This document shows positions 1-45,561 of a stretch of 45,561 nt of DNA, in pieces. Source of the stretch: Candidatus Woesearchaeota archaeon (GTDB lineage: Archaea; Nanobdellota; Nanobdellia; SCGC-AAA011-G17; PNOQ01); NCBI GenBank assembly GCA_043812195.1, contig JBDRML010000017.1, positions 1 through 45,561 of the forward strand. Direction: 5' to 3'. A program made the position numbers and the translations under genes. How positions within the stretch are numbered: position 1 is the first letter of the stretch; each line of letters starts with the position of its first letter. Below the pieces are notes generated by a model. The model was not told where the DNA came from and made no database searches. It saw only the letters and a program-made list of their open reading frames with translations.

Positions 1-173
1 TCAGGTATTTGAATCTTAAAATTTCTTAGTGTTTTTACTAATTCATCTAAGATCTCCACAGAACTAATTAGCTCCAACTTCTTATTTTTCCATTTATCTA
101 TAATTTGTGAACAAAAGTTTCCTTTCCAGAATATTCCAGAGACAAAAACATTTGTATCTATAATAACCCTCAT
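1..173 (-). CDS. PIN-domain toxin (VapC/PIN_3-like), 5' part only, runs off the window
   Basis: Manual translation from ATG at 173: MRVIIDTNVFVSGIFWKGNFCSQIIDKW...; the DTN motif is typical of PIN; ATGA overlap with the upstream AbrB gene. Confidence 0.85.
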   Translation of the reverse strand, partial: MRVIIDTNVFVSGIFWKGNFCSQIIDKWKNKKLELISSVEILDELVKTLRNFKIQIP

Positions 174-430
174 TTCTTTCTAGTCTGTCTAATTGCTTCT
201 TCTACATCAGATTCTTTTAACCCTTTCTTTTTAGCAAATTCCCTTGTTTTCTTGAGAAGTTTATCAACTCCACTAAAAGAAGGCATTTCTAATTTTTTTA
301 GTACAATTGTATTGTCTTCTCCAATTACAACAAATTTTTCTCCTTCATGAATTTTCATTTTGTTTCTTAAGCTTTGAGGAATTACAATTTGTCCTCTTGA
401 GCTTACACTCGTTATTTCAATATCTTCCAT
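170..430 (-). CDS. AbrB/MazE/SpoVT-family antitoxin
   Basis: ITSVSSRGQIVIPQSLRNKMKIHEGEKF is an AbrB-fold signature; coupled to the PIN gene; GGAGG SD upstream. Confidence 0.9.
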   Translation of the reverse strand: MEDIEITSVSSRGQIVIPQSLRNKMKIHEGEKFVVIGEDNTIVLKKLEMPSFSGVDKLLKKTREFAKKKGLKESDVEEAIRQTRKK

Positions 431-799
431 TTTAACCTCCTGATAAGTTTATATGTGTAGTAAGATTATCTTATTTATAAACCTTTTGATTGCATATTCT
501 TTTTTAGAAAAAAAGAAGCAAAAAATTAAGCGCGCGTATCTCTAATATAATGCCCACTCAAAAAAGATTATTTCTAAATACAATAAATCAGCATCTCGAA
601 CTCACACCACTTCGTTCCGTGCCACGTCTTGCAGACTTTCGCCTTCGGCTCAGGACAGATAACAGGGCCCGATGTTATTTACAGGGATTTTGATTTTGTG
701 AAACGATAATTTACAAGATTATTCCTTTTGGATAGGTCAATTAATTTTTTCTTCCAATATTCCGCTTTTTTGTTAATCAGCTGTTTAGTGTCCATTCAT

Positions 800-1282
800 T
801 TATCTCCTCTTACCTATCTCCTTCTGAAATTTATCCCTTATTTCATTAACCTTCTTCTCGTTTAATTTGATAATAACAGACTTACACTTAACTAAAAATT
901 CAGGAGCTTTCTGAACCATCTTATTATATTGTTCATCTGAAACAGTCCTATCAATATAATACTGAGAATCAACTCTTGCTTTCAAAGAGTCTTCTGTAAA
1001 ATCTAATTCGTTTTCTTCAAAGTAATCTTTAAGAAATCTTTTTGCAAATTCAATAGTGCAAGAATGAATCTCACATTTTAAACCCAATTTCATCAAAACA
1101 GCATAAAGCGAAAAATAGATTGTATAGTATGCAGTTGAGATTTTCCAATCTTTAATAACATTCACTCGCATTGACTCAAGAGCTTCTTCAGCTTTCTTAA
1201 TATAAGCATTTACGAGATCTGAATTTGGCTCAATTAATCTTAATCCTTCTTTCTTTCCTGCACACCATTTTATTTTATCCAT
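800..1282 (-). CDS. HEPN-domain protein (partner of MNT)
   Basis: YIKKAEEALES...ISTAYYTIYFSLYAVL...HSCTI...ARVDSQYY pattern; overlaps the upstream nucleotidyltransferase gene. Confidence 0.8.
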   Translation of the reverse strand: MDKIKWCAGKKEGLRLIEPNSDLVNAYIKKAEEALESMRVNVIKDWKISTAYYTIYFSLYAVLMKLGLKCEIHSCTIEFAKRFLKDYFEENELDFTEDSLKARVDSQYYIDRTVSDEQYNKMVQKAPEFLVKCKSVIIKLNEKKVNEIRDKFQKEIGKRR

Positions 1283-1865
1283 TTTTGAAAACCACCTGTA
1301 TAAATTGTTCTACATTAACAAAAACTACATGATTTTTTAAAACTTCTTTCAGAAGAATATCTTTTGTCAAATTTTTCTCAAAAGTTTTAATAGGATAACA
1401 TTTAACACTTATTTCAATACCTAAATTTTTTGAAACTTTTTTTATCTCATCTTTATTATAATCACCAGCAACAAAAACATCTAAATCTGAACCATCTTTC
1501 TCCAATCTTTTAACATAACTCCCAAATATAATCCCAATTCCTTTGATGTGTGGAGTTATTTTTTCTATAATCTCTTTAATTAAAAGTCTCTTTTCTAAAA
1601 ATGCAATCGTCTTATATTGTTCTACAAAAACAAGATATCTCTTAGTAAACTCGCTGGGATTTAGTTTAAATGTCTTAATCTTACCCCTAATCTTTGATTC
1701 TATAATCCCTTTATCTTCTAAATCTTCAAGAATAAGCTGTGAAGTTCTTGGACTTATTTTTAACAATTTTTCAACTTCTCTAACGTAATATTCTCTACTA
1801 AAATCATTCGTGAACAGAGCTAATACTTGTAATGTATTCTCAGTTATTCTAATCTTTTCATACAT
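1275..1865 (-). CDS. wHTH + minimal nucleotidyltransferase (MNT); likely start ATG 1865
   Basis: N-terminal wHTH (YYVREVEKLLKISPRT), IIFGSY...SDLDVFV nucleotidyltransferase motif; TATA box about 25 nt upstream of 1865. Confidence 0.85.
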   Translation of the reverse strand: MYEKIRITENTLQVLALFTNDFSREYYVREVEKLLKISPRTSQLILEDLEDKGIIESKIRGKIKTFKLNPSEFTKRYLVFVEQYKTIAFLEKRLLIKEIIEKITPHIKGIGIIFGSYVKRLEKDGSDLDVFVAGDYNKDEIKKVSKNLGIEISVKCYPIKTFEKNLTKDILLKEVLKNHVVFVNVEQFIQVVFKNG

Positions 1866-2009
1866 ATGTATTATTAATAATACAGCCAATATATAAAGCT
1901 TTTGGACACTAGAAATCTTTGATTTTTTAGTTCATAAAGAACAAGAGTCAAGGATGAAAAAGCATTACAAACAAAGATTAATAAATACATGCAATTTAAC
2001 TAAACTAAA

Positions 2010-3161
2010 ATGAACCCTCCAAAACCTTTTGAAACAGCAATTATTGCATCCCCTGAAGATTTCTCGCCAATCAGAGAAGACTTTAAAGTTATTGGAGCAT
2101 TCAATCCAGGAGTCACAACAGTAGAAACCGATCAGGGTTTAGAAACAATTTTATTTGTAAGAGTTGCTGAAACTCCTCGGAAAAGGATGCCTGGCAAAAT
2201 TTTACTGCCTTATTTCCATATACTAAATGAAGAACAATTACCCTCCAAATTGGATTATGATATTGTCGATAGAAAAGCATATATAAAAATTCGTAAAAAA
2301 GAAGTCACTCCAAAAAAAGGACCGATTAGGTTAAGACATATTTCATTACCTAGAATGGTTGTATTGAATGCGGATAGAAAATTAACTGAAAGGTATCAAG
2401 AACCTGCCATATCTCCTTCATGGGAATTTGATAGGTTCGGACTTGAAGATGTGAGGATAACTCATCTAAAAGATGGGAGATTTGTAATAACTTATGCTAC
2501 ACCTCATAGAAATTATGGAGTTTATAGTTCTATTCTGACTACTGATGATATAAAAGAAACCTCAAAGTTGGAAAGAGTAATATTAGAAAATACTCCTCAT
2601 CAAGAAATTAGGGGAAAAGATGTTGCTTTATTCCCAACAAAAATTCCAAGCCCAGCAAAATCAGAATCTGTGGACAAAGGGCAACTAATTTATGCGTCAT
2701 TTATACGCCCTAATGCATTCTTTGATATAAGTGTTCCTGGTATCTGGATCTCTTATTCTCCTGATCTTGTACATTGGGGACAAGATCATAGATTGATAAG
2801 TAGTGAGAATGGCGAAATAACAGGAACAGGAAGTCCTCCTGTAAAAAGACCGAAGGGATGGATAGCAGCATACCATGAAACAACAAGAAACGAAAAAGGA
2901 AGAACAAAATATGTTACCAGATTGATGACTCTTGATTTAGAAGAACCATGGAAAGTATTGCATAAAAGTCCAATTTTGCTAGACCGAGAAGATTTCAGAG
3001 AGCTTTTGCCAAAAAACGGGTATGTTCCAGACACAGTTTTTACTACAGGAATGGTAATTGATGGAGACAGAACAGACTTGTACCAAGGAATAGATGACCA
3101 ATGGACAACACGTGCCTCATTTTATACAAAAGATATTGATAAATTCGCACGAACAAAATAA
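2010..3161 (+). CDS. GH130-family glycoside phosphorylase/hydrolase (5-bladed beta-propeller)
   Basis: GAFNPG, GLEDVRIT, KDVALFP, SPDLVHW, YH, GYVPDTVF motifs. Confidence 0.8.
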   Translation: MNPPKPFETAIIASPEDFSPIREDFKVIGAFNPGVTTVETDQGLETILFVRVAETPRKRMPGKILLPYFHILNEEQLPSKLDYDIVDRKAYIKIRKKEVTPKKGPIRLRHISLPRMVVLNADRKLTERYQEPAISPSWEFDRFGLEDVRITHLKDGRFVITYATPHRNYGVYSSILTTDDIKETSKLERVILENTPHQEIRGKDVALFPTKIPSPAKSESVDKGQLIYASFIRPNAFFDISVPGIWISYSPDLVHWGQDHRLISSENGEITGTGSPPVKRPKGWIAAYHETTRNEKGRTKYVTRLMTLDLEEPWKVLHKSPILLDREDFRELLPKNGYVPDTVFTTGMVIDGDRTDLYQGIDDQWTTRASFYTKDIDKFARTK

Positions 3162-3384
3162 GCTTCAAAAAATCATAGCAAGAACAAATAATCCTATTTT
3201 ATATATATTAGTTGGCAAAAACTACGGCACCAGTTGATTTTCGGCAGTAAAAAAACTCTCTTCGCTTTGCTCCTCGACCACCCCTGCTCTCTCGCCTTCG
3301 GCTTCAGTCTGCTAATACTAATAAAATAAAAAAAAGTATAAAAAGAAAAATAAGTTTTTGTGATTAAATTTAGAAATAAGGATT

Positions 3385-3576
3385 TTACGCTCTACTAACA
3401 TTAACCGCTTTTGGACCTCTGTCCCCTTGCTCAACATCAAATTCAACAGCATCGTTTTCATTAAGAGAAACGCCTTCTTTTAAGCCAGTTTGGTGTACAA
3501 AATACTCTTTACCATCTTCTCCAGCTATAAAACCGAATCCTTTCATGTTGTTGAAAAATTTTACAGTTCCTTTCAT
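3385..3576 (-). CDS. csp: Cold-shock protein (CSD)
   Basis: MKGTVKFFNNMKGFGFI...YFVHQT...QGDRGPKAVNV with RNP1/RNP2 motifs. Confidence 0.97.
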   Translation of the reverse strand: MKGTVKFFNNMKGFGFIAGEDGKEYFVHQTGLKEGVSLNENDAVEFDVEQGDRGPKAVNVSRA

Positions 3577-3740
3577 TTATTTATCCTCCTACCCTTGGTC
3601 ATTATTCATTTTTAGAAGCAGCCCAACAAATTCGCCAAATAACCGGCAAACAGTCAAAAAGTTCCAATATATAGAGAAATAAGCTCTTTTTAAATGCTTC
3701 TATTTGCAGTATTTTCTCCCCTATCAGCACATATTAAAAA

Positions 3741-4052
3741 TTAACATAACCCCTTCAATTTCACAACTAATTCATCAAACACATCTTTTTTCTTACTATT
3801 AGATAAAGAAAATAAGGTTTTCTCAACCATTAGTCTAGACACAGTAAATATATAGTTTAGTTTTATGATACTATCTTTTATTGCTCCTTCTTTTTTTGTT
3901 AGAGGTACACCAACCATTTCAGTATTACTAGTTATTCCAGCTACAACAACATTATCCAAATCTTCAAATAAAACCAAGGCTGGTCTTTTTTTGATCTCAA
4001 ATGTGTCTATAAATTGAACTTTAGTTAAAACAACATCGCCAGCTTTAAGCAT
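3741..4052 (-). CDS. PemK/MazF-family toxin; likely start ATG 4052
   Basis: GDVVL...KKRPALVL...VVVAGITS...SIIKLNYIFTV pattern; overlaps the upstream antitoxin. Confidence 0.85.
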   Translation of the reverse strand: MLKAGDVVLTKVQFIDTFEIKKRPALVLFEDLDNVVVAGITSNTEMVGVPLTKKEGAIKDSIIKLNYIFTVSRLMVEKTLFSLSNSKKKDVFDELVVKLKGLC

Positions 4053-4269
4053 TTTCCCAAGCCTCATCTTCTTTATTATCCCAAAGTTCTTTCATCTTAG
4101 TTTTTTGAACTTTATGTAGAAATTCATCATATTGATTTCTCTTTTTTGTATTCTTAAAAACCTTAACCATATTATTAATTAACTCATTATAAGTTTGCCT
4201 AGGATATTCCCTTACTTCTTTTAGCGAATTAACTAGAGATTTGTCCAATTGTATTGTAGTTGAAGCCAT
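4045..4269 (-). CDS. Putative ribbon-helix-helix antitoxin
   Basis: TTIQLDK...L...TYNELI RHH-like N-terminus; ELWDNKEDEAW tail typical of archaeal MazF partners. Confidence 0.7.
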   Translation of the reverse strand: MASTTIQLDKSLVNSLKEVREYPRQTYNELINNMVKVFKNTKKRNQYDEFLHKVQKTKMKELWDNKEDEAWENA

Positions 4270-4341
4270 TATGTATCACCTATAGTAGGTATATAATATC
4301 TTATATATAAACTTTTCTATTGTTTAAAATTATAATTAAAT

Positions 4342-5574
4342 TTATCTACGTCCCCTCATCGAATTTCTTTGAGGTCTTTGTCCTGTATTTCTTCTTCGAA
4401 AATTTCTTTTATTATGAAAATCATTTCGGTTTCTTGAAGGATTCTCACTCTGCTTAATTGCTTTTAAATAAGGTCTTTCTTCCTTTTGAATCTCAAATTC
4501 TTTATGTACAGCAGTTAATCTAGAAAAATTATCATAATCTCTATAAGATAATATATTAATAATCAAACCTTTCTTACCAGCTCTTGCTGTTCTACCAATT
4601 CTATGAATATAATCTCCAGGATCTTTTGGTATATCATAATTATAAATATGTGTTACTCCTTCTATATGTAATCCTCTAGCAGCTACATCTGTGCAAACTA
4701 AAACTTGAAATTGACCCCTATGAAATAACTCAATAGTTTTTAATCTTTTTACTTGAGCCAAACCACCATGAATCGGAGCAGCTCTAACACCATTATCTTT
4801 AAGAACTTCCACAACTACATCAGTATCTCTTCTAGTATTACAAAAAACCATAACCAAATTAGATTTTTCTTTTTGTAGTAAATGAATTAATAATTCGTTT
4901 TTTAATTTTGAAGGAACATCATAATATGATTGTTTTAGTTTAGATGGATCAACCATTTTTGTAGCATGTACTACTACAGGATCTTTCATATATTTTTTAG
5001 CAATTTCTTGTGCAGGTCCATGCATAGTTGCTGAAAATATCAAAGTTTGTCTTTCTTTTGGACATGTTTTAATAATTTTTTCAACATCTTCAATAAAACC
5101 CATTTCAACCATTCTATCAGCTTCATCTAATACAATCATTTTAACTTTAGAAGTATTAATAGTTCGTCTATTTAAGTGATCTAAGAGTCTACCAGGAGTT
5201 GCAATAACAACATCTGTTCTCCTTAATTCTTTAATTTGCGGAATAATAGAAACACCACCATAAATTGCTAAAACTCTAATTGATTTTTTATAAGAAATTT
5301 GAATTATTTCATCTTTTACTTGTTCAGCTAATTCTCTTGTCGGTACTAAAACAAGTGCTTGAATTCCTTTGTCAGGATTACACTTTTCAATTATACCTGC
5401 ACCAAAAGCTAGTGTTTTACCACTTCCAGTAGCAGATTCTCCTATAATATCCTTGCCTTGTAAGATTAAAGGTATAGTATCTCTTTGAATTTGAGTTGGT
5501 TCTTTATAGCCAAATCTATGAATTGCTCCCATTAGCTGCTCACTTAAATCAAGACTTTCAAATGTTTTTATCAT
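4342..5574 (-). CDS. DEAD-box RNA helicase (CshA/DeaD-like)
   Basis: Q motif, ATGSGKT, PTRELA, TPGR, DEAD, SAT, ARG, HRIGRTAR; Arg/Asn-rich tail. Confidence 0.97.
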   Translation of the reverse strand: MIKTFESLDLSEQLMGAIHRFGYKEPTQIQRDTIPLILQGKDIIGESATGSGKTLAFGAGIIEKCNPDKGIQALVLVPTRELAEQVKDEIIQISYKKSIRVLAIYGGVSIIPQIKELRRTDVVIATPGRLLDHLNRRTINTSKVKMIVLDEADRMVEMGFIEDVEKIIKTCPKERQTLIFSATMHGPAQEIAKKYMKDPVVVHATKMVDPSKLKQSYYDVPSKLKNELLIHLLQKEKSNLVMVFCNTRRDTDVVVEVLKDNGVRAAPIHGGLAQVKRLKTIELFHRGQFQVLVCTDVAARGLHIEGVTHIYNYDIPKDPGDYIHRIGRTARAGKKGLIINILSYRDYDNFSRLTAVHKEFEIQKEERPYLKAIKQSENPSRNRNDFHNKRNFRRRNTGQRPQRNSMRGRR

Positions 5575-5739
5575 TAGTTACTCCATATACTTATATAATA
5601 TGATTAATAGAAAAAGCGAAAAGTATATGTCATCACTAATGCTCTCTCACTCATATTCTTATAACAAATTTCATTGATGAGAGTTTATAAAGCTTTTGGT
5701 TAGTAAAAAACTCCATAAACACATTTGTATTTTCAATTA

Positions 5740-6033
5740 TTAATTAAAGCTAGACGAGCTCTTTTTTTTAAGCTTATACAAACAAACAAGAGTTAATAAA
5801 GAAGTATTAGAAAATCCATTTGCAATAGAATATTCCTTTCTTTCTAAAGAATTCACATAAGTTTTACATGCTTCAAAAGCAATATGAGTGAGTTGATCAT
5901 GAGTCAATCCAGGCAAACCATTATTATTTGCTATAACTAAAACTCTCTCTAATTCTCTTTCAGCTAGGTCCAGTCTGCTATTTCTCATATGGATAAGATA
6001 ATCCCTAAGATTTATATTTTCGCTTCGTGTCAT
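5740..6033 (-). CDS. Hypothetical protein
   Basis: 97-aa ORF with TTTATAAA about 25 nt upstream; no recognisable motif. Confidence 0.5.
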   Translation of the reverse strand: MTRSENINLRDYLIHMRNSRLDLAERELERVLVIANNNGLPGLTHDQLTHIAFEACKTYVNSLERKEYSIANGFSNTSLLTLVCLYKLKKKSSSSFN

Positions 6034-6070
6034 AGAAAAAAATAAGAAAATTATTACTTTATAAAACTTT

Positions 6071-6223
6071 CTATATCACTGCTAGCAGTCCTAATATACC
6101 TATTAATATGAAATAAAATCCAATCAAGTAATTCAAACTTTTTTTCCATTTAATTATAATAATCCCAAATACTAAGGACAATATAGCGCTTAGTAATCCA
6201 GCAATACTTACAGATATAACCAT
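6071..6223 (-). CDS. Small two-TM membrane protein (DUF3096-like), not in the ORF track
   Basis: Manual translation MVISVSIAGLLSAILSLVFGIIIIKWKKSLNYLIGFYFILIGILGLLAVI*; GGAGGTG SD upstream. Confidence 0.75.
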   Translation of the reverse strand: MVISVSIAGLLSAILSLVFGIIIIKWKKSLNYLIGFYFILIGILGLLAVI

Positions 6224-6280
6224 AATACCACCACCTCCTAATTTTAATAATAATTAATTGTATATATAGATTTCTAAATT

Positions 6281-7702
6281 TTAAGATATATCATGCGATC
6301 CACTTTCTCTCATTCCAGATGAGCTTATCTTTACAAAATCTACATTATTCTTTATTTCATCTATAGATTTAGCTCCGCAATAACTCATACCAGATTTTAA
6401 GCCCATAAATAATTGATATAAAACTTCTTTCAAATTCCCTTTATGAGAAACCATACCTTCAACACCCTCAGGCACTATAGAATAAACATCTTCATCATTA
6501 ATATTACCATTCTCTCTTTCCTTTCTATCAATAGTTCCTAAGAAAGAAGTAGAACCTCTATATAATTTAAATTTTCTTCCTTGTCTTATTATACTACTTC
6601 CAGGGCTTTCTTCAGTTCCAGCTAATAAATTACCAATCATAACACTATCAGCTCCAGCCGCAATAGCCTTAACAATATCACCAGAATTTTTTATCCCTCC
6701 ATCTGCAATTATAGGAACATCAGAAGTTTTAGCTACATCCATTATAGCACTCAATTGAGGAAATCCAGAACCAGTAATTATTCTAGTAATACATATAGAT
6801 CCTGGCCCGACCCCAACCTTCAAAGCATCAACATCATATTTTAATAAATCCTTAGCAGCTTGCTTAGTTGCAATATTACCAGCAATCAATTCCACATCTC
6901 TAAAATTTTTTCTTATACTCTTAATCGCATTAACACAATTTAAAGAATGACCATGTGCAATATCAATACAAATAGCATCACATCCAGCATTTAACAAAGC
7001 CTCTGTTCTTTCTAAATAATCTCCAACAACACCAATTGCACCACCAACTAAAAATCTACCTTTTTTATCCTTAGAAGCCAAAGGATGAGATTCTCTTTTT
7101 AAAATATCTTTAGAAGTTATCAAGCCTTTTAAATTTTTATCATCATCAATCAAAGGAAGTTTCTCTATTTTATTTTTCTTCAATAATTCAGTTGCTTCTT
7201 CCATAGACATTCCTTCTTTACCACAAATCAAATCATTAAATGGAGTCATCAAATCAATTATTTTCTTATCTATATTTTTCTCAAAAAGTATATCTCTTTT
7301 AGTTAAAATTCCAGCCACCTTTTTATTTTCATCTAAGATAACTATACCAGCAGAACCATATTTTAACATTAAACTCTTAGCATCTTTCAATAAATGGCTT
7401 GTTCTCAAAGTATAAGGTTTATCAATAACAAAAGATTCAGCCCTTTTTACATAACTTATTTGTTCTACTTGTTTTTCAATAGGCATAAATCTATGAATAA
7501 TTCCAAAACCACCATTTTCAGCCATAGCAATAGCCATTTCTTTTTCAGTAACACTATCCATATTAGCAGAAATAATGGGAATATTTATACTCAAATTTCT
7601 AGTCAGTTTAGTTTTAGTAGAAACATCTTTTCTAGATTTTATCTCAGAATACTTAGGAACAACCAATACATCATCATAACTTAAACCATCTAAAATTTTC
7701 AT
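6281..7702 (-). CDS. guaB: IMP dehydrogenase with CBS subdomain; start ATG 7702
   Basis: [35 protein letters not shown] (catalytic Cys), IADGG, VPEGVEG. The ORF-track extension to 7807 runs into a transposon end. Confidence 0.95.
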
Positions 7703-7848
7703 AAAAATGAGAATTGTAATCAAATTATAAGTCTTTTGATAAGCCTCTCTGTCGCATCTACGGGTCACAGATTCTAAGTCGAATGCGGGTGATAGTCTGA
7801 TTTTCAAACCTTATTCTTTATAAATATGCTATCTCTTCTTAGATATAT

Positions 7849-9312
7849 ATGACTCGTGTATTAACAAAATCAAAGTATATCTTGGGATTGGAATGCCCAA
7901 GGCACTTATGGATTACGTTTAATCAGCCAGAGAAGATTAGAAAAGCCACTTTAGCTGAAGAGTTTAAGTTCAGTGAGGGAGATAAAGTTGGACAGCTTGC
8001 TAAAACTCTCTTTTCTGATGGAATAGACCTTCCAGTAGAGAATTATTCGGAAAATTTAGAGAAAACTAAAGAGTCTATGAAGAAAGGCAAGCCTTTATTT
8101 GAGGCAGGATTTGCATTTGAAAACTGCTTCTCAAGGGCAGATATTCTTGTGCCTGCTGGAAAAGAATGGGATATAATTGAGGTTAAATCTGGAACAGAGG
8201 TAAAAGACATTAATGTTCATGATGTTTCTTTCCAGAAATATGTCTATGAATCCAGTGGATTAAGGATAAGAAAATGCTTTTTGATGCATCTCAATAAAGA
8301 ATACTTTAGAAAGGGAAAGCTGGATGCAAAAAAGCTTCTTGTTCAAGAAGATATTACTTCTCAAGTTAATGCAATAAAAGGCGTAAAAGAAAGAATTGAT
8401 GAGATGTTTAAAATAATCTCTTTGGATAAGCCTTCAAAAGCAGGTCTTTTAATTGACAAAATGATTAAAGAAGGCAATCACGACTGCTTTACTGAAAATT
8501 GTATTGATGGTCTGCCTGAGAATCATGTATTCTGTTTGTATCGTGGAGGAAAGTTAGCTTGTGAATTGTTTGAAAATGGGATAATGCACATCAAAGATAT
8601 TCCTTTGCATGTTAAACTAAATGGAAAGCAGAATATACAAAGAGAATGCGAAATTGAAAAGAAGATTTATACTGATATAGAAGGGATAAAGCAATTTCTT
8701 GCAACATTGAAGTATCCTGTTTATTATCTTGATTTTGAGACATTTTCAACAGCTATTCCTATGTTCGATGGCTTAAAATGTTATTCGCAGGTTCCTTTTC
8801 AGTTTAGCCTGCATATTGCCAAGAAAGAAGGAAGTAAGCCAGAGCATCACGCTTTTTTGTATTATGGGAATGGAGATTCACGAGAAGAATTTGCTTTGGC
8901 TTTGAAGAAAATGATTGGTTCTAAAGGAACTGTCTTAGTGTATAATCAAAGCTTTGAAATTGGCAGATTAAAAGAGCTTGCTGAATTCTTTCCAGAGCAT
9001 AAAAAATGGATTGAGAATGTTTTAAAGAGAATTGTTGATTTGCTTGTCCCATTCAGGGAATTCAGATATTACAATCCAAAACAGCAAGGCAGTGCTTCCA
9101 TTAAAGATGTTCTTCCTGCTATAACTGGAAAAAGCTACAAAGGCATGGAAATCGGAGACGGCGGAACTGCTTCTGCTGAGTTTTTCAGAGTAACTTATGG
9201 TGATTGCCCAGACGCAGAAAAGAAGAAAGTCAGAGATAATTTATTGAGGTATTGTGAATTGGACACGATGGCAGAGGTGTTGATTGTGGAGAAATTAAAG
9301 GAATTGATATAA
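7849..9312 (+). CDS. DUF2779-type protein: Cas4/RecB-like PD-(D/E)xK nuclease + RNase H-like exonuclease domain
   Basis: LTKSKY...CPRHLW, RADIL...IIEVKS, YYLDFET...QVPFQFSLH, YNQSFE, SIKDVLP, LLRYCELDT. Confidence 0.8.
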   Translation: MTRVLTKSKYILGLECPRHLWITFNQPEKIRKATLAEEFKFSEGDKVGQLAKTLFSDGIDLPVENYSENLEKTKESMKKGKPLFEAGFAFENCFSRADILVPAGKEWDIIEVKSGTEVKDINVHDVSFQKYVYESSGLRIRKCFLMHLNKEYFRKGKLDAKKLLVQEDITSQVNAIKGVKERIDEMFKIISLDKPSKAGLLIDKMIKEGNHDCFTENCIDGLPENHVFCLYRGGKLACELFENGIMHIKDIPLHVKLNGKQNIQRECEIEKKIYTDIEGIKQFLATLKYPVYYLDFETFSTAIPMFDGLKCYSQVPFQFSLHIAKKEGSKPEHHAFLYYGNGDSREEFALALKKMIGSKGTVLVYNQSFEIGRLKELAEFFPEHKKWIENVLKRIVDLLVPFREFRYYNPKQQGSASIKDVLPAITGKSYKGMEIGDGGTASAEFFRVTYGDCPDAEKKKVRDNLLRYCELDTMAEVLIVEKLKELI

Positions 9313-9329
9313 TCTACTATTTTTTTAAT

Positions 9330-9676
9330 AAATCTTGAACAAAAAATTGTTGGAGAATGAAGTGATATCTTCTGCCTGCCTCATTTTTATTCTGCTGTTA
9401 TGCTATGTCAGATTACTTTATTAAGGTTTTTATATTGTTTTTAAGCTATTTGAATGATAAAATGATTCATAATAATATGACTAATAATAAAATGAACGTC
9501 TGAAATACTGTTTGTGCTCTCACACTTTAAATTAAAACCTTAAAATAGCAATACAATCCATTTATTTAGCAACGTAAATATAGGATATTTACGCTTTTTA
9601 ATAAAATCTTGAACAAAAAATTGTTGGAGAATGAAGTGATATCTTCTGCCTGCCTCATTTTTATTCTGCTGTTATG
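9330..9676. repeat. Two perfect 73-bp direct repeats (9330-9402 and 9604-9676)
   Basis: AAATCTTGAACAAAAAATTGTTGGAGAATGAAGTGATATCTTCTGCCTGCCTCATTTTTATTCTGCTGTTATG occurs twice, 201 bp apart. Confidence 0.95.
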
Positions 9677-9717
9677 TTATAGAAAGATTTAAATAGGTTA
9701 AAGAAATAGCATAATCC

Positions 9718-10146
9718 ATGTCAGAAGACAAAATGGATAGGATAATTGAATATCTTGAAGACTTAAGTAAGCGTATTGCTAATATCGAACAGAACATGCC
9801 AGATGTCAAGATTGAAAGACTAAAAGAAAGAGAAAATTTAGTAGCCAAAAAAGAAGAATCATTTATGGAGTTTTTTAGGAGATATAACCCTCAAAAAGAC
9901 ACTGATAAAACAATTGTGATTATGCATTTTTTGGAGTCAAGAAGAAATATAGGAAACATAACTACTAAAGACCTTTCTGAAGGGTTTAAGGAAATAAGGG
10001 AAAAGACTCCTGTCAATGTTTCAGATAAAGTACAACTCCTACACAAAAAAGGTTTGATAATGCCTGGACAGACAGTTAACACTCTGAAGGGGTGGATAAT
10101 TACAAGGTCGGGTTTAGAATACTTGGAGAAGATGAAAAATGGATGA
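9718..10146 (+). CDS. Coiled-coil + winged-helix protein
   Basis: ITTKDLSEGF...NVSDKVQLLHKKGLI...WIITRSGLEYL is a wHTH-like pattern. Confidence 0.65.
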   Translation: MSEDKMDRIIEYLEDLSKRIANIEQNMPDVKIERLKERENLVAKKEESFMEFFRRYNPQKDTDKTIVIMHFLESRRNIGNITTKDLSEGFKEIREKTPVNVSDKVQLLHKKGLIMPGQTVNTLKGWIITRSGLEYLEKMKNG

Positions 10147-10585
10147 GGAAATCAGAAAAAAATTCGAAGTAATAGAAAAAAGAATTAGTATACTTGAAGG
10201 GTCATCTAAAAAAGAAGATATAATTCTTCAAGAAAAATCACCTGATGAAATCTTTGAAGAACATGATGGAAAAATTGTTATAACCAAAATTACTGGAGAA
10301 ACTCCTAAAGAAAAAGCAAAAAATATTGTCTTATTAAGTTTACTGGGATACAAACAAAAATTAGGAGAATTAGATGTTCATGCTTCTAAACTACGTGAGA
10401 ATGTTGCTATTCATCAAATTCCTTTAGAAAATTTTGGGACATGGGTAAAAGAATTAAGTCCTCGATCAGTTATGAAAAAAGGTAAGAGAGGGAGTACAAA
10501 AATTACATACAAACTAACTACTTTTGGGGAAGCAAAAGCTAAAAATTTATTAAAAGAGATACTTGCAAATGGAAAAACAGAATGA
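10139..10585 (+). CDS. Winged-helix-like protein
   Basis: C-terminal YKLTTFGEAKA wing motif; overlaps both neighbours (operon). Confidence 0.6.
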   Translation: MDEEIRKKFEVIEKRISILEGSSKKEDIILQEKSPDEIFEEHDGKIVITKITGETPKEKAKNIVLLSLLGYKQKLGELDVHASKLRENVAIHQIPLENFGTWVKELSPRSVMKKGKRGSTKITYKLTTFGEAKAKNLLKEILANGKTE

Positions 10586-11336
10586 ATTTACAAAAATATT
10601 TAACAGTATGCCGAAAGAGTTAAGAGAAAATTTAGAAAAATATTTTCTTGAGATTATTAAAAATTATAAAGAGAATCGGTGGGAACCATCAGAACTTAAC
10701 GGAGCCAAATTTTCAGAAGTTGTTTTTAGGATATTAGAATGGCACACAAACAATAGTTACACTTCTTTTGGTACTAAAATACAACCTTTCAGCGATAAGT
10801 TAAAACAATTCGAAAATAAAACAAATTTTTCCAATAGCATAAGGTTTCATATTCCTAAAATGTTAGCCGTTATCTATTCGCTACGTAACGATAGGGGTGT
10901 AAGTCATGTTGGGGGAGATGTAAATCCAAACCACATGGACTCTGTAGCAATAGTCTATATATCTAAATGGATTTTAGCAGAAATAATTCGTATTGTTCAT
11001 ACCTTATCAATTTCTGATGCTCATGAACTTGTTGAGAAAATTGTGGAAAAAGAGATTCCCGTTGTATGGACTATTTTCAATAAAAAACGAGTACTTAATA
11101 TAAATCTCAATTTTGAAGACAAAACTCTTGTTTTATTATATTCTGAGTACCCGAAAGAAATTAATGAAAAAAATTTATGCGCTTGGGTAGAACACTCTAA
11201 CTCTTCAATTTACAAGAATGTAATTAAAAAATTACATAAAGAAAAATTTATAGAATATGATAAAGAATCTTCTTCAGTCATAATATCACCCAAGGGAATT
11301 AAGAGGGTGGAGCAGGAAATTGATTTTATGTTTTAA
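10563..11336 (+). CDS. HEPN/Abi_C-like helical domain + C-terminal wHTH; candidate defence effector
   Basis: LRNDRGVSH (R-x6-H) motif within a helical domain; KKLHKEKFIEYD...ISPKGIKRVE wHTH tail. Confidence 0.6.
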   Translation: MQMEKQNEFTKIFNSMPKELRENLEKYFLEIIKNYKENRWEPSELNGAKFSEVVFRILEWHTNNSYTSFGTKIQPFSDKLKQFENKTNFSNSIRFHIPKMLAVIYSLRNDRGVSHVGGDVNPNHMDSVAIVYISKWILAEIIRIVHTLSISDAHELVEKIVEKEIPVVWTIFNKKRVLNINLNFEDKTLVLLYSEYPKEINEKNLCAWVEHSNSSIYKNVIKKLHKEKFIEYDKESSSVIISPKGIKRVEQEIDFMF

Positions 11337-11342
11337 CCTCAT

Positions 11343-11429
11343 TCATTTCAAACTTTTCCCAATAATTTTCTACTCTTCTTTGGTTATTCCATAAATCTTG
11401 TAAACTTCTTGGTCTATTTCATCATCTAT
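11343..11429 (-). pseudogene. C-terminal remnant of a type IIG/TaqI-like RM gene
   Basis: Translates [27 protein letters not shown], resembling the IDxxVYxLYGLTxEExxII terminus of such enzymes, with an internal stop. Confidence 0.6.
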
Positions 11430-13947
11430 TTTTTATGAATTCTTCGGTAGTGATAATTGTATCATATCCTCCAACTTGCTCAACTTTATGTTTGTATATT
11501 CCAGTGTAAGAAAGACTAGATTCTTCATATCTTTTGAACTTAAATACTGCATCATTCATCAGATTGCTGTTGAATACTCCAAGACTTACCAATAATTCAA
11601 AATCTTTTACTTTCAATCCTGTAACTTTTTTAAACAAGCCAGGTTCAAGTTTTGTAATAACATCTTTTAATGTTCTTTCTCTATAATCTGTTAAGTACAT
11701 GAAGATTGGGATTCTGGTCGCAAATTTGATAAGTTTCTTTTGTATTTCTTTTCTCTTACTCATATATTCTCTTTCTTCGTCTGATAATTTCTTCTTTTTC
11801 TTTGGAGAAATATTTTCATCATTGGCAAGTTTTTGTTTGGCCTTTTTTACAGATTCTGACTTATTGATAATTAGTTCTATATCCCTATTCAAACTTCTGA
11901 ATCCTTCAATACTCATCAGTGCTTCCATAGCCCTAGGATTGTTTAATATTTTGTTTAAGGTACCATTGTCTACATTAACCAATAATGCGCTTTCCCATCT
12001 TCTTGCAAGCAATGAAGCTGTTGTTCCACTCATAGCCATCTCAATTATTCCAGAAGCATCAATCTGTTTCATAGTACTTCCATCATAGGCAAGAACCGGG
12101 AGAAAATCAATGAATTCCTTGATCTTTTTTTCTGAATCTGTTTCCTCAGGATTTAGATTACAGCTATAATCTGCTATTTGCTTCAATGCCCTATTTGGTG
12201 CAAAATCAAAAATGTAGCATTCCCTCTTGATTATCTCTTCAGCATTTGGCGATTTTCCGTCTGGGTTCTTTACTGTCCATGGAGATTGTACCCTAAATGC
12301 TGCTTGAAAATAAGTTTCTGGACTTGTAAGATTTCTAAGCATGAGAATTCCTGTCCAAGGCTTCACAGTTACACCCGTCGTTAATTTTCCACATGATAAA
12401 GTAATTGATTTACTCTTCAATGGCTCTTCCATTGCCTTTTGAACAGGTTTTAATGCATCCAAACCAATACCTGCGCTTGCACCAGCAGCGACAACAATAT
12501 TGTAATCATGATAATATTTGTTCTGCTTCTGCATCAATAAGTTTTTCATAGCATGGCAAGAAGCAACATTAGGCATGAACCATATTGTATGGGATAATAT
12601 ATTTAACAATCTTGCATCTGAATAAGGTAAGGGTGGTTTTTTAGCCCCTAATTTGAGATTATCAAGATTTGATGCCAAATAATTTCCACGTATTAAGTCA
12701 AGCCATTTTTGAACATCATCTTCATAAACAAATTTTGCATTTTTTCCCTCACCTTTAGCAGAGAAAAATACATTTAAGTCAAATGTATCAAACTCTCCAC
12801 CACTAGCAAGATTTATGACTGAATGTGGTAACTGATATGTTAACAAAACTATTCTTGGAAGCGGTTCGTAAGGATTATTGGGTTTTTTCCAGTTTTCTTT
12901 TGCTCTTTGCTCATCAGAATAAGTCCAATGGTATATCTGTTCCTCAATAAATTCTCCCGAAATTATCGCTCTAAAAGGAGTTCCTGATAAGTAAAGATAT
13001 GCGCCTGTTTTTATGGGCATTATGCTTTCTAAATATTCAACTTTATCTTCTTCTTCAGGCCCTTTAGATGTCTCCTCTTCATATTCTTTATCTTCTATGA
13101 TAATCTCTTTTTCCTCATCAAACAAGTTCTTTGCCAATTCTCTCCAAGCACCATAATGGTATTCATCAAAAATAATACAATCCCATTTTGTTTTGTGAAC
13201 CCATTCATTTTTTGTTTTAATGCCACCTAAAGAGTTTCTTCCTAAATAATCCTGAAAAGAGCCAAAGCATATTATTGGCTTTTTCTGTTTTAATTTTTTA
13301 TAATCTAGATCTGAATGTCTGGAGAAAAACTGCCAACCTTCAAAATCCACATGATTTGATATATCTTCTTCCCATGCACTTTCAACAGCTGGCTTGAATG
13401 TCAATACTAGAATCTTTTTCCAACCCATTTTCTTTGCTAGTTGATATGCTGCAAAAGTCTTTCCAAATCTCATTTTACAATTCCACAAAAAATGAGGGGT
13501 CTTTTTTTCTTCCTTAAAACTAGAGAAGTATTCAGAGGCTCTTCTTACAGCTTCAATCTGCTCAGGCCTCATTTTAAAGTTTAGAGTTCTGTTATCTTCA
13601 TTTATAATTCCTGTTTTGAGTGCTAAAACTGTTGCTTTAACTTGCTCGACAGAGCATGCAAACCATTCTCCACCTCTACCTTTAACGCCTTTCTTAATAA
13701 GAAGCCTATGGACTGCATGATCATCAAAATAAGTGCCATCTTTTCTCATGGCAGATTCTTCAAAAACAATCTTATATGGGGGATTGCCTGGTCTTTTCGT
13801 AGGATATTGCTCTGCTACTCTTTTTTTAACATCAACTGTGGTATAACCTATTTTTAATAAGCCTTCATAAGACTTATCAGTATATGCGTAAATCTTAGGA
13901 CTCAAGTCTGGCTTTGGAGGAAAAAATTCCTTAATCTTCACTTTCAT
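11422..13947 (-). CDS. Restriction subunit: T5orf172/GIY-YIG-like nuclease + ResIII-type SF2 helicase
   Basis: IYAY...LKIGYT...V..R..EQ...GEWF N-terminus; CKMRFGKT Walker [18 protein letters not shown]. Confidence 0.85.
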
Positions 13948-15505
13948 CAGGTATTTCCTCTTCTGGAGTTTCCGAAGTATTTGGTTTTATCATAGTTTCA
14001 ATAAAATTAATCTCTTCTTTTGTTAGCTTGTATTTTTTGTAGAGTTCTTTATCTGTCCAAGGCTTTGAAAAGTCTTGCATAGGAACGAAAGCATATGCAT
14101 TTTTCATGGTATTTTGGGTTATCTTACCAAGAGAAGTCATCATATGAAAAAATTTAGTCTGCATATAACTTACTACATTTTCAGATGTTTTCTTATTATC
14201 AAAAGGACCTATAACCAAATATGTTTCCGTACAACATGAATTTGGTTCTGCTAAAAAAGGATTTATCCAATCGGTTCTTAAATTCCCAATTCCCCATGCT
14301 TTTGGAATTAATATTTTATATCTGTTAATCCAACCAATATTCTTCTTTAGGTAGGATTTGTCAATATATCCAATACCTTCTTTCCTCCAACCATTATAAT
14401 AAAACAAAACACTATTTGCAGAAGGTTCTAACTTAAAATCAGGTTTTACTCTTTTGTAGCTATTCTCAACTCTAACATCAAATCCAAAAGGATCATTTGC
14501 ACTAATTAGTTCTGAAAAACTGTTTTCTTTGTAGTTTTGAACTTTCCTTAATATAGGAATTGCTTGGTTGTACCTAATGAAAGTATTTGCTCCCTTTTCT
14601 AATAATGGCCTTTCAGATTCCGAAAGGATAGTATCCGCTTCATGGGTGAATACTTTGCATTTACCTCTGTTGTCTCTATCCCACAGAAAATAACAAACCC
14701 CTCCTTTTATTTCAACACCTGGAAAACAATCTCCTGCATTAGGGTAATCATGAAGAATCCTTATTCTATCATCTTTTAACATATTATCTCTGAATTCATC
14801 AAGACCCCTTCCTCCACTGAACCAACGAGCAGGAATAATCATTGTTAAGAACCTTGGACTAAGTTTCTTTGCCTGCAAAACAAATTTATCATATATAGGT
14901 ATAGCACTTGTACCCATTCCTCCTCCATCATTTAGCTGATAAGGTGGATTCCCTATTATTACGTCGAATTTCATTTTGAATATTTCCTCCGGTTTATTTG
15001 TGTGAATGAACTCATAAGCGTGAGATTCCAATTCATCTCCTCGGTCATAAACTTCCTGGCTTGCTCCACAGTATTTGCATCTTCCATTTTCCCAAATGTG
15101 ATTAATATTACTAAACTTAATATTGCCGTCCTTGTTTTTAAATTCTGTGGAAACTGAGTATTTACCATTAGCTGTTTTTGAACAATATAATGACCTGCGA
15201 GACACCAAAGCTGTTAATTCTGTTATTGCTATTCCATATAATTGGTTATTTACTATATGATTTATTCTTTTCTGTTTGTCTGGAATCTGTTTTTCTAGTC
15301 CTTTATTGAGCCTCTTCGCTATTTCTCTCAGGAAAATTCCTGTTTTCGAGACAGGATCTAAAAATTTGGCATTTTTATCAGACCAAAGTTCTTTGGGTAA
15401 TAAATACAGCATTTCATTAACAATTTTAGGCGGCGTGAATACTTCGTCGTTGCTTAAACTCGCAAGACAGGTCAATATGTCTGGATTATAATCAATCTTA
15501 TTCAT
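13931..15505 (-). CDS. Eco57I-like N6-adenine DNA methyltransferase with target-recognition region
   Basis: [18 protein letters not shown] (motif I variant), [10 protein letters not shown] (motif IV), IIPARW. Confidence 0.9.
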
Positions 15506-16160
15506 TATCAGCTAACTCCATATAGTTGATGATTGGATGATCTTTATGCACATTGGGCAATATAACTCTTTCGCCGGTATCGCTATCTGTTGTGAAACTC
15601 CACAAAAGAGTAGGACTAAAAATATCTTTGAAAGAATATTCTTTTCTTTTAATCTTTGAATCATTATAGGGCATTGACCATTCCGAGAAAATTAAAGGTT
15701 TGCCTTTGGTATCTTTCATTGTTAAGGCATCACCGCATATAATATTTTTACTTAATATAAATTTCAAAACCTTAACATATTTATTGTTGATTTCATGTTT
15801 GAAGATAGCGATATATTCTTTTTCAAAGATTTCAAGCAAGCGATCTCTGCATTCTTTAACGTTATCTTCAAGTAAATCAATTCCATATAAACTGGAAATA
15901 ACTATGACTCCATATTTCTCATATTCTGGCTGGCTTTTTTGGTATTTTTGTTTTAAAACAGCTAACTTTCTATTTAATACTTCAACTAAAAAATTTCCCG
16001 TCCCGCAAGCAGGTTCTAGAAATCTTGAATCTAATCGTTCTGTCTCATTCTTCACTAAGTCGAGCATCCCATTTACTTCACGTTCATGAGTAAAAACTTC
16101 GCCATGGTTCATTACCCTATGCTTAGATTTTATTTGATTGTTTGAATTAATTTTAGTCAT
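15498..16160 (-). CDS. SAM-binding methyltransferase-like subunit lacking NPPY
   Basis: [37 protein letters not shown]; no catalytic motif IV. Confidence 0.8.
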
Positions 16161-16221
16161 GATTATTAATCTCCTTTGAAAACATTTTTTCTAATTATTT
16201 CTTTTCCCTGCTCTTTCGTTA

Positions 16222-19200
16222 TCATTTTATACTCACTTTAATCTCATTCCAATCTTGAATAATATCTTTACTACTTTTCCATAAATTGTTGAATTGAGCC
16301 AGAAGATTTTCTCTGTTATTGCTTTTTGAAATTTCACTTAGTTGCCCTCTTACCATAACATCCGGAGAAGGAATGTTATATGCTTCATACTTGCTAACAA
16401 TAAATCTATCATGAATAGAGGATTTTATTTTAGAGTCTATTATAACTTTAAGCTCACAAGCTATTCCTTTATTAGACATTTCTTCTCTAAAATCCTTGAA
16501 AACAGATCTGAAATTTTCATCTGCTTTTTCTATCGACATCACAATTTTGATTTCTTTTATTTTTTTATTGACTGACTCAGAAAGTAGTTCTAAGCCTTTC
16601 TTTGAGAAATATTTATCCACCCAATAAATATAGCCTTCGCATTTGTTTAAAGTATTCAAAAAGATTAATTTGTTTGTGAATGGACTTTCGGGAGTTATTA
16701 AAGTTTTTTCTACCTCAGAATTGGTGTATCCAACTAACTCTTTTATTTTTGATAAAACTAAATCATTTCTTTCTGATAAAAATTCTTCAAAATTATTTTC
16801 CAATAAACAATCATAAGCTTTCTTATTAACAAAGTGTGTTGTTAATATCTTAGTAAACTTACTTTCTTCTCCATCATATTTATCCTTAATAAACTCTTTA
16901 ACATAAACAGATGGATTTTTGTATCTTTTTATTTTTCTGTTAGTTTCATCTGACATCCAGGTCATATTTAAGATGGAATTGATGTATTTGTTAGAACCAA
17001 ATCCAAATTTAAACGATTTAGGGAATATATGATCTTTATCATTATTTCTTGCATTTTCTAAGGTTTGAGAAGTATCGAAATCTTTGGCACCTTCAAGAGC
17101 AATTAACGACATTATCCCTCTATACTTTGCATTTGATTGTGATTGTATCTCCTTGAAATATAAATTTGGAAGTTCCCTGTGCATTTGTGTTATTATTCTA
17201 GGAGTTTCATTATTATTTTCGAACCATTTTCTTAAATCTCTAAAATCTGTAGTCATCTGGGTATCAGCAGCTTGAGAAAAAGCATTTGTGAAAACCGCAG
17301 ACCAATACCATTGGGTTAATTTTCTATAACATTCCGCTTTATTTTCTTGAGAATCTACCAATTTTAACAGGGCAGTTAATACTGGGATCGTGGGTGTAAA
17401 AGGAAGTTCTCCTTCATCCTTAACACCAAATCCATCCCTCATGTTTTCTAATTTTTCTATTGCTTTATCCATATATTCTGAAAGATCATCCCAATCCTCT
17501 TCAAAATCTCTGTCAGATTCTTCATAAATATTGGAATAAATATCAAGGATATCTTTTCTCTTACATGAACTATTTTTTTCGTATAATAATGATAAAGCTT
17601 GAAGAATGTAGATTGGCATTTTAGATATACTTTTTGAATATCTAAGAATATTTGGATAGTTTTTTAATGTGGCATCCCACATCTTCTTTAATTCAATATT
17701 GTACTTATACAACCGAGCAATTAACAAATCAAATACGCTGAGTAATTTTCCTTTGGTATTTATGCTTTCAAATATATCTGTAACTTGATCTAACTGCATA
17801 CTTTCGGGAAGTGCAACATAAGGTATTTCAAATCCTTCCCACATATGTCTCAGTTTTTTGTCTATAACCCTTCTTATTTTTCTGACTTTCTCAGAATTTT
17901 CAGATTGTTTTAAAAGAAATTCTTCAAATTCATTTACCCATTCTTCATATTTTTCTAACTGATAAAGAGGAAATAGCATCTTCTTGAATGATTCTTCTTC
18001 TGAAAGCTTTCTAGCATGAACTTCTATTATTCCATTCTTAGAATTTTTATTAAAATATGAATTAAAATTGACATAATAATATAATTGCTCTTTACTGCCC
18101 TTTAGAGGAAATTTTGGGGCTTTAATAACATAATATAATGAAGTTATTCTTTGTTGTCCGTCTAAGATTATGGAATCTGGTTTAAGCTCTTCTTCAGTTT
18201 TCGCCACACCCAATATCGGTTGGATACCTAATTCAGGACTTCTATCCGTTTCCCATAATAAGAATGAACCAACATAATAATCATTAAATATTGATTCCCA
18301 AAACTCTTTAACATTTATCTTGTTCCAATCAAAATATCTTTGAAAGTGGGGCAATACCCATTTTGCTTTAGAAGCATTATATATGATCTGATTTATTTTA
18401 ATTCTTTGTGGATCTCCAAGAGAATGTGGTATAAAATCAAACTCTTTTTCTAAATTAGTATTCTCTACAAATTCTCTAAAATTTACTTCTTCAGATTTAA
18501 CCTCGTCTTCCTGTTCAATAATATTTTCTCCTTCTTCAGTTTCTTCTTTAATAGTTCTTCTTTCTTCACTTAATATTTCAGAATCGTACCACCAGCAAAA
18601 TAAATCTAGGTAATCTTGTTTTTTAAGAATGTCTTCCCCTAGGTCTCCTACAAATTCTTTTAATTTTTTAATATTATCTGGATATTCATTTAATTTTTGA
18701 GATAATTTTTCATTCTTTCCAAAAATAATAGTTATGTTCCTATACGACCTTATAGTCCTATTATTTACAACTGGATATAAATCATTCAAACAAAATAAAA
18801 TCGGTGTAATAGATCCACATTGCAATCTTCTACTATACTTATCTTTAGTAAAGTTTTCAATTAATTCAGGTAATTTTTTAGGATCTTTTTGAAAGTTTCT
18901 ACATAAATCAAATATTTTGTTAGCCAATAGATTCCATTCTTCATCTGAATAATTATAATCTTTAAAAAATAATTTAATGTTCATAAATGATGGAAATAAA
19001 CTTACTCTCTTTGCAACTTTGGTTTTTGAATATGGGAGGAGGCCATATAAAACCCATTCTGTAAATTCTGGGCTTTTATTATTCATTCCAGAAAGTTTTT
19101 TTAGTATTTCTTGGACTTCTACTTTTTCTTTTACCATAGTCTCAAGATGTTCTTTAGCTTCACTTGTTTGAAGATACTCTTTGAATTGAGCTAATACATC

Positions 19201-19233
19201 TTTAATTTTCTGTTTTGTATTATCCATTATCAT
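16222..19233 (-). CDS. GmrSD-like (DUF262 + HNH-like) type IV restriction protein with extra N-terminal and PLD-like C-terminal domains
   Basis: LPHFQRYFDW, ILDGQQRITSL, IFESINTKGKLLSVFDL (DUF262); DHIFP...N...N; VDKYF...IHDRFI in the C-terminal domain. Confidence 0.8.
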   Translation of the reverse strand: MIMDNTKQKIKDVLAQFKEYLQTSEAKEHLETMVKEKVEVQEILKKLSGMNNKSPEFTEWVLYGLLPYSKTKVAKRVSLFPSFMNIKLFFKDYNYSDEEWNLLANKIFDLCRNFQKDPKKLPELIENFTKDKYSRRLQCGSITPILFCLNDLYPVVNNRTIRSYRNITIIFGKNEKLSQKLNEYPDNIKKLKEFVGDLGEDILKKQDYLDLFCWWYDSEILSEERRTIKEETEEGENIIEQEDEVKSEEVNFREFVENTNLEKEFDFIPHSLGDPQRIKINQIIYNASKAKWVLPHFQRYFDWNKINVKEFWESIFNDYYVGSFLLWETDRSPELGIQPILGVAKTEEELKPDSIILDGQQRITSLYYVIKAPKFPLKGSKEQLYYYVNFNSYFNKNSKNGIIEVHARKLSEEESFKKMLFPLYQLEKYEEWVNEFEEFLLKQSENSEKVRKIRRVIDKKLRHMWEGFEIPYVALPESMQLDQVTDIFESINTKGKLLSVFDLLIARLYKYNIELKKMWDATLKNYPNILRYSKSISKMPIYILQALSLLYEKNSSCKRKDILDIYSNIYEESDRDFEEDWDDLSEYMDKAIEKLENMRDGFGVKDEGELPFTPTIPVLTALLKLVDSQENKAECYRKLTQWYWSAVFTNAFSQAADTQMTTDFRDLRKWFENNNETPRIITQMHRELPNLYFKEIQSQSNAKYRGIMSLIALEGAKDFDTSQTLENARNNDKDHIFPKSFKFGFGSNKYINSILNMTWMSDETNRKIKRYKNPSVYVKEFIKDKYDGEESKFTKILTTHFVNKKAYDCLLENNFEEFLSERNDLVLSKIKELVGYTNSEVEKTLITPESPFTNKLIFLNTLNKCEGYIYWVDKYFSKKGLELLSESVNKKIKEIKIVMSIEKADENFRSVFKDFREEMSNKGIACELKVIIDSKIKSSIHDRFIVSKYEAYNIPSPDVMVRGQLSEISKSNNRENLLAQFNNLWKSSKDIIQDWNEIKVSIK

Positions 19234-19376
19234 TTCCTCTCACTCTTCCTCGGCGTATTCCAGTAAGGTGATTTGCATTTTGGGCAGACTTTTGGCTCTT
19301 CTGTTGTAGTTTCCCGAGGAACCCATTTATGACTGCAACGTTCGCAAACATAGCCTTCTAATTTAATCTTTCCCAT
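19230..19376 (-). CDS. 48-aa Zn-ribbon protein, not in the ORF track
   Basis: Manual translation MGKIKLEGYVCERCSHKWVPRETTTEEPKVCPKCKSPYWNTPRKSERK*; homologous to 22152-22352; ATGA-coupled to the DUF262 gene. Confidence 0.85.
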   Translation of the reverse strand: MGKIKLEGYVCERCSHKWVPRETTTEEPKVCPKCKSPYWNTPRKSERK

Positions 19377-19474
19377 ATTGAATAGTTATATCCTCTTTAG
19401 TATATAAGTTTTACTATCTTACTAACCGAAGGGTTTAAATACTTAATAGTATATTACTAAGAGGTATATAGGTA

Positions 19475-20686
19475 ATGCTCATGAAACAACCGCAACCTTT
19501 CAGGAAAAAGAAAAGACTCTCAGATAAAAACCTTTCTCTTAATCGAAAAATCAGAGGATATGCTATTCTAGCAAAAGGCGATATGCCAATAGCAGTAAGC
19601 GAAGAAGAGTTTTTAGTGCCTTCACAAAGCTCTGATAAGAAGTATAAAGTAACAAATATCTCTGGATGGAACTGCGAATGCCAGGACTTTCAAAACAGGC
19701 ATAGTGACTGTAAGCACATTCATGCAATTAAACTTTGGATTAAGTTAAGAGCAAAACCAGAGATAGAAGAATTAAACATAGATACAAATGAAGAAAAATG
19801 CATCTACTGCAATTCTTTAAACGTTGTAAAGAATGGCTCAAGAAAAACAGCAATAGAAAACAAGCAAAGATTCAAATGCAAGGATTGCAAGAAAAGATTT
19901 GTTCTTGATCCTGTAAAGAGAATTAAAGGCAATGGAAAAATTGTGACTTTAGCAATGGATTTGTATTTCAAAGGATTATCATTAAGAGATATTTCTGACA
20001 CATTATTCCAATTCTATAATTTGAGAGTGCATTTTGATACAATTAGAAGATGGATTAGCAAATACACTCAAATCATGGATGACTACACGAAAGATTTCAA
20101 GCCAGAATTAAGCGATAAATGGCATATTGATGAACAAATGATTAAATCAAAAAAAGATTATATCTGGTGCTGGAATGTCCTAGACAGCGAAACAAGATTT
20201 TTGATAGCAAATAATGTAACACGAGGCAGAGAAATTAAGGATGCAAGAGCAGTATTAAAGATAGCAAAAGAAAACATTAAGGAAAATCCCAAAGAGATTG
20301 TAACTGATGGATTATGGTCTTATACAAGAGCAATTAAGAAAGAATTTGTTACAAAAAGAACAAGTCCCAATGCTGTTCTCCATTCCAGAAATGCTGGAAT
20401 AGCAAAGAAACTTCTTAACAATAATATGGTTGAACGTTATCATAATGAGTTTAGGGAATTTGACAAAGTGAGAAGAGGATTTAAGTCAGATGAAACAGCA
20501 CAGCAATGGAGTGATGCTTTTAGGCTTTATCACAACTTCATTAAGAAGCACATGGCTCTCAATGGAGCAACACCTTCTCAAGTAGCAGAAATTGATATTG
20601 ATTTAGGCAGAAACAGATGGCTAAGCTTACTCAAACAAAGCCTTAATCACCCGAATACGACAAAAAAGGAGGTAATATTAAAATGA
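19475..20686 (+). CDS. IS6-family-like DDE transposase with N-terminal SWIM finger and Zn ribbon
   Basis: CECQDF...CKHIH (SWIM), CIYC...VKNG...QRFKCKDC, WHIDE, IVTDG, NNMVERYH, FKS. Confidence 0.88.
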   Translation: MLMKQPQPFRKKKRLSDKNLSLNRKIRGYAILAKGDMPIAVSEEEFLVPSQSSDKKYKVTNISGWNCECQDFQNRHSDCKHIHAIKLWIKLRAKPEIEELNIDTNEEKCIYCNSLNVVKNGSRKTAIENKQRFKCKDCKKRFVLDPVKRIKGNGKIVTLAMDLYFKGLSLRDISDTLFQFYNLRVHFDTIRRWISKYTQIMDDYTKDFKPELSDKWHIDEQMIKSKKDYIWCWNVLDSETRFLIANNVTRGREIKDARAVLKIAKENIKENPKEIVTDGLWSYTRAIKKEFVTKRTSPNAVLHSRNAGIAKKLLNNNMVERYHNEFREFDKVRRGFKSDETAQQWSDAFRLYHNFIKKHMALNGATPSQVAEIDIDLGRNRWLSLLKQSLNHPNTTKKEVILK

Positions 20687-20740
20687 CCCTTTAATACGAC
20701 AGAGAGTGATAAGGGCTTTGCCCGATAACCCTATGAAAAG

Positions 20741-21997
20741 TTAGACATTTCGGGCAGTTATTTGACTATTAGGGCAAAAGTTACTTTCTAAGCCTAGTTC
20801 GTTCATTTCCATTATAACACAGCAAATATTATGGGCAATGATCTTGCACAATACTTCATTAACTTGTGCTGTCCATAATTTGCTTCTTACTCTATCTCCA
20901 AACTTGCTTTTAATCATGTGTACTGTGGTTTCTGCGTTGCTTCTTGCGTGATAGTGCTGTAAGTATTCTTCATTGTTTAACATGAAGAAATGATACATTT
21001 TCTTCCATATCATTCCATTTCCAGAGCCCTTGCTATTGCTCTTGAAAGGCACATAGAAAGTTCCACCTAAACTATTTACTAATTCAAAGTTATCTTTACT
21101 CAAATATGCCTTATCTCCTGATAGTTCTTCCATGTTAAAATATTTGGCTGTGTCTTGAGCCATTTCTTTAAGCTGTGGGCAATCTGCATCATTTTCAGTA
21201 GTTATTTTTACAGATGTTATGATGTTGCTTTTTGCTCCATTTACAAAATGACATTTAACCCACCTTCTTGAACAAATCTCTTTTCCATGCTTGAAGCTAT
21301 ACCATCTTTGAAAGTTGCTTGTGCCAAATCCTGTACTGTCAATATTAAATTTGGTTTCTGCTGTTCTTAATGGAAGGCTTGTTAACATTACCATCTTAGC
21401 TAATATTGGCGTTAATTCTGGCTTCTTGAAATAGTCAAACATAGTATTGTAAGGAACTTTGCTTTCAATAAATCCTTTCTCTAAAGCCCAATTCATATCA
21501 GTAGCAAACCTTCTTCCTGAAAAAGTTGAGTAGGTCTTGAAAACCATGGCAAAAATATTATCTCCTAAATTAGATCTTGGTCTGCCATAAGTGTAAGCAG
21601 GTTGTCTTATTCTTGAAGTTATATCTGCCAATAATTCCATTAGCTTTTCTTTTTCTGTTTGCTGTGAAATATTGTAAGACTTCCAATTCTGAGGGTAAGT
21701 TTTCTTTACAGTTTGAGTTATTACAGTATTGCCTTCCTTGTCTATTTCTTCTTTTAGAGTATATTCTACTGCGTGAATATGTTTGCATTTACATTTTCTT
21801 AATTCATAATCAGGACAATTACATTCTTTCTTATCGTATCTTACTTTTACTAGATACTTGCCTTTGTTAAATTGGCTTGGTACTTCATAACCCCTATCAG
21901 TTCTCCTTATCCTGTATTTCTGGGCAATTAACTTCCCTCTTTGTTCTCTTGTTAAATTCCTAAAGTTTTGCTCGGTTATTTGTTCCATTTTTATCAA
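20741..21997 (-). CDS. IS5/IS903-like DDE transposase with N-terminal SWIM finger
   Basis: CNCPDY...CKHIH (SWIM), IDSTGF, GDKAY, YHARSNAET. Confidence 0.88.
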   Translation of the reverse strand: MIKMEQITEQNFRNLTREQRGKLIAQKYRIRRTDRGYEVPSQFNKGKYLVKVRYDKKECNCPDYELRKCKCKHIHAVEYTLKEEIDKEGNTVITQTVKKTYPQNWKSYNISQQTEKEKLMELLADITSRIRQPAYTYGRPRSNLGDNIFAMVFKTYSTFSGRRFATDMNWALEKGFIESKVPYNTMFDYFKKPELTPILAKMVMLTSLPLRTAETKFNIDSTGFGTSNFQRWYSFKHGKEICSRRWVKCHFVNGAKSNIITSVKITTENDADCPQLKEMAQDTAKYFNMEELSGDKAYLSKDNFELVNSLGGTFYVPFKSNSKGSGNGMIWKKMYHFFMLNNEEYLQHYHARSNAETTVHMIKSKFGDRVRSKLWTAQVNEVLCKIIAHNICCVIMEMNELGLESNFCPNSQITARNV

Positions 21998-22151
21998 CTC
22001 CTGTACAACTCATTATTATATTAATAGGTATATACTATCTACTATATAAACATTGTTGTTCTGTATTATATAGATAAGATATCATTAGTAATATATTAAG
22101 AAGCACATAATACAAATATTTATATATTGTCTTAACATTACCTTTATTAAT

Positions 22152-22352
22152 ATGAACGATTCAAAAGAAAATATGGCTAAAAAAAAGGAACATGGAGCTA
22201 ATGTTGATTTGATTGGCAATAAGTGTTATCGTTGTGAGCATGAGTGGCTTCCCTATGATAAAGATGTTTTGCCAAGAGTATGCCCTAAATGTAAATCACC
22301 TTATTGGGACAGACCAAAAGTAAGGTTTAATAAAAAAGGTGGAGGAAAATGA
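22152..22352 (+). CDS. Small Zn-ribbon protein
   Basis: CYRCEHEWLP...PRVCPKCKSPYW; divergent from the transposase. Confidence 0.85.
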   Translation: MNDSKENMAKKKEHGANVDLIGNKCYRCEHEWLPYDKDVLPRVCPKCKSPYWDRPKVRFNKKGGGK

Positions 22353-22427
22353 GTCAATCTAAGGGGCTTTTACAGGTAGTCTTTTTCTACGAAAAAGAAA
22401 ATTGACAAAAAATTTAAAAACCGATAC

Positions 22428-22445
22428 ATATATATATATATATAT
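22428..22445. repeat. (AT)9 microsatellite in the livK upstream region
   Basis: c-ATATATATATATATATAT-g read directly. Confidence 0.9.
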
Positions 22446-22478
22446 GATAATAATTAACAATTATAATTAACTAATGAT

Positions 22479-23630
22479 GTGCTTATGATGAAAAAACAAA
22501 ACAAAATTTATTTAACGATAGGAATTGTTGCCGTAGTTCTGATTGCAGCAATCATGATGTTCTCAACTCCAAAAGGAGAAAATGATAATTCAAATACAGT
22601 TAAAATTAGATTTACAGGACCGCTTTCTGGTGCCTTTGCATACTATGGAACGCAAGCACAAAAAGGGTTGAATTTAGCATTTGAAGATTATGATTACTTG
22701 CTTAATGAAAAAAATCTAGTTTTAGATATAAAATATGAAGATAATACGGGAGACAAAACAAAAGCAGTTACTGATTTTAATACTTTTTTGAGTGGGGATA
22801 ATGTTGCTTTGGTAATTTCAACAAATACCCCATTAAGTCAGCCCTTAATTCCTTTAGCTGAACAAAACAATATTAATTTACTTGCATTAATTACTGGAGC
22901 AAAGGATTTTGCCAAGGATACTAACTATGTTTTTAGAGATGCAATAATGTCTTATGATGAAGGAGTTTTATTAGGAAATTATTTTAATCAGCAAGATTAT
23001 AGTAATATTGCTACTTTGGTTGTTAATGATGATTATGGTTTAAGTGGAGCATTAGGAGTTAAAGATGAATTAGAAAAAAATGGTAAAACCATTGTAGCAG
23101 AAGAAGTTTTTGAAAATTCAGCCACAGACGTTAGAACTCAAATAAACAAGATAAAAGAAAAAAATCCTGATGCTATTTTCTTGGTGGGAAGAGAATCTAA
23201 TTTAATTATTGCAATACAACAAATGATTGAATTGGGAATCCCTCAAGAGAAAATCTTTTCTATTGACTCATTTGAATCTCCAACCGTACTAAATGGTTTA
23301 GATTCTTTAGCAAATGGAATAAAGATTACAAGTGTTTATTACGATTTGAATAATTTAAATACAAAAAAGTTTTTTGATGAGTTTAAAGAAAAATACGATG
23401 CTGATCCCGGGATTTATGCAATTGATGCTTATTCTGCAGGAGAATATATAATACAATCTGTAGTTGATTGCGGTACTTCCTCGGAACAAATAAATGATTG
23501 TTTCACAACTAAAGAATTTGAAACTATAAAAGGAAATATTTCATTTAATAATCTTCATGACATGAGCATTACAGTAGGACTTTTTGAAATAGAAAACAAA
23601 AGCAAAATACTCATTGAGAAATTAAAATGA
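22479..23630 (+). CDS. livK: Branched-chain amino acid ABC transporter substrate-binding protein
   Basis: N-terminal membrane anchor, GPLSGAFAYYG, YEDN, NDDYG, NPDAIF, TIKGNISF. Confidence 0.85.
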   Translation: MLMMKKQNKIYLTIGIVAVVLIAAIMMFSTPKGENDNSNTVKIRFTGPLSGAFAYYGTQAQKGLNLAFEDYDYLLNEKNLVLDIKYEDNTGDKTKAVTDFNTFLSGDNVALVISTNTPLSQPLIPLAEQNNINLLALITGAKDFAKDTNYVFRDAIMSYDEGVLLGNYFNQQDYSNIATLVVNDDYGLSGALGVKDELEKNGKTIVAEEVFENSATDVRTQINKIKEKNPDAIFLVGRESNLIIAIQQMIELGIPQEKIFSIDSFESPTVLNGLDSLANGIKITSVYYDLNNLNTKKFFDEFKEKYDADPGIYAIDAYSAGEYIIQSVVDCGTSSEQINDCFTTKEFETIKGNISFNNLHDMSITVGLFEIENKSKILIEKLK

Positions 23631-24613
23631 ATAATATTAATTTATTTTCTTCTTTTCTTAATATTCGGGACAGCATTTATGCAAATGATTTAATAATTTA
23701 TGGGCTTACAAAATCAGGAATTATTGATTTAATGAAAAAAGATCCCCCTGGAATTACTTTTCAAGAAATAGTTCGAAAATTAAAACTAAAACCTCGACCT
23801 CTTAAAGTTTTAATTGATCTTCTTGTAGCAATGAAATTTTTTGAATTAAAAAAGGATAAATATTTTTTAGATGAAGATTTTGAGAAGGGCGTGGTAAATT
23901 CTGGTTTAATATACTACTTAACTGAACTAAATCAAAGAGAATTTGTATTGGGATTTGAAAAAGTCTTTAAAACTGATGAACCTATTCCATACCCAAAAAG
24001 AAATCAAAAATGGGAAAAATCTCTTGACAATACTAAGTTTGTAAAAGAATTTAACAATACTATGAAAGTGAGAGGAGCCTTATTAGCAAAAGAATTATTT
24101 AAGAATATAAATTTAAACAAAAACAAGACGCTTTTACTTTTAGATATTGGTGGCAGTTCTGGAATTTATTCAAAAGAAGCAACATTAAAATTTAATAAAT
24201 TAAATGCAATAGTTCTCGATAAAAATACTGTCCTAAAAAAAACTATTAAAGGAAAGCGATTGAGATTTGAATGTTTGGACATGTTCACAGAGGGTTATCC
24301 TAATGCAGATCTACATTTATATTCTAATGTCCTTCATGATTGGAATGAAAAGGAAAATCTATTTTTACTAAAGAAAAGCTATAAATCATTACCAAAAAAA
24401 GGAAAAATAATAGTTCATGATGCTTTTTATGGAGCAAAAGCAAAAGAAGATATTTCCATACTTAGTTACTCGGCTTTGCTAATGTTACTTACCCATGGGA
24501 GATGCTACTCTATCGGAGAAATGAAAGAACTATTAGAAAAAGCAGGATTTAAGGGAATAATTTACAAGAAGACAATAGCAGGGAGAGGAGTAATAATCGG
24601 AGAAAAACACTAA
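23627..24613 (+). CDS. SAM-dependent O-methyltransferase (Methyltransf_2 with dimerisation wHTH)
   Basis: LLDIGGSSG, DMF, YSNVLHDW, LPKKGKIIVHD, LEKAGF. Confidence 0.85.
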   Translation: MNNINLFSSFLNIRDSIYANDLIIYGLTKSGIIDLMKKDPPGITFQEIVRKLKLKPRPLKVLIDLLVAMKFFELKKDKYFLDEDFEKGVVNSGLIYYLTELNQREFVLGFEKVFKTDEPIPYPKRNQKWEKSLDNTKFVKEFNNTMKVRGALLAKELFKNINLNKNKTLLLLDIGGSSGIYSKEATLKFNKLNAIVLDKNTVLKKTIKGKRLRFECLDMFTEGYPNADLHLYSNVLHDWNEKENLFLLKKSYKSLPKKGKIIVHDAFYGAKAKEDISILSYSALLMLLTHGRCYSIGEMKELLEKAGFKGIIYKKTIAGRGVIIGEKH

Positions 24614-24660
24614 ATTTATTAACTTCTTTTTTTATTTTATTTTTAAAGAGGTAAACTAAT

Positions 24661-25545
24661 ATGTCATCAATCGCATTTCAATTATTAATAGATGGTTTAA
24701 TAGCAGGAGCCATCTACGCTTTAGTCGCATCTGGTTTTTCTTTAATTTATTCTACAAACAAGTTTATTCATTTTGCACACGGAGCAGTAATTGCTTTTAG
24801 TGCTTATGTTTTGTATTTCTTGTTTTCTGTTTTGGGATTAAATTTTGGTTTTGCAGTTGCTTTAGCAATAGTTTTTGCTTCGTTGCTTGGCTATGGAATG
24901 AATATTGCAGTTTACAAACAACTAAGAAAAAAGAAAACTTCTTCCGTAATTCTTTTAATCGCGAGTGTCGGATTATTAATTTTATTAGAATCCTTAATTT
25001 TGCTCTTATTTGGTGCTGATGTTAAAACAATTGGTTTCATCAAAGTTGCAAAAGGAATGGAGTTTTTGGGAGCAATCATCACTCCCTTACAGATATTTAT
25101 CATAATTACTTCAATATTCCTTTTGGCAGGGCTTTTCCTCTTCATGAAAAAAACAAAGCTAGGAAAAGCAATGAGAGCCGTTTCTGATAATAAAGATGTA
25201 GCAGAGATTGTGGGCATTTCCTCAGAAAAGATTTATTCCTGGAGTTTTATTATTGGCTCGGCTGTTGCAGGAATAGCTGCAATATTAATAAGTTTAGAAC
25301 AAAATCTTGAACCAGTTATGGGAACAAATTTAATGATTAAAGGTTTTGCAGCTGCAATTATTGGAGGAATTGGTTCTGTTCATGGTGCTATCTTGGGTGC
25401 ATTTTTATTAGGGATAGTTGAAAACTTTGGTATTTGGTACTTGCCTTCTGGTTATAAAGATGCAATTGCATTCGTCTTATTATTCATATTCCTACTATTC
25501 AGACCGCAAGGAATTTTAGGGATTAAAAGGAGAAGTGAAAAATGA
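24661..25545 (+). CDS. livH: BCAA ABC transporter permease
   Basis: GAIYALVASGFSLIY...HFAHG, TKLGKAMRAVSDN, KGFAAAIIGGIGS, RPQGILG. Confidence 0.93.
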   Translation: MSSIAFQLLIDGLIAGAIYALVASGFSLIYSTNKFIHFAHGAVIAFSAYVLYFLFSVLGLNFGFAVALAIVFASLLGYGMNIAVYKQLRKKKTSSVILLIASVGLLILLESLILLLFGADVKTIGFIKVAKGMEFLGAIITPLQIFIIITSIFLLAGLFLFMKKTKLGKAMRAVSDNKDVAEIVGISSEKIYSWSFIIGSAVAGIAAILISLEQNLEPVMGTNLMIKGFAAAIIGGIGSVHGAILGAFLLGIVENFGIWYLPSGYKDAIAFVLLFIFLLFRPQGILGIKRRSEK

Positions 25546-26414
25546 TTGAAGCATATTTCATCCACTTAGCAATTTTGGTTGGAATTTATTTAATTCTTGC
25601 TTTATCTTTGCAATTAGCTTTAGGTTATACTGGATTAATAAATCTGGGACATATTGCTTTTTTTGCTATTGGTGCTTATGTTTCAGCATTGCTTACTTTA
25701 AATGGAATTCCTTTTATAATCGCTTTTTTGTTAGCAGGAATTATATCTGCAGGATTTGGATTTCTACTATCAATTCCAACAAATAAACTTAAAGGAGATT
25801 ATCTTGCTTTAGCAACTTTAGCTTTTACTTTTGTAGTATATGCAGTGACTTTAAACTGGACTTCTTTAACAAGAGGGCCTTTGGGTTTGCTTGGAATTCC
25901 AAAGCCTTCGATTTTTGGTTTGAGTTTCTCTTCAAATCTTAGTTTTCTAATCCTAACAATAATTATAGTTGTAGTAGTTTATTTCATAATAAAAAGAATA
26001 GTAGATTCTCAGTTTGGAAAAGTTATGGAAGCAACAAGAGATAATGAACTTGCAACACAAGTTTTAGGGAAAAACACGTTTAAAATCAAGTCAATTGTTT
26101 TAGCAACCTCTGCTTTTTTTGCAGGCTTAGCTGGAAGTTTATATGCTCATTACATAACTTACATTGATCCTTCATCTTTCACCATAATGCAATTAATTCC
26201 TATCTTATGTATTGTTATTATTGGGGGCTTAGCTTCATTAAGAGGAACAGTTATTGCAACTGTCATTTTAATCCTATTGCCTGAATCATTAAGGTTTATT
26301 GGCTTTCCTTCTTCAGTTATTGGTCCAATGAGACAAATCATTTATGCTTTAATATTATTAATCATATTACTATATAGGCCAAAAGGTTTTTTTGGCAAGG
26401 TGGAGTTAGAATAA
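25542..26414 (+). CDS. livM: BCAA ABC transporter permease
   Basis: GYTGLINLGHIAFFAIGAY, LKGDYLALATLAF, LTRGPLGL, RDNELA. Confidence 0.93.
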   Translation: MIEAYFIHLAILVGIYLILALSLQLALGYTGLINLGHIAFFAIGAYVSALLTLNGIPFIIAFLLAGIISAGFGFLLSIPTNKLKGDYLALATLAFTFVVYAVTLNWTSLTRGPLGLLGIPKPSIFGLSFSSNLSFLILTIIIVVVVYFIIKRIVDSQFGKVMEATRDNELATQVLGKNTFKIKSIVLATSAFFAGLAGSLYAHYITYIDPSSFTIMQLIPILCIVIIGGLASLRGTVIATVILILLPESLRFIGFPSSVIGPMRQIIYALILLIILLYRPKGFFGKVELE

Positions 26415-26415
26415 C

Positions 26416-27153
26416 ATGTTAAAAATACAAAACTTGTCAAAACATTTCGGAGGAGTAAAGGCAGTGGATAACTGTAGCTTTGAAGTCAAAGAAAATTATA
26501 TTACTGCACTTATTGGCCAAAATGGTTCTGGGAAATCAACAGTTTTTAATATTATTTCACAAGTTGTTGATGAAGATTCTGGTATAATTACATATGATAA
26601 ACAAAATATAACTCATTTTTCACCAGAACAAGTTTCAAATGCGGGAATCTCAAGGTTATTCCAAAAATCACAACTATTCTATAACTTAACAATTAAAGAA
26701 AATCTGCTTTTATCTTTAGATAATGAAGATACAAAATTTTGGAAAAATCTATTTGGAAAAAACAAAATAACAAAAGAGAAAGAGGAAAAAGTGAAAAAGG
26801 CTTTAGAATTAGTAGAAATGTATTCTTTTGCAAGTAAACTTGGAAGAGAATTAAGTTATGGACAAAAAAGACTTATTGAAATTGTAAGAACAATTCTTAA
26901 TCCTCATAAATTGTTAATGTTAGATGAACCAATTGCAGGAGTAACTCCAAAACTGAGAACGAAGATTTCAGAAATCTTACTAGGTCTAAAAAAACAAGGT
27001 GCAACAATACTGTTAATAGAACATGACATGAATTTTGCTTTAAACCTTGCTGATGAAGTTATTGTTTTAGATGAAGGAAGAGTTATTGCAAAAGGAACAC
27101 CTAATCAAATAAAGAACAATAAAAAAGTCTTAGGGGCTTATTTGGGAGAGTAA
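26416..27153 (+). CDS. livG: BCAA ABC transporter ATPase
   Basis: FGGVKAVD, GQNGSGKST, LSYGQKR, LDEP, IEHDM, AYLG. Confidence 0.93.
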   Translation: MLKIQNLSKHFGGVKAVDNCSFEVKENYITALIGQNGSGKSTVFNIISQVVDEDSGIITYDKQNITHFSPEQVSNAGISRLFQKSQLFYNLTIKENLLLSLDNEDTKFWKNLFGKNKITKEKEEKVKKALELVEMYSFASKLGRELSYGQKRLIEIVRTILNPHKLLMLDEPIAGVTPKLRTKISEILLGLKKQGATILLIEHDMNFALNLADEVIVLDEGRVIAKGTPNQIKNNKKVLGAYLGE

Positions 27154-27154
27154 T

Positions 27155-27859
27155 ATGCTACAAATTAAAGATTTAAAATCAGGCTATAATGAAATGGAAA
27201 TACTTCATGAGGCTGATATAGAAGTTAAACCAGGAGAAATTGTAGCAATTATTGGTCCTAATGGTAGTGGAAAATCAACACTTTTAAAAAGTATATTTAA
27301 TTTATGCAATATTTATTCAGGTAAGATAATTTGGAAAAATAAAAACATTACAAAATTAAAAACTCATGAAAAAATATTTGAAGGAATGTCTTATGTTCCT
27401 CAAGGAAGGCAAGTTTTTAGAGATTTAACTGTTCATGAAAATCTTGAAATGGGAGCTTTTATAATGAAAGACAAAGAATTAGTTAAAACTAATATTCAGG
27501 ATGTTTATGAAAAATTCCCCTTCTTAAAAGAAAAACGACATAAATATGCAGATACCCTATCTGGTGGACAACAACAAATGCTTTCAATAGGAAGGGCGTT
27601 AATTCAAAACCCCCAATTATTGTTATTAGACGAGCCTTCTCTTGGTTTGAGCCCAAAAGCAATGAAGGAAATATTTCAAAAAATAAAAGAAATCAATAAA
27701 GAAGGAGTTTCCGTAATAATTGTAGAACAAAACGCAAAACAGGCAGTTGAAATTGCAGATAAAACATATATTCTTGAAGATGGAAAAATCGCACTAACTG
27801 GTGGAAAAGAGATCTTGAAAAATCCAAAGATAAAAGACATCTATTTTGGTGGAAGATAA
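27155..27859 (+). CDS. livF: BCAA ABC transporter ATPase
   Basis: GPNGSGKST, YVPQGRQVF, LSGGQQQML, LDEPSLGLSP, VEQNA. Confidence 0.93.
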   Translation: MLQIKDLKSGYNEMEILHEADIEVKPGEIVAIIGPNGSGKSTLLKSIFNLCNIYSGKIIWKNKNITKLKTHEKIFEGMSYVPQGRQVFRDLTVHENLEMGAFIMKDKELVKTNIQDVYEKFPFLKEKRHKYADTLSGGQQQMLSIGRALIQNPQLLLLDEPSLGLSPKAMKEIFQKIKEINKEGVSVIIVEQNAKQAVEIADKTYILEDGKIALTGGKEILKNPKIKDIYFGGR

Positions 27860-28166
27860 TGTTCTTTTAGAAAAAGAACCAAAAGTAAAAGCCCCCTCTA
27901 TTTTCTTTTTTTAGAAAAAAGAAACCAAAAATCTGGACTCCCCCTCGTCCTTCGGACATATAGTCTCCTACGGAGAAATTTATTATCGTGAAAATTTAAC
28001 TCTTAATCGCAATGTTAAGCAAATTTTTCTTTGAGTTAAGATGGGTCTACTTTTCAGGCAGAACTAATACTTTTCAAGCAACCTTTACTTATCGTGGACT
28101 TATCGGGCAAAGCCAGTGATAAGCAAAAATATATAAATCATACCCAATTAACATTTTCGGTTATAA

Positions 28167-29381
28167 ATGACAGCAACAGTCGTAGTAGGAATGCAGTATG
28201 GTGATGAAGGTAAAGGAAAAGTTGTAGATTTTTTAGCTAAAAATGCAGATTATGTTGTAAGATATCAAGGCGGAAATAATGCTGGCCACACAGTTGTAAT
28301 TGATAATGAACAAACAATTCTTCATTTAATACCATCAGGAATTTTTCATAATAAAATTTGTGTTCTAGGAAACGGCATGGTTTTAGATTTAGATAAATTA
28401 AAAGAAGAGATAGAAACACTAGAATCTAAAGGAATATCTGTTCTTGAAAATTTACTAATTAGTGAAAATGCACATATTATTCTTCCAGAAGACGTTAAAA
28501 GTTCTAAAAAAGATAGAATAGGAAGCACAGGAAGAGGAATAGCACCAGCATATACAAATAAAAGTGCAAAAACAGGATTAAGAGTTAGAGACATTTTAAA
28601 TATCGAAGATAAAATAGATGGAATTGACATCAGAGCAAGAAATAGATTAAGCATATATAAAAAATATCTAAAACAATATGAATATTTAAAAGATAATGTT
28701 GTTAATGTTTCAAAAGTTTTAAATGATGCCATAGAAGAAGGAAAAAATATTTTGTTTGAGGGTGCCCAAGGAACAGGTTTAGACATAGATCATGGACAAT
28801 ATCCTTTTGTAACAAGCAGTAATTCAACAGCAGGAGGTGCCTGTACAGGATCTGGAATTGGTCCAACTAAAATAGACAAAGTTATAGGGATATGCAAAGC
28901 TTATATAACAAGAGTAGATAGAGAAGGAGAAAGTCCATTAACTACACAATTAGATGACAAAACCGGGAAAAAATTAAGAGAGAATGGACATGAATACGGC
29001 GCTACAACAGGAAGACCAAGAAGATGTGGTTGGTTCGATGCAGTCTTAGCAAATCATGCAGTAAGAGTAAACGGAATATCAGAAGTTATTCTAACAAAAT
29101 TAGATGTTCTGGATGGATTTAAAAAATTAAAAATATGCACACATTATGAATTAGACAGAGAAAAAATTGAAGATTTCCCAACAGATTCTATTGTACAAAG
29201 AAGATGCAAACCAATTTATGAATCTATAAAAGGATGGTCAAAGACTGTTAAAAAAGCAAAAACATTCAACGAACTACCAGAAGAAGCAAGAAATTATATT
29301 AGAAGAATAGAAGATCTTATGCAGACAAAAGTTTCATATGTCACAACAGGACCTAAAAGAGACCAAATAATTGAAATCTAA
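28167..29381 (+). CDS. purA: Adenylosuccinate synthetase
   Basis: QYGDEGKGK, GGNNAGHT, EGAQG, GATTGRPRRCGWFD, TKLDVL. Confidence 0.98.
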   Translation: MTATVVVGMQYGDEGKGKVVDFLAKNADYVVRYQGGNNAGHTVVIDNEQTILHLIPSGIFHNKICVLGNGMVLDLDKLKEEIETLESKGISVLENLLISENAHIILPEDVKSSKKDRIGSTGRGIAPAYTNKSAKTGLRVRDILNIEDKIDGIDIRARNRLSIYKKYLKQYEYLKDNVVNVSKVLNDAIEEGKNILFEGAQGTGLDIDHGQYPFVTSSNSTAGGACTGSGIGPTKIDKVIGICKAYITRVDREGESPLTTQLDDKTGKKLRENGHEYGATTGRPRRCGWFDAVLANHAVRVNGISEVILTKLDVLDGFKKLKICTHYELDREKIEDFPTDSIVQRRCKPIYESIKGWSKTVKKAKTFNELPEEARNYIRRIEDLMQTKVSYVTTGPKRDQIIEI

Positions 29382-30064
29382 TAATCACCTATTTTTTTCT
29401 GAGTTTTATTTTTAACCTGATTCTTAAAAGTAGCCCAAGTTTTTCTAAATATTTCAGGATGCTTTTCCCAATTCTCTTTAATGAATTTCTGTGTTATAGC
29501 ATTACTAGGATAACCAGGACCAACTTCACCATATTTAGCATTAATTTTATCCATCTCTCTATCTCTAGTAACTTTAGCTAATATAGAAGCAGCAGAAACA
29601 ACAGGATATTTTACATCTGCCTTATGCTCAGCTATAATCTCTTTATCTTTATTTTTAAGATAAACTTTAAGATAATCCACATAAGAACTTTTATTATTAC
29701 TAGGACAATCTAAAATTGTAGTATCAGGATTAAATTCATTTATAATTAAAGCAGATTTCACAGCTTCCAATTTATTCAAATTTAATTCAACAGAATTCAA
29801 AGCATCATCAATTTCTTTTGGTTCAATAACAATTATTCTAGTACTCTTAGCAATATCAATAATCTTATCAAACATTTTATCTCTTTTATCACGAGTCAAT
29901 AATTTAGAATCTTTTACACCAAGAGCTTTCAGTTTAGCTTCATCATTCTTACTAATCATTACTCCAGCCATTACCATTGGTCCGATGACAGGCCCTCAAG
30001 GCAAACCTAAAACTATTGTTTAAGGTTTTTTACCCGCCTCATCGATCCCAAGTATTGTAGTCAT
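29378..30064 (-). CDS. rnhB: Ribonuclease HII, two exons (30064-30030 and 29996-29378; 217 aa after splicing)
   Basis: Exon 1 MTTILGIDEAG(K) joins exon 2 GPVIGPMVMAGV...GVKDSK...HKAD..YPVVSAASILAKVTRD...GYPS once 33 nt are removed. Confidence 0.92.
29997..30029 (-). other. 33-nt BHB mRNA intron in rnhB
   Basis: Central helix GGGU/GCCU, bulges AA|A and UG|A, intron stem AAACCUUAAAC-AAUA-GUUUUAGGUUU, exon pairing CGAUGA/UCAUCG; in-frame TAA inside. Confidence 0.88.
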
Positions 30065-30118
30065 ATAATTATTAAAATGAAAAGCTTTTAAAAGCTTGTG
30101 ATTGACTGAAAAACCCAA

Positions 30119-30163
30119 AAAGGTCGACAAGGTTGACAACCACCAGCGAAAGTTCTTTATAAA
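30119..30163 (+). promoter_or_regulatory. Conserved 45-nt upstream element of nuclease gene (tandem AAGGTnGACA + BRE/TATA)
   Basis: AAAGGTCGACAAGGTTGACAACCACCAGCGAAAGTTCTTTATAAA, 19 nt before ATG 30183; 39/45 identical to 36049-36005 (-). Confidence 0.85.
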
Positions 30164-30182
30164 GAGGAAATAATATTGGTGT

Positions 30183-31139
30183 ATGGATAATAAACTAATA
30201 GAAGATTTTACTAAAAATAAACTTCCAACAAAAGAAATAGCTAAAAAATATAAATTAACATTAGAAGTTATAAAAAAAATATTAATAAATAATTTAGGCA
30301 GGGAGAAATATCTCAAATCAGCACATTCTATTGGAGGGATAACCATTGCTAGAAAATTAAAAAATCCCCTTTACAAAGAAACATATTCTATGAATTTAGG
30401 CAAAGCAGTATCAAAGGCAATTAAACAAAAAATGAAAAATCCAAAATTTAGAAAAATATGGATAGAAAAATCAAAAGATGCTTCAAAAGAAGGGAGAAAA
30501 AGAATAAATACTCTTTTAGAAATTGATCCAATATTTAGAGCTAAATGGGTTAAAAATTGTGCCAAAGGCGGGAATAAAACGTTTAAGTTAAAAATAGGAG
30601 CATTTGATAGGGCAAATATAAAAAAAAGGAAAAAAGGAGCATTAATCGGTTTAAAAAATACAAAAAGAAAAATGATAGGACCTAAAAATGAAAAAATGTA
30701 CAATAATTTTGAAAGATATATAGCAAATTTAATTATTGAAAATAAACTAAATTATTTTTATGAAAAAATATTCCCAGACAAAAATGCCAATGGTTTCATA
30801 AGCTGTGATTTTGAGATTAATGTTAACAATAAAAAATTACTTATTGAAGTAACATGTTGGGATAAATATAAAGATAAATCATTACAAATAAACAAAAAAT
30901 TTCAAATATTAAAGAATCAATTAGTTAATTTTGAGTATATCCTAGTTGCACCCACAAAAAGGCAAAGCGAAAGATATTCAGAATTTTTAGATAAAGAAAT
31001 AATATGTTTTAGCTCATACGAATTTAAAAAAGAATTGAAAAAAATAGCGAGGGACGGATTTGAATTCGCCGGTAATTCACTTAAGCGAAATACCTCCGAC
31101 GACCTCCGGGTTATGAGCCCGACGAGCACTCCTAATTGA
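30183..31139 (+). CDS. Free-standing homing-endonuclease-like protein (HTH + basic repeats + PD-(D/E)xK/Vsr-like domain)
   Basis: KEIAKKYKLT HTH; KNPKFRKIW/DPIFRAKW repeats; FERYIANLI...YFYEK...CDFEI...LIEV nuclease-like core; very basic. Confidence 0.7.
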   Translation: MDNKLIEDFTKNKLPTKEIAKKYKLTLEVIKKILINNLGREKYLKSAHSIGGITIARKLKNPLYKETYSMNLGKAVSKAIKQKMKNPKFRKIWIEKSKDASKEGRKRINTLLEIDPIFRAKWVKNCAKGGNKTFKLKIGAFDRANIKKRKKGALIGLKNTKRKMIGPKNEKMYNNFERYIANLIIENKLNYFYEKIFPDKNANGFISCDFEINVNNKKLLIEVTCWDKYKDKSLQINKKFQILKNQLVNFEYILVAPTKRQSERYSEFLDKEIICFSSYEFKKELKKIARDGFEFAGNSLKRNTSDDLRVMSPTSTPN

Positions 31140-31176
31140 GCAAATATAGCAAGTATATTTTCTGCTCCACCTCGCT
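31045..31176 (-). tRNA. tRNA-iMet(CAT) with two introns (31161-31136 at 15/16; 31095-31065 at 53/54)
   Basis: Spliced 75-nt sequence AGCGAGGTGGAGCAG|TTAGGAGTGCTCGTCGGGCTCATAACCCGGAGGTCGTCGG|TTCAAATCCGTCCCTCGCTA; A1-U72 pair, GGG/CCC anticodon stem, no encoded CCA; both introns fold as BHB-type motifs. Confidence 0.93.
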
Positions 31177-31350
31177 ATCTAAAATATAGAACAATTTGTT
31201 CTTTTTAAACCTTCTGATTTAATTGGCTTTGCACAATAAGTCTAGTCTACACAAAAACTAAAAGTTAGATAAATTAGTAAAAGGAAATCCTAATTATTTA
31301 GAAATAGTAAGTATAGATTTTTAAGGATAGGGGCAGAAAACTAGATTGGT

Positions 31351-32067
31351 TCATTGGAGAAACTTATTAGCGTTGAATGTTTTAACAACCTGCCGCTTTT
31401 TAATAATATATTCTTGAATTCCAACGATAATTAAACCTACTATCAGTAAAATTATTCTAGCGTAAGTAGCAATGTATATACCATCTACACCTATGTCACC
31501 AATATAACTGTAAGCAGATTTAGCCAGAGTACCTAATAAAATAGGAAGGATAAATCTCTTAATTCCAATTGGTCCAGCTGCGACTATATAAGTTAATTCA
31601 TCATCTGGTGTAAATGGCAAAATATAAACTATTAATAAAGTAATTGGACCAACTTTTTGAGTGATCTGATCAAAACGATTGTAAAATCTAGGAGCCACAA
31701 CTTTTTTTAATAAGGGTCTTCCGTATCTTTTTACTAAAAAAACAATTAAAAATAATCCAATGGTAGTGGCAAGAAAATTTATGATAAAACCAACATGCCC
31801 GCCAAAGATATAACCCGCTGCGATTAGAATAAACGTGTTAAAAAGGGGTGTGAGAGTTACATACACTACTTCAATAAAAAAGTAAATTACCATTCCCCAT
31901 TGTCCACTACTTTCAACAACTACTTGTAGACTTTCCCGATCAATATACTTAGTAAAGATGACCGCAGCCACTATCATTAAAGCAATATAAACGCATATGA
32001 TAATTATACTTTTTAGCTTTGTTTTTTCAGAAATTATATTTAAACCATCTTTATATTTTTCTTTCAT
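31351..32067 (-). CDS. DedA/TVP38/VTT (SNARE-associated) membrane protein
   Basis: Multiple TM segments, AAGYIFGG...G...KRYGR, ILPFTPDDELTYIVA. Confidence 0.85.
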   Translation of the reverse strand: MKEKYKDGLNIISEKTKLKSIIIICVYIALMIVAAVIFTKYIDRESLQVVVESSGQWGMVIYFFIEVVYVTLTPLFNTFILIAAGYIFGGHVGFIINFLATTIGLFLIVFLVKRYGRPLLKKVVAPRFYNRFDQITQKVGPITLLIVYILPFTPDDELTYIVAAGPIGIKRFILPILLGTLAKSAYSYIGDIGVDGIYIATYARIILLIVGLIIVGIQEYIIKKRQVVKTFNANKFLQ

Positions 32068-32140
32068 CTTCCTTCACACCACTCACACATTACCTCTTTT
32101 TGCATAAATTTAAAAGTTATTAACCTTTTTATTATTTTCT

Positions 32141-32333
32141 ATGGAGTTCAACAAACATTATCACAAACATTCTAACATAGAAATTACATTTTCAATGATC
32201 AAAAGGAAATTTGGAAATAATGTACGATGTAAATCACTAAGAAACCAACCAAACTAATGAGGTTTTATTTAAGATTTTAGCCCACAATATTGTTGTTTTA
32301 ATCCATGAGTTATTTGAACTCAATATTAAATAG
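32141..32333 (+). pseudogene. Frameshifted C-terminal transposase remnant
   Basis: EFNKHYHKHSNIEITFSMIKRKFGNNVRCK / TNEVLFKILAHNIVVLIHELFEL aligns with EYLQHYHARSNAETTVHMIKSKFGDRVRSK...VNEVLCKIIAHNICCVIMEMNEL of 20741-21997. Confidence 0.88.
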
Positions 32334-32477
32334 ATTTTGATAAAATAGCGAAAAATCACCTGCACAAAAAGTGATTTAATTATTGTACAAAGCCATTTAA
32401 TTTTCCAAACCTTTAAATATACAAAATTAAAATTAATAATATGTTTATCAAAGAAATAAAGGAGGTGAAAATTCTAG

Positions 32478-32879
32478 ATGGCTACTGATTTATCAAGTTG
32501 GTTACCATTTGCAGGAATATTAGCAGGTGCAGCAATTACAGTTTTAATCATTGTTGGTATAGCAGTTTACATTTATATGGCAATAGCATTAATGACAATA
32601 GCAAATAAAACAAAAACACCAAACGCATGGCTTGCATGGATACCCATAGCAAATTATTATTTAATGACTCAAATTGCAAAAGTGCCTTGGTGGACGTTCT
32701 TTGCATTCTTATTAGTGTTAATACCCGCAATTGGAAGCTTAGCATTCTTAGCAGTTTCTGTTTGGTGGTGGTGGAGAATTGCAGAAGTAAGAAAGAGACC
32801 TGGTTGGTTAGGCATATTAACAATAATTCCAATAGTAAATCTAATAATTGTTGGAGTGCTTGCTTGGGCAAAAAAATAA
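32478..32879 (+). CDS. Membrane protein (DUF5684-like)
   Basis: ALMTIANKT...AWLAWIPIANYY...PWW...PGWLG.L..IPIVN repeat pattern; GGAGGTGA SD. Confidence 0.7.
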   Translation: MATDLSSWLPFAGILAGAAITVLIIVGIAVYIYMAIALMTIANKTKTPNAWLAWIPIANYYLMTQIAKVPWWTFFAFLLVLIPAIGSLAFLAVSVWWWWRIAEVRKRPGWLGILTIIPIVNLIIVGVLAWAKK

Positions 32880-32934
32880 TTTTTTCTTTTCTTTTTTCCA
32901 AAACTTTTATAAACATCTAAATAAATAATTTTAT

Positions 32935-33147
32935 ATGGCAGTTAAAAAAGTAACTTGGCTATTAGTATTATTAATGTCAATCTTCTTCGGATGGTTTGGC
33001 GTTGATAGATTTATCTTAGGACATATATTCTTAGGAATATTAAAACTAATAACATTTGGTGGTTTAGGAATATGGTGGATTATAGATGTAATCTTAATAG
33101 CAAGTAAATATAATTTCAAAAACATCAAATGGGTAGAAAACCAATAA
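32935..33147 (+). CDS. TM2-domain membrane protein
   Basis: FFGWFGVDRFILG...GILKLITFGGLGIWWIID. Confidence 0.9.
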   Translation: MAVKKVTWLLVLLMSIFFGWFGVDRFILGHIFLGILKLITFGGLGIWWIIDVILIASKYNFKNIKWVENQ

Positions 33148-33207
33148 TTTTTTCTTTTTTCCCCACTATTACATAAAACTTATATATAGATATTTTTTTA
33201 TTTCTTT

Positions 33208-33471
33208 ATGTTAAAAAATTTGATTATAGGTTTGTTTATAGGATATATAGGAATTATCCTTTATGAAGGTGGTTGGACATCTATTAAAAAAGTTTTTGGA
33301 AAGGAAATTATAGTAAGAATAAAAAAATGGCATGTACACCATAGCATGTATGGCATTGCATTATTAACAATCTGGCCATTTTTTATGAGTCCGCTAATTT
33401 TCGGTGCTGGTGTGGGTGTAATATTAAGGCATACGCAACAAGATGGATTTACATTTATAGGGAAAAATTAA
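33208..33471 (+). CDS. Hypothetical membrane protein
   Basis: Hydrophobic segments, WHVHHSMYG motif, TATA upstream. Confidence 0.6.
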   Translation: MLKNLIIGLFIGYIGIILYEGGWTSIKKVFGKEIIVRIKKWHVHHSMYGIALLTIWPFFMSPLIFGAGVGVILRHTQQDGFTFIGKN

Positions 33472-33488
33472 AATTTACCAAAAGAAAT

Positions 33489-34769
33489 CTATTTCAAACT
33501 AACATATCCGATTAATCTCCAACGTCCACCAACCATTCTGGAGATTGTAATTCTATCTTCTTTTCTCAAACTAACTGGTTTTTTTAAATTAACTTCAATA
33601 AAATCCTTTCCGACACCAATAACACTTCCAACCGTAACCGAAGAATTAACATTCATCATTAATATTTCACCTAACTTAATAGGATCAACCTTTAACTCAT
33701 CCTTAGAACCAACAACTCTATCTAATAAATGCACTTCTAATTTTAATTTTTCATAAGTTTCCAACATATGGCCTTCTAATCCAACTACATTTCCAACCAA
33801 ACTATCAGATTTAACAATAGAAGGATCTAATTTTGTTAAAATACTTGAAGATCCACCAGGAGCAATTTCTTCAACTTCTTCTCCACCCCACACAAAACCA
33901 ACAATTTGAGTTTTAATAGGAATCCAAACAATCTTATTATGTTTCTCTTTTTTCAAGCCAGGTCTTATCTCAATCAATTCACCCCTCTTAAAAATACCTT
34001 GTGCCATAGCTCCTCCCAAAACACCACCAGAAATTTTCTTTATTGGAGTTCCAGGTTTATTCACATCAAAGGATCTAGCAACATAAAAAATCGGATATTC
34101 ATTTTTCTTTCTTTCAGGAGTCTTAAATCTTTCTTGTATGATTTGTATTAAAGCATCAATATTAACATTATGCTGAGCAGAAATAGGAATTATCGGAGCA
34201 TCTTCAGCAATAGTACCTTTCAAAAAATTCTTAATCTGATTATAATTTTCAAACAATTCATCTTTACTAATCAAATCTATTTTATTCTGAACAACAATTA
34301 TATCTTTAATTCCACTTATTTCCAAAGCCATCAAATGCTCTTTAGTTTGTGGTTGAGGACAAGGTTCATTAGCAGAAATTAATAATAAAGCAGCATCCAT
34401 AATTGCAGCTCCAGATAACATAGTAGCCATTAAAGTCTCATGACCTGGTGCATCAATAAAAGAAACTTTTCTTAAAGGAACATTATCAGTTTTACATTTA
34501 GCACATTTAAAACTAGAACCATAACATTCAGGTTCCGAACATTTAACACATTTATAAAAAGTTGTATCAGCATAACCTAATTTTATAGTAATTCCTCTTT
34601 TTAGTTCTTCAGAATGGACATCAGCCCAGCGCCCAGAAAGAGCTTGAGTTAGAGTAGTCTTACCATGGTCTACGTCTTTGGTGTGGAAAAGTTTCCCTTT
34701 CTAATGTCCAACAAGACCAATGCTAATTTCAGGCACTAGTTCTTTTTCCTTATTTTTAATTTTTTTCAA
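33489..34769 (-). CDS. eif2g: Translation initiation factor aIF2 gamma subunit, two exons (34769?-34706 and 34675-33489; about 416 aa)
   Basis: VPEISIGLVG-H|VDHGKTTLTQALSGRWADVHSEELKRGITIKLGYAD, Zn knuckle, DAPGHETLMATMLSGAA, QNKID, RWRLIG. The start (TTG 34769, after GAGGGGG) is uncertain. Confidence 0.92.
34676..34705 (-). other. 30-nt BHB mRNA intron in aIF2gamma
   Basis: Central helix UUGG/CCAA, bulges AC|A and AG|A, intron hairpin GAAAGG-GAAA-CUUUUC, exon helix UGGUCUUG/CG(U)AGACCA; in-frame TAG inside; splicing gives GGA CAC GTA (G-H-V). Confidence 0.9.
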
Positions 34770-35984
34770 TCTGTTTTCTAACCCCCTCAATCTTTCCAAT
34801 TTTTTAGGATGAGATATATAAGGAATAATCTTCTCCCTAAAACTTATAAAACTATCCCTTTTGATTCTTATGTCATATTTTAATGTTGAAGATCGTTTTG
34901 TTTTACAATATTTGCGAGATATATAAGATTCAATTTTATCCAATTTTAATAGATATTTATACAATAAAGCAGTTTTTAAGAGTTTTATAATTTTTTTATT
35001 ATCTTTATATTTTTGGGTTCCAAAAGCAATAGAAATATCGAAACTATCTAAAGAAATACTTCCTTCTGCTTCGATTAATCCAGCGAAAAAAGCATGTCTA
35101 ACAGATTTGGGAGAATAATATAAAATAGAAATTAAATTTTTATTAAAATGATCAAATACATATTCTTTAAGAATTCTGTTGCAAACTTCAACACGATAAA
35201 CATAATTACCATATTGATGTTTATTAATAGAAATTACTTCAGCATATTTAGTTATTTCTTTATTTGGTCTAAAATCTGGTTTTAAAATAAGTTGTACTTT
35301 TGGATCAACTTGGTTTAATCTTAATATCAAATCTTTAAATTTTTGTATAAATTCTATATTTTTATTGCTTACGCCAACCTTTCTAGCCCCCCCACATTTA
35401 TCACCAACCCATTTACCAAATTCTTTAGCAAATTTTTCATTAAAAACCACCACATTTGGAAGCGGTCTATCTTGATAATTATCTTTTCTTTGGTTGGTTA
35501 TTTGTTCTGATGTTATATAAAAATATTTATTTTTGTTTAAATTAGTTGGTGGTTTGATAAATATATCATTTTCAAATATATTAAAGAAAATCCTATCTGC
35601 TAAAGATCTTCTAAAAGTAGATACTTTTTCTTTTTCTAAATCTACTATTGCTGGAAGTATCAAAGAATGTTCCCTACCACTCGTACCAACTTTTATCTTG
35701 TTTAAATTTTTTTCGAATTGTTTTAAGTTTATTTTAGTTAATTTAGAAATACTAATAATTTCTTTAGATGACATATATCTCTTGTATTTTTTATTATCAC
35801 ATATTTCAAAACCCCTTCTTAATCCAAATAAGTGCCTAACATTTATTCCAATATGTTTAGCAACAATTCTCCAATCTCCAAATTTCTCCCTAAGTAAAGA
35901 AAATACAAAATTTCTGAATTTACCATCTAGGTAAAACATAGCAGTCGTATTTAACAAATTTCTAAGTGATATTTTTACTAACAT
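34701..35984 (-). CDS. Free-standing LAGLIDADG homing-endonuclease-like protein, in frame with aIF2gamma exon 1 and ending at the intron TAG
   Basis: Degenerate motif 1 FAKEFGKWVGD, motif 2 FFAGLIEAEGSI, C-terminal IIPYISHPKK; N-terminal HTH-like segment; last residues are aIF2gamma's KELVPEISIGLVGH. Confidence 0.8.
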   Translation of the reverse strand: MLVKISLRNLLNTTAMFYLDGKFRNFVFSLLREKFGDWRIVAKHIGINVRHLFGLRRGFEICDNKKYKRYMSSKEIISISKLTKINLKQFEKNLNKIKVGTSGREHSLILPAIVDLEKEKVSTFRRSLADRIFFNIFENDIFIKPPTNLNKNKYFYITSEQITNQRKDNYQDRPLPNVVVFNEKFAKEFGKWVGDKCGGARKVGVSNKNIEFIQKFKDLILRLNQVDPKVQLILKPDFRPNKEITKYAEVISINKHQYGNYVYRVEVCNRILKEYVFDHFNKNLISILYYSPKSVRHAFFAGLIEAEGSISLDSFDISIAFGTQKYKDNKKIIKLLKTALLYKYLLKLDKIESYISRKYCKTKRSSTLKYDIRIKRDSFISFREKIIPYISHPKKLERLRGLENRLKKIKNKEKELVPEISIGLVGH

Positions 35985-36004
35985 AACTTAAAAATAAGAA
36001 ATGA

Positions 36005-36049
36005 TTCATAAACAACTTTCGGTGGTGTTTGTCGACCTTGTCTACCTTT
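36005..36049 (-). promoter_or_regulatory. Second copy of the 45-nt nuclease-gene upstream element
   Basis: AAAGGTAGACAAGGTCGACAAACACCACCGAAAGTTGTTTATGAA, 20 nt before ATG 35984. Confidence 0.85.
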
Positions 36050-36067
36050 GTAAACATTTAATAGTAG

Positions 36068-36481
36068 TTACTCTTGCTTTCTTTCTTCTGAACTTTCTTC
36101 TTTTCCACCGAAAATTTCTCCTATTCTTTTAGAACCTTCTTTTACAATCTTTAAATTTATTTGAGAAACATCTTCATCAATTAAATTTCCCCTGATAGTT
36201 TTTCTTTGTTTAATGCCTTTATCTTTAGTCTTGCCACCAACACCTTTAATAAATAAAGGTCTTTTTCTTGCAACACCTTCTATATCTTTTCTTAAAGGAA
36301 ATCCATCATTATCACTTCCACCAGTTATTTCTAACTCATATCCAGATAAACCAAATGAATTACCACTTACTTTCTCTCCCAATTTCTTACTTCTAAAAAC
36401 ATCAGATTCAGCATCAGTTGTTTGCTTTTTATAACTTTTCCCAGTTTTTGGATCATTTATATTTAATTTAAATTCTGCCAT
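36068..36481 (-). CDS. rps6e: 30S ribosomal protein S6e
   Basis: FKLNINDPKTGKSY, GYELEITGGSDNDGFP, RKTIRGN, QINLKIV. Confidence 0.97.
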   Translation of the reverse strand: MAEFKLNINDPKTGKSYKKQTTDAESDVFRSKKLGEKVSGNSFGLSGYELEITGGSDNDGFPLRKDIEGVARKRPLFIKGVGGKTKDKGIKQRKTIRGNLIDEDVSQINLKIVKEGSKRIGEIFGGKEESSEERKQE

Positions 36482-36482
36482 T

Positions 36483-36755
36483 TTATTTAACCATCCCTTC
36501 TATGCTTCTTTTAATGCGCCTTTTTTCTTTATTAAAAGATTCAAAAGCCTCTTTTCTTTTTGATTTACGGAATTCCTTTTTTGCTCCATTTATTTCAACT
36601 ACATATTTTAAACCAAAGCATAAAAATTCAGGAGCAGTTGAAAGTCTAAGACTCATTAAACCAACATCAAATCTCTCTATCATATAATATTTAGATAATT
36701 TAATTCTTTTTGTTTCAGTTTCAATATACCCTGCACCAGAACCTGTTTCTGACAT
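36483..36755 (-). CDS. Hypothetical protein between aIF5B and S6e
   Basis: 90-aa ORF tightly spaced in the operon; no recognised motif. Confidence 0.6.
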   Translation of the reverse strand: MSETGSGAGYIETETKRIKLSKYYMIERFDVGLMSLRLSTAPEFLCFGLKYVVEINGAKKEFRKSKRKEAFESFNKEKRRIKRSIEGMVK

Positions 36756-36759
36756 TTTT

Positions 36760-38487
36760 TTACACTCCCCACGTTGGATTTTCTTTCCTTTTAATTTCAG
36801 CTATCTCCTTTAACAAACTGATTTCTCCACCATTTAAATACTTTTTCAATTCCCTTGCCTTCCTAAATTCACTCTCATTCATGTCAGAATAGAGAATATC
36901 ACCTTCTTTTACCTGTCTACCAGCTATAACTCCTGGTAAAGAAGCAGCTACCTGATCTCCTTTTTTAGCCTCATTTATACTTTCTTTTTCTTCTTGCAAA
37001 CTTTTTAGATTACATAATTTTTTACCATCTACTTTAATTAATTGAGTATTAGTTTTTGCTGTTCCTTCTAAAACTTCCACACCAACAACAGCAGGATTAC
37101 TTTGCCTAAAAATATGTCCTTTCAAAACTTGAATCTTAAATGGTCTTACTAATTTTTCAATTTCTTTGTTTTCAATTCTCTTAGTTTCATCTTCTAGCCA
37201 TTTTTCAATATCTTCTATTATTTTATAAACAACTTCATGTTTAATTACTTTCACACCTTCTAATTTTTCTAATTGCTTAACATTAAAACCTAAAACAACT
37301 TTATTCAAGGGATTCTCATCAGAAGAAGCTTCCATTAAATCATTCTTAGTAATATCACCAATACAAGCTCTCTTAATACTAATATTTTTTTGCTTCAATA
37401 AATTAATTAAAGCTTCTAAAGAACCCAAAGTATCAGCCTTTACAACCAAACCATCACCTTCAGTTTCAATTAAAACCTCTTCAATTTCAGATTTGATTTC
37501 TTCTTCAAGCTTTTCAGCATTCTCATTTGCAACTCTAATAGGCATTCCACACACAACATCTTCCATATCAGTAGCAGAAATCTTAACAGCACATGCAGCA
37601 TGAACCTCATTAACAGCTTTTAATTTATTTTGTTCAACTAAAAATAAACATTTAACCTTAGTTTTAATTATTTTATTCTGAGCTCCAATAAACAAAACAT
37701 CATTCTGTTTAACACTCCCATCATAAATAACACAATCAATTGCTTTACCAACTCCTTTTTCTTCACTAACTTCTAAAATAGTTCCCTTACCTTGACCCTC
37801 AACATTAATTTTCAAACTCTCTTCCAAATATTTTTGAGCCAATCCAGTAATAACCATTAATAATTCAGCAAATCCTTCTTTTCTTTTAGCAGATGTTGGA
37901 ATAATAGCAATTTCTTTTGTATAATCTTTAACTCTATCAAATCTCTCACCATTAAATCCATATTCAGCTAATCCACCTATAATATTATACATCTTACCTT
38001 CAAAATCTTGGATAACTCTATCAGATTGATCATTTATAGATTCCAATAAACTGACATCAGAATCAGATCTCCATCCACCAATTTTATCTATCTTATTAGC
38101 AGCAATAACAAAAGGAGTCTTAGCATTTTTTAAAATCTCAATAGCCTCTTTAGTCTGAGGTTTTAATCCTTCTGTAATATCCACAACTAAAATAGCAATA
38201 TCAGCAATACTACCCCCTCTTTTTCTTAAAGTAGTAAATGCCTCATGTCCAGGACTATCAATAAATAATATTCCAGGAATAGTCAATTCAATTTTTTTTA
38301 ATAAATCACCACAAATTTTCTTAATATTATCAATAGGAACTGAAAAAGCAGAAATACACTGAGTTATACTCCCAGCTTCTTTTAAAGCGACAGAGGTGCC
38401 TCTAACCAAATCAAGTATAGAAGTCTTACCATGATCCACATGCCCCAATAAAGTAATTATTGGTTGTCTTATTACTACTTTTGCCAT
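36760..38487 (-). CDS. infB: Translation initiation factor aIF5B (IF2)
   Basis: RQPIITLLGHVDHGKT, DSPGHEAF..LRKRGG, NKID, KADTLGSLEAL, FRQSNPAVVGVEV. Confidence 0.97.
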   Translation of the reverse strand: MAKVVIRQPIITLLGHVDHGKTSILDLVRGTSVALKEAGSITQCISAFSVPIDNIKKICGDLLKKIELTIPGILFIDSPGHEAFTTLRKRGGSIADIAILVVDITEGLKPQTKEAIEILKNAKTPFVIAANKIDKIGGWRSDSDVSLLESINDQSDRVIQDFEGKMYNIIGGLAEYGFNGERFDRVKDYTKEIAIIPTSAKRKEGFAELLMVITGLAQKYLEESLKINVEGQGKGTILEVSEEKGVGKAIDCVIYDGSVKQNDVLFIGAQNKIIKTKVKCLFLVEQNKLKAVNEVHAACAVKISATDMEDVVCGMPIRVANENAEKLEEEIKSEIEEVLIETEGDGLVVKADTLGSLEALINLLKQKNISIKRACIGDITKNDLMEASSDENPLNKVVLGFNVKQLEKLEGVKVIKHEVVYKIIEDIEKWLEDETKRIENKEIEKLVRPFKIQVLKGHIFRQSNPAVVGVEVLEGTAKTNTQLIKVDGKKLCNLKSLQEEKESINEAKKGDQVAASLPGVIAGRQVKEGDILYSDMNESEFRKARELKKYLNGGEISLLKEIAEIKRKENPTWGV

Positions 38488-38603
38488 TTTCCATCACATA
38501 TAGAAGCATTTTAGACCGTTTAAAAAGCTTTTGTTAAGGTAATGGAAAGCTTTATATACTATTATGAATACCTATTCATTATAAATACAGGAGGTAAATT
38601 AAA

Positions 38604-38729
38604 ATGCCAAATAAAGATGGAACAGGACCAGAAGGAAAAGGATCTAGAACAGGAAGACAGATGGGAAATTGCAAAGAAGCAGAACCTACTAGAAGAGGAT
38701 TAGGTCGAAGATTGAGACGCCAAAACTAA
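38604..38729 (+). CDS. DUF5320-like small protein, not in the ORF track
   Basis: Manual translation MPNKDGTGPEGKGSRTGRQMGNCKEAEPTRRGLGRRLRRQN*; GGAGGT SD. Confidence 0.8.
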   Translation: MPNKDGTGPEGKGSRTGRQMGNCKEAEPTRRGLGRRLRRQN

Positions 38730-38768
38730 TTTAAACATATAAAAGACTACAAAGATAGGAGGTTTAAA

Positions 38769-39023
38769 ATGACAGGAGAAAAAGAAGGAAAAGAAAGTTT
38801 AACAGAAGAAACCAAAGATTTAGAAAGAGCAAGACAATCTTTGGTTGAAGAGCTTGAAGCAATAAATTGGTATCAAGAAAGAATAGAAAATACAAAAAAT
38901 GCCGAGCTTAAGAAAATATTAGAGCATAATAGAGATGAAGAAAAAGGGCATACAGCAATGCTGATGGAGTGGATCAGAAAAAACGATCCCGAACAAGATA
39001 GGGTTTTCAAGGAACACGATTAA
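38769..39023 (+). CDS. Ferritin-like protein (encapsulated-ferritin type)
   Basis: SLVEELEAINWYQER...LEHNRDEEKGH..MLMEWIR. Confidence 0.85.
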   Translation: MTGEKEGKESLTEETKDLERARQSLVEELEAINWYQERIENTKNAELKKILEHNRDEEKGHTAMLMEWIRKNDPEQDRVFKEHD

Positions 39024-39024
39024 G

Positions 39025-39321
39025 ATGCCAAGACCAAGACTTTGTAGAAGAATAGCTGGCCATCCAAGTACAAGTTATTTCAAACCAGCCGGAGTAAGAA
39101 TCAAAGAATTAGAAGAATCTATTTTAACTCTAGATGAATTTGAAGCTATAAGATTAATAGACTTAGAAAATATAGATCAAATAAAGGCTGCAAAACAAAT
39201 GAAAATAAGTCAACCAACACTCTCAAGACTTATTGCCTCAGCAAGAAAAAAAATAGCAGATGCTATCATTAACGGAAAAGCTATTAAAATAGAAGGTGGA
39301 AATTATAAATTAGTAGAATAA
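39025..39321 (+). CDS. DUF134-family HTH protein
   Basis: MPRPRLCRRI...YFKPAG...LTLDEFEAIRL.D...Q..AA..M.ISQPT..R...ARKKIA.A. Confidence 0.9.
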   Translation: MPRPRLCRRIAGHPSTSYFKPAGVRIKELEESILTLDEFEAIRLIDLENIDQIKAAKQMKISQPTLSRLIASARKKIADAIINGKAIKIEGGNYKLVE

Positions 39322-39346
39322 GAAAAAGACACACAAATTAATTTCT

Positions 39347-39838
39347 TTAAATTTCATCACTTTCAACATGTAACTCATAAAGTGTTTTATATTCATATAA
39401 TTCTTTTTTATTAAACCATAACTTAATCTCTTGCTCGGCTTCTTTTTTATTTCCAGAAGCATGAACCAGATTTCTAGCACCTAATTTTTTAAAATCAGAA
39501 TATTCCAAACTTATATGCGAATAATCTCCTCTTATTGTACCAGTTTCAGCTGTTTTAGGTTCAGTAGATCCGGTTATTTTTCTTACAACTTCAACAGCAT
39601 TAATTCCCTCTATAACAATAGCAACGACAGGTCCAGAAATAATATATTTCTCAAGTTTTTCATAAAAATATTTTCTCACATTTTCAGAATAATGTTTTTT
39701 TGAAAAATCAGGATCAATGCGTATCATCTTTATACCAATAATTTTCAGACCTCTTTTTTCAAATCTAGAAATAATCTCACCTATTAATCCTCTTTTCACA
39801 CCATCAGGTTTCACTAAAACTAAAGTTTTTTCTATCAT
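39347..39838 (-). CDS. ndk: Nucleoside diphosphate kinase
   Basis: EKTLVLVKPDGVKRGLIGEII, SGPVVA, GTIRGD, NLVHAS. Confidence 0.97.
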   Translation of the reverse strand: MIEKTLVLVKPDGVKRGLIGEIISRFEKRGLKIIGIKMIRIDPDFSKKHYSENVRKYFYEKLEKYIISGPVVAIVIEGINAVEVVRKITGSTEPKTAETGTIRGDYSHISLEYSDFKKLGARNLVHASGNKKEAEQEIKLWFNKKELYEYKTLYELHVESDEI

Positions 39839-40005
39839 TTCTTATCTTTTCTAACCCACACAGTATTAGCAGGCTTTCTCTTTAATTTAAGCATATTTTT
39901 CTCACACTTTCTTTTATCAAAATTTAAAATCTTACCATCTTTTTTAACAAACATAATACCAGTTCCTTTCTCAATATCCACACCACAAAAAGAACATTTA
40001 GCCAT
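39835..40005 (-). CDS. rpl24e: 50S ribosomal protein L24e, not in the ORF track
   Basis: Manual translation [56 protein letters not shown]; conserved position between S28e and ndk. Confidence 0.95.
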   Translation of the reverse strand: MAKCSFCGVDIEKGTGIMFVKKDGKILNFDKRKCEKNMLKLKRKPANTVWVRKDKK

Positions 40006-40286
40006 TATTTGCCACCTTTACCCTTAGGACCCATTCTTCTAGCTTCAATCTCAGTCTCTCTCAACATCAAGATATCACCTTTCTTAATCGGACCTTTAAC
40101 ATTTCTTCTTATAATTTTACTTTGATCTCTACCTTCAAGAACTCTACATCTAACTTGAGTCGCTTCTCCTCTCATTCCAGTTCTACAAACTACCTCTTCT
40201 ATTCTAGCAGGAATAGCTGTAGTAAATATAGAAGATGATTTACCTACATCTCCTTTTTTATTCCTTGTTTGTGTTTCAGGTTTCAT
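40005..40286 (-). CDS. rps28e: 30S ribosomal protein S28e
   Basis: [30 protein letters not shown]...[15 protein letters not shown]. Confidence 0.97.
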
Positions 40287-40606
40287 TATTTACTTAATTC
40301 CTTAATAAGATCTTTAGCTTCACCCTCTTTTACAATTGCAACTGCAGCAGTAGAAACTTGCAATCCAGCAGCAGCACCTAGTTCTTCTTTAGAAGGAACT
40401 TCAACATATGGAATTCCTTTCTCTTTACATAAAGGTTCTAAGTGCATTATAACTTCTTTAGGAGAAACATCAGCAGCCGCAACAACTAACTTAGCAATCC
40501 CTCTCTCTGCTACTTTTGTTGCCTCATTACTACCTTTCTTAATTTTACCAGTTTTTTTAGCTAATTCTATAGCTTCATATGCCTTGTTTGCATTATCATC
40601 GGTCAT
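40286..40606 (-). CDS. rpl7ae: 50S ribosomal protein L7Ae
   Basis: [23 protein letters not shown]....HL..LC.EK.IPY..V.SK.ELG.AAGL. Confidence 0.97.
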
Positions 40607-40673
40607 TTTTAACCTCCAATTAATATTTACTTAATTTAGTGTAAAAGGGCTATTTATAAAGCTTTTCCTTGGT

Positions 40674-41957
40674 TTAAACATTCTGTGCTTTCAATCTTGC
40701 ATTATCTACAAAACCAATAGGTGTCCAAAATCCCTTAAGAAGTGTCTCATCAATTTTACTTCTACCTTTTCCTTCATATTGAATTCCTTGCTTAGCAAAT
40801 TCTTCTAATGCTCTTTGGACAGGTTGAGCACAATACATTAACTCACTTACTAATTCTGAGTTTAGATTGCCTTGAGAATCAAACTTATACCTATACTGCT
40901 CCACAACATTACGTGAGTATGTGGGACTAATTGCAACTTTGCCCAATAATTCCACTTTTTTCTCTAAGGTAAAAGGATCTTGAGGGTCTCCCAAATCTTT
41001 ATCAGCTAAAACAGTAATTGCATATTGAAAAAGCTTTAGTTTATATTCCTTTAATTGAGCAATATCTTTTGCTTCTCTATAAATTTCTTCAAATTTATGT
41101 TGTATTCCTAAATCTCTCTGTGTTTCATGAGAGTTTTTTAAATCTTCAAAAATAACATTCTGATAAAATTGAGCAACAGATTCTCCTGTCGCCCTAGTTA
41201 ACAAGCTATCTTTAGTTAAAAAATATGGAAGTCCATTATTTTTAGTAACAATTTGATTCAGTGCATGTCCCATTCCTTCATGGCCATATAATGTAATCAA
41301 ATCTCTTTCTCTAACTTGTACTTCTCCATCTTCTGTTGTAAAGCATATTCCAGGAATTTCAATTGCTAAAGTGTTAGTTAATTGGTGAAAATAAGACCTG
41401 TCTTTTGTTGTTGGAACTGCATTAATATCTCTTAAAAACTCTCCAACCTGAGTCAAATCTTGTAAAAGTTTCCCTAATCTCTTATGATATCTTTGAATAT
41501 CTCTCGCTGCAACTTCTTCAGATTGTCTTCTTACTGCAGGAATATCAACAGGTAAACTTAATTCATAATTTTGAATATTTTTTGTTTGATATAATCTCTC
41601 AACAGCTTCTAGAGTTTTATCTCTATTTGTTGTAAGCCAGTTTTCTAATCCATTAATATCAGATTCAGGAATTCCGTGCATAGAAACAAGTGTTTCAAAA
41701 TCATGGGGGTTTGGAGTTAAATATTGTTCAAGAGAATAAGCCTCTCCATTTAATTTTCTTTTCAGTTCAGATTTAATTAACTGATCTTGATTTTCAGGAA
41801 TTTCAATATCAGGAAGAGAATCAGCAAGTTTTTTCATTTCAGCTACAATTCTACCCACTTCTTGATAAGGGTATTCACCATACTTACTTCCAAATTTATA
41901 AACTCCATCAAGTTTCTTAAATACTTCTTCACTTGCAGTTACAATATCGTTATTCAT
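40674..41957 (-). CDS. Hypothetical protein, possible zincin-like metallopeptidase
   Basis: HEGMGH followed by a downstream E (ATGESVA); otherwise helical. Confidence 0.5.
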   Translation of the reverse strand: MNNDIVTASEEVFKKLDGVYKFGSKYGEYPYQEVGRIVAEMKKLADSLPDIEIPENQDQLIKSELKRKLNGEAYSLEQYLTPNPHDFETLVSMHGIPESDINGLENWLTTNRDKTLEAVERLYQTKNIQNYELSLPVDIPAVRRQSEEVAARDIQRYHKRLGKLLQDLTQVGEFLRDINAVPTTKDRSYFHQLTNTLAIEIPGICFTTEDGEVQVRERDLITLYGHEGMGHALNQIVTKNNGLPYFLTKDSLLTRATGESVAQFYQNVIFEDLKNSHETQRDLGIQHKFEEIYREAKDIAQLKEYKLKLFQYAITVLADKDLGDPQDPFTLEKKVELLGKVAISPTYSRNVVEQYRYKFDSQGNLNSELVSELMYCAQPVQRALEEFAKQGIQYEGKGRSKIDETLLKGFWTPIGFVDNARLKAQNV

Positions 41958-42056
41958 TTTATTTTCAAATAAATTTACCCTATTTAAAGCTTTCTATTTT
42001 GCAACTACCACTAAGTAAATAAGTTTTTATTTGATAACAGCAATCCTTAACAAAAT

Positions 42057-42620
42057 TTAATCTTCAACTTCTATTAAGTTAGCATAATCTTCTAGTCTAG
42101 GTGTTATTAAATGTTCTAAATATTGTCCAACAATTTTATTTTTAGAGCCTTCTTGAGTATGATGTCTAAACAAAAGATTAGCAACACGATCAGCTATATT
42201 AACTATCGGATACTTAGAATCAGCTTTTGGTATACCAATAAGTTTAGGACAAGACCTAGGATATAAAAAGTTTTCTACATTAATTAAAACTCCAAAAGGA
42301 ACATTACCATCAATAAAAACAGAATCCAAATCTTTAAAGTATTTAATAAATTCAGTAAAAACAACAGTCATAATATTTGTTCCAGACCCTAAAATTTCTT
42401 TATGTTCTCTAGGAATTATAATATATCTAAAATCTCTTCCACATAATATATCACAAATATTTTTATTTTTTCTACTTTTTTCTATATGTAGTTTATCTTC
42501 AATATCCTTTTTCTTAGTAGAAAATACAGCAACATAAATTTCAGGGGATTTACCGTGGTTCGATTCATCTATACCTAAAAATCTACCACGCTCACCAACC
42601 CTCTTTTTCCCCCTAAACAT
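42057..42620 (-). CDS. Divergent RNase HII-fold protein
   Basis: FLGIDESNHG, VFIDGN, KADSKYPIVNIADRVA parallel the RNase HII motifs GIDEAG, D, KAD..YP.VSAAS. Confidence 0.65.
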   Translation of the reverse strand: MFRGKKRVGERGRFLGIDESNHGKSPEIYVAVFSTKKKDIEDKLHIEKSRKNKNICDILCGRDFRYIIIPREHKEILGSGTNIMTVVFTEFIKYFKDLDSVFIDGNVPFGVLINVENFLYPRSCPKLIGIPKADSKYPIVNIADRVANLLFRHHTQEGSKNKIVGQYLEHLITPRLEDYANLIEVED

Positions 42621-42704
42621 AAAAATCTAATAATACAAATCCGTCGACAGTTATAAACATTCTTATCCTATAAAGCTACATTAATAAAAGTATAATTACA
42701 AAAC

Positions 42705-43046
42705 TTATGTTCGATATTCACTATATTTTCCTTTTTCTATTTTTTTAATTATCTTCGTTTTAGTTTCACCTAATAATATATCTTCTATTATACCAGCAGC
42801 TGCAGGTCCACCAACACCAAGAGATTTAATACCATCTATTCCTTTTTTAGAATAACCATTATAAATAGAATTATTTGGCATAGAATTTAATCTTCTTATT
42901 GCCCTAGATAATACATTACAATAACTGCTATTTTTGAAATATTTGGAAACAATTCTAAACCCACCAAAACATGATATTTTATCCTTAATATTTTTCAATT
43001 TTTCACAAATTTCTTCATTACTTATATCTTCTAAATTTTTTACCAT
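42705..43046 (-). CDS. Stand-alone HhH protein resembling the PolX N-terminal 8-kDa domain
   Basis: SNEEI...L...Y..VLSRAIRRL..MP..I...IKSLGVG..AAGIIEDIL. Confidence 0.5.
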   Translation of the reverse strand: MVKNLEDISNEEICEKLKNIKDKISCFGGFRIVSKYFKNSSYCNVLSRAIRRLNSMPNNSIYNGYSKKGIDGIKSLGVGGPAAAGIIEDILLGETKTKIIKKIEKGKYSEYRT

Positions 43047-43076
43047 AATAAAAGAAATAATTCACAATTTATAAAT

Positions 43077-44711
43077 CTATTTATGAGTAAAAACAAACTT
43101 CAATTTCTTCTCTTCCTTTTTATCTAATCTAACAAATCCAAACCTAACAAACTGAATAACATCACCAACTTTCAACTTTCTCAAAGCTCCTTCGCCCAAA
43201 CCATTTATAATAGAAGCATCATCCATCAACACTTCAATTCTAACTAAATTCTTAGTAGCAGGCAACCAATGTATTAAAGAAGCATTCAATTTCTTATCAA
43301 AACCTATAGAATTAAACTTTTCATTCTTAACATTAAATAAATGCATTAATCTATAAATTTTATTTTTACTCAATTTATCAGAAACATAAAAGAATTCTCC
43401 ACTTCTAAAAATTCTATAGCCCCTTTTAGGAAAATCAGGATGATTAGGAATCTTACTAATTCTATCTGGAGCTCCAAGTATTCTAATTTTCTTAGGTTTC
43501 CAAACAAAGAAATATCTATCAGCCTTTTCATCTAATAACTTTTTATTCTTCGCAATCAAATCATCCCATGTCAATTTAGATTCAGCTTTAGAAATTCCAG
43601 TTGATACAACAAAATCTCTAATAGCTTCAGGAACAAAACCTCTTCTTCTCAAAGCAGCAATAGTAGTTAATCTAGGATCATCCCAACCAATCAACTCTCT
43701 TTTAGCTATCTTTTCTCTAATCTCTCTTCCACTGCTCAAAACACCTTCCAAATTAAATCTAGCAATTTCATAAGTAGAAGTTTCTTTCAAATCTAAAAGT
43801 TTTTGAATATGTCTCTGCAATTCAGATCTTAATTCAAATTCTTTGCTTCTTATTCTGTGAGTAACTCCATAATACCCATCCATAATCGAATTTTGAAAAT
43901 CATAAGTCGGCCAAACTCTATATTTTTTCCTAGTTCTCGGATGATATTGATCTATGATTCTAAAAATAGCAGGATCTCTCATAGTGGTATTCTTATGTTC
44001 CATATCAATTTTTAATCTAACAACACTAGAACCTTCTTTAGCCCTAAAAAATTCTTTCCATTTTTCTAGTTGATGATCATCTTTTCTACATTTACAACTT
44101 AAACCTTTCCTTCTATTATCTTGAGTAGTTTCTTTACTACAATAACAAACATAAGCATCTCCACTTTTAATTAGTTTCTCACCATATCTATAAAACACTT
44201 CCATATTATTAGAAGCATATTGCAATTTATCCCATTTAACACCCAACCATTTAAAATCCTCTTCCATAATATCATAAAACTCTTTTCTAACTAAATCAGG
44301 ATTTGTATCTTCAAATCTCAAATTAAATTTACCATCATATTCTTTAGCTAACAAGTAATTCAAAATCAAAGCCTTAGCATGTCCAATATGAGGATACTTT
44401 TCAGGTCCAGGAGGAAACGCAGTCAAAATCTTTTGGCCCTTTTTAATATGTAGAAAATCAAACAAGCCAGTTTCTTCTCTTTTCTTCTTTTTAATTCCAC
44501 CTAATTTCTCTAATTCTTCTTTCTGTTTATCTAAACCCAAAGAATTCACACTTTCAACTTCTTTAATGATTTTAGGTATTAAAGTTTTGAGTTCTTTCTT
44601 TAAACTAGGAAAATTAGCTAACAAATGACTAACTACAGAATTTACAGAAGCCTTTCCACCATAATTAATTGCATTATCAAGAACAAATTTCCTCATATCT
44701 TGTTTTTCCAT
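43077..44711 (-). CDS. gltX: Glutamate--tRNA ligase (archaeal type)
   Basis: FPPGPEKYPHIGH, LRFEDTNP, AYVC.C, RDP, VWPTYDF, GWDDPRL.T...LRRRG, QFVRFGF. Confidence 0.96.
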   Translation of the reverse strand: MEKQDMRKFVLDNAINYGGKASVNSVVSHLLANFPSLKKELKTLIPKIIKEVESVNSLGLDKQKEELEKLGGIKKKKREETGLFDFLHIKKGQKILTAFPPGPEKYPHIGHAKALILNYLLAKEYDGKFNLRFEDTNPDLVRKEFYDIMEEDFKWLGVKWDKLQYASNNMEVFYRYGEKLIKSGDAYVCYCSKETTQDNRRKGLSCKCRKDDHQLEKWKEFFRAKEGSSVVRLKIDMEHKNTTMRDPAIFRIIDQYHPRTRKKYRVWPTYDFQNSIMDGYYGVTHRIRSKEFELRSELQRHIQKLLDLKETSTYEIARFNLEGVLSSGREIREKIAKRELIGWDDPRLTTIAALRRRGFVPEAIRDFVVSTGISKAESKLTWDDLIAKNKKLLDEKADRYFFVWKPKKIRILGAPDRISKIPNHPDFPKRGYRIFRSGEFFYVSDKLSKNKIYRLMHLFNVKNEKFNSIGFDKKLNASLIHWLPATKNLVRIEVLMDDASIINGLGEGALRKLKVGDVIQFVRFGFVRLDKKEEKKLKFVFTHK

Positions 44712-44746
44712 AATTAAAATACGAAAAAGATGTTTATAAAACTTAT

Positions 44747-45121
44747 CTATATTCCTTTATTTTTAAAATCTTCTTCTAACAAATTAATACATCTTAAAAT
44801 TCTTCTTCTTGTTTCTTGATTAAGATTTGGATCATGTTTATCTAAAAAAATAGCTTCTATGCCATCTTCTACATTACTTATCTTATAAAATATTTTTGAA
44901 ATATCATCTTCATTATATGCTATCATTACTATTGGTCCATTATACATCTCTAATAAATCTTTATCCTCAGAAAATGTAAAGTCAGCCCTGTAAGTTCTGC
45001 AAGGCATAGGAAAGGGCTCTACAATTCGTTCAATAACGCTCAAATTAAGCATAGCTTTTACCCCTCCATGTTTTACTTGATAATTTCCTATTTCAGAAAC
45101 TTTTTCCATTTTTAAAAGCAA
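44747..45121 (-). CDS. Hypothetical protein
   Basis: ORF with upstream TTTATAAA; start probably ATG near 45109. Confidence 0.5.
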   Translation of the reverse strand: MLLKMEKVSEIGNYQVKHGGVKAMLNLSVIERIVEPFPMPCRTYRADFTFSEDKDLLEMYNGPIVMIAYNEDDISKIFYKISNVEDGIEAIFLDKHDPNLNQETRRRILRCINLLEEDFKNKGI

Positions 45122-45183
45122 ATATCTATTGATTTATAAACCTTATCAATAATCTTTTAAATTAACTAACACACTTTATAACA

Positions 45184-45561
45184 ATGAAAAACACAAAACC
45201 ACTAAACCAAAAACAAGTAACTAAACTTTTAAATCAAATAAATCAACAATTCAATTGTGATATTAAAAACTTAAAAAATAATTATTATTTTCTATTAACA
45301 AAAAAAGAAAAAATAAATATAATAAATAAAGACATCTCAAAATTAGACACTAAAAGCCTTAATATCATGAATATAGGCATTTATTTCTGTAAACCAGAAA
45401 AAGAGGGCATAAGACTAAGTATAGAAGGCTCTCAACTAATAAAAAACCCAAAAAAGAACATAATAACTCTAAATCAAGAACAATTTAACAAGTTCATGAA
45501 AGGAGAAGACCTAGAAATTAAAGACACAAACGGTTACAAATTAATAAAATATAAAGAAGAT
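45184..45561 (+). CDS. NIP7/PUA-like protein, truncated by the window end
   Basis: Open frame MKNTKPLNQK...IGIYFCK...GIRLSIEGSQLI...KNIITLN...FMKGEDL...GYKLIKY. Confidence 0.65.
   Translation, partial: MKNTKPLNQKQVTKLLNQINQQFNCDIKNLKNNYYFLLTKKEKINIINKDISKLDTKSLNIMNIGIYFCKPEKEGIRLSIEGSQLIKNPKKNIITLNQEQFNKFMKGEDLEIKDTNGYKLIKYKED

Follow-up and report, generated by a model that had tools for sequence, protein, structure and literature searches.

Two transposase genes lie within 3.1 kb of the stretch of 45,561 nucleotides analysed here (the window), which raises the question of why members of two unrelated transposase families should carry a common N-terminal SWIM domain and each face a tiny zinc-ribbon gene, here called ZnR. 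The host is a DPANN archaeon (Woesearchaeota/Nanoarchaeia-like) with a genome of about 0.94 Mb. What lies in the flagged 3.1 kb is probably the transposition core of each of a pair of unit ('cargo') transposons, Tn-A and Tn-B, with ZnR as putative regulator and cargo leader.

Two transposons in the guaB/purA intergenic region

Both elements occupy the intergenic region of guaB and purA, where they adjoin tail to tail. Tn-A (7745–20706; 12,962 bp) is flanked by a perfect 8-bp target duplication (TSD) and carries 11 kb of restriction/defence cargo, and Tn-B (20714–28114; 7,401 bp) is flanked by a perfect 9-bp TSD and carries a Liv-type ABC transporter and an O-methyltransferase. The layout is the same in both: terminal inverted repeat (TIR), DDE transposase, about 100–150 nt of back-to-back archaeal promoters, ZnR, cargo operon and TIR. 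The features of Tn-A are:

7737–7744: TSD, left copy, 8 bp (TGATAAGC), compared with the right copy
7745–7764, plus strand: TIR, cargo side (CTCTCTGTCGCATCTACGGG), 16/20 match to the reverse complement of the transposase-side end
7849–9312, plus strand: cargo, DUF2779 protein, 487 aa (Pfam DUF2779, E 3.6e-42)
9718–10146, 10139–10585 and 10563–11336, plus strand: cargo, three small genes (ORFs), no Pfam match
11422–13947, minus strand: cargo, T5orf172 and ResIII helicase-type protein, 841 aa (Pfam T5orf172, E 9.4e-13; ResIII, E 6.2e-8)
13931–15505, minus strand: cargo, Eco57I-type DNA methylase (Pfam Eco57I, E 1.1e-37)
15498–16160, minus strand: cargo, MmeI_Mtase-like protein, 220 aa (Pfam MmeI_Mtase, E 3.5e-7)
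16222–19233, minus strand: first cargo gene, GmrSD-like (DUF262), 1003 aa (Pfam GmrSD_N, E 5.7e-31)
19230–19376, minus strand: ZnR1, 48 aa, CxxC...CPKCKSPYW zinc ribbon with basic tail (ORF and homology)
19377–19474: divergent promoter region, BRE/TATA-like boxes facing either way, one AGGTATA site
19475–20686, plus strand: TnpA, 403 aa, SWIM (about 1–95), IS1-type Zn domain (109–144) and IS6-type DDE transposase
20687–20706, minus strand: TIR, transposase side (CTCTCTGTCGTATTAAAGGG on the minus strand), a sharp end common to 24 metagenome copies
20707–20713 and base 28124: TSD, right copy, interrupted by Tn-B

The features of Tn-B are:

20705–20713: TSD, left copy, 9 bp (AGTGATAAG), its first two bases being the last two of Tn-A
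20714–20729, plus strand: TIR, transposase side (GGCTTTGCCCGATAAC), found 3 times in the window where chance predicts 0.07
20741–21997, minus strand: TnpB, 418 aa, SWIM (about 1–90) and IS5/IS903-type DDE transposase
21998–22151: divergent promoter region between TnpB and ZnR2
22152–22352, plus strand: ZnR2, 66-aa zinc-ribbon paralogue, in the conserved core of Tn-B (ORF and homology)
22479–27859, plus strand: cargo, periplasmic binding protein, O-methyltransferase, two BPD_transp_2 permeases and two ABC ATPases
28099–28114, minus strand: TIR, cargo side (GGCTTTGCCCGATAAG), one mismatch to the transposase-side end
28115–28123: TSD, right copy (AGTGATAAG), a perfect match to the left copy

The insertion point of Tn-B coincides with the tip of Tn-A, and the right TSD copy of Tn-A is found in two pieces because this later insertion split it. 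In a search of the whole genome the cargo-side TIR of Tn-A was the sole site matching the transposase-side end in inverted orientation with up to four mismatches, and this end over 50 bp (7745–7794) is 84–100% identical across five metagenome copies. The 24 metagenome copies that share the other end of Tn-A have, on our reading, 19 different flanks. For Tn-B, the TIRs are of 16 nt with 15/16 matching, and the transposase-side terminus was found in six loci, two of them identical, which gives five different flanks. The TIRs together with the 8-bp and 9-bp TSDs show that Tn-A and Tn-B each transposed as a single unit. The complete boundaries of the transposons extend beyond the flagged 3.1 kb, in which each transposase–ZnR pair is one end of its element.

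The transposases and their SWIM domain

TnpA scores above the cut-off of the NCBIfam family transpos_IS6 (NF033587; 130 bits, cut-off 125), matches Pfam DDE_Tnp_IS240 (PF13610, E 5.8e-18) and has an IS1/IS1595-type Zn domain at residues 109–144. TnpB matches Pfam DDE_Tnp_1 (PF01609, E 5.4e-17, with 62.7 bits where the cut-off is 23) and obtains 110.9 bits with the IS5 equivalog transpos_IS5_2 (NF033579), under its cut-off of 140. The SWIM domain (PF04434, CxCxnCxH) is over the Pfam gathering threshold of 19.6 bits in TnpB (21.4) and under it in TnpA (17.5), where residues C67, C69, C79 and H81 are invariant in 34 homologues. The two N-termini are 33% identical over 82 aa (E 8e-8) and nothing else aligned in the pairwise comparison, so that the initial annotation was right to describe unrelated IS6-like and IS903-like transposases with a homologous SWIM N-terminus. 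We infer that this N-terminus, which presumably binds DNA or the transposon ends, is a separate domain that both transposase families acquired and that does not depend on ZnR.

The ZnR family and its partners

ZnR1 and ZnR2 are 50% identical over 40 aa (E 2e-14), which agrees with the earlier description of a tiny homologous gene divergent from each transposase. They are separated from their transposases by 98 nt (ZnR1/TnpA) and 154 nt (ZnR2/TnpB) and run in the same direction as the genes behind them. The family to which they belong is very large and unnamed (5,087 clusters), and its members end in a Lys/Arg tail and share unchanging Cys, His, Trp and Pro positions; 15 invariant residues, four Cys among them, are kept across 50 diverse homologues. 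Membership of Zn_ribbon_8/FmdB was rejected since the scores lie under the curated cut-offs (PF09723, 21.6 bits against 34.4; TIGR02605, 20 against 31.3), and ZnR is assigned to no named family. ZnR2 had no match in NCBIfam, and profile searches with ZnR gave no match to an HTH family. The JGI label of some homologues reads 'predicted Zn-ribbon and HTH transcriptional regulator'. AlphaFold yields a model of low confidence (mean pLDDT of 62.9). The closest solved relative, a weak match of 36 residues (profile E 0.0076), is the zinc ribbon of PF0610 from Pyrococcus furiosus (PDB 2gmg), a winged-helix protein with a rubredoxin-like Zn ribbon; the likeness runs from the second zinc knuckle of ZnR onward (CPKCKS..W..PR), but ZnR has no winged-helix part.

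The neighbours of ZnR were surveyed in 301 genomes of the class by searching for it within 2–2.5 kb of DDE matches. It was found near 25 of 82 IS6-type matches, the other 57 being without it, and near 12 of the 150 DDE_Tnp_1 matches listed, 29 more lying beyond the listing. Conversely 37 of 88 ZnR copies in the sampled class (among the matches listed) adjoin a DDE transposase, all divergently, and this pairing is far beyond chance. Of these 37 pairs, 36 were scored as divergent automatically, and TnpB of the window, which the scan had set against ZnR1, is by its coordinates divergent from its true neighbour ZnR2. Moreover 18 of 30 loci centred on ZnR contain an IS6- or IS5-type transposase, and all four copies in the genome of the window are beside a transposase or an apparent remnant of one.

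The initial annotation had expected ZnR to be enriched next to SWIM transposases, and so it is: among 60 loci picked for their Pfam scores, irrespective of ZnR, it was present beside 7 of 13 transposases with SWIM and 7 of 47 without. However, only 3 of the 18 transposase partners in the ZnR-centred sample bear SWIM, and among 70 metagenomic relatives of TnpA with SWIM, 41 lack ZnR in the sequence covered; ZnR and SWIM are therefore separable. To explain the ZnR tree, a minimum of a few changes of partner is required, with one well-supported clade uniting four IS5-type and three IS6-type partners. Thus the portable Zn-ribbon/SWIM module that had been proposed to be swapped among DDE cores holds as regards the linkage of ZnR to more than one DDE family, but not as a single module. 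The same counts bear on the further suggestion that ZnR is a cofactor of the transposase (in targeting, end-synapsis or immunity) which docks on its SWIM or zinc-finger N-terminus. In its favour are the enrichment just described, the N-terminal Zn domain found in every ZnR-linked IS6-type partner examined and the insertion of Tn-B precisely at the Tn-A tip. With SWIM absent from 15 of the 18 partners, ZnR absent from more than half of the SWIM–IS6 relatives and no consensus among the five Tn-A target duplications, we consider such a cofactor very unlikely.

Exchange of cargo behind a conserved core

Further copies with perfect TSDs were found for Tn-A (L111, 2,702 bp; L115, 3,487 bp; L117, 3,754 bp; G300:C13, 9,733 bp) and for Tn-B (G301:C62, 8,209 bp). 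All five complete Tn-A copies, that of the window included, have perfect 8-bp TSDs, and perfect 9-bp TSDs of the Tn-B type are present in the window, G301:C62, L198 and L205. The related copies retain the transposase–ZnR core and both ends and differ in their cargo. Their cores are 84–95% identical at the DNA level, and similarity ends where ZnR stops and at the transposase-side tip. ZnR1 is present in every full-length Tn-A copy, with similarity lost no more than some 20 nt from its stop codon, and Tn-B can be aligned with a 98%-identical copy (L184/G301) from 20714 to 22357, which is 5 nt beyond the ZnR2 stop. ZnR is part of the conserved core and the cargo is swapped behind it.

Of 22 rows in which an anchor was found, 17 have, on our reading, a first cargo gene that starts between -4 and +7 nt from the ZnR stop. 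In Tn-A the GmrSD-like gene overlaps the ZnR1 stop (ATGA overlap), and in Tn-B a gap of 126 nt separates ZnR2 from the first cargo gene, with no tight junction. These first genes vary and encode GmrSD, HsdM-like (three), type IIG-like and membrane proteins; the cargo of L111, L115 and L117 is of a non-defence kind (M48 peptidase and membrane proteins), and the DUF2779 protein of Tn-A is 88% identical to the product of the gene at the same position in the G300 copy. The two elements of the window and the additional copies support what was first suggested, namely single-transposase cargo transposons with ZnR at the head of the cargo.

The tight coupling of the ZnR stop to so many unrelated first genes, along with the shared direction of ZnR and cargo in every TSD-verified copy that has a ZnR, can also be explained if ZnR has no trans-acting role and is a short leader ORF that brings ribosomes to promoter-less cargo, an expression adaptor only. 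A pure leader would not be expected to keep the 15 invariant residues, four Cys included, in 50 homologues, nor to form a family of 5,087 clusters, and we give this explanation only an outside chance.

Proposed role of ZnR

Judged from its sequence and gene context, ZnR most likely regulates the divergent promoters as a small protein that binds DNA, and is also the leader of the cargo operon. With its zinc ribbon and basic tail it would be a nucleic-acid-binding protein and may act on the shared divergent promoter region, where the candidate operator resembles AGGTATACCT. It would set transposase expression and, leading the cargo operon, would couple its translation, a role that can be likened to those of the TnpR repressor of Tn3, InsA of IS1 and the controllers found in restriction-modification systems. 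Two or more sites with the motif A[AG]GTT?ATA are present in 14 of 22 ZnR–transposase intergenic regions, compared with 2 of 28 regions upstream of transposases lacking ZnR and, among divergent intergenic regions in the window's genome, 1 of 46, although the motif was derived from the same, mutually related sequences in which it was later counted and partly overlaps Shine-Dalgarno-like and TATA-like sequence. Five of the 22 regions have no such site. ZnR itself was rejected as a C (controller) protein, as it is a zinc ribbon without HTH and only the gene layout is alike.

In the collection of 63 distinct ZnR sequences, 18 lack an adjoining transposase and several of these head restriction-modification genes, so that ZnR may functionally belong to the cargo. 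It would then be a controller-like leader of restriction-modification and other defence operons, an archaeal zinc-ribbon analogue of C proteins, which transposons merely picked up together with such operons. ZnRs without a transposase precede type IIG-like, Vsr plus restriction enzyme and methylase genes (L006, L021, L027, L028, L029), there is a stop–start overlap between ZnR and HsdM-like, type IIG-like or GmrSD genes behind it, and the native N-terminus of the type IIG family, 'MITKEQ', coincides with the junction ATGATAA. Nevertheless ZnR keeps to the transposase when the cargo changes, even to the M48 peptidase and membrane proteins of L111, L115 and L117 or the ABC transporter of Tn-B. 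Moreover several of the solitary ZnRs are visibly transposon remnants, and these fall within the Tn-A clade of the ZnR tree: L006 has 40 nt of the TnpA 5' end, L019 has the TnpA 3' end and C41 retains an apparent decayed IS6 zinc-finger stretch. That ZnR belongs functionally to the cargo is unlikely.

Comparison with known systems

The fusion of a SWIM zinc finger (CxCxnCxH) to a DDE transposase is known from eukaryotic MULE/MuDR transposases and FAR1/FHY3. TnpA and TnpB share this fusion, but their SWIM is N-terminal on IS6- and IS5-type cores whereas that of MULE/MuDR is C-terminal and the DDE domain Mutator/IS256-like. In the Tn3 family, tnpA, res and tnpR are followed by cargo, with the transposase divergent from a small regulatory gene. 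The layout is similar here (a divergent small gene, a control region between, cargo behind and movement as a TIR-bounded unit); however, the transposase families are unrelated, a zinc ribbon of 48 aa cannot be a resolvase, and no res site was identified in Tn-A or Tn-B.

Tn-A and Tn-B are akin to known kinds, namely IS6 and IS5/IS903 elements with passenger genes. TnpB has the DDE_Tnp_1 domain of IS5/IS903, and the 9-bp TSD of Tn-B is of the length known for IS903, while its 16-nt TIRs agree with the 16–18 bp or so usual in that group. The TIR of Tn-B begins GGCTTTG...ATAA, which we take to resemble the IS903 inverted repeat. Tn-B differs in the SWIM N-terminus of about 90 aa, in the score under the IS5 equivalog cut-off and in holding ZnR and 5–6 kb of cargo inside the TIRs. 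Plasmid-borne IS5 relatives are 23–27% identical to TnpB, and none of 228 records covers its N-terminus.

Tn-A resembles the archaeal branch of IS6/IS26 in its DDE_Tnp_IS240 domain, its transpos_IS6 score and its 8-bp TSDs. Its short TIRs agree only in part: the CTGTC core at positions 5–9 can be compared with the motif 'cTGTt' described in PMC7986276, but the tips are CT instead of the GG of IS6; many archaeal IS6 members do not start with GG (Harmer & Hall). TnpA also carries SWIM besides its Zn domain. IS6 elements, which transpose through cointegrates, are compact (about 0.8–1.5 kb, filled by one ORF) and mobilize cargo in pseudo-compound IS–cargo–IS arrangements, whereas Tn-A-type elements are of 2.7–13 kb and hold a second divergent gene, ZnR, and 1–11 kb of cargo inside their own TIRs. 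It has even been doubted whether the archaeal members belong in the IS6 family at all (PMC6807381). PMC7986276 does not mention SWIM and names one IS6 member with a passenger gene, ISDsp3; it also defines 'tIS', the ISfinder term for an IS with passenger genes. As in a tIS so defined, one transposase and passenger genes lie within one pair of TIRs, but in Tn-A and Tn-B the cargo can reach 11 kb, is exchanged among otherwise near-identical elements, and meets the core at a junction marked by a conserved accessory gene. In agreement with the initial annotation, no description of such elements was found in the literature searched, ISfinder not being covered. In both transposons the ZnR gene sits exactly at the boundary of the conserved core and the exchangeable cargo.

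Core genes and host

The two transposases and the small zinc-ribbon genes (ZnR) paired with them are encoded as follows:

19230-19376, - strand: ZnR1, 48 aa, paired with TnpA
19475-20686, + strand: TnpA, 403 aa
20741-21997, - strand: TnpB, 418 aa
22152-22352, + strand: ZnR2, 66 aa, paired with TnpB

TnpA has an IS6-type DDE core, recognised by NCBIfam transpos_IS6 (130 bits, cut-off 125) and by Pfam DDE_Tnp_IS240 (E 5.8e-18), together with an IS1/IS1595-type zinc domain at residues 109-144 and a sub-threshold match to the SWIM zinc finger (CxCxnCxH) at residues 61-84. TnpB has a DDE_Tnp_1 (IS4/IS5-type) core and its SWIM score exceeds the Pfam threshold. The two transposases can be aligned with each other only across the N-terminal 80-90 residues (33% identity over 82 aa, E 8e-8) and the two ZnR proteins share 50% identity over 40 aa (E 2e-14), which bears out the initial annotation of four ORFs, with a SWIM N-terminus common to the two transposases and a homologous ZnR pair.

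The window is contig C17 of a host genome of 938 kb that is 90% complete. It has a G+C content of about 30% and intergenic regions with archaeal BRE/TATA-like boxes. Close relatives of TnpA and TnpB are in records that bear the label Candidatus Woesearchaeota or Nanoarchaeia, and the host's family is represented in the sample by eight other genomes, all from other genera. SWIM-bearing IS903-type transposases with about 40% identity were also seen on contigs labelled bacterial: a 1.13-Mb contig labelled Acidobacteriaceae (L200) lacks ZnR and two others (L195 and L196, labelled Bauldia and Acidobacteria) carry it. These could represent a true spread to bacteria or mis-binned archaeal contigs.

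Structure of the cargo transposons

The proposal that each core belongs to a cargo transposon was confirmed by TIRs and TSDs, which bound the elements of the window and further copies:

Tn-A and Tn-B in the window and copies of Tn-A elsewhere
7745-20706: Tn-A, with the IS6-type TnpA; 12,962 bp; TIRs and 8-bp TSD
20714-28114: Tn-B, with the IS903-type TnpB; 7,401 bp; TIRs and 9-bp TSD
L111: Tn-A copy; 2,702 bp; both ends; perfect 8-bp TSD CGTTCAAT
L115: Tn-A copy; 3,487 bp; both ends; perfect 8-bp TSD CTATTTGG
L117: Tn-A copy; 3,754 bp; both ends; perfect 8-bp TSD AGAAAAAG
G300:C13: Tn-A copy; 9,733 bp; both ends; perfect 8-bp TSD AGCACAAG

The DNA of a related locus (L014, genome G300) is 89% identical to the window over exactly 19227-20706, with abrupt breaks at both ends. 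The tip of Tn-A on the transposase side, ...ACGACAGAGAG, is common to 24 metagenome copies in, by our own count, 19 different flanks, and ZnR is present in every full-length copy. The reverse complement of this tip has a sole genome-wide partner at 7745-7764 (16/20 matching). The eight bases preceding 7745, TGATAAGC, form the left TSD, and the same eight bases stand on the right when Tn-B is disregarded together with its duplication (20707-20713 plus base 28124). The cargo comprises a DUF2779 protein, three unknown genes, a T5orf172/ResIII protein, an Eco57I-type methylase, an MmeI_Mtase-like protein and a GmrSD-like protein, the start of whose gene overlaps the ZnR1 stop. Among the copies of Tn-A the cargo-side end and its adjoining 50 bp are 84-100% conserved and the cargo is variable: L111 and L115 carry membrane or secreted proteins, L117 has an M48 peptidase, and G300:C13 has an N6_N4_Mtase DNA methylase, a helicase-like protein and DUF2779. 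We read this last cargo as a type III-like restriction-modification set, of which Pfam backs only the methylase and DUF2779.

For Tn-B, the tip GGCTTTGCC...ATAA, at 20714 in the window, is common to six TnpB-type loci with five different flanks, and a 98%-identical copy matches 20714-22357, i.e. to 5 nt past the ZnR2 stop. The tip recurs inverted at 28099-28114 with one mismatch (three matches in the window vs 0.07 expected), and the nine bases before 20714 equal the nine after 28114 (AGTGATAAG). The inverted tips and the 9-bp duplication therefore delimit Tn-B as 20714-28114. Besides TnpB and ZnR2 it contains a cargo of a periplasmic binding protein, an O-methyltransferase, two permeases and two ABC ATPases. 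A second Tn-B, of 8,209 bp with TSD GAATTTTAA, was found on contig C62 of genome G301; its TnpB is 98% identical and its ZnR2 the same, whereas its cargo differs (type III Mod, Res protein and DUF2779). Two ZnR-less relatives also have perfect 9-bp TSDs. L198 (3,401 bp) has a cargo gene that reads as TrkH-like, and L205 holds a 716-bp miniature element (57-772), a non-autonomous derivative with both IS903-type ends and TSD GGTTAGACC whose transposase gene is reduced to its 3' end.

In three large transposons spanning the Tn-A and Tn-B families, a DUF2779 protein that weakly matches the RNase_H superfamily adjoins the cargo-side TIR (window 7849-9312; L207, G300:C13 9863-11329; L208, G301:C62 7318-8766). 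Its identity is 88% between the two Tn-A copies and 51% to the Tn-B copy. This gene may be restriction cargo or a second conserved module of the transposons.

A third IS903-type element of the window, at 31225-32394 (1,170 bp), has the ends GGCTTTGCACAATAAG and GGCTTTGTACAATAA and is flanked on both sides by ATTTAATT. It holds a VTT/DedA-domain gene at 31351-32067 (- strand) and a TnpB-like transposase reduced to decayed C-terminal pieces with stop codons (32123-32360), and it looks like a dead cargo transposon.

The 9-bp target of Tn-B takes in, and duplicates, the last two bases of Tn-A (20705-20714 region), so Tn-B arrived second, at the extreme outer tip of Tn-A. Once both transposons are taken out, the gap between guaB and purA is about 85 nt. 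The ORF of guaB, the IMPDH gene, is listed with its start at 7807; since the Pfam match sets in only at residue 41, the true start is likely about 7702. The start of purA is at 28167.

Local alignments between the ZnR end or intergenic region and the transposase end gave no inverted repeats above shuffled controls for the two elements of the window, nor for 15 of 17 other elements, because the second TIR sits beyond the cargo. A 16-nt inverted repeat at 19204-19219 / 22388-22403 was likewise no better than shuffles. In locus L094 (G221:C7) a 24-nt inverted repeat (3812-3835 / 5329-5352, 19/24) runs from the ZnR stop to the transposase stop and scores 28 against a shuffled maximum of 22; its left arm begins at 3812 and the similarity between the two copies of genome G221 has its limit at 3813. 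It was not taken as a TIR since a GGCTTTG-type end with one mismatch occurs 740 nt further out.

Association of ZnR with transposases

The host genome has four ZnR paralogues, two in the window, one on contig C12, divergent from an IS6-type transposase without SWIM, and one on C41. The last (31285-31759) is seen without an intact transposase. By eye, one frame of the 330-nt region upstream of it resembles the N-terminal zinc finger of an IS6-type transposase, which suggests a decayed remnant.

With a profile built from these four paralogues, ZnR was found in 99 of 301 genomes of the class. In 18 of the 30 listed loci its neighbour is a transposase of IS6 or IS5 type, always divergent, and when the 88 ZnR matches that reach an E of about 1e-7 are taken, 37 adjoin a DDE transposase. 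Starting from the transposases of the same 301 genomes, a ZnR lies no more than 2 kb away from 25 of the 82 PF13610 matches, all 25 divergent; for PF01609 the figure is 12 among the 150 matches listed (29 more exist), within 2.5 kb and again all divergent. Enrichment of ZnR beside SWIM transposases had been set beforehand as a test, and it was observed: among 60 transposase loci chosen by Pfam score alone, of which related ones are not independent, ZnR is found beside 7 of 13 transposases with SWIM and 7 of 47 without it. Two of the six SWIM-bearing loci without ZnR have scant upstream DNA.

ZnR and SWIM are associated yet separable. In the metagenome set of 79 loci of TnpA relatives, SWIM is present in 70; these include all 29 that have ZnR, and the other 41 lack ZnR in the available DNA. 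SWIM is present in only 3 of the 18 transposase partners in the ZnR-centred sample. The single Zn-ribbon/SWIM module of the initial annotation is therefore not upheld. On a ZnR tree of 63 distinct sequences, poorly resolved with only 47 columns, there are 6 changes in the DDE family of the partner, compared with a mean of 10.0 after shuffling, where a single replicate of 500 had so few, and one well-supported clade (SH-aLRT 97) has four IS5-type and three IS6-type partners. ZnR was mostly kept with its partner lineage, and the DDE family changed at least a few times.

Core/cargo junction and proposed role of ZnR

In 17 of the 22 entries with an anchor found, by our own reading, the first cargo gene starts -4 to +7 nt from the ZnR stop, frequently in an ATGA overlap. 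These first genes are mutually unrelated (GmrSD, three HsdM-like, two type IIG-like, membrane proteins and unknowns), and ZnR2-type copies have the same tight junction. In the Tn-B of the window only an 18-codon remnant abuts ZnR2 and the transporter operon begins 126 nt downstream of ZnR2. The ATGATAA at 19227-19233, which holds the ZnR stop and the cargo start, is common to copies with unrelated downstream genes, and similarity between copies breaks directly after it.

The ZnR family has 5,087 clusters (90% identity) at E 1e-3 or better, mostly unnamed, and JGI gives some of them the label 'predicted Zn-ribbon and HTH transcriptional regulator' or RpoP; the Atlas search returned unnamed clusters only. 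Fifteen positions, four Cys among these, are invariant in 50 diverse members, His16 is near-invariant (at least 90%) and Lys and Arg are abundant at the C-terminus. Among solved structures the closest is the Zn ribbon of PF0610 (2gmg, E 0.0076), and the AlphaFold2 model of ZnR (mean pLDDT 62.9) is too weak for a fold search.

The intergenic regions between ZnR and transposase share, in IS6- and IS5-type elements, the motif A[AG]GTT?ATA, frequently near-palindromic and resembling AGGTATACCT. At least two sites occur in 14 of 22 such regions, compared with 2 of 28 upstream regions of ZnR-less transposases and 1 of 46 divergent intergenic regions of the host genome; these counts are a lead and not a test, because the motif was derived from the set in which it was counted.

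As the best reading we infer that ZnR would be a small DNA-binding regulator that acts on the divergent promoters and would also lead the cargo operon. Rival readings are a cargo-side controller and a pure leader ORF. ZnR might also be a cofactor of the transposase; the predicted complex of ZnR with residues 1-150 of TnpA scored 0.00, which weighs neither for nor against binding.

It is conceivable, and in our view rather unlikely, that ZnR and the divergent promoter form a portable 'cargo adaptor', in which the ZnR stop would be a preferred junction, the cargo would be translationally coupled to it, and near-identical cores in different DDE families would exchange cassettes. If this were true, almost any gene or operon could be placed under transposon control, and defence islands, transporters and other cassettes would be exchanged between cores. 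In function the elements would then resemble an insertion sequence less than a gene-capture platform of the integron or Tn3 kind, and would be a main vehicle of DPANN gene flow.

Comparison with known systems and significance

In the parts of two IS6 reviews that were available (PMC7986276, PMC6807381), IS6 transposases are described as HTH plus DDE with zinc-finger extensions in clostridial clades, and the family as forming pseudo-compound transposons, with one member named as having a passenger gene; 'SWIM' is absent from PMC7986276. Going by these reviews, the internal cargo of Tn-A, of up to 11 kb, is therefore unusual for an IS6-type element. SWIM-bearing relatives are labelled 'IS1/IS6 family transposase' by NCBI. 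Plasmid-borne IS5 relatives have 23-27% identity to TnpB and none of 228 records covers its N-terminus. No description of SWIM-IS6, SWIM-IS5 or the zinc-ribbon accessory gene was found in the papers searched; catalogued but unpublished entries may exist in ISfinder or TnCentral. The architecture is thus present in databases and, as far as searched, undescribed.

DPANN archaea have tiny genomes, and little is known of the vehicles that carry genes from one to another. The two unit transposons described here, complete, verified by their TSDs and of two DDE families, each carry a whole functional block, a type IV/type IIG-like defence island in Tn-A and an ABC transporter in Tn-B, and the cargo of related copies includes type III or type III-like restriction-modification sets, peptidases and membrane proteins. 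The SWIM fusions add IS6 and IS5 cores of prokaryotes to the SWIM-bearing DDE transposases, alongside the MULEs of eukaryotes. In addition, the fixed position at the core/cargo junction gives the very large and unnamed ZnR family its first testable role, and makes ZnR a simple annotation marker for such transposons.

Follow-up and report, generated by a model that had tools for sequence, protein, structure and literature searches.

The window, a 45,561-nt stretch of DNA from a tiny groundwater archaeon with a small genome (Candidatus Woesearchaeota; contig JBDRML010000017.1), holds two housekeeping genes, rnhB and the gene for aIF2-gamma, each interrupted by a short BHB insert and each lying close to a free-standing nuclease-like gene. 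The features of the region, with the basis of each assignment in brackets, are the following (a slash within a coding or protein sequence marks an insertion or junction point, one within a helix separates its two strands).

29378..29996, minus strand: rnhB (RNase HII) exon 2, including the stop codon (Pfam RNase_HII, 9e-33)
29997..30029, minus strand: rnhB BHB mini-intron, 33 nt, between DEAGK and GP (fold, junction, relatives)
30030..30064, minus strand: rnhB exon 1, MTTILGIDEAGK, last codon split (read from the sequence)
30119..30163, plus strand: promoter-like motif, copy 1 (pattern search, alignment)
30183..31139, plus strand: free-standing nuclease-like gene, 318 aa (AlphaFold, Foldseek, invariant residues)
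31045..31176, minus strand: tRNA-iMet gene, 132 nt, interrupted by two non-canonical introns (comparison with the genes of 26 intron-poor relatives)
about 31065-31095, minus strand: tRNA-iMet T-arm intron, 31 nt (comparison with relatives; contig divergence point)
about 31136-31161, minus strand: tRNA-iMet D-loop intron, 26 nt (comparison with relatives)
33489..34675, minus strand: aIF2-gamma exon 2, including the stop codon (Pfam eIF2_C and GTP_EFTU)
34676..34705, minus strand: canonical BHB mini-intron, 30 nt, in the P-loop codons GH/VDHGKT of aIF2-gamma (fold, empty allele, relatives)
34701..35984, minus strand: free-standing LAGLIDADG-type endonuclease gene, 427 aa, stop TAG 34701-34703 included (Pfam, homologues, motifs)
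34706..34769, minus strand: aIF2-gamma exon 1 (read from the sequence; start uncertain)
34751..36071, minus strand: segment missing from a natural empty allele, 1321 nt, comprising promoter motif and endonuclease ORF (X3 DNA contig)
36005..36049, minus strand: promoter-like motif, copy 2 (pattern search; matches copy 1 at 39 of 45 positions)
36068..36481, minus strand: flanking gene for ribosomal protein S6e (Pfam Ribosomal_S6e, 4e-36)

Mini-introns in aIF2-gamma and rnhB

The aIF2-gamma gene reads GTT GGA C, then 30 nt, then AC GTA GAC CAT GGT AAG. The insert forms a BHB with a central helix UUGG/CCAA, 3-nt bulges ACA and AGA, an outer helix GGUCU/AGACC as well as an inner hairpin (for this fold and that of rnhB the geometry was read by hand), and cuts placed after the second bulge base on either side would give GGA C/AC GUA, that is, GHVDHGKT. 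At the identical site, introns of 29-32 nt interrupt eight further alleles. For all eight introns that were aligned (29-32 nt; the window's own and seven others), the BHB form lies within 1.9 kcal/mol of the minimum-energy fold, and the inner hairpins vary in sequence with their pairing kept; six of the eight hairpins were matched by at most 5% of 1000 shuffles. Since only two of these eight lengths are multiples of three (a ninth, in allele G029, has 30 nt too), the inserts are not read-through peptides. Near-identical exon flanks are common to intron-bearing alleles of different families, and the exon signature that flanks most introns, GGTCT.GTTGGACA[CT]GT[AT]GACCA, occurred in 0 of 103 uninterrupted alleles. 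The gene is uninterrupted at 28 of 29 loci in relatives and at 75 of 80 in metagenomes, which we take as the ancestral state. Matches to aIF2-gamma were found in 61 of 61 genomes searched, including the window's own, in which there is a single match; family relatives are 64-72% identical. Candidate starts of exon 1 are TTG 34767-34769 and GTG 34734-34736, and N-termini in relatives read M..K..ELVPEISIGLVGH.

On the minus strand rnhB reads ATG..GGT AA, then 33 nt containing the in-frame stops TAA and TGA, then A GGG CCT GTC, which opens exon 2 as (K)GPVIGP. The predicted fold has a central helix GGGU/GCCU, bulges AAA and UGA(GG) and a long inner hairpin; because the 3' bulge of the minimum-energy fold is 5 nt, we class it as a relaxed BHB form. 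Removal of the insert at the predicted junction, GGU AA/A GGG, regains DEAGKGP. Introns interrupt rnhB at the identical site in four other genomes (G014, G005, G028 and G045), and the window's intron is also present in a contig of a second metagenome, with one substitution that preserves the pair as G.U. Hand fitting of the G005 intron to a BHB failed. The sequence-only reading had taken both stop-containing inserts for BHB introns, and they are real by these measures, the geometry fitting and removal restoring DEAGKGP and GHVDHGKT. Among contigs assembled from two RNA runs, none spans either junction.

The genome encodes one EndA catalytic domain (93.8 bits) and one RtcB (480.7 bits). Its cbf5 has a 17-nt canonical BHB intron with no neighbouring nuclease, and its EF-2 gene has a mini-intron 9 nt before an intein that follows HGK. 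LAGLIDADG ORFs are numerous in this genome; one lies within a 635-nt tRNA-Ile intron, which seems to be of the classical ORF-in-intron form.

Endonuclease gene and intron at aIF2-gamma

As the sequence-only reading had described, the LAGLIDADG gene is co-oriented with aIF2-gamma and overlaps it. The 427-aa ORF continues in frame through exon 1, which sits within its 3' end in the identical frame, and the TAG within the intron is its stop codon. Its Pfam LAGLIDADG_3 score of 22.0 bits is borderline against the cut-off of 22.5; of the six family members scanned, four reach E 0.01 or better, one of them above the cut-off, and a profile search of solved structures with the endonuclease returned nothing relevant. 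Two LAGLIDADG-type motifs, FGKWxGD and AGLxEAEGS, are invariant in seven of seven homologues, as are residues G190, G194 and D195 plus E307 of the second motif. The protein is a candidate cutter of aIF2-gamma.

We searched 239 other genomes of the order and found strong homologues (E 1e-47 or better) in five, all directly upstream of an intron-bearing aIF2-gamma; these genomes span four families besides the window's own. The same arrangement recurs in the metagenome contig L103, so that seven of the nine intron-bearing alleles (own genome, L103, G154, G041, G219, G214 and G128) are immediately preceded by a double-motif LAGLIDADG gene of this family and two (L111 and G029) are not. Conversely, no endonuclease without an aIF2-gamma intron was seen (seven of seven paired, in five families of the order), and as far as flanks extend, none of about 110 uninterrupted alleles has one upstream. 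The survey thus came out as predicted, with the family only upstream of intron-bearing alleles. The empty allele that had been foreseen, with S6e abutting aIF2-gamma as it does in many relatives, was found in another metagenome: a DNA contig of run X3 (98% identical; 7 of 425 aligned bases differ) has neither intron nor endonuclease gene, with 34750 joined to 36072 and 30 nt absent between 34668 and 34703. Both segments are present in a contig of run X1.

These observations lead us to favour, with fair but not high confidence, the view that the aIF2-gamma locus carries a two-part selfish element consisting of a free-standing endonuclease gene and a BHB mini-intron. Relatedness links the seven paired cases, however, and a single ancestral arrangement followed by many losses could have given rise to them. 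Counting against the two-part element are the mini-introns without a neighbouring nuclease (aIF2-gamma of L111 and G029, rnhB of G028 and G045, and cbf5 here) and the EF-2 mini-intron beside an intein, because the intein already disrupts its own target. The relaxed rnhB fold and the G005 intron that did not fit a BHB count on the same side.

It is unlikely that introns and endonuclease genes instead settle independently at highly conserved sites, as at a hot spot, and are joint only through their 45-nt linkage and shared inheritance. Introns without a nuclease fit such settlement, and the P-loop also houses inteins at GHVDHGK/T, four codons from the intron (G039, L129 and probably G043, in which a 985-aa open frame was seen). 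Some adjacency is expected in a genome so rich in LAGLIDADG ORFs; moreover, since recombination replacing the region would move both parts across a 45-nt gap, their joint absence from X3 also fits simple linkage and may reflect a single recombination tract. Against independent settlement stands an endonuclease family found seven times out of seven, in five families of the order, beside intron-bearing aIF2-gamma. In addition, introns occur alone and the endonuclease never does, an asymmetry predicted by avoidance of self-cleavage, and the pattern recurs with unrelated nucleases at tRNA-iMet and rnhB.

The 318-aa nuclease, tRNA-iMet and the promoter-like motif

The basic, PD-(D/E)xK-like gene reported about 150 nt from the rnhB intron is indeed divergent from rnhB, starting 154 nt from the insert, and the predicted structure agrees with that assignment. 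Pfam found no domain in the protein or in its family of eight proteins, one of which has the source label Nanoarchaeota. The AlphaFold model (9 sequences; pLDDT 83.7) has an N-terminal helical part and a C-terminal domain of PD-(D/E)xK fold, Foldseek matched it to the R2 endonuclease domain, Can2, Bax1, R.BspD6I and NucS (best E 2.7e-4), and D209, E222 and K228 are invariant in the family; on this modelling we call the protein nuclease-like. The 3' end of its gene overlaps tRNA-iMet on the opposite strand, a tRNA gene missed by both ARAGORN and Rfam, and contigs of other organisms part from the window exactly at 31096. Homologues occur in G006, G053 and G060, and in four of four genomic copies the nuclease abuts a tRNA-iMet with a D-loop intron; this intron is absent from 21 of 23 tRNA-iMet genes from genomes without the nuclease. 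In G019, G009 and G145, LAGLIDADG ORFs adjoin tRNA-iMet genes whose T-arm holds an intron.

The earlier proposal of a second homing unit, made up of the rnhB mini-intron and the 318-aa nuclease, is therefore doubtful. Besides the 154-nt distance, spacing speaks for it: where the gap between tRNA-iMet and rnhB exceeds 1 kb and holds a nuclease-like gene, rnhB is interrupted in three of three cases (own genome, G014 and G005), and it is uninterrupted at 14 loci with 70-880 nt between the two genes (G054, with a masked rnhB start, was left out of this count). However, the nuclease adjoins rnhB only in the window's genome and in G053, where rnhB is uninterrupted, and in G006 and G060 it adjoins tRNA-iMet and not rnhB. 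Moreover, G014, G005, G028 and G045 all have the rnhB intron and no homologue of the nuclease at E 0.001 or better. The genes inserted beside rnhB in G005 and G014 belong to a different type, the one in G005 being a LAGLIDADG ORF that runs in frame into rnhB exon 1 and ends within the intron, and the introns of G028 and G045 adjoin no nuclease. In this genome the rnhB intron and the 318-aa nuclease are probably not partners, and the intron is most likely an orphan, or was gained with a nuclease that was later lost. The homing interpretation, proposed for both genes, holds up in the survey at aIF2-gamma and is not supported in its stated form for the pairing at rnhB.

A near-identical 45-nt motif does precede each nuclease gene (39 of 45 positions, counted by hand). 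Copy 1, about 20 nt ahead of the start codon (ATG) of the 318-aa ORF, consists of a direct repeat, GGTCGACAA GGTTGACAA, followed by CCACC, a BRE-like CGAAAGT and a TATA-like TTTATAAA (the last two labels were read by eye). It is not private to these genes: the genome has 10 full copies of its 23-nt core and 15 of a shorter core, and a 29-nt pattern with at most 3 mismatches gave 4 matches against 0 for the reversed control. The expected co-occurrence with the unit did not materialise, the motif being absent from 60 relatives and from those loci of homologous endonucleases that were inspected in other genomes. The motif is a genome-specific repeat and no part of the homing unit.

A proposed homing model and its closest counterparts

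We consider it quite improbable that the introns serve host immunity only, as resistance alleles that break the targets of homing endonucleases or inteins and are not mobilised by their neighbours. The introns do lie in or beside known homing targets (four codons from the P-loop intein site and 9 nt from the EF-2 intein), and they persist in alleles that have no nuclease. A resistant allele should, however, bar invasion, yet seven of nine intron-bearing alleles have the endonuclease, and the exon flanks shared across families fit transfer or strong structural constraint. The immunity idea overlaps with the block to self-cleavage in the model below. Finally, bypassing in phage T4 gene 60 uses matching codons followed by a stop, and such codons flank both inserts here (CAU..CAU and CCU..CCU, a stop after each), but it is scarcely credible that the inserts stay in the RNA through ribosomal bypassing, as broken genes or as assembly errors, given that bypassing would yield DEAGKKPV and GLVGHGKT where BHB cuts give the universal motifs exactly, that compensating changes in the hairpins and intron lengths of 29-32 nt agree with an RNA structure, that the inserts recur in independent assemblies and that the genome has no other aIF2-gamma match.

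In the two-part element that we favour, the double-motif LAGLIDADG gene would have entered between S6e and the aIF2-gamma start, and the 30-nt mini-intron lies in the P-loop codons, 45 nt further downstream. The endonuclease would specifically cleave aIF2-gamma alleles that lack the intron, at or close to the position where it inserts, and copying of the donor allele in repair would co-convert intron and endonuclease gene. The intron would split the recognition site of the carrier and so protect it from self-cleavage, and EndA and the ligase RtcB would remove it from the mRNA in vivo, yielding GHVDHGKT. After fixation the endonuclease gene may decay while the harmless intron stays. The same logic would recur at other targets in this archaeal order, for the 318-aa PD-(D/E)xK-fold nuclease with the tRNA-iMet D-loop intron and for LAGLIDADG genes with the tRNA-iMet T-arm intron or the rnhB intron.

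A BHB intron in crenarchaeal cbf5 pre-mRNA was reportedly described by Watanabe in 2002, and I-DmoI is an example of a LAGLIDADG homing endonuclease of an archaeal BHB intron. Inteins of P-loop GTPases are likewise selfish elements that occupy the same motif and include a LAGLIDADG domain; they differ in being removed at the protein level and in carrying their own nuclease domain. According to Yokobori 2009 (PMC2738675), cbf5 introns of Crenarchaeota are 16-44 bp long with patchy gain and loss, and archaeal rRNA and tRNA BHB introns encode LAGLIDADG homing endonucleases. Like the mini-introns here, those cbf5 introns are short BHB elements in a protein-coding gene, too small for a nuclease; here, in contrast, the targets are aIF2-gamma, rnhB and EF-2, the host is a small-genome archaeon and a candidate mobility partner adjoins. 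The rRNA and tRNA introns share with the aIF2-gamma unit a LAGLIDADG enzyme, a BHB intron and homing at the DNA level (predicted here), but their ORF lies inside the intron, whereas the ORF of the aIF2-gamma unit is outside it, upstream of the host gene start.

Two phage systems come close: collaborative homing in cyanophage S-PM2, where F-CphI is encoded as a free-standing enzyme next to an intron-bearing psbA gene (Zeng, Bonocora and Shub 2009, as described in PMC6083498), and the promotion of homing of the defunct I-TevIII intron by T4 mobE (PMC2790892). By analogy, we read the aIF2-gamma unit as a BHB-intron version of such collaborative homing; a literature search found no description of this form. 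In both, the nuclease gene stands beside the interrupted gene and outside an ORF-less intron placed to block cleavage of the carrier, and intron and nuclease would move together. The differences here are a BHB element of 29-33 nt that host enzymes would excise, in place of a self-splicing group I ribozyme, a home in cellular archaea and not in phages, a putative cutter, and a nuclease ORF that continues in frame through exon 1 and ends within the intron. Pairing with a neighbouring homing endonuclease may account for the spread of gene-less BHB introns.

Mini-introns in the rnhB and aIF2-gamma genes

Two protein-coding genes of the window are interrupted by short inserts containing stop codons. 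In rnhB, MTTILGIDEAGK is followed by 33 nt with TAA and TGA and then by GPVIGPMVMAGV; in the aIF2-gamma gene, ..ELVPEISIGLVGH is followed by 30 nt with TAG and then by VDHGKTTLTQA (both read on the minus strand). Pfam recognized RNase_HII (rnhB) and GTP_EFTU plus eIF2_C (aIF2-gamma) in the parts downstream of the inserts. The elements around these genes are:

29997-30029, minus strand: insert in rnhB
30119-30163, plus strand: promoter-like motif, first copy
30183-31139, plus strand: 318-aa PD-(D/E)xK-like ORF
34676-34705, minus strand: insert in aIF2-gamma
34701-35984, minus strand: 427-aa LAGLIDADG-type ORF
36005-36049, minus strand: promoter-like motif, second copy
36068-36481, minus strand: S6e gene, flanking aIF2-gamma

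The standard bulge-helix-bulge (BHB) layout consists of an outer helix, a 4-bp helix, a 3-nt bulge, an inner hairpin, the 4-bp partner, a second 3-nt bulge and the outer helix, and in the tRNA literature the cut falls after the second base of each bulge. When the predicted folds were read by hand against this layout, the aIF2-gamma insert gave an exact BHB (central helix UUGG/CCAA, bulges ACA and AGA, outer helix GGUCU/AGACC). With the BHB cut this intron occupies 34676-34705, a shift of two bases to the right compared with a naive cut that leaves the protein product unchanged, and the predicted junction GGA C|AC GUA encodes GHV and restores GHVDHGKT in frame. The rnhB insert has a 4-bp helix GGGU/GCCU and bulges AAA and UGA; its 5' bulge is of 3 nt, and since the 3' bulge is widened to 5 nt in the minimum-energy fold we regard its BHB as a relaxed form. 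Its predicted junction, GGU AA|A GGG, encodes GKG, sets the intron at 29997-30029 and restores DEAGKGP in frame. The observation of both inserts in the sequence-only reading stands. No RNA run was among those listed as containing the window, and the RNA contigs of runs X7 and X8 cover 31099-31127, 33634-33824 and a few short pieces, cross neither insert junction and are uninformative about splicing.

The host genome (G000; 938 kb, 29.5% G+C, 90% complete, 45 contigs, of which C17 is the window) encodes one catalytic domain of the archaeal splicing endonuclease EndA (PF01974, 93.8 bits, C3:1706-1966) and RtcB (PF01139, 480.7 bits, C8:182-1417). The window is contained in DNA runs from groundwater metagenomes or metagenomes of unspecified type. 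For one homologue of a window protein the source is given as 'Nanoarchaeota archaeon', and aIF2-gamma is 64-72% identical in the nearest genomes of the collection, all from other genera.

A naive genome-wide BHB pattern screen was abandoned, as it returned 31,259 candidates without discrimination and the two known introns barely passed its helix thresholds. It was replaced by a tblastn search of G000 with 1757 ORFs from G025, a relative with a complete genome (685 with matches), which recovered the rnhB and aIF2-gamma inserts and added the first two features below, and against G025 the third was also seen:

C16 ~92704-92720: cbf5 intron, 17 nt, canonical BHB with a CCUU/AAGG helix and bulges AGU and AAA
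C29 ~61385-65022 (gene): EF-2 insert, 32 nt, relaxed BHB-like, between AHID and HGK
C3 (two), C4, C21, C31 and C41 (two): seven in-gene insertions of 1.3-1.55 kb

The predicted cbf5 junction restores GHSGTL|DPGVTG in frame, and no nuclease gene lies next to cbf5 in G000; an earlier account of a cbf5 intron describes it as too short for nuclease coding (PMC2738675). The EF-2 insert lies 9 nt before an in-frame intein (beginning CIAPDS, with the LAGLIDADG motif FLRGYFDTDG). The seven long insertions are probably inteins, since the host open frame has a LAGLIDADG motif on all five contigs. An apparent insert in an ELP3-like gene on C4 was rejected as the region upstream of its start codon. Separately, an RNase Z-like gene (C3 ~2250-3134) contains one in-frame stop codon, at a position that is Gly in the relative (..YCGE*TQPQ..), a candidate sequencing error, pseudogene or recoding site.

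A putative endonuclease gene beside the aIF2-gamma intron

Contigs of two DNA and two RNA runs were compared with window positions 29300-36100. A 1662-nt contig of DNA run X3, which differs from the window at 7 of 425 aligned bases, has 30 nt missing between 34668 and 34703 and joins 34750 straight to 36072, and is therefore without the intron and without a 1321-nt segment comprising the promoter motif and the endonuclease ORF. This is the natural empty allele anticipated by the sequence-only reading, in which a mini-intron, an adjacent free-standing nuclease and a shared promoter motif formed a homing unit at both genes. Two of the differences, at 34707 and 34710, are synonymous, lie beside the intron site and remove the UUGG required for the central helix. 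A contig from DNA run X1 is identical to the window over the intron and on into the endonuclease gene. Intron and endonuclease, 45 nt apart, would also be co-exchanged by any ordinary recombination tract.

For aIF2-gamma, the proposed homing unit is well supported by comparison. When 240 genomes of the order were searched for the 427-aa protein, strong homologues were found in five of the 239 other genomes (G154, G041, G219, G214 and G128; E 5e-77 to 5e-47, 40-45% identity), representing four families beyond the window's own. All five lie directly upstream of aIF2-gamma, and all five aIF2-gamma genes carry an insert; the same pair of endonuclease and intron is found at the metagenome locus L103. 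Four weaker matches (E 2e-9 to 7e-6) have other genomic contexts. Seven intron-bearing aIF2-gamma alleles accordingly have the endonuclease and two, the metagenome locus L111 and genome G029, are without it, S6e abutting aIF2-gamma in both; no endonuclease without the intron was found.

GHVDHGKT is uninterrupted in 28 of the 29 aIF2-gamma loci of relatives, the remaining one (G039) having an intein after GHVDHGK, and among eight further relatives with short open frames an insert was present in one (G029). The 80 metagenome loci comprise 75 uninterrupted genes, the window copy, one intein, one gene at a contig end and two with inserts at the same position (L103 and L111). Nine of the 80 had failed the search pattern (the two introns, the window copy, the intein, one truncated locus and four uninterrupted variants or pattern misses). 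L088 and L120, cut by contig ends, and G057, whose P-loop falls outside the stretch examined, were left out of this comparison. Taken with the empty allele, the endonuclease is a presence/absence polymorphism at a fixed site with a patchy distribution, and this patchiness is the sole basis on which horizontal transfer is inferred.

The eight aligned aIF2-gamma introns are 29-32 nt long, only two being multiples of three, and the ninth (G029) has 30 nt. All eight keep 5' GUUGG AC|A and 3' CCAA AG|AC GU and fold as a canonical BHB, and their inner hairpins differ in sequence with the pairing kept. MAFFT misplaced the inner hairpin in the alignment, so per-sequence constrained folds and shuffles were used instead: the energies of the BHB-constrained folds exceed the minimum by 0 to 1.9 kcal/mol, and for six of the eight introns an equally good fold was reached by no more than 5% of 1000 shuffles. 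None of 103 uninterrupted aIF2-gamma alleles has the exon signature GGTCT.GTTGGACA[CT]GT[AT]GACCA, and all of them also lack the GGTCT/AGACC outer-helix pair. The exon flanks of intron-bearing alleles are thus either constrained by RNA structure or were carried along with the intron.

The 427-aa ORF scores 22.0 bits against Pfam LAGLIDADG_3 (PF14528; cut-off 22.5), and of four homologues scanned one was above the cut-off (23.2 bits), two were below it and one had no match. A profile of the endonuclease family gave only chance matches to PDB sequences (E >= 0.29). Two motifs are invariant in all seven homologues, FGKWxGD(R/K)CGG with D195 and AGLxEAEGS with E307, and we read them as the two LAGLIDADG helices with their acidic residues; D195 we take to correspond to the catalytic Asp of I-DmoI. 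In six of the seven, the endonuclease ORF is in frame with aIF2-gamma exon 1, extends into it and stops inside the intron, and the aIF2-gamma start (TTG or GTG) sits within the endonuclease ORF. The free endonuclease would thus come from unspliced RNA, whereas translation of spliced RNA from the upstream start would yield a fusion protein.

In other members of the order, inteins follow GHVDHGK in aIF2-gamma at L029 (the G039 locus) and L129, four codons from the mini-intron site, and a further intein in the aIF2-gamma of G043 was judged by open-frame length only. Inteins at GHVDHGK with mini-introns nearby mark the P-loop as a repeated target of selfish elements. The P-loop of aIF5B (36760-38487, minus strand, two genes upstream of aIF2-gamma) reads LLGHVDHGKTS without interruption. 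Although the two genes have this motif in common, the element is therefore specific to aIF2-gamma.

Probable partner of the 318-aa nuclease, and the shared motif

The 318-aa protein and its relatives form a family of eight in which no Pfam domain is recognized. In its AlphaFold model (pLDDT 83.7 with an alignment versus an unusable 47 from the single sequence), residues 175-277 are predicted to form a helix, three strands, a helix and a strand, that is, a restriction-endonuclease-like core. The six PDB matches found by Foldseek at E <= 0.001 were R2 retrotransposon proteins, Can2 and Cdn1, and weaker matches included Bax1, restriction enzymes and a P. abyssi repair endonuclease, all of which we take to share the PD-(D/E)xK fold. 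D209, E222 and K228, the candidates for the catalytic D...(D/E)xK residues, are invariant in the family alignment, but the middle motif is E-x-T and the lysine comes 6 residues further on.

No tRNA was called in the 45-kb window by ARAGORN or at the Rfam gathering threshold, both of which missed the following gene:

31045-31176, minus strand: tRNA-iMet with two non-canonical introns, one in the D-loop (26 nt) and one in the T-arm (31 nt)

The window copy of the nuclease and its homologues in G006, G053 and G060 are oriented tail to tail with tRNA-iMet and either meet or overlap its 3' end, and the neighbouring tRNA-iMet has a D-loop intron in 4 of 4 genomes with the nuclease; this intron occurs in five of the 27 tRNA-iMet genes compared (the host genome, G006, G060, G029 and G023). 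Because tRNA-iMet lies 70-150 nt upstream of rnhB in at least 10 relatives, the nuclease must have been inserted between ancestral neighbours. In G053, the nuclease abuts an rnhB gene that reads GVDEAGRGPVIG, uninterrupted. An rnhB intron is present at the same codon in G014, G005, G028 and G045, none of which has a homologue of the 318-aa nuclease. At rnhB, G005 has a 344-aa LAGLIDADG ORF (26.1 bits) that runs in frame into exon 1 and stops within the intron, G014 has a 244-aa ORF with a TrmB-type helix-turn-helix, and G028 and G045 have no ORF there. G054, in which the rnhB start is masked by N, was left out, and the G005 rnhB intron could not be fitted by hand to a canonical BHB. In addition, LAGLIDADG ORFs abut tRNA-iMet genes with T-arm introns in G019, G009 and G145.

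From these gene neighbourhoods we conclude that the 318-aa nuclease of the window is probably paired with the D-loop intron of tRNA-iMet, which would leave the rnhB intron in the window with no resident nuclease partner. The second half of the proposed homing unit, in which this nuclease was paired with the rnhB intron, is not borne out, given the uninterrupted rnhB of G053 and the position of all four nuclease copies next to a D-loop-intron tRNA-iMet; the nuclease is re-paired with tRNA-iMet.

With its intron mode, ARAGORN called only about 30 tRNAs in the whole of G000, many of them intron-bearing. One, a tRNA-Ile(TAT) at C29:46198-46924, has a 635-nt intron. Within this intron lies a 213-aa ORF that has the LAGLIDADG motif CLRGIFDTDG, so that the classical arrangement, with the ORF encoded by the intron, would be present here.

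The two window copies of the promoter-like motif are 87% identical over 45 nt and contain the direct repeat GGTCGACAA. Its 23-nt core, GGTYGACAAGGTYGACAAMCACC, has 10 copies in G000 and none in 60 relatives, and a shorter core has 15 copies in G000:

Full 23-nt copies: C1:25734, C3:17337, C17:30122 and C17:36024 (window), C25:10135, C26:3660, C29:98693, C29:110291, C31:15653, C45:66589

Start codons are found about 50 nt downstream of each motif copy, and a TATA-like TTTATAAA comes after the motif. Eight of the 10 full copies precede nuclease-like ORFs, five of which have LAGLIDADG_3 above the cut-off, the other three being the 427-aa ORF (22.0 bits), the 318-aa nuclease and the C31 ORF, with LAGLIDADG-like motifs seen by eye only. 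Shorter-core copies precede a C26 minus-strand ORF (LAGLIDADG_3, 17.8 bits), a DEAD/Helicase_C helicase on C21 and an 862-aa ORF at C29:105001 that is helicase-like by eye only. Blastp found no close paralogy among four motif-driven proteins and an aIF2-gamma intein. The motif is absent from the homologous endonuclease loci examined in other genomes as well as from the relatives, and is therefore a putative lineage-specific promoter or operator common to the nuclease genes of G000; its inclusion in the mobile unit has to be given up.

An ORF at C31:14321-15691, between PolB-like and FEN-1-like genes, and an ORF at C23:2550-3659 are free-standing, LAGLIDADG-like and overlap the start of the next gene; on C23 the next gene is PEP-synthase-like, and its first residues, MNIIQFKDIS, are similar to those of the ORF, MTNILQFKDI. 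A RadB-like gene adjoining the C1 endonuclease was considered as a further target and no insert was seen.

Relation to collaborative homing

BHB introns lack the length to encode a means of mobility. At aIF2-gamma, a free-standing nuclease gene is adjacent to an ORF-less intron in its target gene, as in collaborative homing, and we infer that the nuclease would cut the intron-less allele at the insertion site and be blocked there by the intron. Described collaborative homing introns are self-splicing group I introns, whereas those of aIF2-gamma and rnhB are BHB introns of 29-33 nt; this length and the BHB geometry leave no room for a ribozyme, which makes the arrangement a variant of collaborative homing outside the described phage systems. 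Phage collaborative homing is the closest described system (PMC6083498). The present one differs from it in intron class, in the predicted dependence on host splicing, in the cellular archaeal host and in a nuclease ORF that continues into exon 1. In the freely available full texts searched, a pairing of BHB introns and free-standing endonucleases was not found described.

We offer a broader proposal tentatively, and would sooner bet against it than for it as a whole. Free-standing homing endonucleases may be what generally gives rise to ORF-less BHB mini-introns in the tRNA and protein genes of archaea and drives their spread, with an adjacent nuclease family of its own for each site and the intron conferring self-immunity. 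Where the ORF reads into exon 1, the intron stop would act as a splicing switch between free nuclease (unspliced) and host protein (spliced). In G000, the nuclease genes would also have acquired a common lineage-specific promoter or operator, and the shorter core before the DEAD-box helicase could tie homing to DNA repair.

The aIF2-gamma, RNase HII and EF-2 genes join a very short list of intron-bearing archaeal protein genes, and such introns set an annotation trap in which essential genes look truncated and tRNA genes go undetected. The LAGLIDADG enzymes, which probably target P-loop codons, may be of value to enzyme engineers. Collaborative homing, described for group I introns of phages, would be extended to cellular archaea and to introns spliced by the host. 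Finally, for the appearance of BHB introns at new sites, in tRNA genes and on rare occasions in mRNAs, a neighbouring nuclease that tracks intron distribution provides a concrete, testable mechanism at the DNA level.

What the first reader, a model, noticed from the sequence alone, without database searches (positions are those of the whole stretch)
34676..34705. 30-nt BHB intron inside the aIF2gamma P-loop
Minus strand reads GTT GGA C|ATTAGAAAGGGAAACTTTTCCACACCAAAG|AC GTA GAC CAT GGT AAG. It has a perfect UUGG/CCAA central helix, two 3-nt bulges, an 8-bp exon-exon helix with one bulged U, and a GAAA-tetraloop intron hairpin. Splicing yields GHVDHGKT. aIF2gamma is a core translation factor, so splicing should be obligatory unless a second copy exists (inference).
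Basis: partly seen in the sequence, partly recalled or inferred. Interest (0 to 1): 0.87.

Follow-up and report, generated by a model that had tools for sequence, protein, structure and literature searches.

The report
Spliced mini-intron in archaeal aIF2-gamma gene
The only gene for translation initiation factor aIF2-gamma in this small archaeal genome is interrupted, inside the codons of its GTP-binding loop, by a 30-base tRNA-type (bulge-helix-bulge) intron that recurs in related genomes and often sits beside a homing-endonuclease gene, which suggests how such introns spread into protein genes.

Summary
Bases 34705-34676 (minus strand) are a 30-nt insert with an in-frame TAG between GLVGH and VDHGKT of the only aIF2-gamma gene found in a 90%-complete genome.

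- 28 of 29 relatives' loci examined are uninterrupted; the 29th has an intein.
- The same site carries inserts of 24-35 nt in 20 of 240 genomes of the order. There are 26 distinct sequences, and 16 have lengths not divisible by 3.
- All 26 keep the 4-bp central helix, both 3-nt bulges and an inner hairpin.
- The exon pair next to the bulge covaries: G-C in 17, A-U in 8. Intronless alleles show no such rule.
- EndA and RtcB are encoded in the genome.

It runs in frame through exon 1 and stops at the intron's TAG. All 17 distinct loci with a substantial HEG match lie directly upstream of aIF2-gamma. Sixteen of them have a P-loop intron, and the exception has a frameshifted HEG. Some HEG-less intron alleles keep HEG remnants.

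Best reading: an EndA/RtcB-spliced mRNA intron (about 0.85), probably spread by "collaborative homing" with the endonuclease (about 0.5, inferred). No RNA evidence of the spliced junction was obtained.

The parts
34676..34705 (-). 30-nt BHB mini-intron (AUUAG...CCAAAG). It contains the TAG (34703-34701) that ends the upstream HEG/exon-1 reading frame.
   Evidence: Absent from 28 of 29 relatives' loci. Homologous inserts found.
34706..34769 (-). aIF2-gamma exon 1 (..KKIKNKEKELVPEISIGLVG + first base of the His codon). The start is inferred as TTG 34769-34767; GTG 34736-34734 is an alternative. GAGGGGG lies at 34788-34782.
   Evidence: for the sequence. Alignment with relatives' N-termini and with G041 'MLKK..'. 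The start codon is an inference.
33489..34675 (-). aIF2-gamma exon 2: last two bases of the His codon, then VDHGKTT... to the stop codon. The reading frame is intact.
34708..34711 (-). Central BHB helix, 5' strand UUGG (in exon 1). It pairs with CCAA 34681-34678 (in the intron).
   Evidence: Paired in 26 of 26 homologues, with UA changed to CG in 2. This pairing is partly imposed by the search pattern.
34678..34681 (-). Central BHB helix, 3' strand CCAA (in the intron).
34712..34719 (-). Exon-exon helix, 5' strand. It pairs with 34674-34666, with U34672 bulged.
34666..34674 (-). Exon-exon helix, 3' strand, in the VDH codons.
34686..34701 (-). Intron hairpin: 6 bp with a GAAA loop.
   Evidence: The inner stretch folds at -4.8 kcal/mol, z = -3.1.
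34770..35984 (-). LAGLIDADG homing-endonuclease gene. The HEG proper is about 405 aa. Its ORF continues in frame through exon 1 to the TAG at 34701, giving 427 aa.
   Evidence: for the ORF. Pfam LAGLIDADG_3 at 22.0 bits, just under the 22.5 cut-off; invariant D195 and E305/E307; model pLDDT 88.8, Foldseek matches I-DmoI and intein endonucleases.
36004..36012 (-). TATA-like box TTTATGAAT about 20 nt upstream of the HEG ATG. It is the putative promoter of the HEG cassette.
   Evidence: for the sequence. TTTATAAA-like boxes sit at the same distance in 7 further HEG loci of the 12 printed. That it is a promoter is an inference.
36071..36481 (-). Ribosomal protein S6e gene, the upstream neighbour.
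   Evidence: Ribosomal_S6e, 4.3e-36. S6e also lies upstream of the aIF2-gamma gene, and of the HEG where one is present, in many related loci.

Best explanation
The 30 nt are an archaeal bulge-helix-bulge intron in the pre-mRNA of the only aIF2-gamma gene.

Proposed steps:
1. The last 14 nt of exon 1, the last 6 nt of the intron and the first 10 nt of exon 2 fold into an exon-exon helix, a 3-nt bulge (AC|A), a 4-bp helix (UUGG/CCAA) and a second 3-nt bulge (AG|A).
2. The genome's single EndA cuts after the second base of each bulge.
3. RtcB joins the exons to give GGA CAC GUA GAC, restoring the P-loop GHVDHGKT.

Steps 2 and 3 are inferred from known BHB biology and from the presence of the enzymes.

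At the DNA level the intron belongs with the LAGLIDADG homing-endonuclease gene placed directly upstream of the aIF2-gamma start. The likely mode is collaborative homing. The endonuclease would cut intron-less aIF2-gamma alleles in the highly conserved P-loop codons. Repair from the invaded allele would copy both intron and HEG, which lie about 70 bp apart. The intron would break the recognition site and so protect its carrier. Later the HEG decays and the intron stays. This DNA-level part is inferred, at about 0.5.
For: 1. The insert lies exactly between H and V of GHVDHGKT, and the rest of the gene is intact.
2. It is the sole aIF2-gamma copy found in the 90%-complete genome.
3. Of 29 relatives' loci, 28 are uninterrupted and 1 has an intein.
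4. A junction pattern hits 20 of 240 genomes of the order, in 10 of its 29 families (own family counted), with 0 hits for the reversed control. It hits 6 of 401 in a phylum sample: 5 of 71 in the order and 1 of 330 outside.
5. There are 26 distinct introns of 24-35 nt. Sixteen of 26 have lengths not divisible by 3. All 10 divisible ones carry an in-frame stop within three codons.
6. Four introns begin with U. Only a cut after GGAC restores His in those cases.
7. Structure across the 26 sequences: 86.3% of cells pair, against 24-48% when partners are slid. Cells changed on both sides number 12, against 4.8+-1.7 in shuffles (0 of 500 reach 12). The pair beside the bulge is G-C in 17, A-U in 8 and other in 1.
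8. In 28 intron-less alleles the same two positions are G.U 17, A-U 4, A.C 4 and G-C 3. With G at the first position, the His codon ends in C in 19 of 19 intron alleles (28 intron-bearing rows distinct by flanks) but 3 of 20 intron-less ones (Fisher p = 2.6e-8, kin not independent). All seven exon-helix pairs form in 13 of 28 against 0 of 28.
9. The BHB-constrained fold lies 0-3.5 kcal/mol above the MFE in 26 of 26. The inner hairpin has z <= -2 in 23 of 26.
10. EndA (181 aa, no paralogue at E <= 1) and RtcB are present.
11. HEG link: all 17 distinct loci with a substantial HEG match lie directly upstream of aIF2-gamma (L057 is only a 47-residue fragment with no aIF2-gamma match). Fourteen have this intron. 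Two have an intron 8 nt downstream. One has no intron, a frameshifted HEG and a divergent site.
12. These HEG loci were retrieved by the protein, not by the intron pattern.
13. Of 21 intron-bearing genomes, 6 have an intact HEG and 3 keep C-terminal HEG remnants.
14. None of the 24 other genomes of G000's family has the intron or this HEG, which points to acquisition.
15. The HEG model resembles I-DmoI (TM 0.62-0.68 on the target) and keeps both acidic residues.
Against: - No RNA evidence. The one metatranscriptome contig laid covers 33634-33824 only.
- In this window the intron-side helix next to the 5' bulge is a single pair, so the motif is not a strict hBHBh'. The single EndA looks like the alpha4 kind, which classically needs strict motifs. 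Kaneta et al. 2018 (PMC5829648, passages) report alpha4 enzymes of DPANN lineages associated with disrupted tRNA genes, but I could not show the relevant loop here.
- The MFE of this sequence does not contain the central helix.
- Central-helix pairing in the pattern-derived set is largely imposed by the pattern.
- Most intron-bearing genomes lack the HEG: 6 of 20 loci have an intact HEG and two more keep remnants. The intron therefore persists, and might spread, without it.
- HEGs linked to the second intron site are not one clade.
- No cleavage site is known.
Confidence: 0.85

Rival explanations
1. The intron is real and spliced, but the upstream LAGLIDADG gene is an independent free-standing element. 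It would home to its own insertion site upstream of aIF2-gamma or to another target. The intron would then spread or persist by other means, such as vertical descent with loss, recombination, or reverse splicing.
For: Only 6 of 20 intron-bearing loci in the order have an intact HEG and two more keep remnants. HEGs next to the alternative intron site are not monophyletic. No target site is known. The HEG carries its own TATA-like box.
Against: Sixteen of 17 distinct HEG loci have a P-loop intron, and the exception has a broken HEG. No HEG was found next to an intron-less aIF2-gamma among the 61 genomes searched with the protein. HEG remnants lie beside intron alleles. The S6e-aIF2-gamma spacer is poorly conserved, whereas the P-loop codons are nearly invariant. 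Two different intron positions within about 10 bp accompany the same HEG family.
Confidence: 0.3
2. The gene is a pseudogene in decay, and the insert is a disabling insertion with a chance hairpin.
For: There is an in-frame TAG in an essential motif. No RNA proof of splicing was obtained. The fold z-score is only -1.97.
Against: It is the only copy found. The 394 aa downstream are intact and 72% identical to relatives, with both Pfam domains. The same site is interrupted in 20 of 240 genomes, with full-length downstream genes in those loci that extend far enough. Structure-preserving covariation and codon choice are present.
Confidence: 0.03
3. The ribosome skips the insert by translational bypassing of the phage T4 gene 60 type. 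The insert would not be removed from the RNA.
For: A stop codon follows the junction within three codons in 24 of 26 introns. A hairpin follows it.
Against: Bypassing needs matching take-off and landing codons; none restores GHVDHG here. It does not explain the conserved pairing of exon 1 with the intron's 3' end, the symmetric 3-nt bulges, or the exon-exon covariation. The BHB enzymes are present.
Confidence: 0.02
4. The insert is an assembly or sequencing artefact.
For: The genome is a draft of 45 contigs.
Against: The same sequence appears on a separate metagenome contig, L046, though this may be the same sample. Twenty-five other distinct homologous inserts occur at the same site in other assemblies.
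Confidence: 0.01

Closest known systems
cbf5 pre-mRNA intron of Crenarchaeota (Watanabe et al. 2002, cited through PMC7714728; Yokobori et al. 2009, PMC2738675, passages seen)
   Same: A short BHB-type intron inside a protein-coding frame. It would be removed by the tRNA splicing endonuclease and has a patchy distribution with gain and loss.
   Different: The gene differs (aIF2-gamma P-loop), and so does the lineage: small genomes whose relatives are labelled Woesearchaeota or Aenigmatarchaeota. The genome appears to have a single-subunit EndA rather than the crenarchaeal heterotetramer. A homing-endonuclease gene sits beside the intron; in the passages I read, no such partner is described for cbf5.
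Archaeal rRNA BHB introns encoding LAGLIDADG endonucleases (I-DmoI, I-Tsp061I; PDB 2vs8, 2dch)
   Same: BHB intron plus LAGLIDADG endonuclease. The HEG model superposes on I-DmoI.
   Different: In rRNA introns the HEG lies inside a long intron. Here the intron is 24-35 nt and has no ORF. The HEG lies outside it, upstream of exon 1, and carries an extra N-terminal region of about 170 aa.
Collaborative homing: free-standing F-CphI next to the intron-containing psbA of cyanophage S-PM2 (Zeng, Bonocora & Shub 2009, as described in PMC6083498, passage seen)
   Same: A free-standing HEG lies adjacent to a gene whose ORF-less intron sits at a conserved site. HEG and intron co-occur.
   Different: The known case is a phage group I self-splicing intron with an Endo VII-type enzyme. 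Here it is a cellular archaeal gene, a protein-spliced BHB intron and a LAGLIDADG enzyme. Cleavage of the intron-less allele and protection by the intron are shown there and are untested here.
BHB intron in the 5' UTR of Haloferax volcanii HVO_1309 (Schwarz et al. 2020, PMC7714728, passages seen)
   Same: An mRNA substrate of the splicing endonuclease.
   Different: That intron lies in an untranslated leader. Here the intron lies in the coding frame, and removing it is needed to make the protein.
P-loop inteins of translation GTPases
   Same: A selfish element with a LAGLIDADG domain sits in the same P-loop. Relatives G039 and G170 carry an intein at GK|C..N|T of aIF2-gamma.
   Different: An intein is removed from the protein. 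The 30-nt insert has a stop codon and no Hint blocks. The free-standing HEG shows no sequence similarity to the G039 intein (best E 0.74).

Membership tests
Archaeal bulge-helix-bulge (EndA-dependent) intron | Two 3-nt bulges on opposite strands, separated by a 4-bp helix, with splice sites at symmetric positions in the bulges | tested here: met
   The sequence shows AC|A, UUGG/CCAA and AG|A. The same geometry is present in 26 of 26 homologues.
Archaeal bulge-helix-bulge (EndA-dependent) intron | Helices flanking both bulges (strict hBHBh') | tested here: inconclusive
   The exon-side helix has 7-8 bp. The intron-side helix is a single U-A pair followed by an internal loop and a 6-bp hairpin in this window. 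It is 2 or more pairs in many relatives.
Archaeal bulge-helix-bulge (EndA-dependent) intron | Removal at the predicted sites restores a functional product | tested here: met
   GGA C + AC GTA gives GHVDHGKT, identical to relatives. This holds for introns of 24-35 nt, including the 16 of 26 whose lengths are not divisible by 3.
Archaeal bulge-helix-bulge (EndA-dependent) intron | Structure conserved through compensatory change | tested here: met
   G-C changes to A-U beside the bulge (17 against 8), and UA to CG in the central helix (2). Twelve cells change on both sides against 4.8+-1.7 in shuffles. Intron-less alleles serve as a control.
Archaeal bulge-helix-bulge (EndA-dependent) intron | The splicing endonuclease and RtcB ligase are present and act on it | tested here: inconclusive
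   Both genes are present. Cleavage and ligation of this RNA cannot be tested with these tools. The RNA contigs did not cover the junction.
LAGLIDADG homing endonuclease | Two LAGLIDADG motifs with catalytic acidic residues in an alpha-beta-beta-alpha-beta-beta-alpha double-domain fold | tested here: met
   D195 and E305/E307 are invariant in 17 sequences. The model has pLDDT 88.8. Foldseek matches I-DmoI at E 4.5e-6 with TMt 0.68, and also TliVMA and PI-SceI. Pfam LAGLIDADG_3 scores only 22.0 bits against a 22.5 cut-off. Assigning D195 as the motif-1 catalytic residue rests on my recalled alignment to I-DmoI.
LAGLIDADG homing endonuclease | Site-specific DNA cleavage of an allele that lacks the element | not testable with these tools
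   This needs an enzyme assay.
Collaborative homing (free-standing HEG plus ORF-less intron) | The HEG lies adjacent to the intron-bearing gene and co-occurs with the intron | tested here: met
   All 17 distinct HEG loci lie directly upstream of aIF2-gamma and 16 of them have a P-loop intron. No HEG was found beside an intron-less allele in the 61 genomes searched.
Collaborative homing (free-standing HEG plus ORF-less intron) | The endonuclease cuts the intron-less allele at or near the intron insertion site, and the intron blocks cutting | not testable with these tools
   This is inference only.
Intein | In-frame insertion with Hint splicing blocks, a C/S/T at +1 and no stop codon | tested here: not met
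   TAG lies at the second codon of the insert. The insert is only 30 nt. Sixteen of 26 homologues shift the frame.

The most novel reading that the evidence does not exclude
The homing-endonuclease cassette and the ORF-less BHB mini-intron form one composite mobile element, which invades the P-loop codons of aIF2-gamma across DPANN lineages. This would be the first DNA-level spreading mechanism for a BHB intron of a protein-coding gene, and an archaeal counterpart of phage collaborative homing. In alleles such as this one the intron also supplies the stop codon of the endonuclease frame. Unspliced RNA would then yield free endonuclease, while spliced RNA yields aIF2-gamma or a fusion protein, so that splicing state couples selfish and host expression.
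Probability: 0.4. Interest if true: 0.88.

Novelty: new variant of a known kind. Interest (0 to 1): 0.8.

Why it matters
BHB introns inside protein-coding frames have been described for a single gene. Schwarz et al. 2020 (PMC7714728, passage seen) state that only the crenarchaeal cbf5 mRNA case had been reported, besides their own 5'-UTR case.

This finding adds a second gene, in a different part of the archaeal tree, in an essential translation factor, with 26 natural sequence variants that already amount to a covariation experiment.

It also suggests how such introns move. A neighbouring LAGLIDADG endonuclease, HEG remnants beside intron-only alleles, a second intron position 8 nt away and an intein 17 nt away together mark the aIF2-gamma P-loop codons as a homing hot spot.

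There is a practical consequence. Gene callers will split or truncate aIF2-gamma, a common phylogenetic marker, in about 8% of genomes of this order.

My five literature searches found no report of this intron.

Tried and rejected
- RNA evidence. One metatranscriptome study was offered. Laying three runs gave one 192-nt contig on 33634-33824 and an unrelated partial match, with nothing at the junction. This says nothing for or against splicing.
- Rfam and ARAGORN on the window gave no hits, as expected for an mRNA intron.
- Is the free-standing HEG derived from the P-loop intein of relative G039? There is no sequence similarity (best E 0.74).
- Is the HEG itself inside a second, large BHB intron? 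A 17-nt, 88% complementary inverted repeat flanks it (36001-35985 with 34762-34746) and pairs in a co-fold. I saw no 3-nt bulge and 4-bp helix geometry and did not test conservation, so I dropped this.
- A resemblance between the region upstream of the HEG and the intron's 3' end is better explained as the HEG cassette's promoter region, which is shared by other HEG loci.
- Do HEGs beside the second intron site form their own clade, as a specificity shift would predict? They do not: L050 and L053 fall apart on the tree, with moderate support.
- EndA type. The closest solved chains are the N. equitans alpha subunit, M. kandleri and M. jannaschii EndA. I could not decide whether a loop conferring relaxed specificity is present.
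- A crude genome-wide screen for BHB geometry plus frame restoration recovered this intron among 171 candidates. An unknown share, including at least one I checked, lie at gene boundaries. I did not follow it up.
- ARAGORN with intron search predicts 9 intron-bearing tRNAs among 64 calls in the genome. These are unverified.
Full report
**What is in the window.**
On the minus strand the order of features is as follows:
- the ribosomal protein S6e gene (36481-36071);
- a 427-aa ORF (35984-34701);
- a 30-nt insert (34705-34676);
- the rest of an aIF2-gamma gene (34675-33489).

Translated straight through it gives ...ELVPEISIGLVGH*KGKLFHTKDVDHGKTT.... Exon 2 matches Pfam GTP_EFTU (1.1e-28) and eIF2_C (7.9e-28).

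**The structure in this sequence.**
- UUGG (34711-34708) is complementary to CCAA (34681-34678).
- The bulges are AC|A and AG|A.
- The exon-exon helix has seven pairs with U34672 bulged, plus a U-A extension.
- The intron holds a 6-bp hairpin with a GAAA loop.

On energy alone this is unremarkable. The 76-nt fold has z = -1.97, and 10 of 200 shuffles fold as well. The MFE lengthens the exon helix instead of forming the central helix. The BHB-constrained fold of a 62-nt stretch is 1.1 kcal/mol above the MFE. The intron-side helix next to the 5' bulge is a single U-A pair, so the motif is not a strict hBHBh'.

**Is the gene needed, and is it otherwise intact?**
The assembly has 938 kb in 45 contigs and is 90% complete. 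It holds no other aIF2-gamma: the two other hits are weaker GTPase-domain matches, not aIF2-gamma copies. The 394 aa after the insert are open and 72% identical to the nearest relative.

**Relatives without the insert.**
Sixty of 61 related genomes have the gene. Of the 29 loci fetched (L004-L032), 28 read ..G-x-[VI]-G-H-V-D-H-G-K.. without interruption. The 29th (L027) has a classical intein at GK|C...HN|T.

**Relatives with the insert.**
The pattern GGAC-N(18-30)-CCRAAR-AYGTNRRYMAYGGNAA hits 20 of 240 genomes of the order. These lie in 10 of its 29 families (own family counted) and 16 of 132 genera. The reversed control gives no hit. None of the 24 other genomes of the window's own family has it.

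In a sample of 401 genomes of the phylum it hits 6: 5 of 71 in the order and 1 of 330 outside.

Together with loci found through the neighbouring protein (below), there are 26 distinct introns:
- Lengths are 24 (1), 29 (7), 30 (9), 31 (4), 32 (4) and 35 (1).
- Sixteen of 26 are not divisible by 3.
- All 10 divisible ones carry an in-frame stop within three codons of the junction.

The insert therefore cannot be read as protein in any of them. The downstream gene is full length wherever the contig allows. Four introns begin with U, and in those only a cut after GGAC restores the His codon. This fixes the 5' splice site where the BHB rule puts it.

**Covariation.**
On an alignment of the 26 sequences (A2), the BHB pairs are formed in 86.3% of cells, against 24-48% when the partners are slid by 1-3 columns. 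Twelve cells change on both sides, against 4.8+-1.7 in shuffles; none of 500 shuffles reaches 12.

The pair next to the 3' bulge joins the first base of the Val/Ile codon to the third base of the His codon. It is G-C in 17, A-U in 8 and unpaired in 1. The central helix is paired in 26 of 26, with U-A replaced by C-G in 2.

One caution applies. The pattern and my regular expression impose most of the central helix. The informative pairs are those the pattern leaves free.

As a control, the same two positions in the 28 intron-less alleles are G.U 17, A-U 4, A.C 4 and G-C 3.
- When the first base is G, the His codon ends in C in 19 of 19 intron alleles (counted over the 28 intron-bearing rows distinct by flanks) and in 3 of 20 intron-less ones. 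Fisher p = 2.6e-8; kin are not independent, so this overstates.
- All seven exon-helix pairs form in 13 of 28 intron alleles and in 0 of 28 intron-less ones. The means are 5.9 and 4.5 pairs.

Synonymous sites are thus constrained by the RNA structure only where the insert is present. The inner parts of the introns differ in sequence yet fold into hairpins, with z <= -2 in 23 of 26. The BHB-constrained fold is within 0-3.5 kcal/mol of the MFE in 26 of 26 and equals it in 3.

**The enzymes.**
The genome encodes one splicing endonuclease: 181 aa, PF01974 at 93.8 bits, with no paralogue at E <= 1. It also encodes RtcB.

The EndA is closest to the N. equitans alpha subunit and to the M. kandleri and M. 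jannaschii enzymes. A single subunit suggests the alpha4 type, which classically needs strict motifs. Kaneta et al. 2018 (PMC5829648, passages) report alpha4 enzymes with an extra loop in several DPANN lineages, associated with more disrupted tRNA genes. I could not decide whether that applies here.

ARAGORN predicts intron-bearing tRNAs in the genome (9 of 64 calls, unverified).

The 427-aa ORF is a LAGLIDADG homing endonuclease.
- Pfam LAGLIDADG_3 scores 22.0 bits, just under the 22.5 cut-off.
- The motifs GKW[IVL]GD[RK]CGG and [FY][YF]AG[LFY][FI]EAEG are present, and D195 and E305/E307 are invariant in 17 sequences.
- The AlphaFold model has pLDDT 88.8. Its C-terminal 230 or so residues match I-DmoI (TM 0.62-0.68 on the target), the TliVMA and PI-SceI intein endonucleases and I-Tsp061I.
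- The first 170 or so residues are an extra domain.

Its last 22 or so residues are the N-terminus of aIF2-gamma, and the last 12 are disordered in the model. Its stop codon is the TAG inside the intron.

The family is small: 16 proteins at E <= 1e-5 among 8000 candidates scored from a database of 5.8 billion sequences. Nine of the 17 aligned sequences end in ..PE[IVL]x[IV]GL[VI]G[HQ] (P0008 with one extra D), meaning they run into exon 1. Endings in Q arise where the intron begins with AA, which again fits a cut after GGAC.

**HEG and intron go together.**
I fetched HEG loci by protein, independently of any intron pattern, from species-representative genomes (9 loci) and from metagenomes (12 loci). 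Titles of the named contigs read Candidatus Woesearchaeota, with one Candidatus Aenigmatarchaeota.

In 21 of 22 loci the HEG lies directly upstream of aIF2-gamma; the 22nd (L057) is only a 47-residue fragment match. After removing duplicates there are 17 distinct loci:
- 14 have the intron at this site;
- 2 (L050, L053) have a BHB-like intron 8 nt further on (GTC GAT|...|CAY GGC), and removing it also restores VDHGK;
- 1 (L044 = L054) has no intron, a HEG matched in two frames, and a divergent site (GVCGHIDHGK).

Among the 61 relatives searched with the HEG protein, only the two intron-bearing genomes (G000, G041) have it. Two weak hits lie elsewhere in other genomes.

Conversely, of the 20 intron-bearing genomes of the order, 6 have an intact HEG. 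A profile search finds C-terminal HEG remnants in L073 and L062. L080, from the one intron-bearing genome outside the order, also has a remnant. This is the pattern expected of a homing cycle: invasion, then decay of the endonuclease gene, with the intron persisting.

HEG cassettes carry a TTTATAAA-like box 20-30 nt before the ATG: TTTATGAAT at 36012-36004 here, and similar boxes in 7 further loci of the 12 printed.

**Mechanism proposed.**
Shown directly:
- the insert and its position;
- its structure-preserving variation;
- the presence of the enzymes;
- the linkage with the HEG.

Inferred from established BHB biology: EndA cuts at both bulges, RtcB ligates, and translation of aIF2-gamma starts at TTG 34769 (or GTG 34736).

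Inferred by analogy with collaborative homing: the endonuclease cuts intron-less P-loop codons, repair copies the intron and the HEG, and the intron protects its carrier. The analogy is F-CphI and the psbA intron of cyanophage S-PM2, as described in PMC6083498 (passage; the original Zeng, Bonocora & Shub 2009 paper was not read).

Two findings fit protection by interruption of one recognition site:
- Two different intron positions within about 10 bp accompany one HEG family.
- The only HEG locus without an intron has a broken HEG.

Against a simple story, HEGs beside the second site are not one clade. Most intron alleles have no HEG.

**Rivals.**
- A pseudogene is contradicted by the sole copy, the intact frame and the recurrence with covariation.
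- Translational bypassing does not explain the exon-intron helix, the symmetric bulges or the lack of matching take-off and landing codons.
- An artefact is excluded by 25 other distinct inserts in other assemblies.
- The serious rival concerns only the HEG: it may be an independent neighbour.

**Known or new.**
Schwarz et al. 2020 (PMC7714728, passages) state that the cbf5 mRNA of Crenarchaeota was the only BHB intron reported in an mRNA besides their 5'-UTR case. Yokobori et al. 2009 (PMC2738675, passages) link cbf5 introns to relaxed motifs and the heterotetrameric enzyme.

My searches returned no report of an aIF2-gamma intron or of a HEG beside a BHB mini-intron:
- BHB with DPANN and protein-coding terms;
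- cbf5 with pre-mRNA terms;
- Woesearchaeota with intron and homing endonuclease;
- aIF2 with intron and splicing endonuclease;
- BHB with mRNA intron, from 2015 on.

For Nawrocki et al. 2018 (PMC6125680) I saw the listing only; it concerns group I introns. A 2026 review of non-canonical splicing (PMC13149111, passages) mentions archaeal BHB only for tRNA.

Supplements were closed and subscription journals are not searched, so a prior mention cannot be ruled out. I file the finding as a new variant of a known kind. The splicing chemistry is the known BHB pathway. The gene, the lineage and above all the external-HEG arrangement are new.

**Limits.**
- There is no RNA evidence.
- Counts across kin are not independent.
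- The pattern-derived set is partly defined by the motif.
- The start codon, the promoter boxes and all enzymatic steps are inferences.

Noticed in passing
L071 (G170:C14), about 1500-3050: One relative carries both the BHB intron at this site and, 17 nt downstream, an intein at GK|C in the same aIF2-gamma P-loop (VDHGK|CLAADEKILINN...). That is two different selfish elements within 20 nt of each other.
   Followed up: partly
L027 (G039:C30) 987-3662; G043:C29:17123-18274: There is a classical LAGLIDADG intein in the aIF2-gamma P-loop (HVDHGK|CLAIDEP...VLCHN|TTITQ) in G039. G043 has a 985-aa open frame with the match starting at residue 5, so it is probably the same; I did not inspect it.
   Followed up: partly
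L050 about 3860-3925; L053 about 3590-3650: A second intron position lies 8 nt downstream (GTC GAT|34 or 30 nt|CAY GGC), beside HEGs of the same family. The MFE of L053 shows GUCG/CGAC flanked by bulges. The two HEGs are not sister on the tree.
   Followed up: partly
L044 = L054, about 2770-3060: This is the only HEG locus without a P-loop intron. Its HEG matches in two frames (a frameshift) and the aIF2-gamma site is divergent (LTLGVCGHIDHGKTT).
   Followed up: partly
L073, L062, L080: Intron-bearing aIF2-gamma genes without an intact HEG keep C-terminal HEG remnants. The profile positions matched are 392-461, 410-461 and 312-449.
   Followed up: partly
window 34701-34705 and homologues: In 24 of 26 introns an in-frame stop lies within the first three codons after the 5' splice site (AUUAG, AUUAA, AAUAG and similar). 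This may limit translation of unspliced RNA, terminate the HEG frame, or simply reflect the UUA/UAA helix.
   Followed up: no
window 34843-34850: TTTATAAG lies inside the 3' end of the HEG (codons F-I-S), about 74 nt before the presumed aIF2-gamma start. The homologous F-I-K codons read TTTATAAAG in G041. It may be an internal promoter for aIF2-gamma.
   Followed up: no
window 36001-35985 and 34762-34746: A 17-nt, 88% complementary A/U-rich inverted repeat brackets the HEG ORF. No BHB geometry was seen, and conservation was not tested.
   Followed up: partly
whole genome G000: A crude screen for BHB geometry plus frame restoration gives 171 candidates, including this intron. An unknown share, including at least one I checked, lie at gene boundaries. 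Whether other protein genes hold mini-introns remains open.
   Followed up: no
G000 contigs C4, C16, C18, C26, C29, C38, C45: ARAGORN with intron search predicts 9 intron-bearing tRNAs among 64 calls. Several have 11-13-nt introns. These predictions are unverified.
   Followed up: no

Follow-up and report, generated by a model that had tools for sequence, protein, structure and literature searches.

The aIF2-gamma gene of a tiny groundwater archaeon carries a LAGLIDADG nuclease gene and a 30-base intron at its start, and the two probably constitute one composite selfish element, in which a free-standing homing endonuclease would be mobile together with a mini-intron, much as in phage collaborative homing. 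The evidence for the element consists of the anatomy of the locus, the fold of the nuclease, the co-distribution of the two parts, one element-free contig, a decay series, and a conserved Shine-Dalgarno site with its start codon. The locus lies in a 45,561-nt stretch of DNA, hereafter the window, with the following features:

36068 to 36481 (-): ribosomal protein S6e gene, the immediate upstream neighbor (Pfam Ribosomal_S6e, E=4e-36)
36072 to 36111 (-): fossil aIF2-gamma N-terminus, (S)VEKKKVQKKESK, left by the original gene and read in frame +1 at the 3' end of S6e
34751 to 36071 (-): inserted cassette of 1321 nt, without counterpart in DNA contig "record 11" of run X3
34701 to 35984 (-): predicted LAGLIDADG homing-endonuclease ORF of 427 aa, which enters aIF2-gamma exon 1 and ends on the intron TAG
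35388 to 35420 (-): first LAGLIDADG-type motif, FGKWVGDKCGG, with D195 invariant in an alignment of 17 sequences
35058 to 35090 (-): second LAGLIDADG motif, FFAGLIEAEGS, with E307 invariant in the same alignment
34782 to 34788 (-): Shine-Dalgarno-like GAGGGGG within the nuclease 3' coding region, 12 nt ahead of the TTG
34767 to 34769 (-): TTG, the likely start codon of aIF2-gamma, from which the spliced product would have 416 aa
34734 to 34736 (-): alternative aIF2-gamma start codon GTG
34706 to 34769 (-): aIF2-gamma exon 1, counted from the TTG, which doubles as the C-terminal tail of the nuclease ORF
34676 to 34705 (-): putative bulge-helix-bulge (BHB) intron of 30 nt in the P-loop codons, including the TAG at 34703-34701
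33489 to 34675 (-): aIF2-gamma exon 2, which completes the His codon, continues with ..VDHGKT, and terminates at the 33489 stop (GTP_EFTU, E=5e-29; eIF2_C, E=8e-28)

The nuclease ORF is predicted to encode a monomeric, two-domain, free-standing LAGLIDADG homing endonuclease. Its AF2 model (pLDDT 88.8, pTM 0.85) showed the two-fold pseudo-symmetric alpha-beta-beta-alpha-beta-beta-alpha arrangement, and Foldseek matched it with probability 1.00 to the endonuclease domains of I-DmoI, TliVMA, PI-SceI, and PI-PfuI. The best Foldseek matches were LAGLIDADG enzymes, the archaeal intron-encoded I-DmoI among them, with target-normalised TM scores of 0.62–0.68 at a sequence identity to I-DmoI of only 17–20%. 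Pfam LAGLIDADG_3 matched residues 296–386 with E=2e-4 and 22.0 bits, just below the cut-off of 22.5. Across the 17 aligned sequences, columns G190, K191, W192, G194, D195, C197, G198, and G199 were invariant in the first motif and A301, G302, E305, A306, E307, G308, and S309 in the second, with each helix ending in a conserved acidic residue (D195 of GDxCGG and E307 of EAEGS). The sequence of the first motif (GDxCGG) was atypical. The N-terminal region of approximately 175 residues was well folded in the model. At the other end, the ORF closes with ...ELVPEISIGLVGH followed by the TAG at 34703-34701; comparison with relatives identified its last ~12–22 residues as a normal aIF2-gamma N-terminus, and residues 416–427 lie outside the nuclease fold because their pLDDT fell below 50. 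The sequence-only reading had found no intein splicing residues around the nuclease, and this held: Pfam gave no match to a Hint/intein domain in the ORF, which begins M-L-V and ends G-H before V. The 15 database homologues had neither a functional name nor precomputed Pfam domains, and the label of one was just "hypothetical protein".

The 30-nt insert would, from its sequence and that of its homologs, be a canonical BHB intron. Hand reading and comparison placed its borders at 34705..34676, with exon 1 ending in GGAC and exon 2 starting with AC to give CAC (His); these splice sites lie 2 bases to the left of the borders implied earlier, and the TAG is still intronic. Excision of the 30 nt yields a perfect GHVDHGKT P-loop, and the remainder of aIF2-gamma resumes 30 nt on in the same frame. 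The window intron can be drawn with a central helix UUGG/CCAA, 3-nt bulges AC|A and AG|A, and an inner hairpin; BHB cleavage occurs after the second bulge base. Thermodynamic folding did not single out the intron region, which folded no better than shuffles (z = -0.77; 44/200 folded equally well), so the structure was read by hand and then supported by comparison with 25 distinct homologous introns. All 25 contained a 4/4-bp central helix, two 3-nt bulges, and an inner hairpin, and the inner hairpins paired in every one despite unrelated sequences, a pattern of compensatory change. TCGG/CCGA replaces TTGG/CCAA in the central helix of L008 and, by hand reading of its sequence, likewise in L010. 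Homologous introns ranged from 29 to 35 nt, often not a multiple of 3, and their removal restored GHVDHGKT every time, which is the sequence of 46 intron-less relatives. The genome encodes both the splicing endonuclease EndA (PF01974, 93.8 bits, 182-aa ORF) and the ligase RtcB (E=1e-144). A metatranscriptome contig of run X7 covered positions 33634-33824 only, and run X8 covered nothing of the window. Exon 2 showed 69–72% identity to same-family relatives. ARAGORN and Rfam scans of the window gave no hits.

The cassette is present in a single copy in the genome and comprises the last base and stop codon of S6e, an 83-nt spacer, the body of the nuclease ORF, and a new Shine-Dalgarno site and aIF2-gamma start. 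The earlier statement that S6e and aIF2-gamma are commonly adjacent agreed with our count, by a crude motif, of S6e upstream of aIF2-gamma in ~19/29 loci of relatives. The fossil (S)VEKKKVQKKESK is homologous to MVEKKKQEAKKND... of relative G010, in which the start of aIF2-gamma overlaps the end of S6e, and the position of the ancestral aIF2-gamma ATG in the fossil now reads TCG. DNA contig record 11 of run X3 was 98.5% identical to the window over 455 nt and joined the S6e end at 36072 to 34750, a junction in agreement with the fossil. Between 34668 and 34703, the contig lacked 30 nt in total, as five gaps. It also differed synonymously from the window at 34707 and 34710, a first hint of a conversion tract flanking the element. 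The X3 strain thus appears to be without cassette and intron; this empty allele comes from one Logan contig, with only 19 nt on the S6e side. The suggestion that the element had supplied its own copy of exon 1 survives for the new start codon and ~6 codons but not for the whole of exon 1, given that the cassette ends at 34751 according to the empty-site contig and the fossil. The GC-rich spacer at 35985-36067 was also suspected to hold a degraded duplicate of the sequence at the end of the intron and the beginning of exon 2 (a target duplication or operator), an idea that was rejected: local alignment of the 160 nt upstream with the spliced target of the same locus did not exceed shuffles, the window being equalled by 214/300 shuffles and the best of 12 loci by 21/300.

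Conservation around the junction indicates that aIF2-gamma would be translated on its own from an internal start. The internal TTG preceded by GAGGGGG, previously proposed as this start, is backed by a GGAGG-like site 3–12 nt ahead of an in-frame ATG, GTG, or TTG at the same place in 12/16 loci, against a background rate of 6 GGAGG per 15,784 nt of nuclease body. The position of the GGAGG-type site was kept although the encoded amino acids differ between loci. All three loci of the window clade having DNA (WIN, L015, and L016) used TTG for the start Leu codon, whereas TTG makes up only 12–20% of the Leu codons in those loci, and the N-terminus read from TTG 34769 fits relatives in length and composition. 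Because the Shine-Dalgarno site and start are conserved, aIF2-gamma is probably independent of the nuclease fusion.

The two parts were then compared across 240 genomes of the order. An intact nuclease (threshold E<=1e-100) was found in 6 of them, and the intron was present in 6/6. The intron pattern occurred in 20/240 genomes, with 0 hits in the reversed control; these counts are lower bounds, since the strict pattern search misses variant introns. Fourteen of the 20 intron-bearing genomes lacked an intact nuclease, 3 of the 14 retaining nuclease remnants, namely G075, G187, and G222, where C-terminal pieces of the nuclease precede the intron-bearing gene. Both nuclease and intron were absent from 24/24 same-family genomes. 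In 27 genomes of the order, profile matches of lesser strength (E 1e-6 to 1e-19) came from other LAGLIDADG ORFs or inteins or from the short C-terminal remnants at the aIF2-gamma locus of G075, G187, and G222, with no further intact copies of this nuclease among them; in viral contigs, 92 pattern matches yielded 0 confirmed relatives. The nuclease was frameshifted in L012 and interrupted in L021, and a broken nuclease stood beside an intron-less gene in L012/L022. On the host tree, nuclease presence required 10 changes, at least 5 of them forced by well-supported branches, with L016 and L015 nesting beside nuclease-free genomes. On the nuclease tree, the Aenigmatarchaeota copy L008 grouped with a Woesearchaeota copy with modest support (83/39). 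Optional and patchy presence, an empty site, and decaying copies are the features of a homing element.

In the reading that we favor, the first part of the element would be the 1.3-kb cassette, which encodes the nuclease, lies ~13 codons into aIF2-gamma, and at its 3' end would replace the Shine-Dalgarno site and TTG start of that gene. The second part would be the ORF-less 30-nt BHB intron in the P-loop codons, 45 nt downstream of the cassette, which host EndA and RtcB are expected to excise. We infer the cleavage target, the protection by the intron, and the splicing itself: the nuclease would cut intron-less aIF2-gamma alleles at the highly conserved P-loop DNA, and repair from an element-bearing copy would transfer both cassette and intron. 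A carrier would be protected because the intron interrupts, and so breaks up, the recognition site. In nuclease loci L018 and L021, the intron sits 8 nt downstream of its usual position, as expected if any interruption of a site of roughly 20 bp protects. The intron could persist, and perhaps arise, independently, given the 14/20 intron-bearing genomes without an intact nuclease. That the nuclease ends on the intron TAG would follow from its sharing a frame with the aIF2-gamma start embedded in it: a stop downstream of the TTG would inactivate aIF2-gamma, which leaves the intron as the first place where the nuclease frame can close. The early intron stop itself would mainly abort translation of unspliced aIF2-gamma message.

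An alternative that we regard as unlikely gives the intron no part in homing: the nuclease would target its own insertion point at the S6e/aIF2-gamma junction, the cassette would split that site, and the mini-intron would be an older, unrelated passenger co-converted from 45 nt away. The insertion of the cassette within the aIF2-gamma ORF and the 14 genomes with an intron but no intact nuclease are compatible with this, and phage free-standing endonucleases that cut a neighboring conserved gene are described in PMC6083498. However, the insertion region is the lysine-rich and poorly conserved N-terminus, which for that reason would serve poorly as a target over the long term when set against the P-loop DNA, and the upstream neighbors vary, L002 having no S6e upstream. 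Nor would an unrelated passenger account readily for the co-occurrence of all 6 intact nucleases in the order with the intron, or for two intron positions within 8 nt of each other among nuclease loci.

The frame relationship between the two genes suggested a further alternative. The sequence-only reading described a nuclease ORF without a stop of its own that runs through exon 1 to the intronic TAG, and our analysis confirmed this layout (34701..35984, TAG 34703-34701) as well as the product sizes of 427 aa from unspliced RNA, 821 aa from spliced RNA read from the nuclease ATG, and 416 aa from TTG 34769. Its sequence logic also holds: the free 427-aa protein could come from unspliced RNA only, and the 821-aa fusion would arise if an ATG-started ribosome met spliced RNA. 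The alternative built on this, that the layout was selected and that splicing efficiency sets the dose of free nuclease versus fusion, seems to us quite improbable. The layout is real here and recurs in 14/25 distinct homologs down to 34–40% identity, an in-frame stop lies 1–2 codons past the GGA codon in 23/25 distinct introns, and a free nuclease with an exon-1 tail is plausible because that tail is disordered in the model. Against it, the check on homologs that had been proposed returned in part the refuting result: the other 11/25 had their own stop or another frame, and the idea of a conserved device or dedicated switch was not supported. Among the own-stop homologs with DNA, the nuclease was in another frame in L009, L010, and L020, overlapped through GTGA in L018, and in L024 kept the same frame with a TAG directly before the ATG; at the junction, L024 and its sister locus L013 differed solely by this TAG versus a Tyr codon. 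The nuclease tree required 6 or more changes of the in-frame state, no fewer than 4 of them forced, and the state was barely clustered (27/500 shuffles do as well). The early stop was equally common in introns without an intact nuclease (12/13) and seems to belong to the intron whether or not the nuclease is present, and the conserved Shine-Dalgarno site and start argue that aIF2-gamma does not depend on the fusion. An in-frame arrangement by chance is a 1-in-3 event, and beyond the TTG aIF2-gamma itself keeps the frame open. Because the state switches at least 4–6 times on the tree, the arrangement is, as far as these sequences go, not demonstrably beyond chance and descent, and the running of the nuclease frame into aIF2-gamma looks like a side effect of tight packing rather than a dedicated switch.

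We assign a similarly low probability to a combined version, in which the two-part nuclease and BHB-intron element would home into aIF2-gamma P-loop DNA while the host tRNA-splicing enzyme gates the nuclease in the in-frame lineages, the free nuclease coming only from message translated before splicing and the spliced message giving the fusion. If true, it would provide the first mobile BHB intron in a protein gene and the first archaeal homing endonuclease whose dose is set by RNA splicing.

It is very unlikely that the protein has been domesticated and is no longer a nuclease, serving instead as a DNA-binding regulator like WhiA or, in the fused lineages, as an N-terminal domain of aIF2-gamma. 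The N-terminal LAGLIDADG domain of WhiA was among the fold matches (rank 49), the well-folded region of ~175 residues has no assigned role, and spliced long transcripts would yield a fusion. Yet both acidic residues at the catalytic positions were invariant, the gene was patchy (6/240 genomes), and a host function would hardly fit the decayed copies and the near-identical strain without the gene. That there is no intron at all, the 30 nt reflecting misassembly, damage in a pseudogene, recoding of the TAG, or translational bypass, has almost no probability: the length of the window insert is divisible by 3 and keeps the frame, and reading through the TAG would add 10 residues, but homologous inserts of 29, 31, 32, and 35 nt break the frame (the 29–35 nt range itself rules out bypass, read-through, and pseudogene), the insert lies inside the GxxxxGKT loop, 25/25 fit the canonical BHB motif with covarying hairpins, and the sequence recurs identically in independent assemblies (L014 and run X1 contigs).

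Having weighed these alternatives, we compared the composite element with known systems. In collaborative homing, as outlined in PMC6083498 for cyanophage S-PM2 (Zeng, Bonocora, and Shub 2009), the free-standing F-CphI gene stands beside an ORF-less group I intron in psbA; T4 mobE/I-TevIII trans-homing, as summarized in PMC2790892, is a related case. Here too, a free-standing endonuclease gene adjoins a gene with a small ORF-less intron, and the proposed logic, in which the intron interrupts the nuclease site and the nuclease mobilises the intron, would be shared, judging from the 6/6 co-occurrence, the two intron positions, and the empty allele. Unlike in the F-CphI system, the host is an archaeal cell rather than a phage, and the intron is a 30-nt BHB intron, presumably protein-spliced, rather than a self-splicing group I intron. 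The nuclease belongs, by prediction, to the LAGLIDADG family and not to the Endo VII-like or HNH types, and its cassette lies inside the 5' coding end of the target gene, overlapping the start of that gene in frame. I-DmoI and I-Tsp061I, which are tied to rRNA BHB introns, share the monomeric two-domain LAGLIDADG fold and the association with archaeal BHB introns. Their ORFs, in contrast, lie inside large rRNA introns, whereas the ORF described here precedes a 30-nt intron of a protein-coding gene without being part of it and has ~175 additional N-terminal residues.

The closest precedent for the intron is that of cbf5 in Crenarchaeota (Watanabe 2002 and Yokobori 2009, as presented in PMC2738675), which, according to PMC7714728, was the sole BHB intron described from an archaeal coding region until 2020. 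Both are short BHB introns in protein-coding genes, gained and lost among relatives. The present intron differs from it in gene (the P-loop of aIF2-gamma), in lineage (DPANN, Woesearchaeota-type), and in its link to a homing endonuclease gene, a link that could account for its spread. A literature search, conducted mainly outside subscription journals and supplements, found no paper on an aIF2-gamma BHB intron or on DPANN LAGLIDADG genes. The intron would be a second and widespread coding-region case: within one DPANN order, at least 20/240 genomes carry it where aIF2-gamma, an essential initiation factor, encodes its P-loop, and it is tied both physically and phylogenetically to a homing endonuclease gene that lies outside it. 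For the spread of ORF-less archaeal mini-introns, nuclease-driven gene conversion with the intron as self-protection becomes testable. The locus also looks like an intermediate step along the route that has been proposed for the first association of endonuclease genes with introns. In practice, automated annotation of such loci will break up or shorten aIF2-gamma or report the nuclease with an aIF2-gamma tail.

LAGLIDADG inteins in the P-loop codons of translation GTPases strike the same few codons (G039, G043). Unlike those inteins, the ORF described here has no Hint domain and is not embedded in the host protein, and what would be removed, at the RNA level, is only 30 nt. In relatives G039 and G043, an intein of ~500 aa sits in aIF2-gamma between GHVDHGK and the T that follows it.

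The genes of the region all lie on the minus strand. Comparison with relatives revealed that the nuclease ORF ends in the residues ...KELVPEISIGLVGH, with which aIF2-gamma normally begins. The aIF2-gamma gene resumes 30 bases after the TAG of this ORF with VDHGKTTL... and stops at 33489; its downstream part carries the GTP_EFTU and eIF2_C domains (Pfam). The ORF layout described in the sequence-only reading was right, as were its product sizes (427 and 821 aa) and its placing of GAGGGGG 12 nt upstream of TTG 34769. The features are as follows:

36068-36481, minus strand: S6e, followed by an 83-nt spacer
36071-34751, minus strand: inserted cassette of 1321 nt, delimited by the junction in an element-free contig and a remnant aIF2-gamma start in S6e
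35984 (ATG) to 34703-34701 (TAG), minus strand: nuclease ORF, 427 aa
34705-34676, minus strand: bulge-helix-bulge (BHB) intron, placed by the bulge cut rule, with GGAC joined to AC

The 427-aa ORF is predicted from sequence and a structural model to be a LAGLIDADG homing endonuclease whose family has no name. Pfam LAGLIDADG_3 scored near threshold (22.0 bits against a cut-off of 22.5), and a database search returned 15 homologues at 34–63% identity, none of which carried a functional name or precomputed Pfam domain and one of which was labelled just 'hypothetical protein'. The AlphaFold model, built with an alignment of the database homologues, was confident (pLDDT 88.8, pTM 0.85), with residues 416-427 (the exon-1 peptide) disordered. 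Its best Foldseek matches were LAGLIDADG enzymes (TliVMA intein endonuclease, I-DmoI, PI-SceI, PI-PfuI, and I-Tsp061I), and the archaeal intron-encoded I-DmoI gave a TM of 0.62–0.68 on target. D195 and E307, the acidic residues ending the two motifs, are invariant. The 0.94-Mb genome has one copy of the gene.

The 30-nt insert in aIF2-gamma is very probably a real, canonical BHB intron. The sequence matches the helix-bulge-helix-bulge-helix motif exactly, with an outer helix pairing exon 1 with exon 2, a 4-bp central helix (UUGG/CCAA), bulges of 3 nt each (AC|A and AG|A), and an inner hairpin. BHB cleavage falls after the second bulge base, which sets the borders at 34705-34676; with the intron removed, the flanking bases form a His codon and GHVDHGKT is intact. 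Energy-based folding of the region showed no excess over shuffled sequences (z = -0.77). The architecture was identical in all 25 distinct homologous introns, which are 29–35 nt long and frequently not divisible by three; their inner hairpin sequences are unrelated, and compensating changes give locus L008 the central helix TCGG/CCGA. The genome encodes both the splicing endonuclease and RtcB. At L018 (5340-5420) and L021 (3590-3670), the intron instead splits the P-loop as GHVD|(~34 nt)|HGKT, 8 nt downstream from the usual GH|VDHGKT; the central helix has 3/4 bp in L018, whereas L021 has a good BHB (central helix GUCG/CGAC). Both loci carry a nuclease of this family: the L018 copy has a stop of its own, and the L021 copy is interrupted.

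The nuclease and the intron travel together, and each is optional. Among the 50 of the 60 closest genomes in which the aIF2-gamma 5' end was examined, 46 had an uninterrupted P-loop, including all 24 of the window's family; the intron was present in two, accompanied by the nuclease in G041 but not in G029, and two (G039 and G043) had an intein a few codons downstream. Across the 240 genomes of the order, a strict intron pattern matched 20 (reversed control, 0) and strong nuclease profile matches (E ≤ 1e-100) occurred in six, all intron-bearing; among the 14 genomes with the intron alone, G075, G187, and G222 keep the last 10–50 nuclease codons before aIF2-gamma. In public contigs, L021 has an interrupted nuclease, and L012/L022 (identical in sequence) have a frameshifted nuclease followed by an intron-free aIF2-gamma. 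The P-loop of L012/L022 reads GHIDHGKT, through a G-to-A change directly after the usual intron site, which could mark a resistant site or a decayed element. On the aIF2-gamma tree, nuclease loci were scattered among nuclease-free genomes (10 changes, at least five forced by well-supported branches), with L016 and L015 placed next to species that lack the nuclease and belong to two other genera of the family. On the nuclease tree, L008 (Aenigmatarchaeota) paired with a Woesearchaeota copy, a grouping of modest support (83/39).

One DNA contig from a public sequencing run (X3, record 11, 1662 nt) was 98.5% identical over 455 nt of aIF2-gamma, lacked 30 nt in total at 34668-34703, and joined 34750 straight to the S6e 3' end at 36072. 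This is a single assembled contig, compared over only 19 nt on the S6e side, and the case for an element-free allele in a near-identical strain is good but not conclusive. The junction is corroborated by the S6e 3' end of the window, which holds (S)VEKKKVQKKESK in the +1 frame, homologous to MVEKKKQEAKKND..., the aIF2-gamma start of relative G010, in which aIF2-gamma begins within the end of S6e; the window has TCG where the ancestral ATG stood. Together, junction and remnant place the insertion roughly 13 codons into the ancestral aIF2-gamma reading frame; besides the nuclease gene, the cassette supplies S6e with a new stop and aIF2-gamma with a replacement start. The contig also differs at 34707 and 34710, at the end of exon 1 beside the intron site; both differences are synonymous (Val and Gly codons) and could be the trace of a conversion tract or target-site variation. 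The S6e/aIF2-gamma junction is variable in the relatives' sequences (L032, L036, and L046-L049): several same-family genomes start aIF2-gamma inside the S6e 3' end, in another frame and with overlaps of up to ~38 nt, and others have small genes in between, such as a ~60-aa zinc-ribbon ORF.

On balance, we favour a composite element in which a free-standing homing endonuclease would act jointly with an ORF-less intron. This kind of system is already known from phages: as outlined in sections of PMC6083498, the cyanophage endonuclease F-CphI and the psbA group I intron undergo 'collaborative homing', in which the intron blocks self-cleavage and the nuclease mobilises the intron. The window shares the free-standing nuclease and ORF-less intron, but its archaeal host, BHB mini-intron, LAGLIDADG partner, and insertion inside the start of the target gene are new variations. 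According to a passage in PMC7714728, no coding-region BHB intron other than that of cbf5 had been reported by 2020, and full-text searches outside subscription journals and supplements listed no paper on an aIF2-gamma BHB intron or on DPANN LAGLIDADG genes.

We propose the P-loop DNA of aIF2-gamma as the putative nuclease target. This is favoured because an intron is present wherever the nuclease is intact, because two alternative intron positions lie within 8 nt, because the P-loop codons are extremely conserved as against the variable, lysine-rich cassette site, and because inteins strike the same codons in relatives. Counting against it are the many intron-only genomes and the one locus with a broken nuclease and no intron; the alternative, a nuclease directed at the site of its own insertion and an intron that is merely carried along, seems unlikely. 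The inteins lie in two genomes of the same order (L050, G039:C30; L066, G043:C29), whose aIF2-gamma open frames of 930 and 985 aa contain an insert of ~500 aa ending in ...GGVLCHN immediately before TT.., which identifies it as a P-loop intein at GHVDHGK|T; inteins are thus a third type of element to strike the codons that the intron occupies.

The proposed internal TTG start gained support. A GGAGG-type site 3–12 nt before an ATG, GTG, or TTG in frame with exon 1 was found at 12 of the 16 loci that retain the nuclease whole or as a remnant (GGAGG background, six in 15.8 kb of nuclease body). Its position, in the stretch encoding the nuclease C-terminus, is constant despite differences in the amino acids encoded there. 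All three loci of the window's clade with DNA use TTG as the start, and TTG makes up only 12–20% of their Leu codons. Conserved site and start codon together indicate that aIF2-gamma (416 aa) is very probably made independently from TTG 34769. About 45 nt upstream of this TTG, the conserved nuclease PYITH codons (34814-34821) read as TATA-like TTATATAT, which could act as an archaeal promoter inside the gene, although the genome is rich in AT and conservation at the DNA level does not extend to all loci.

At the window locus, free nuclease would come only from unspliced RNA and the fusion from spliced long transcripts, as the sequence-only reading predicted. Its further suggestion, that splicing sets the nuclease level, fared less well: the in-frame layout does recur in 14 of 25 distinct full-length homologues (truncated P0016 excluded), but the other 11 have their own stop. 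Among unfused loci with DNA, the nuclease overlaps aIF2-gamma in another frame (L009 and L020), stops by itself ahead of an aIF2-gamma in a different frame (L010), ends in a GTGA stop/start overlap (L018), or ends in a TAG with an immediate ATG in the same frame (L024); sister locus L013 has a Tyr codon at that TAG and is fused. On a nuclease tree with the aIF2-gamma-derived tails trimmed, the state changed at least six times (four forced by well-supported branches) and was hardly clustered (27 of 500 label shuffles as good). A selected splicing switch is quite improbable. An early in-frame stop 1–2 codons past GGA occurred in 23 of 25 introns and equally often without an intact nuclease (12 of 13), and thus belongs to the intron itself, where selection may plausibly have favoured it for halting translation of unspliced aIF2-gamma with its disrupted P-loop. 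Tight packing explains the layout most simply: the Shine-Dalgarno site and start of aIF2-gamma lie within the last helix of the nuclease, and in a shared frame no stop would be tolerable past that start, so that the first one would come from the intron.

Other LAGLIDADG genes were observed in the relatives. L004 (G012:C1, 724-3126) is an 800-aa aRF1 release factor ORF with a LAGLIDADG-bearing intein at the GGQ motif (..TKGGQ|C...VHN|SQQ..). More distant LAGLIDADG-like ORFs of 380–494 aa (L102-L110; profile E 1e-14 to 1e-19; for example, L108 1102-2442, L109 1246-2727, and L110 982-2421) stand alone elsewhere in these genomes, three of them directly following the ribosomal protein S9 gene.
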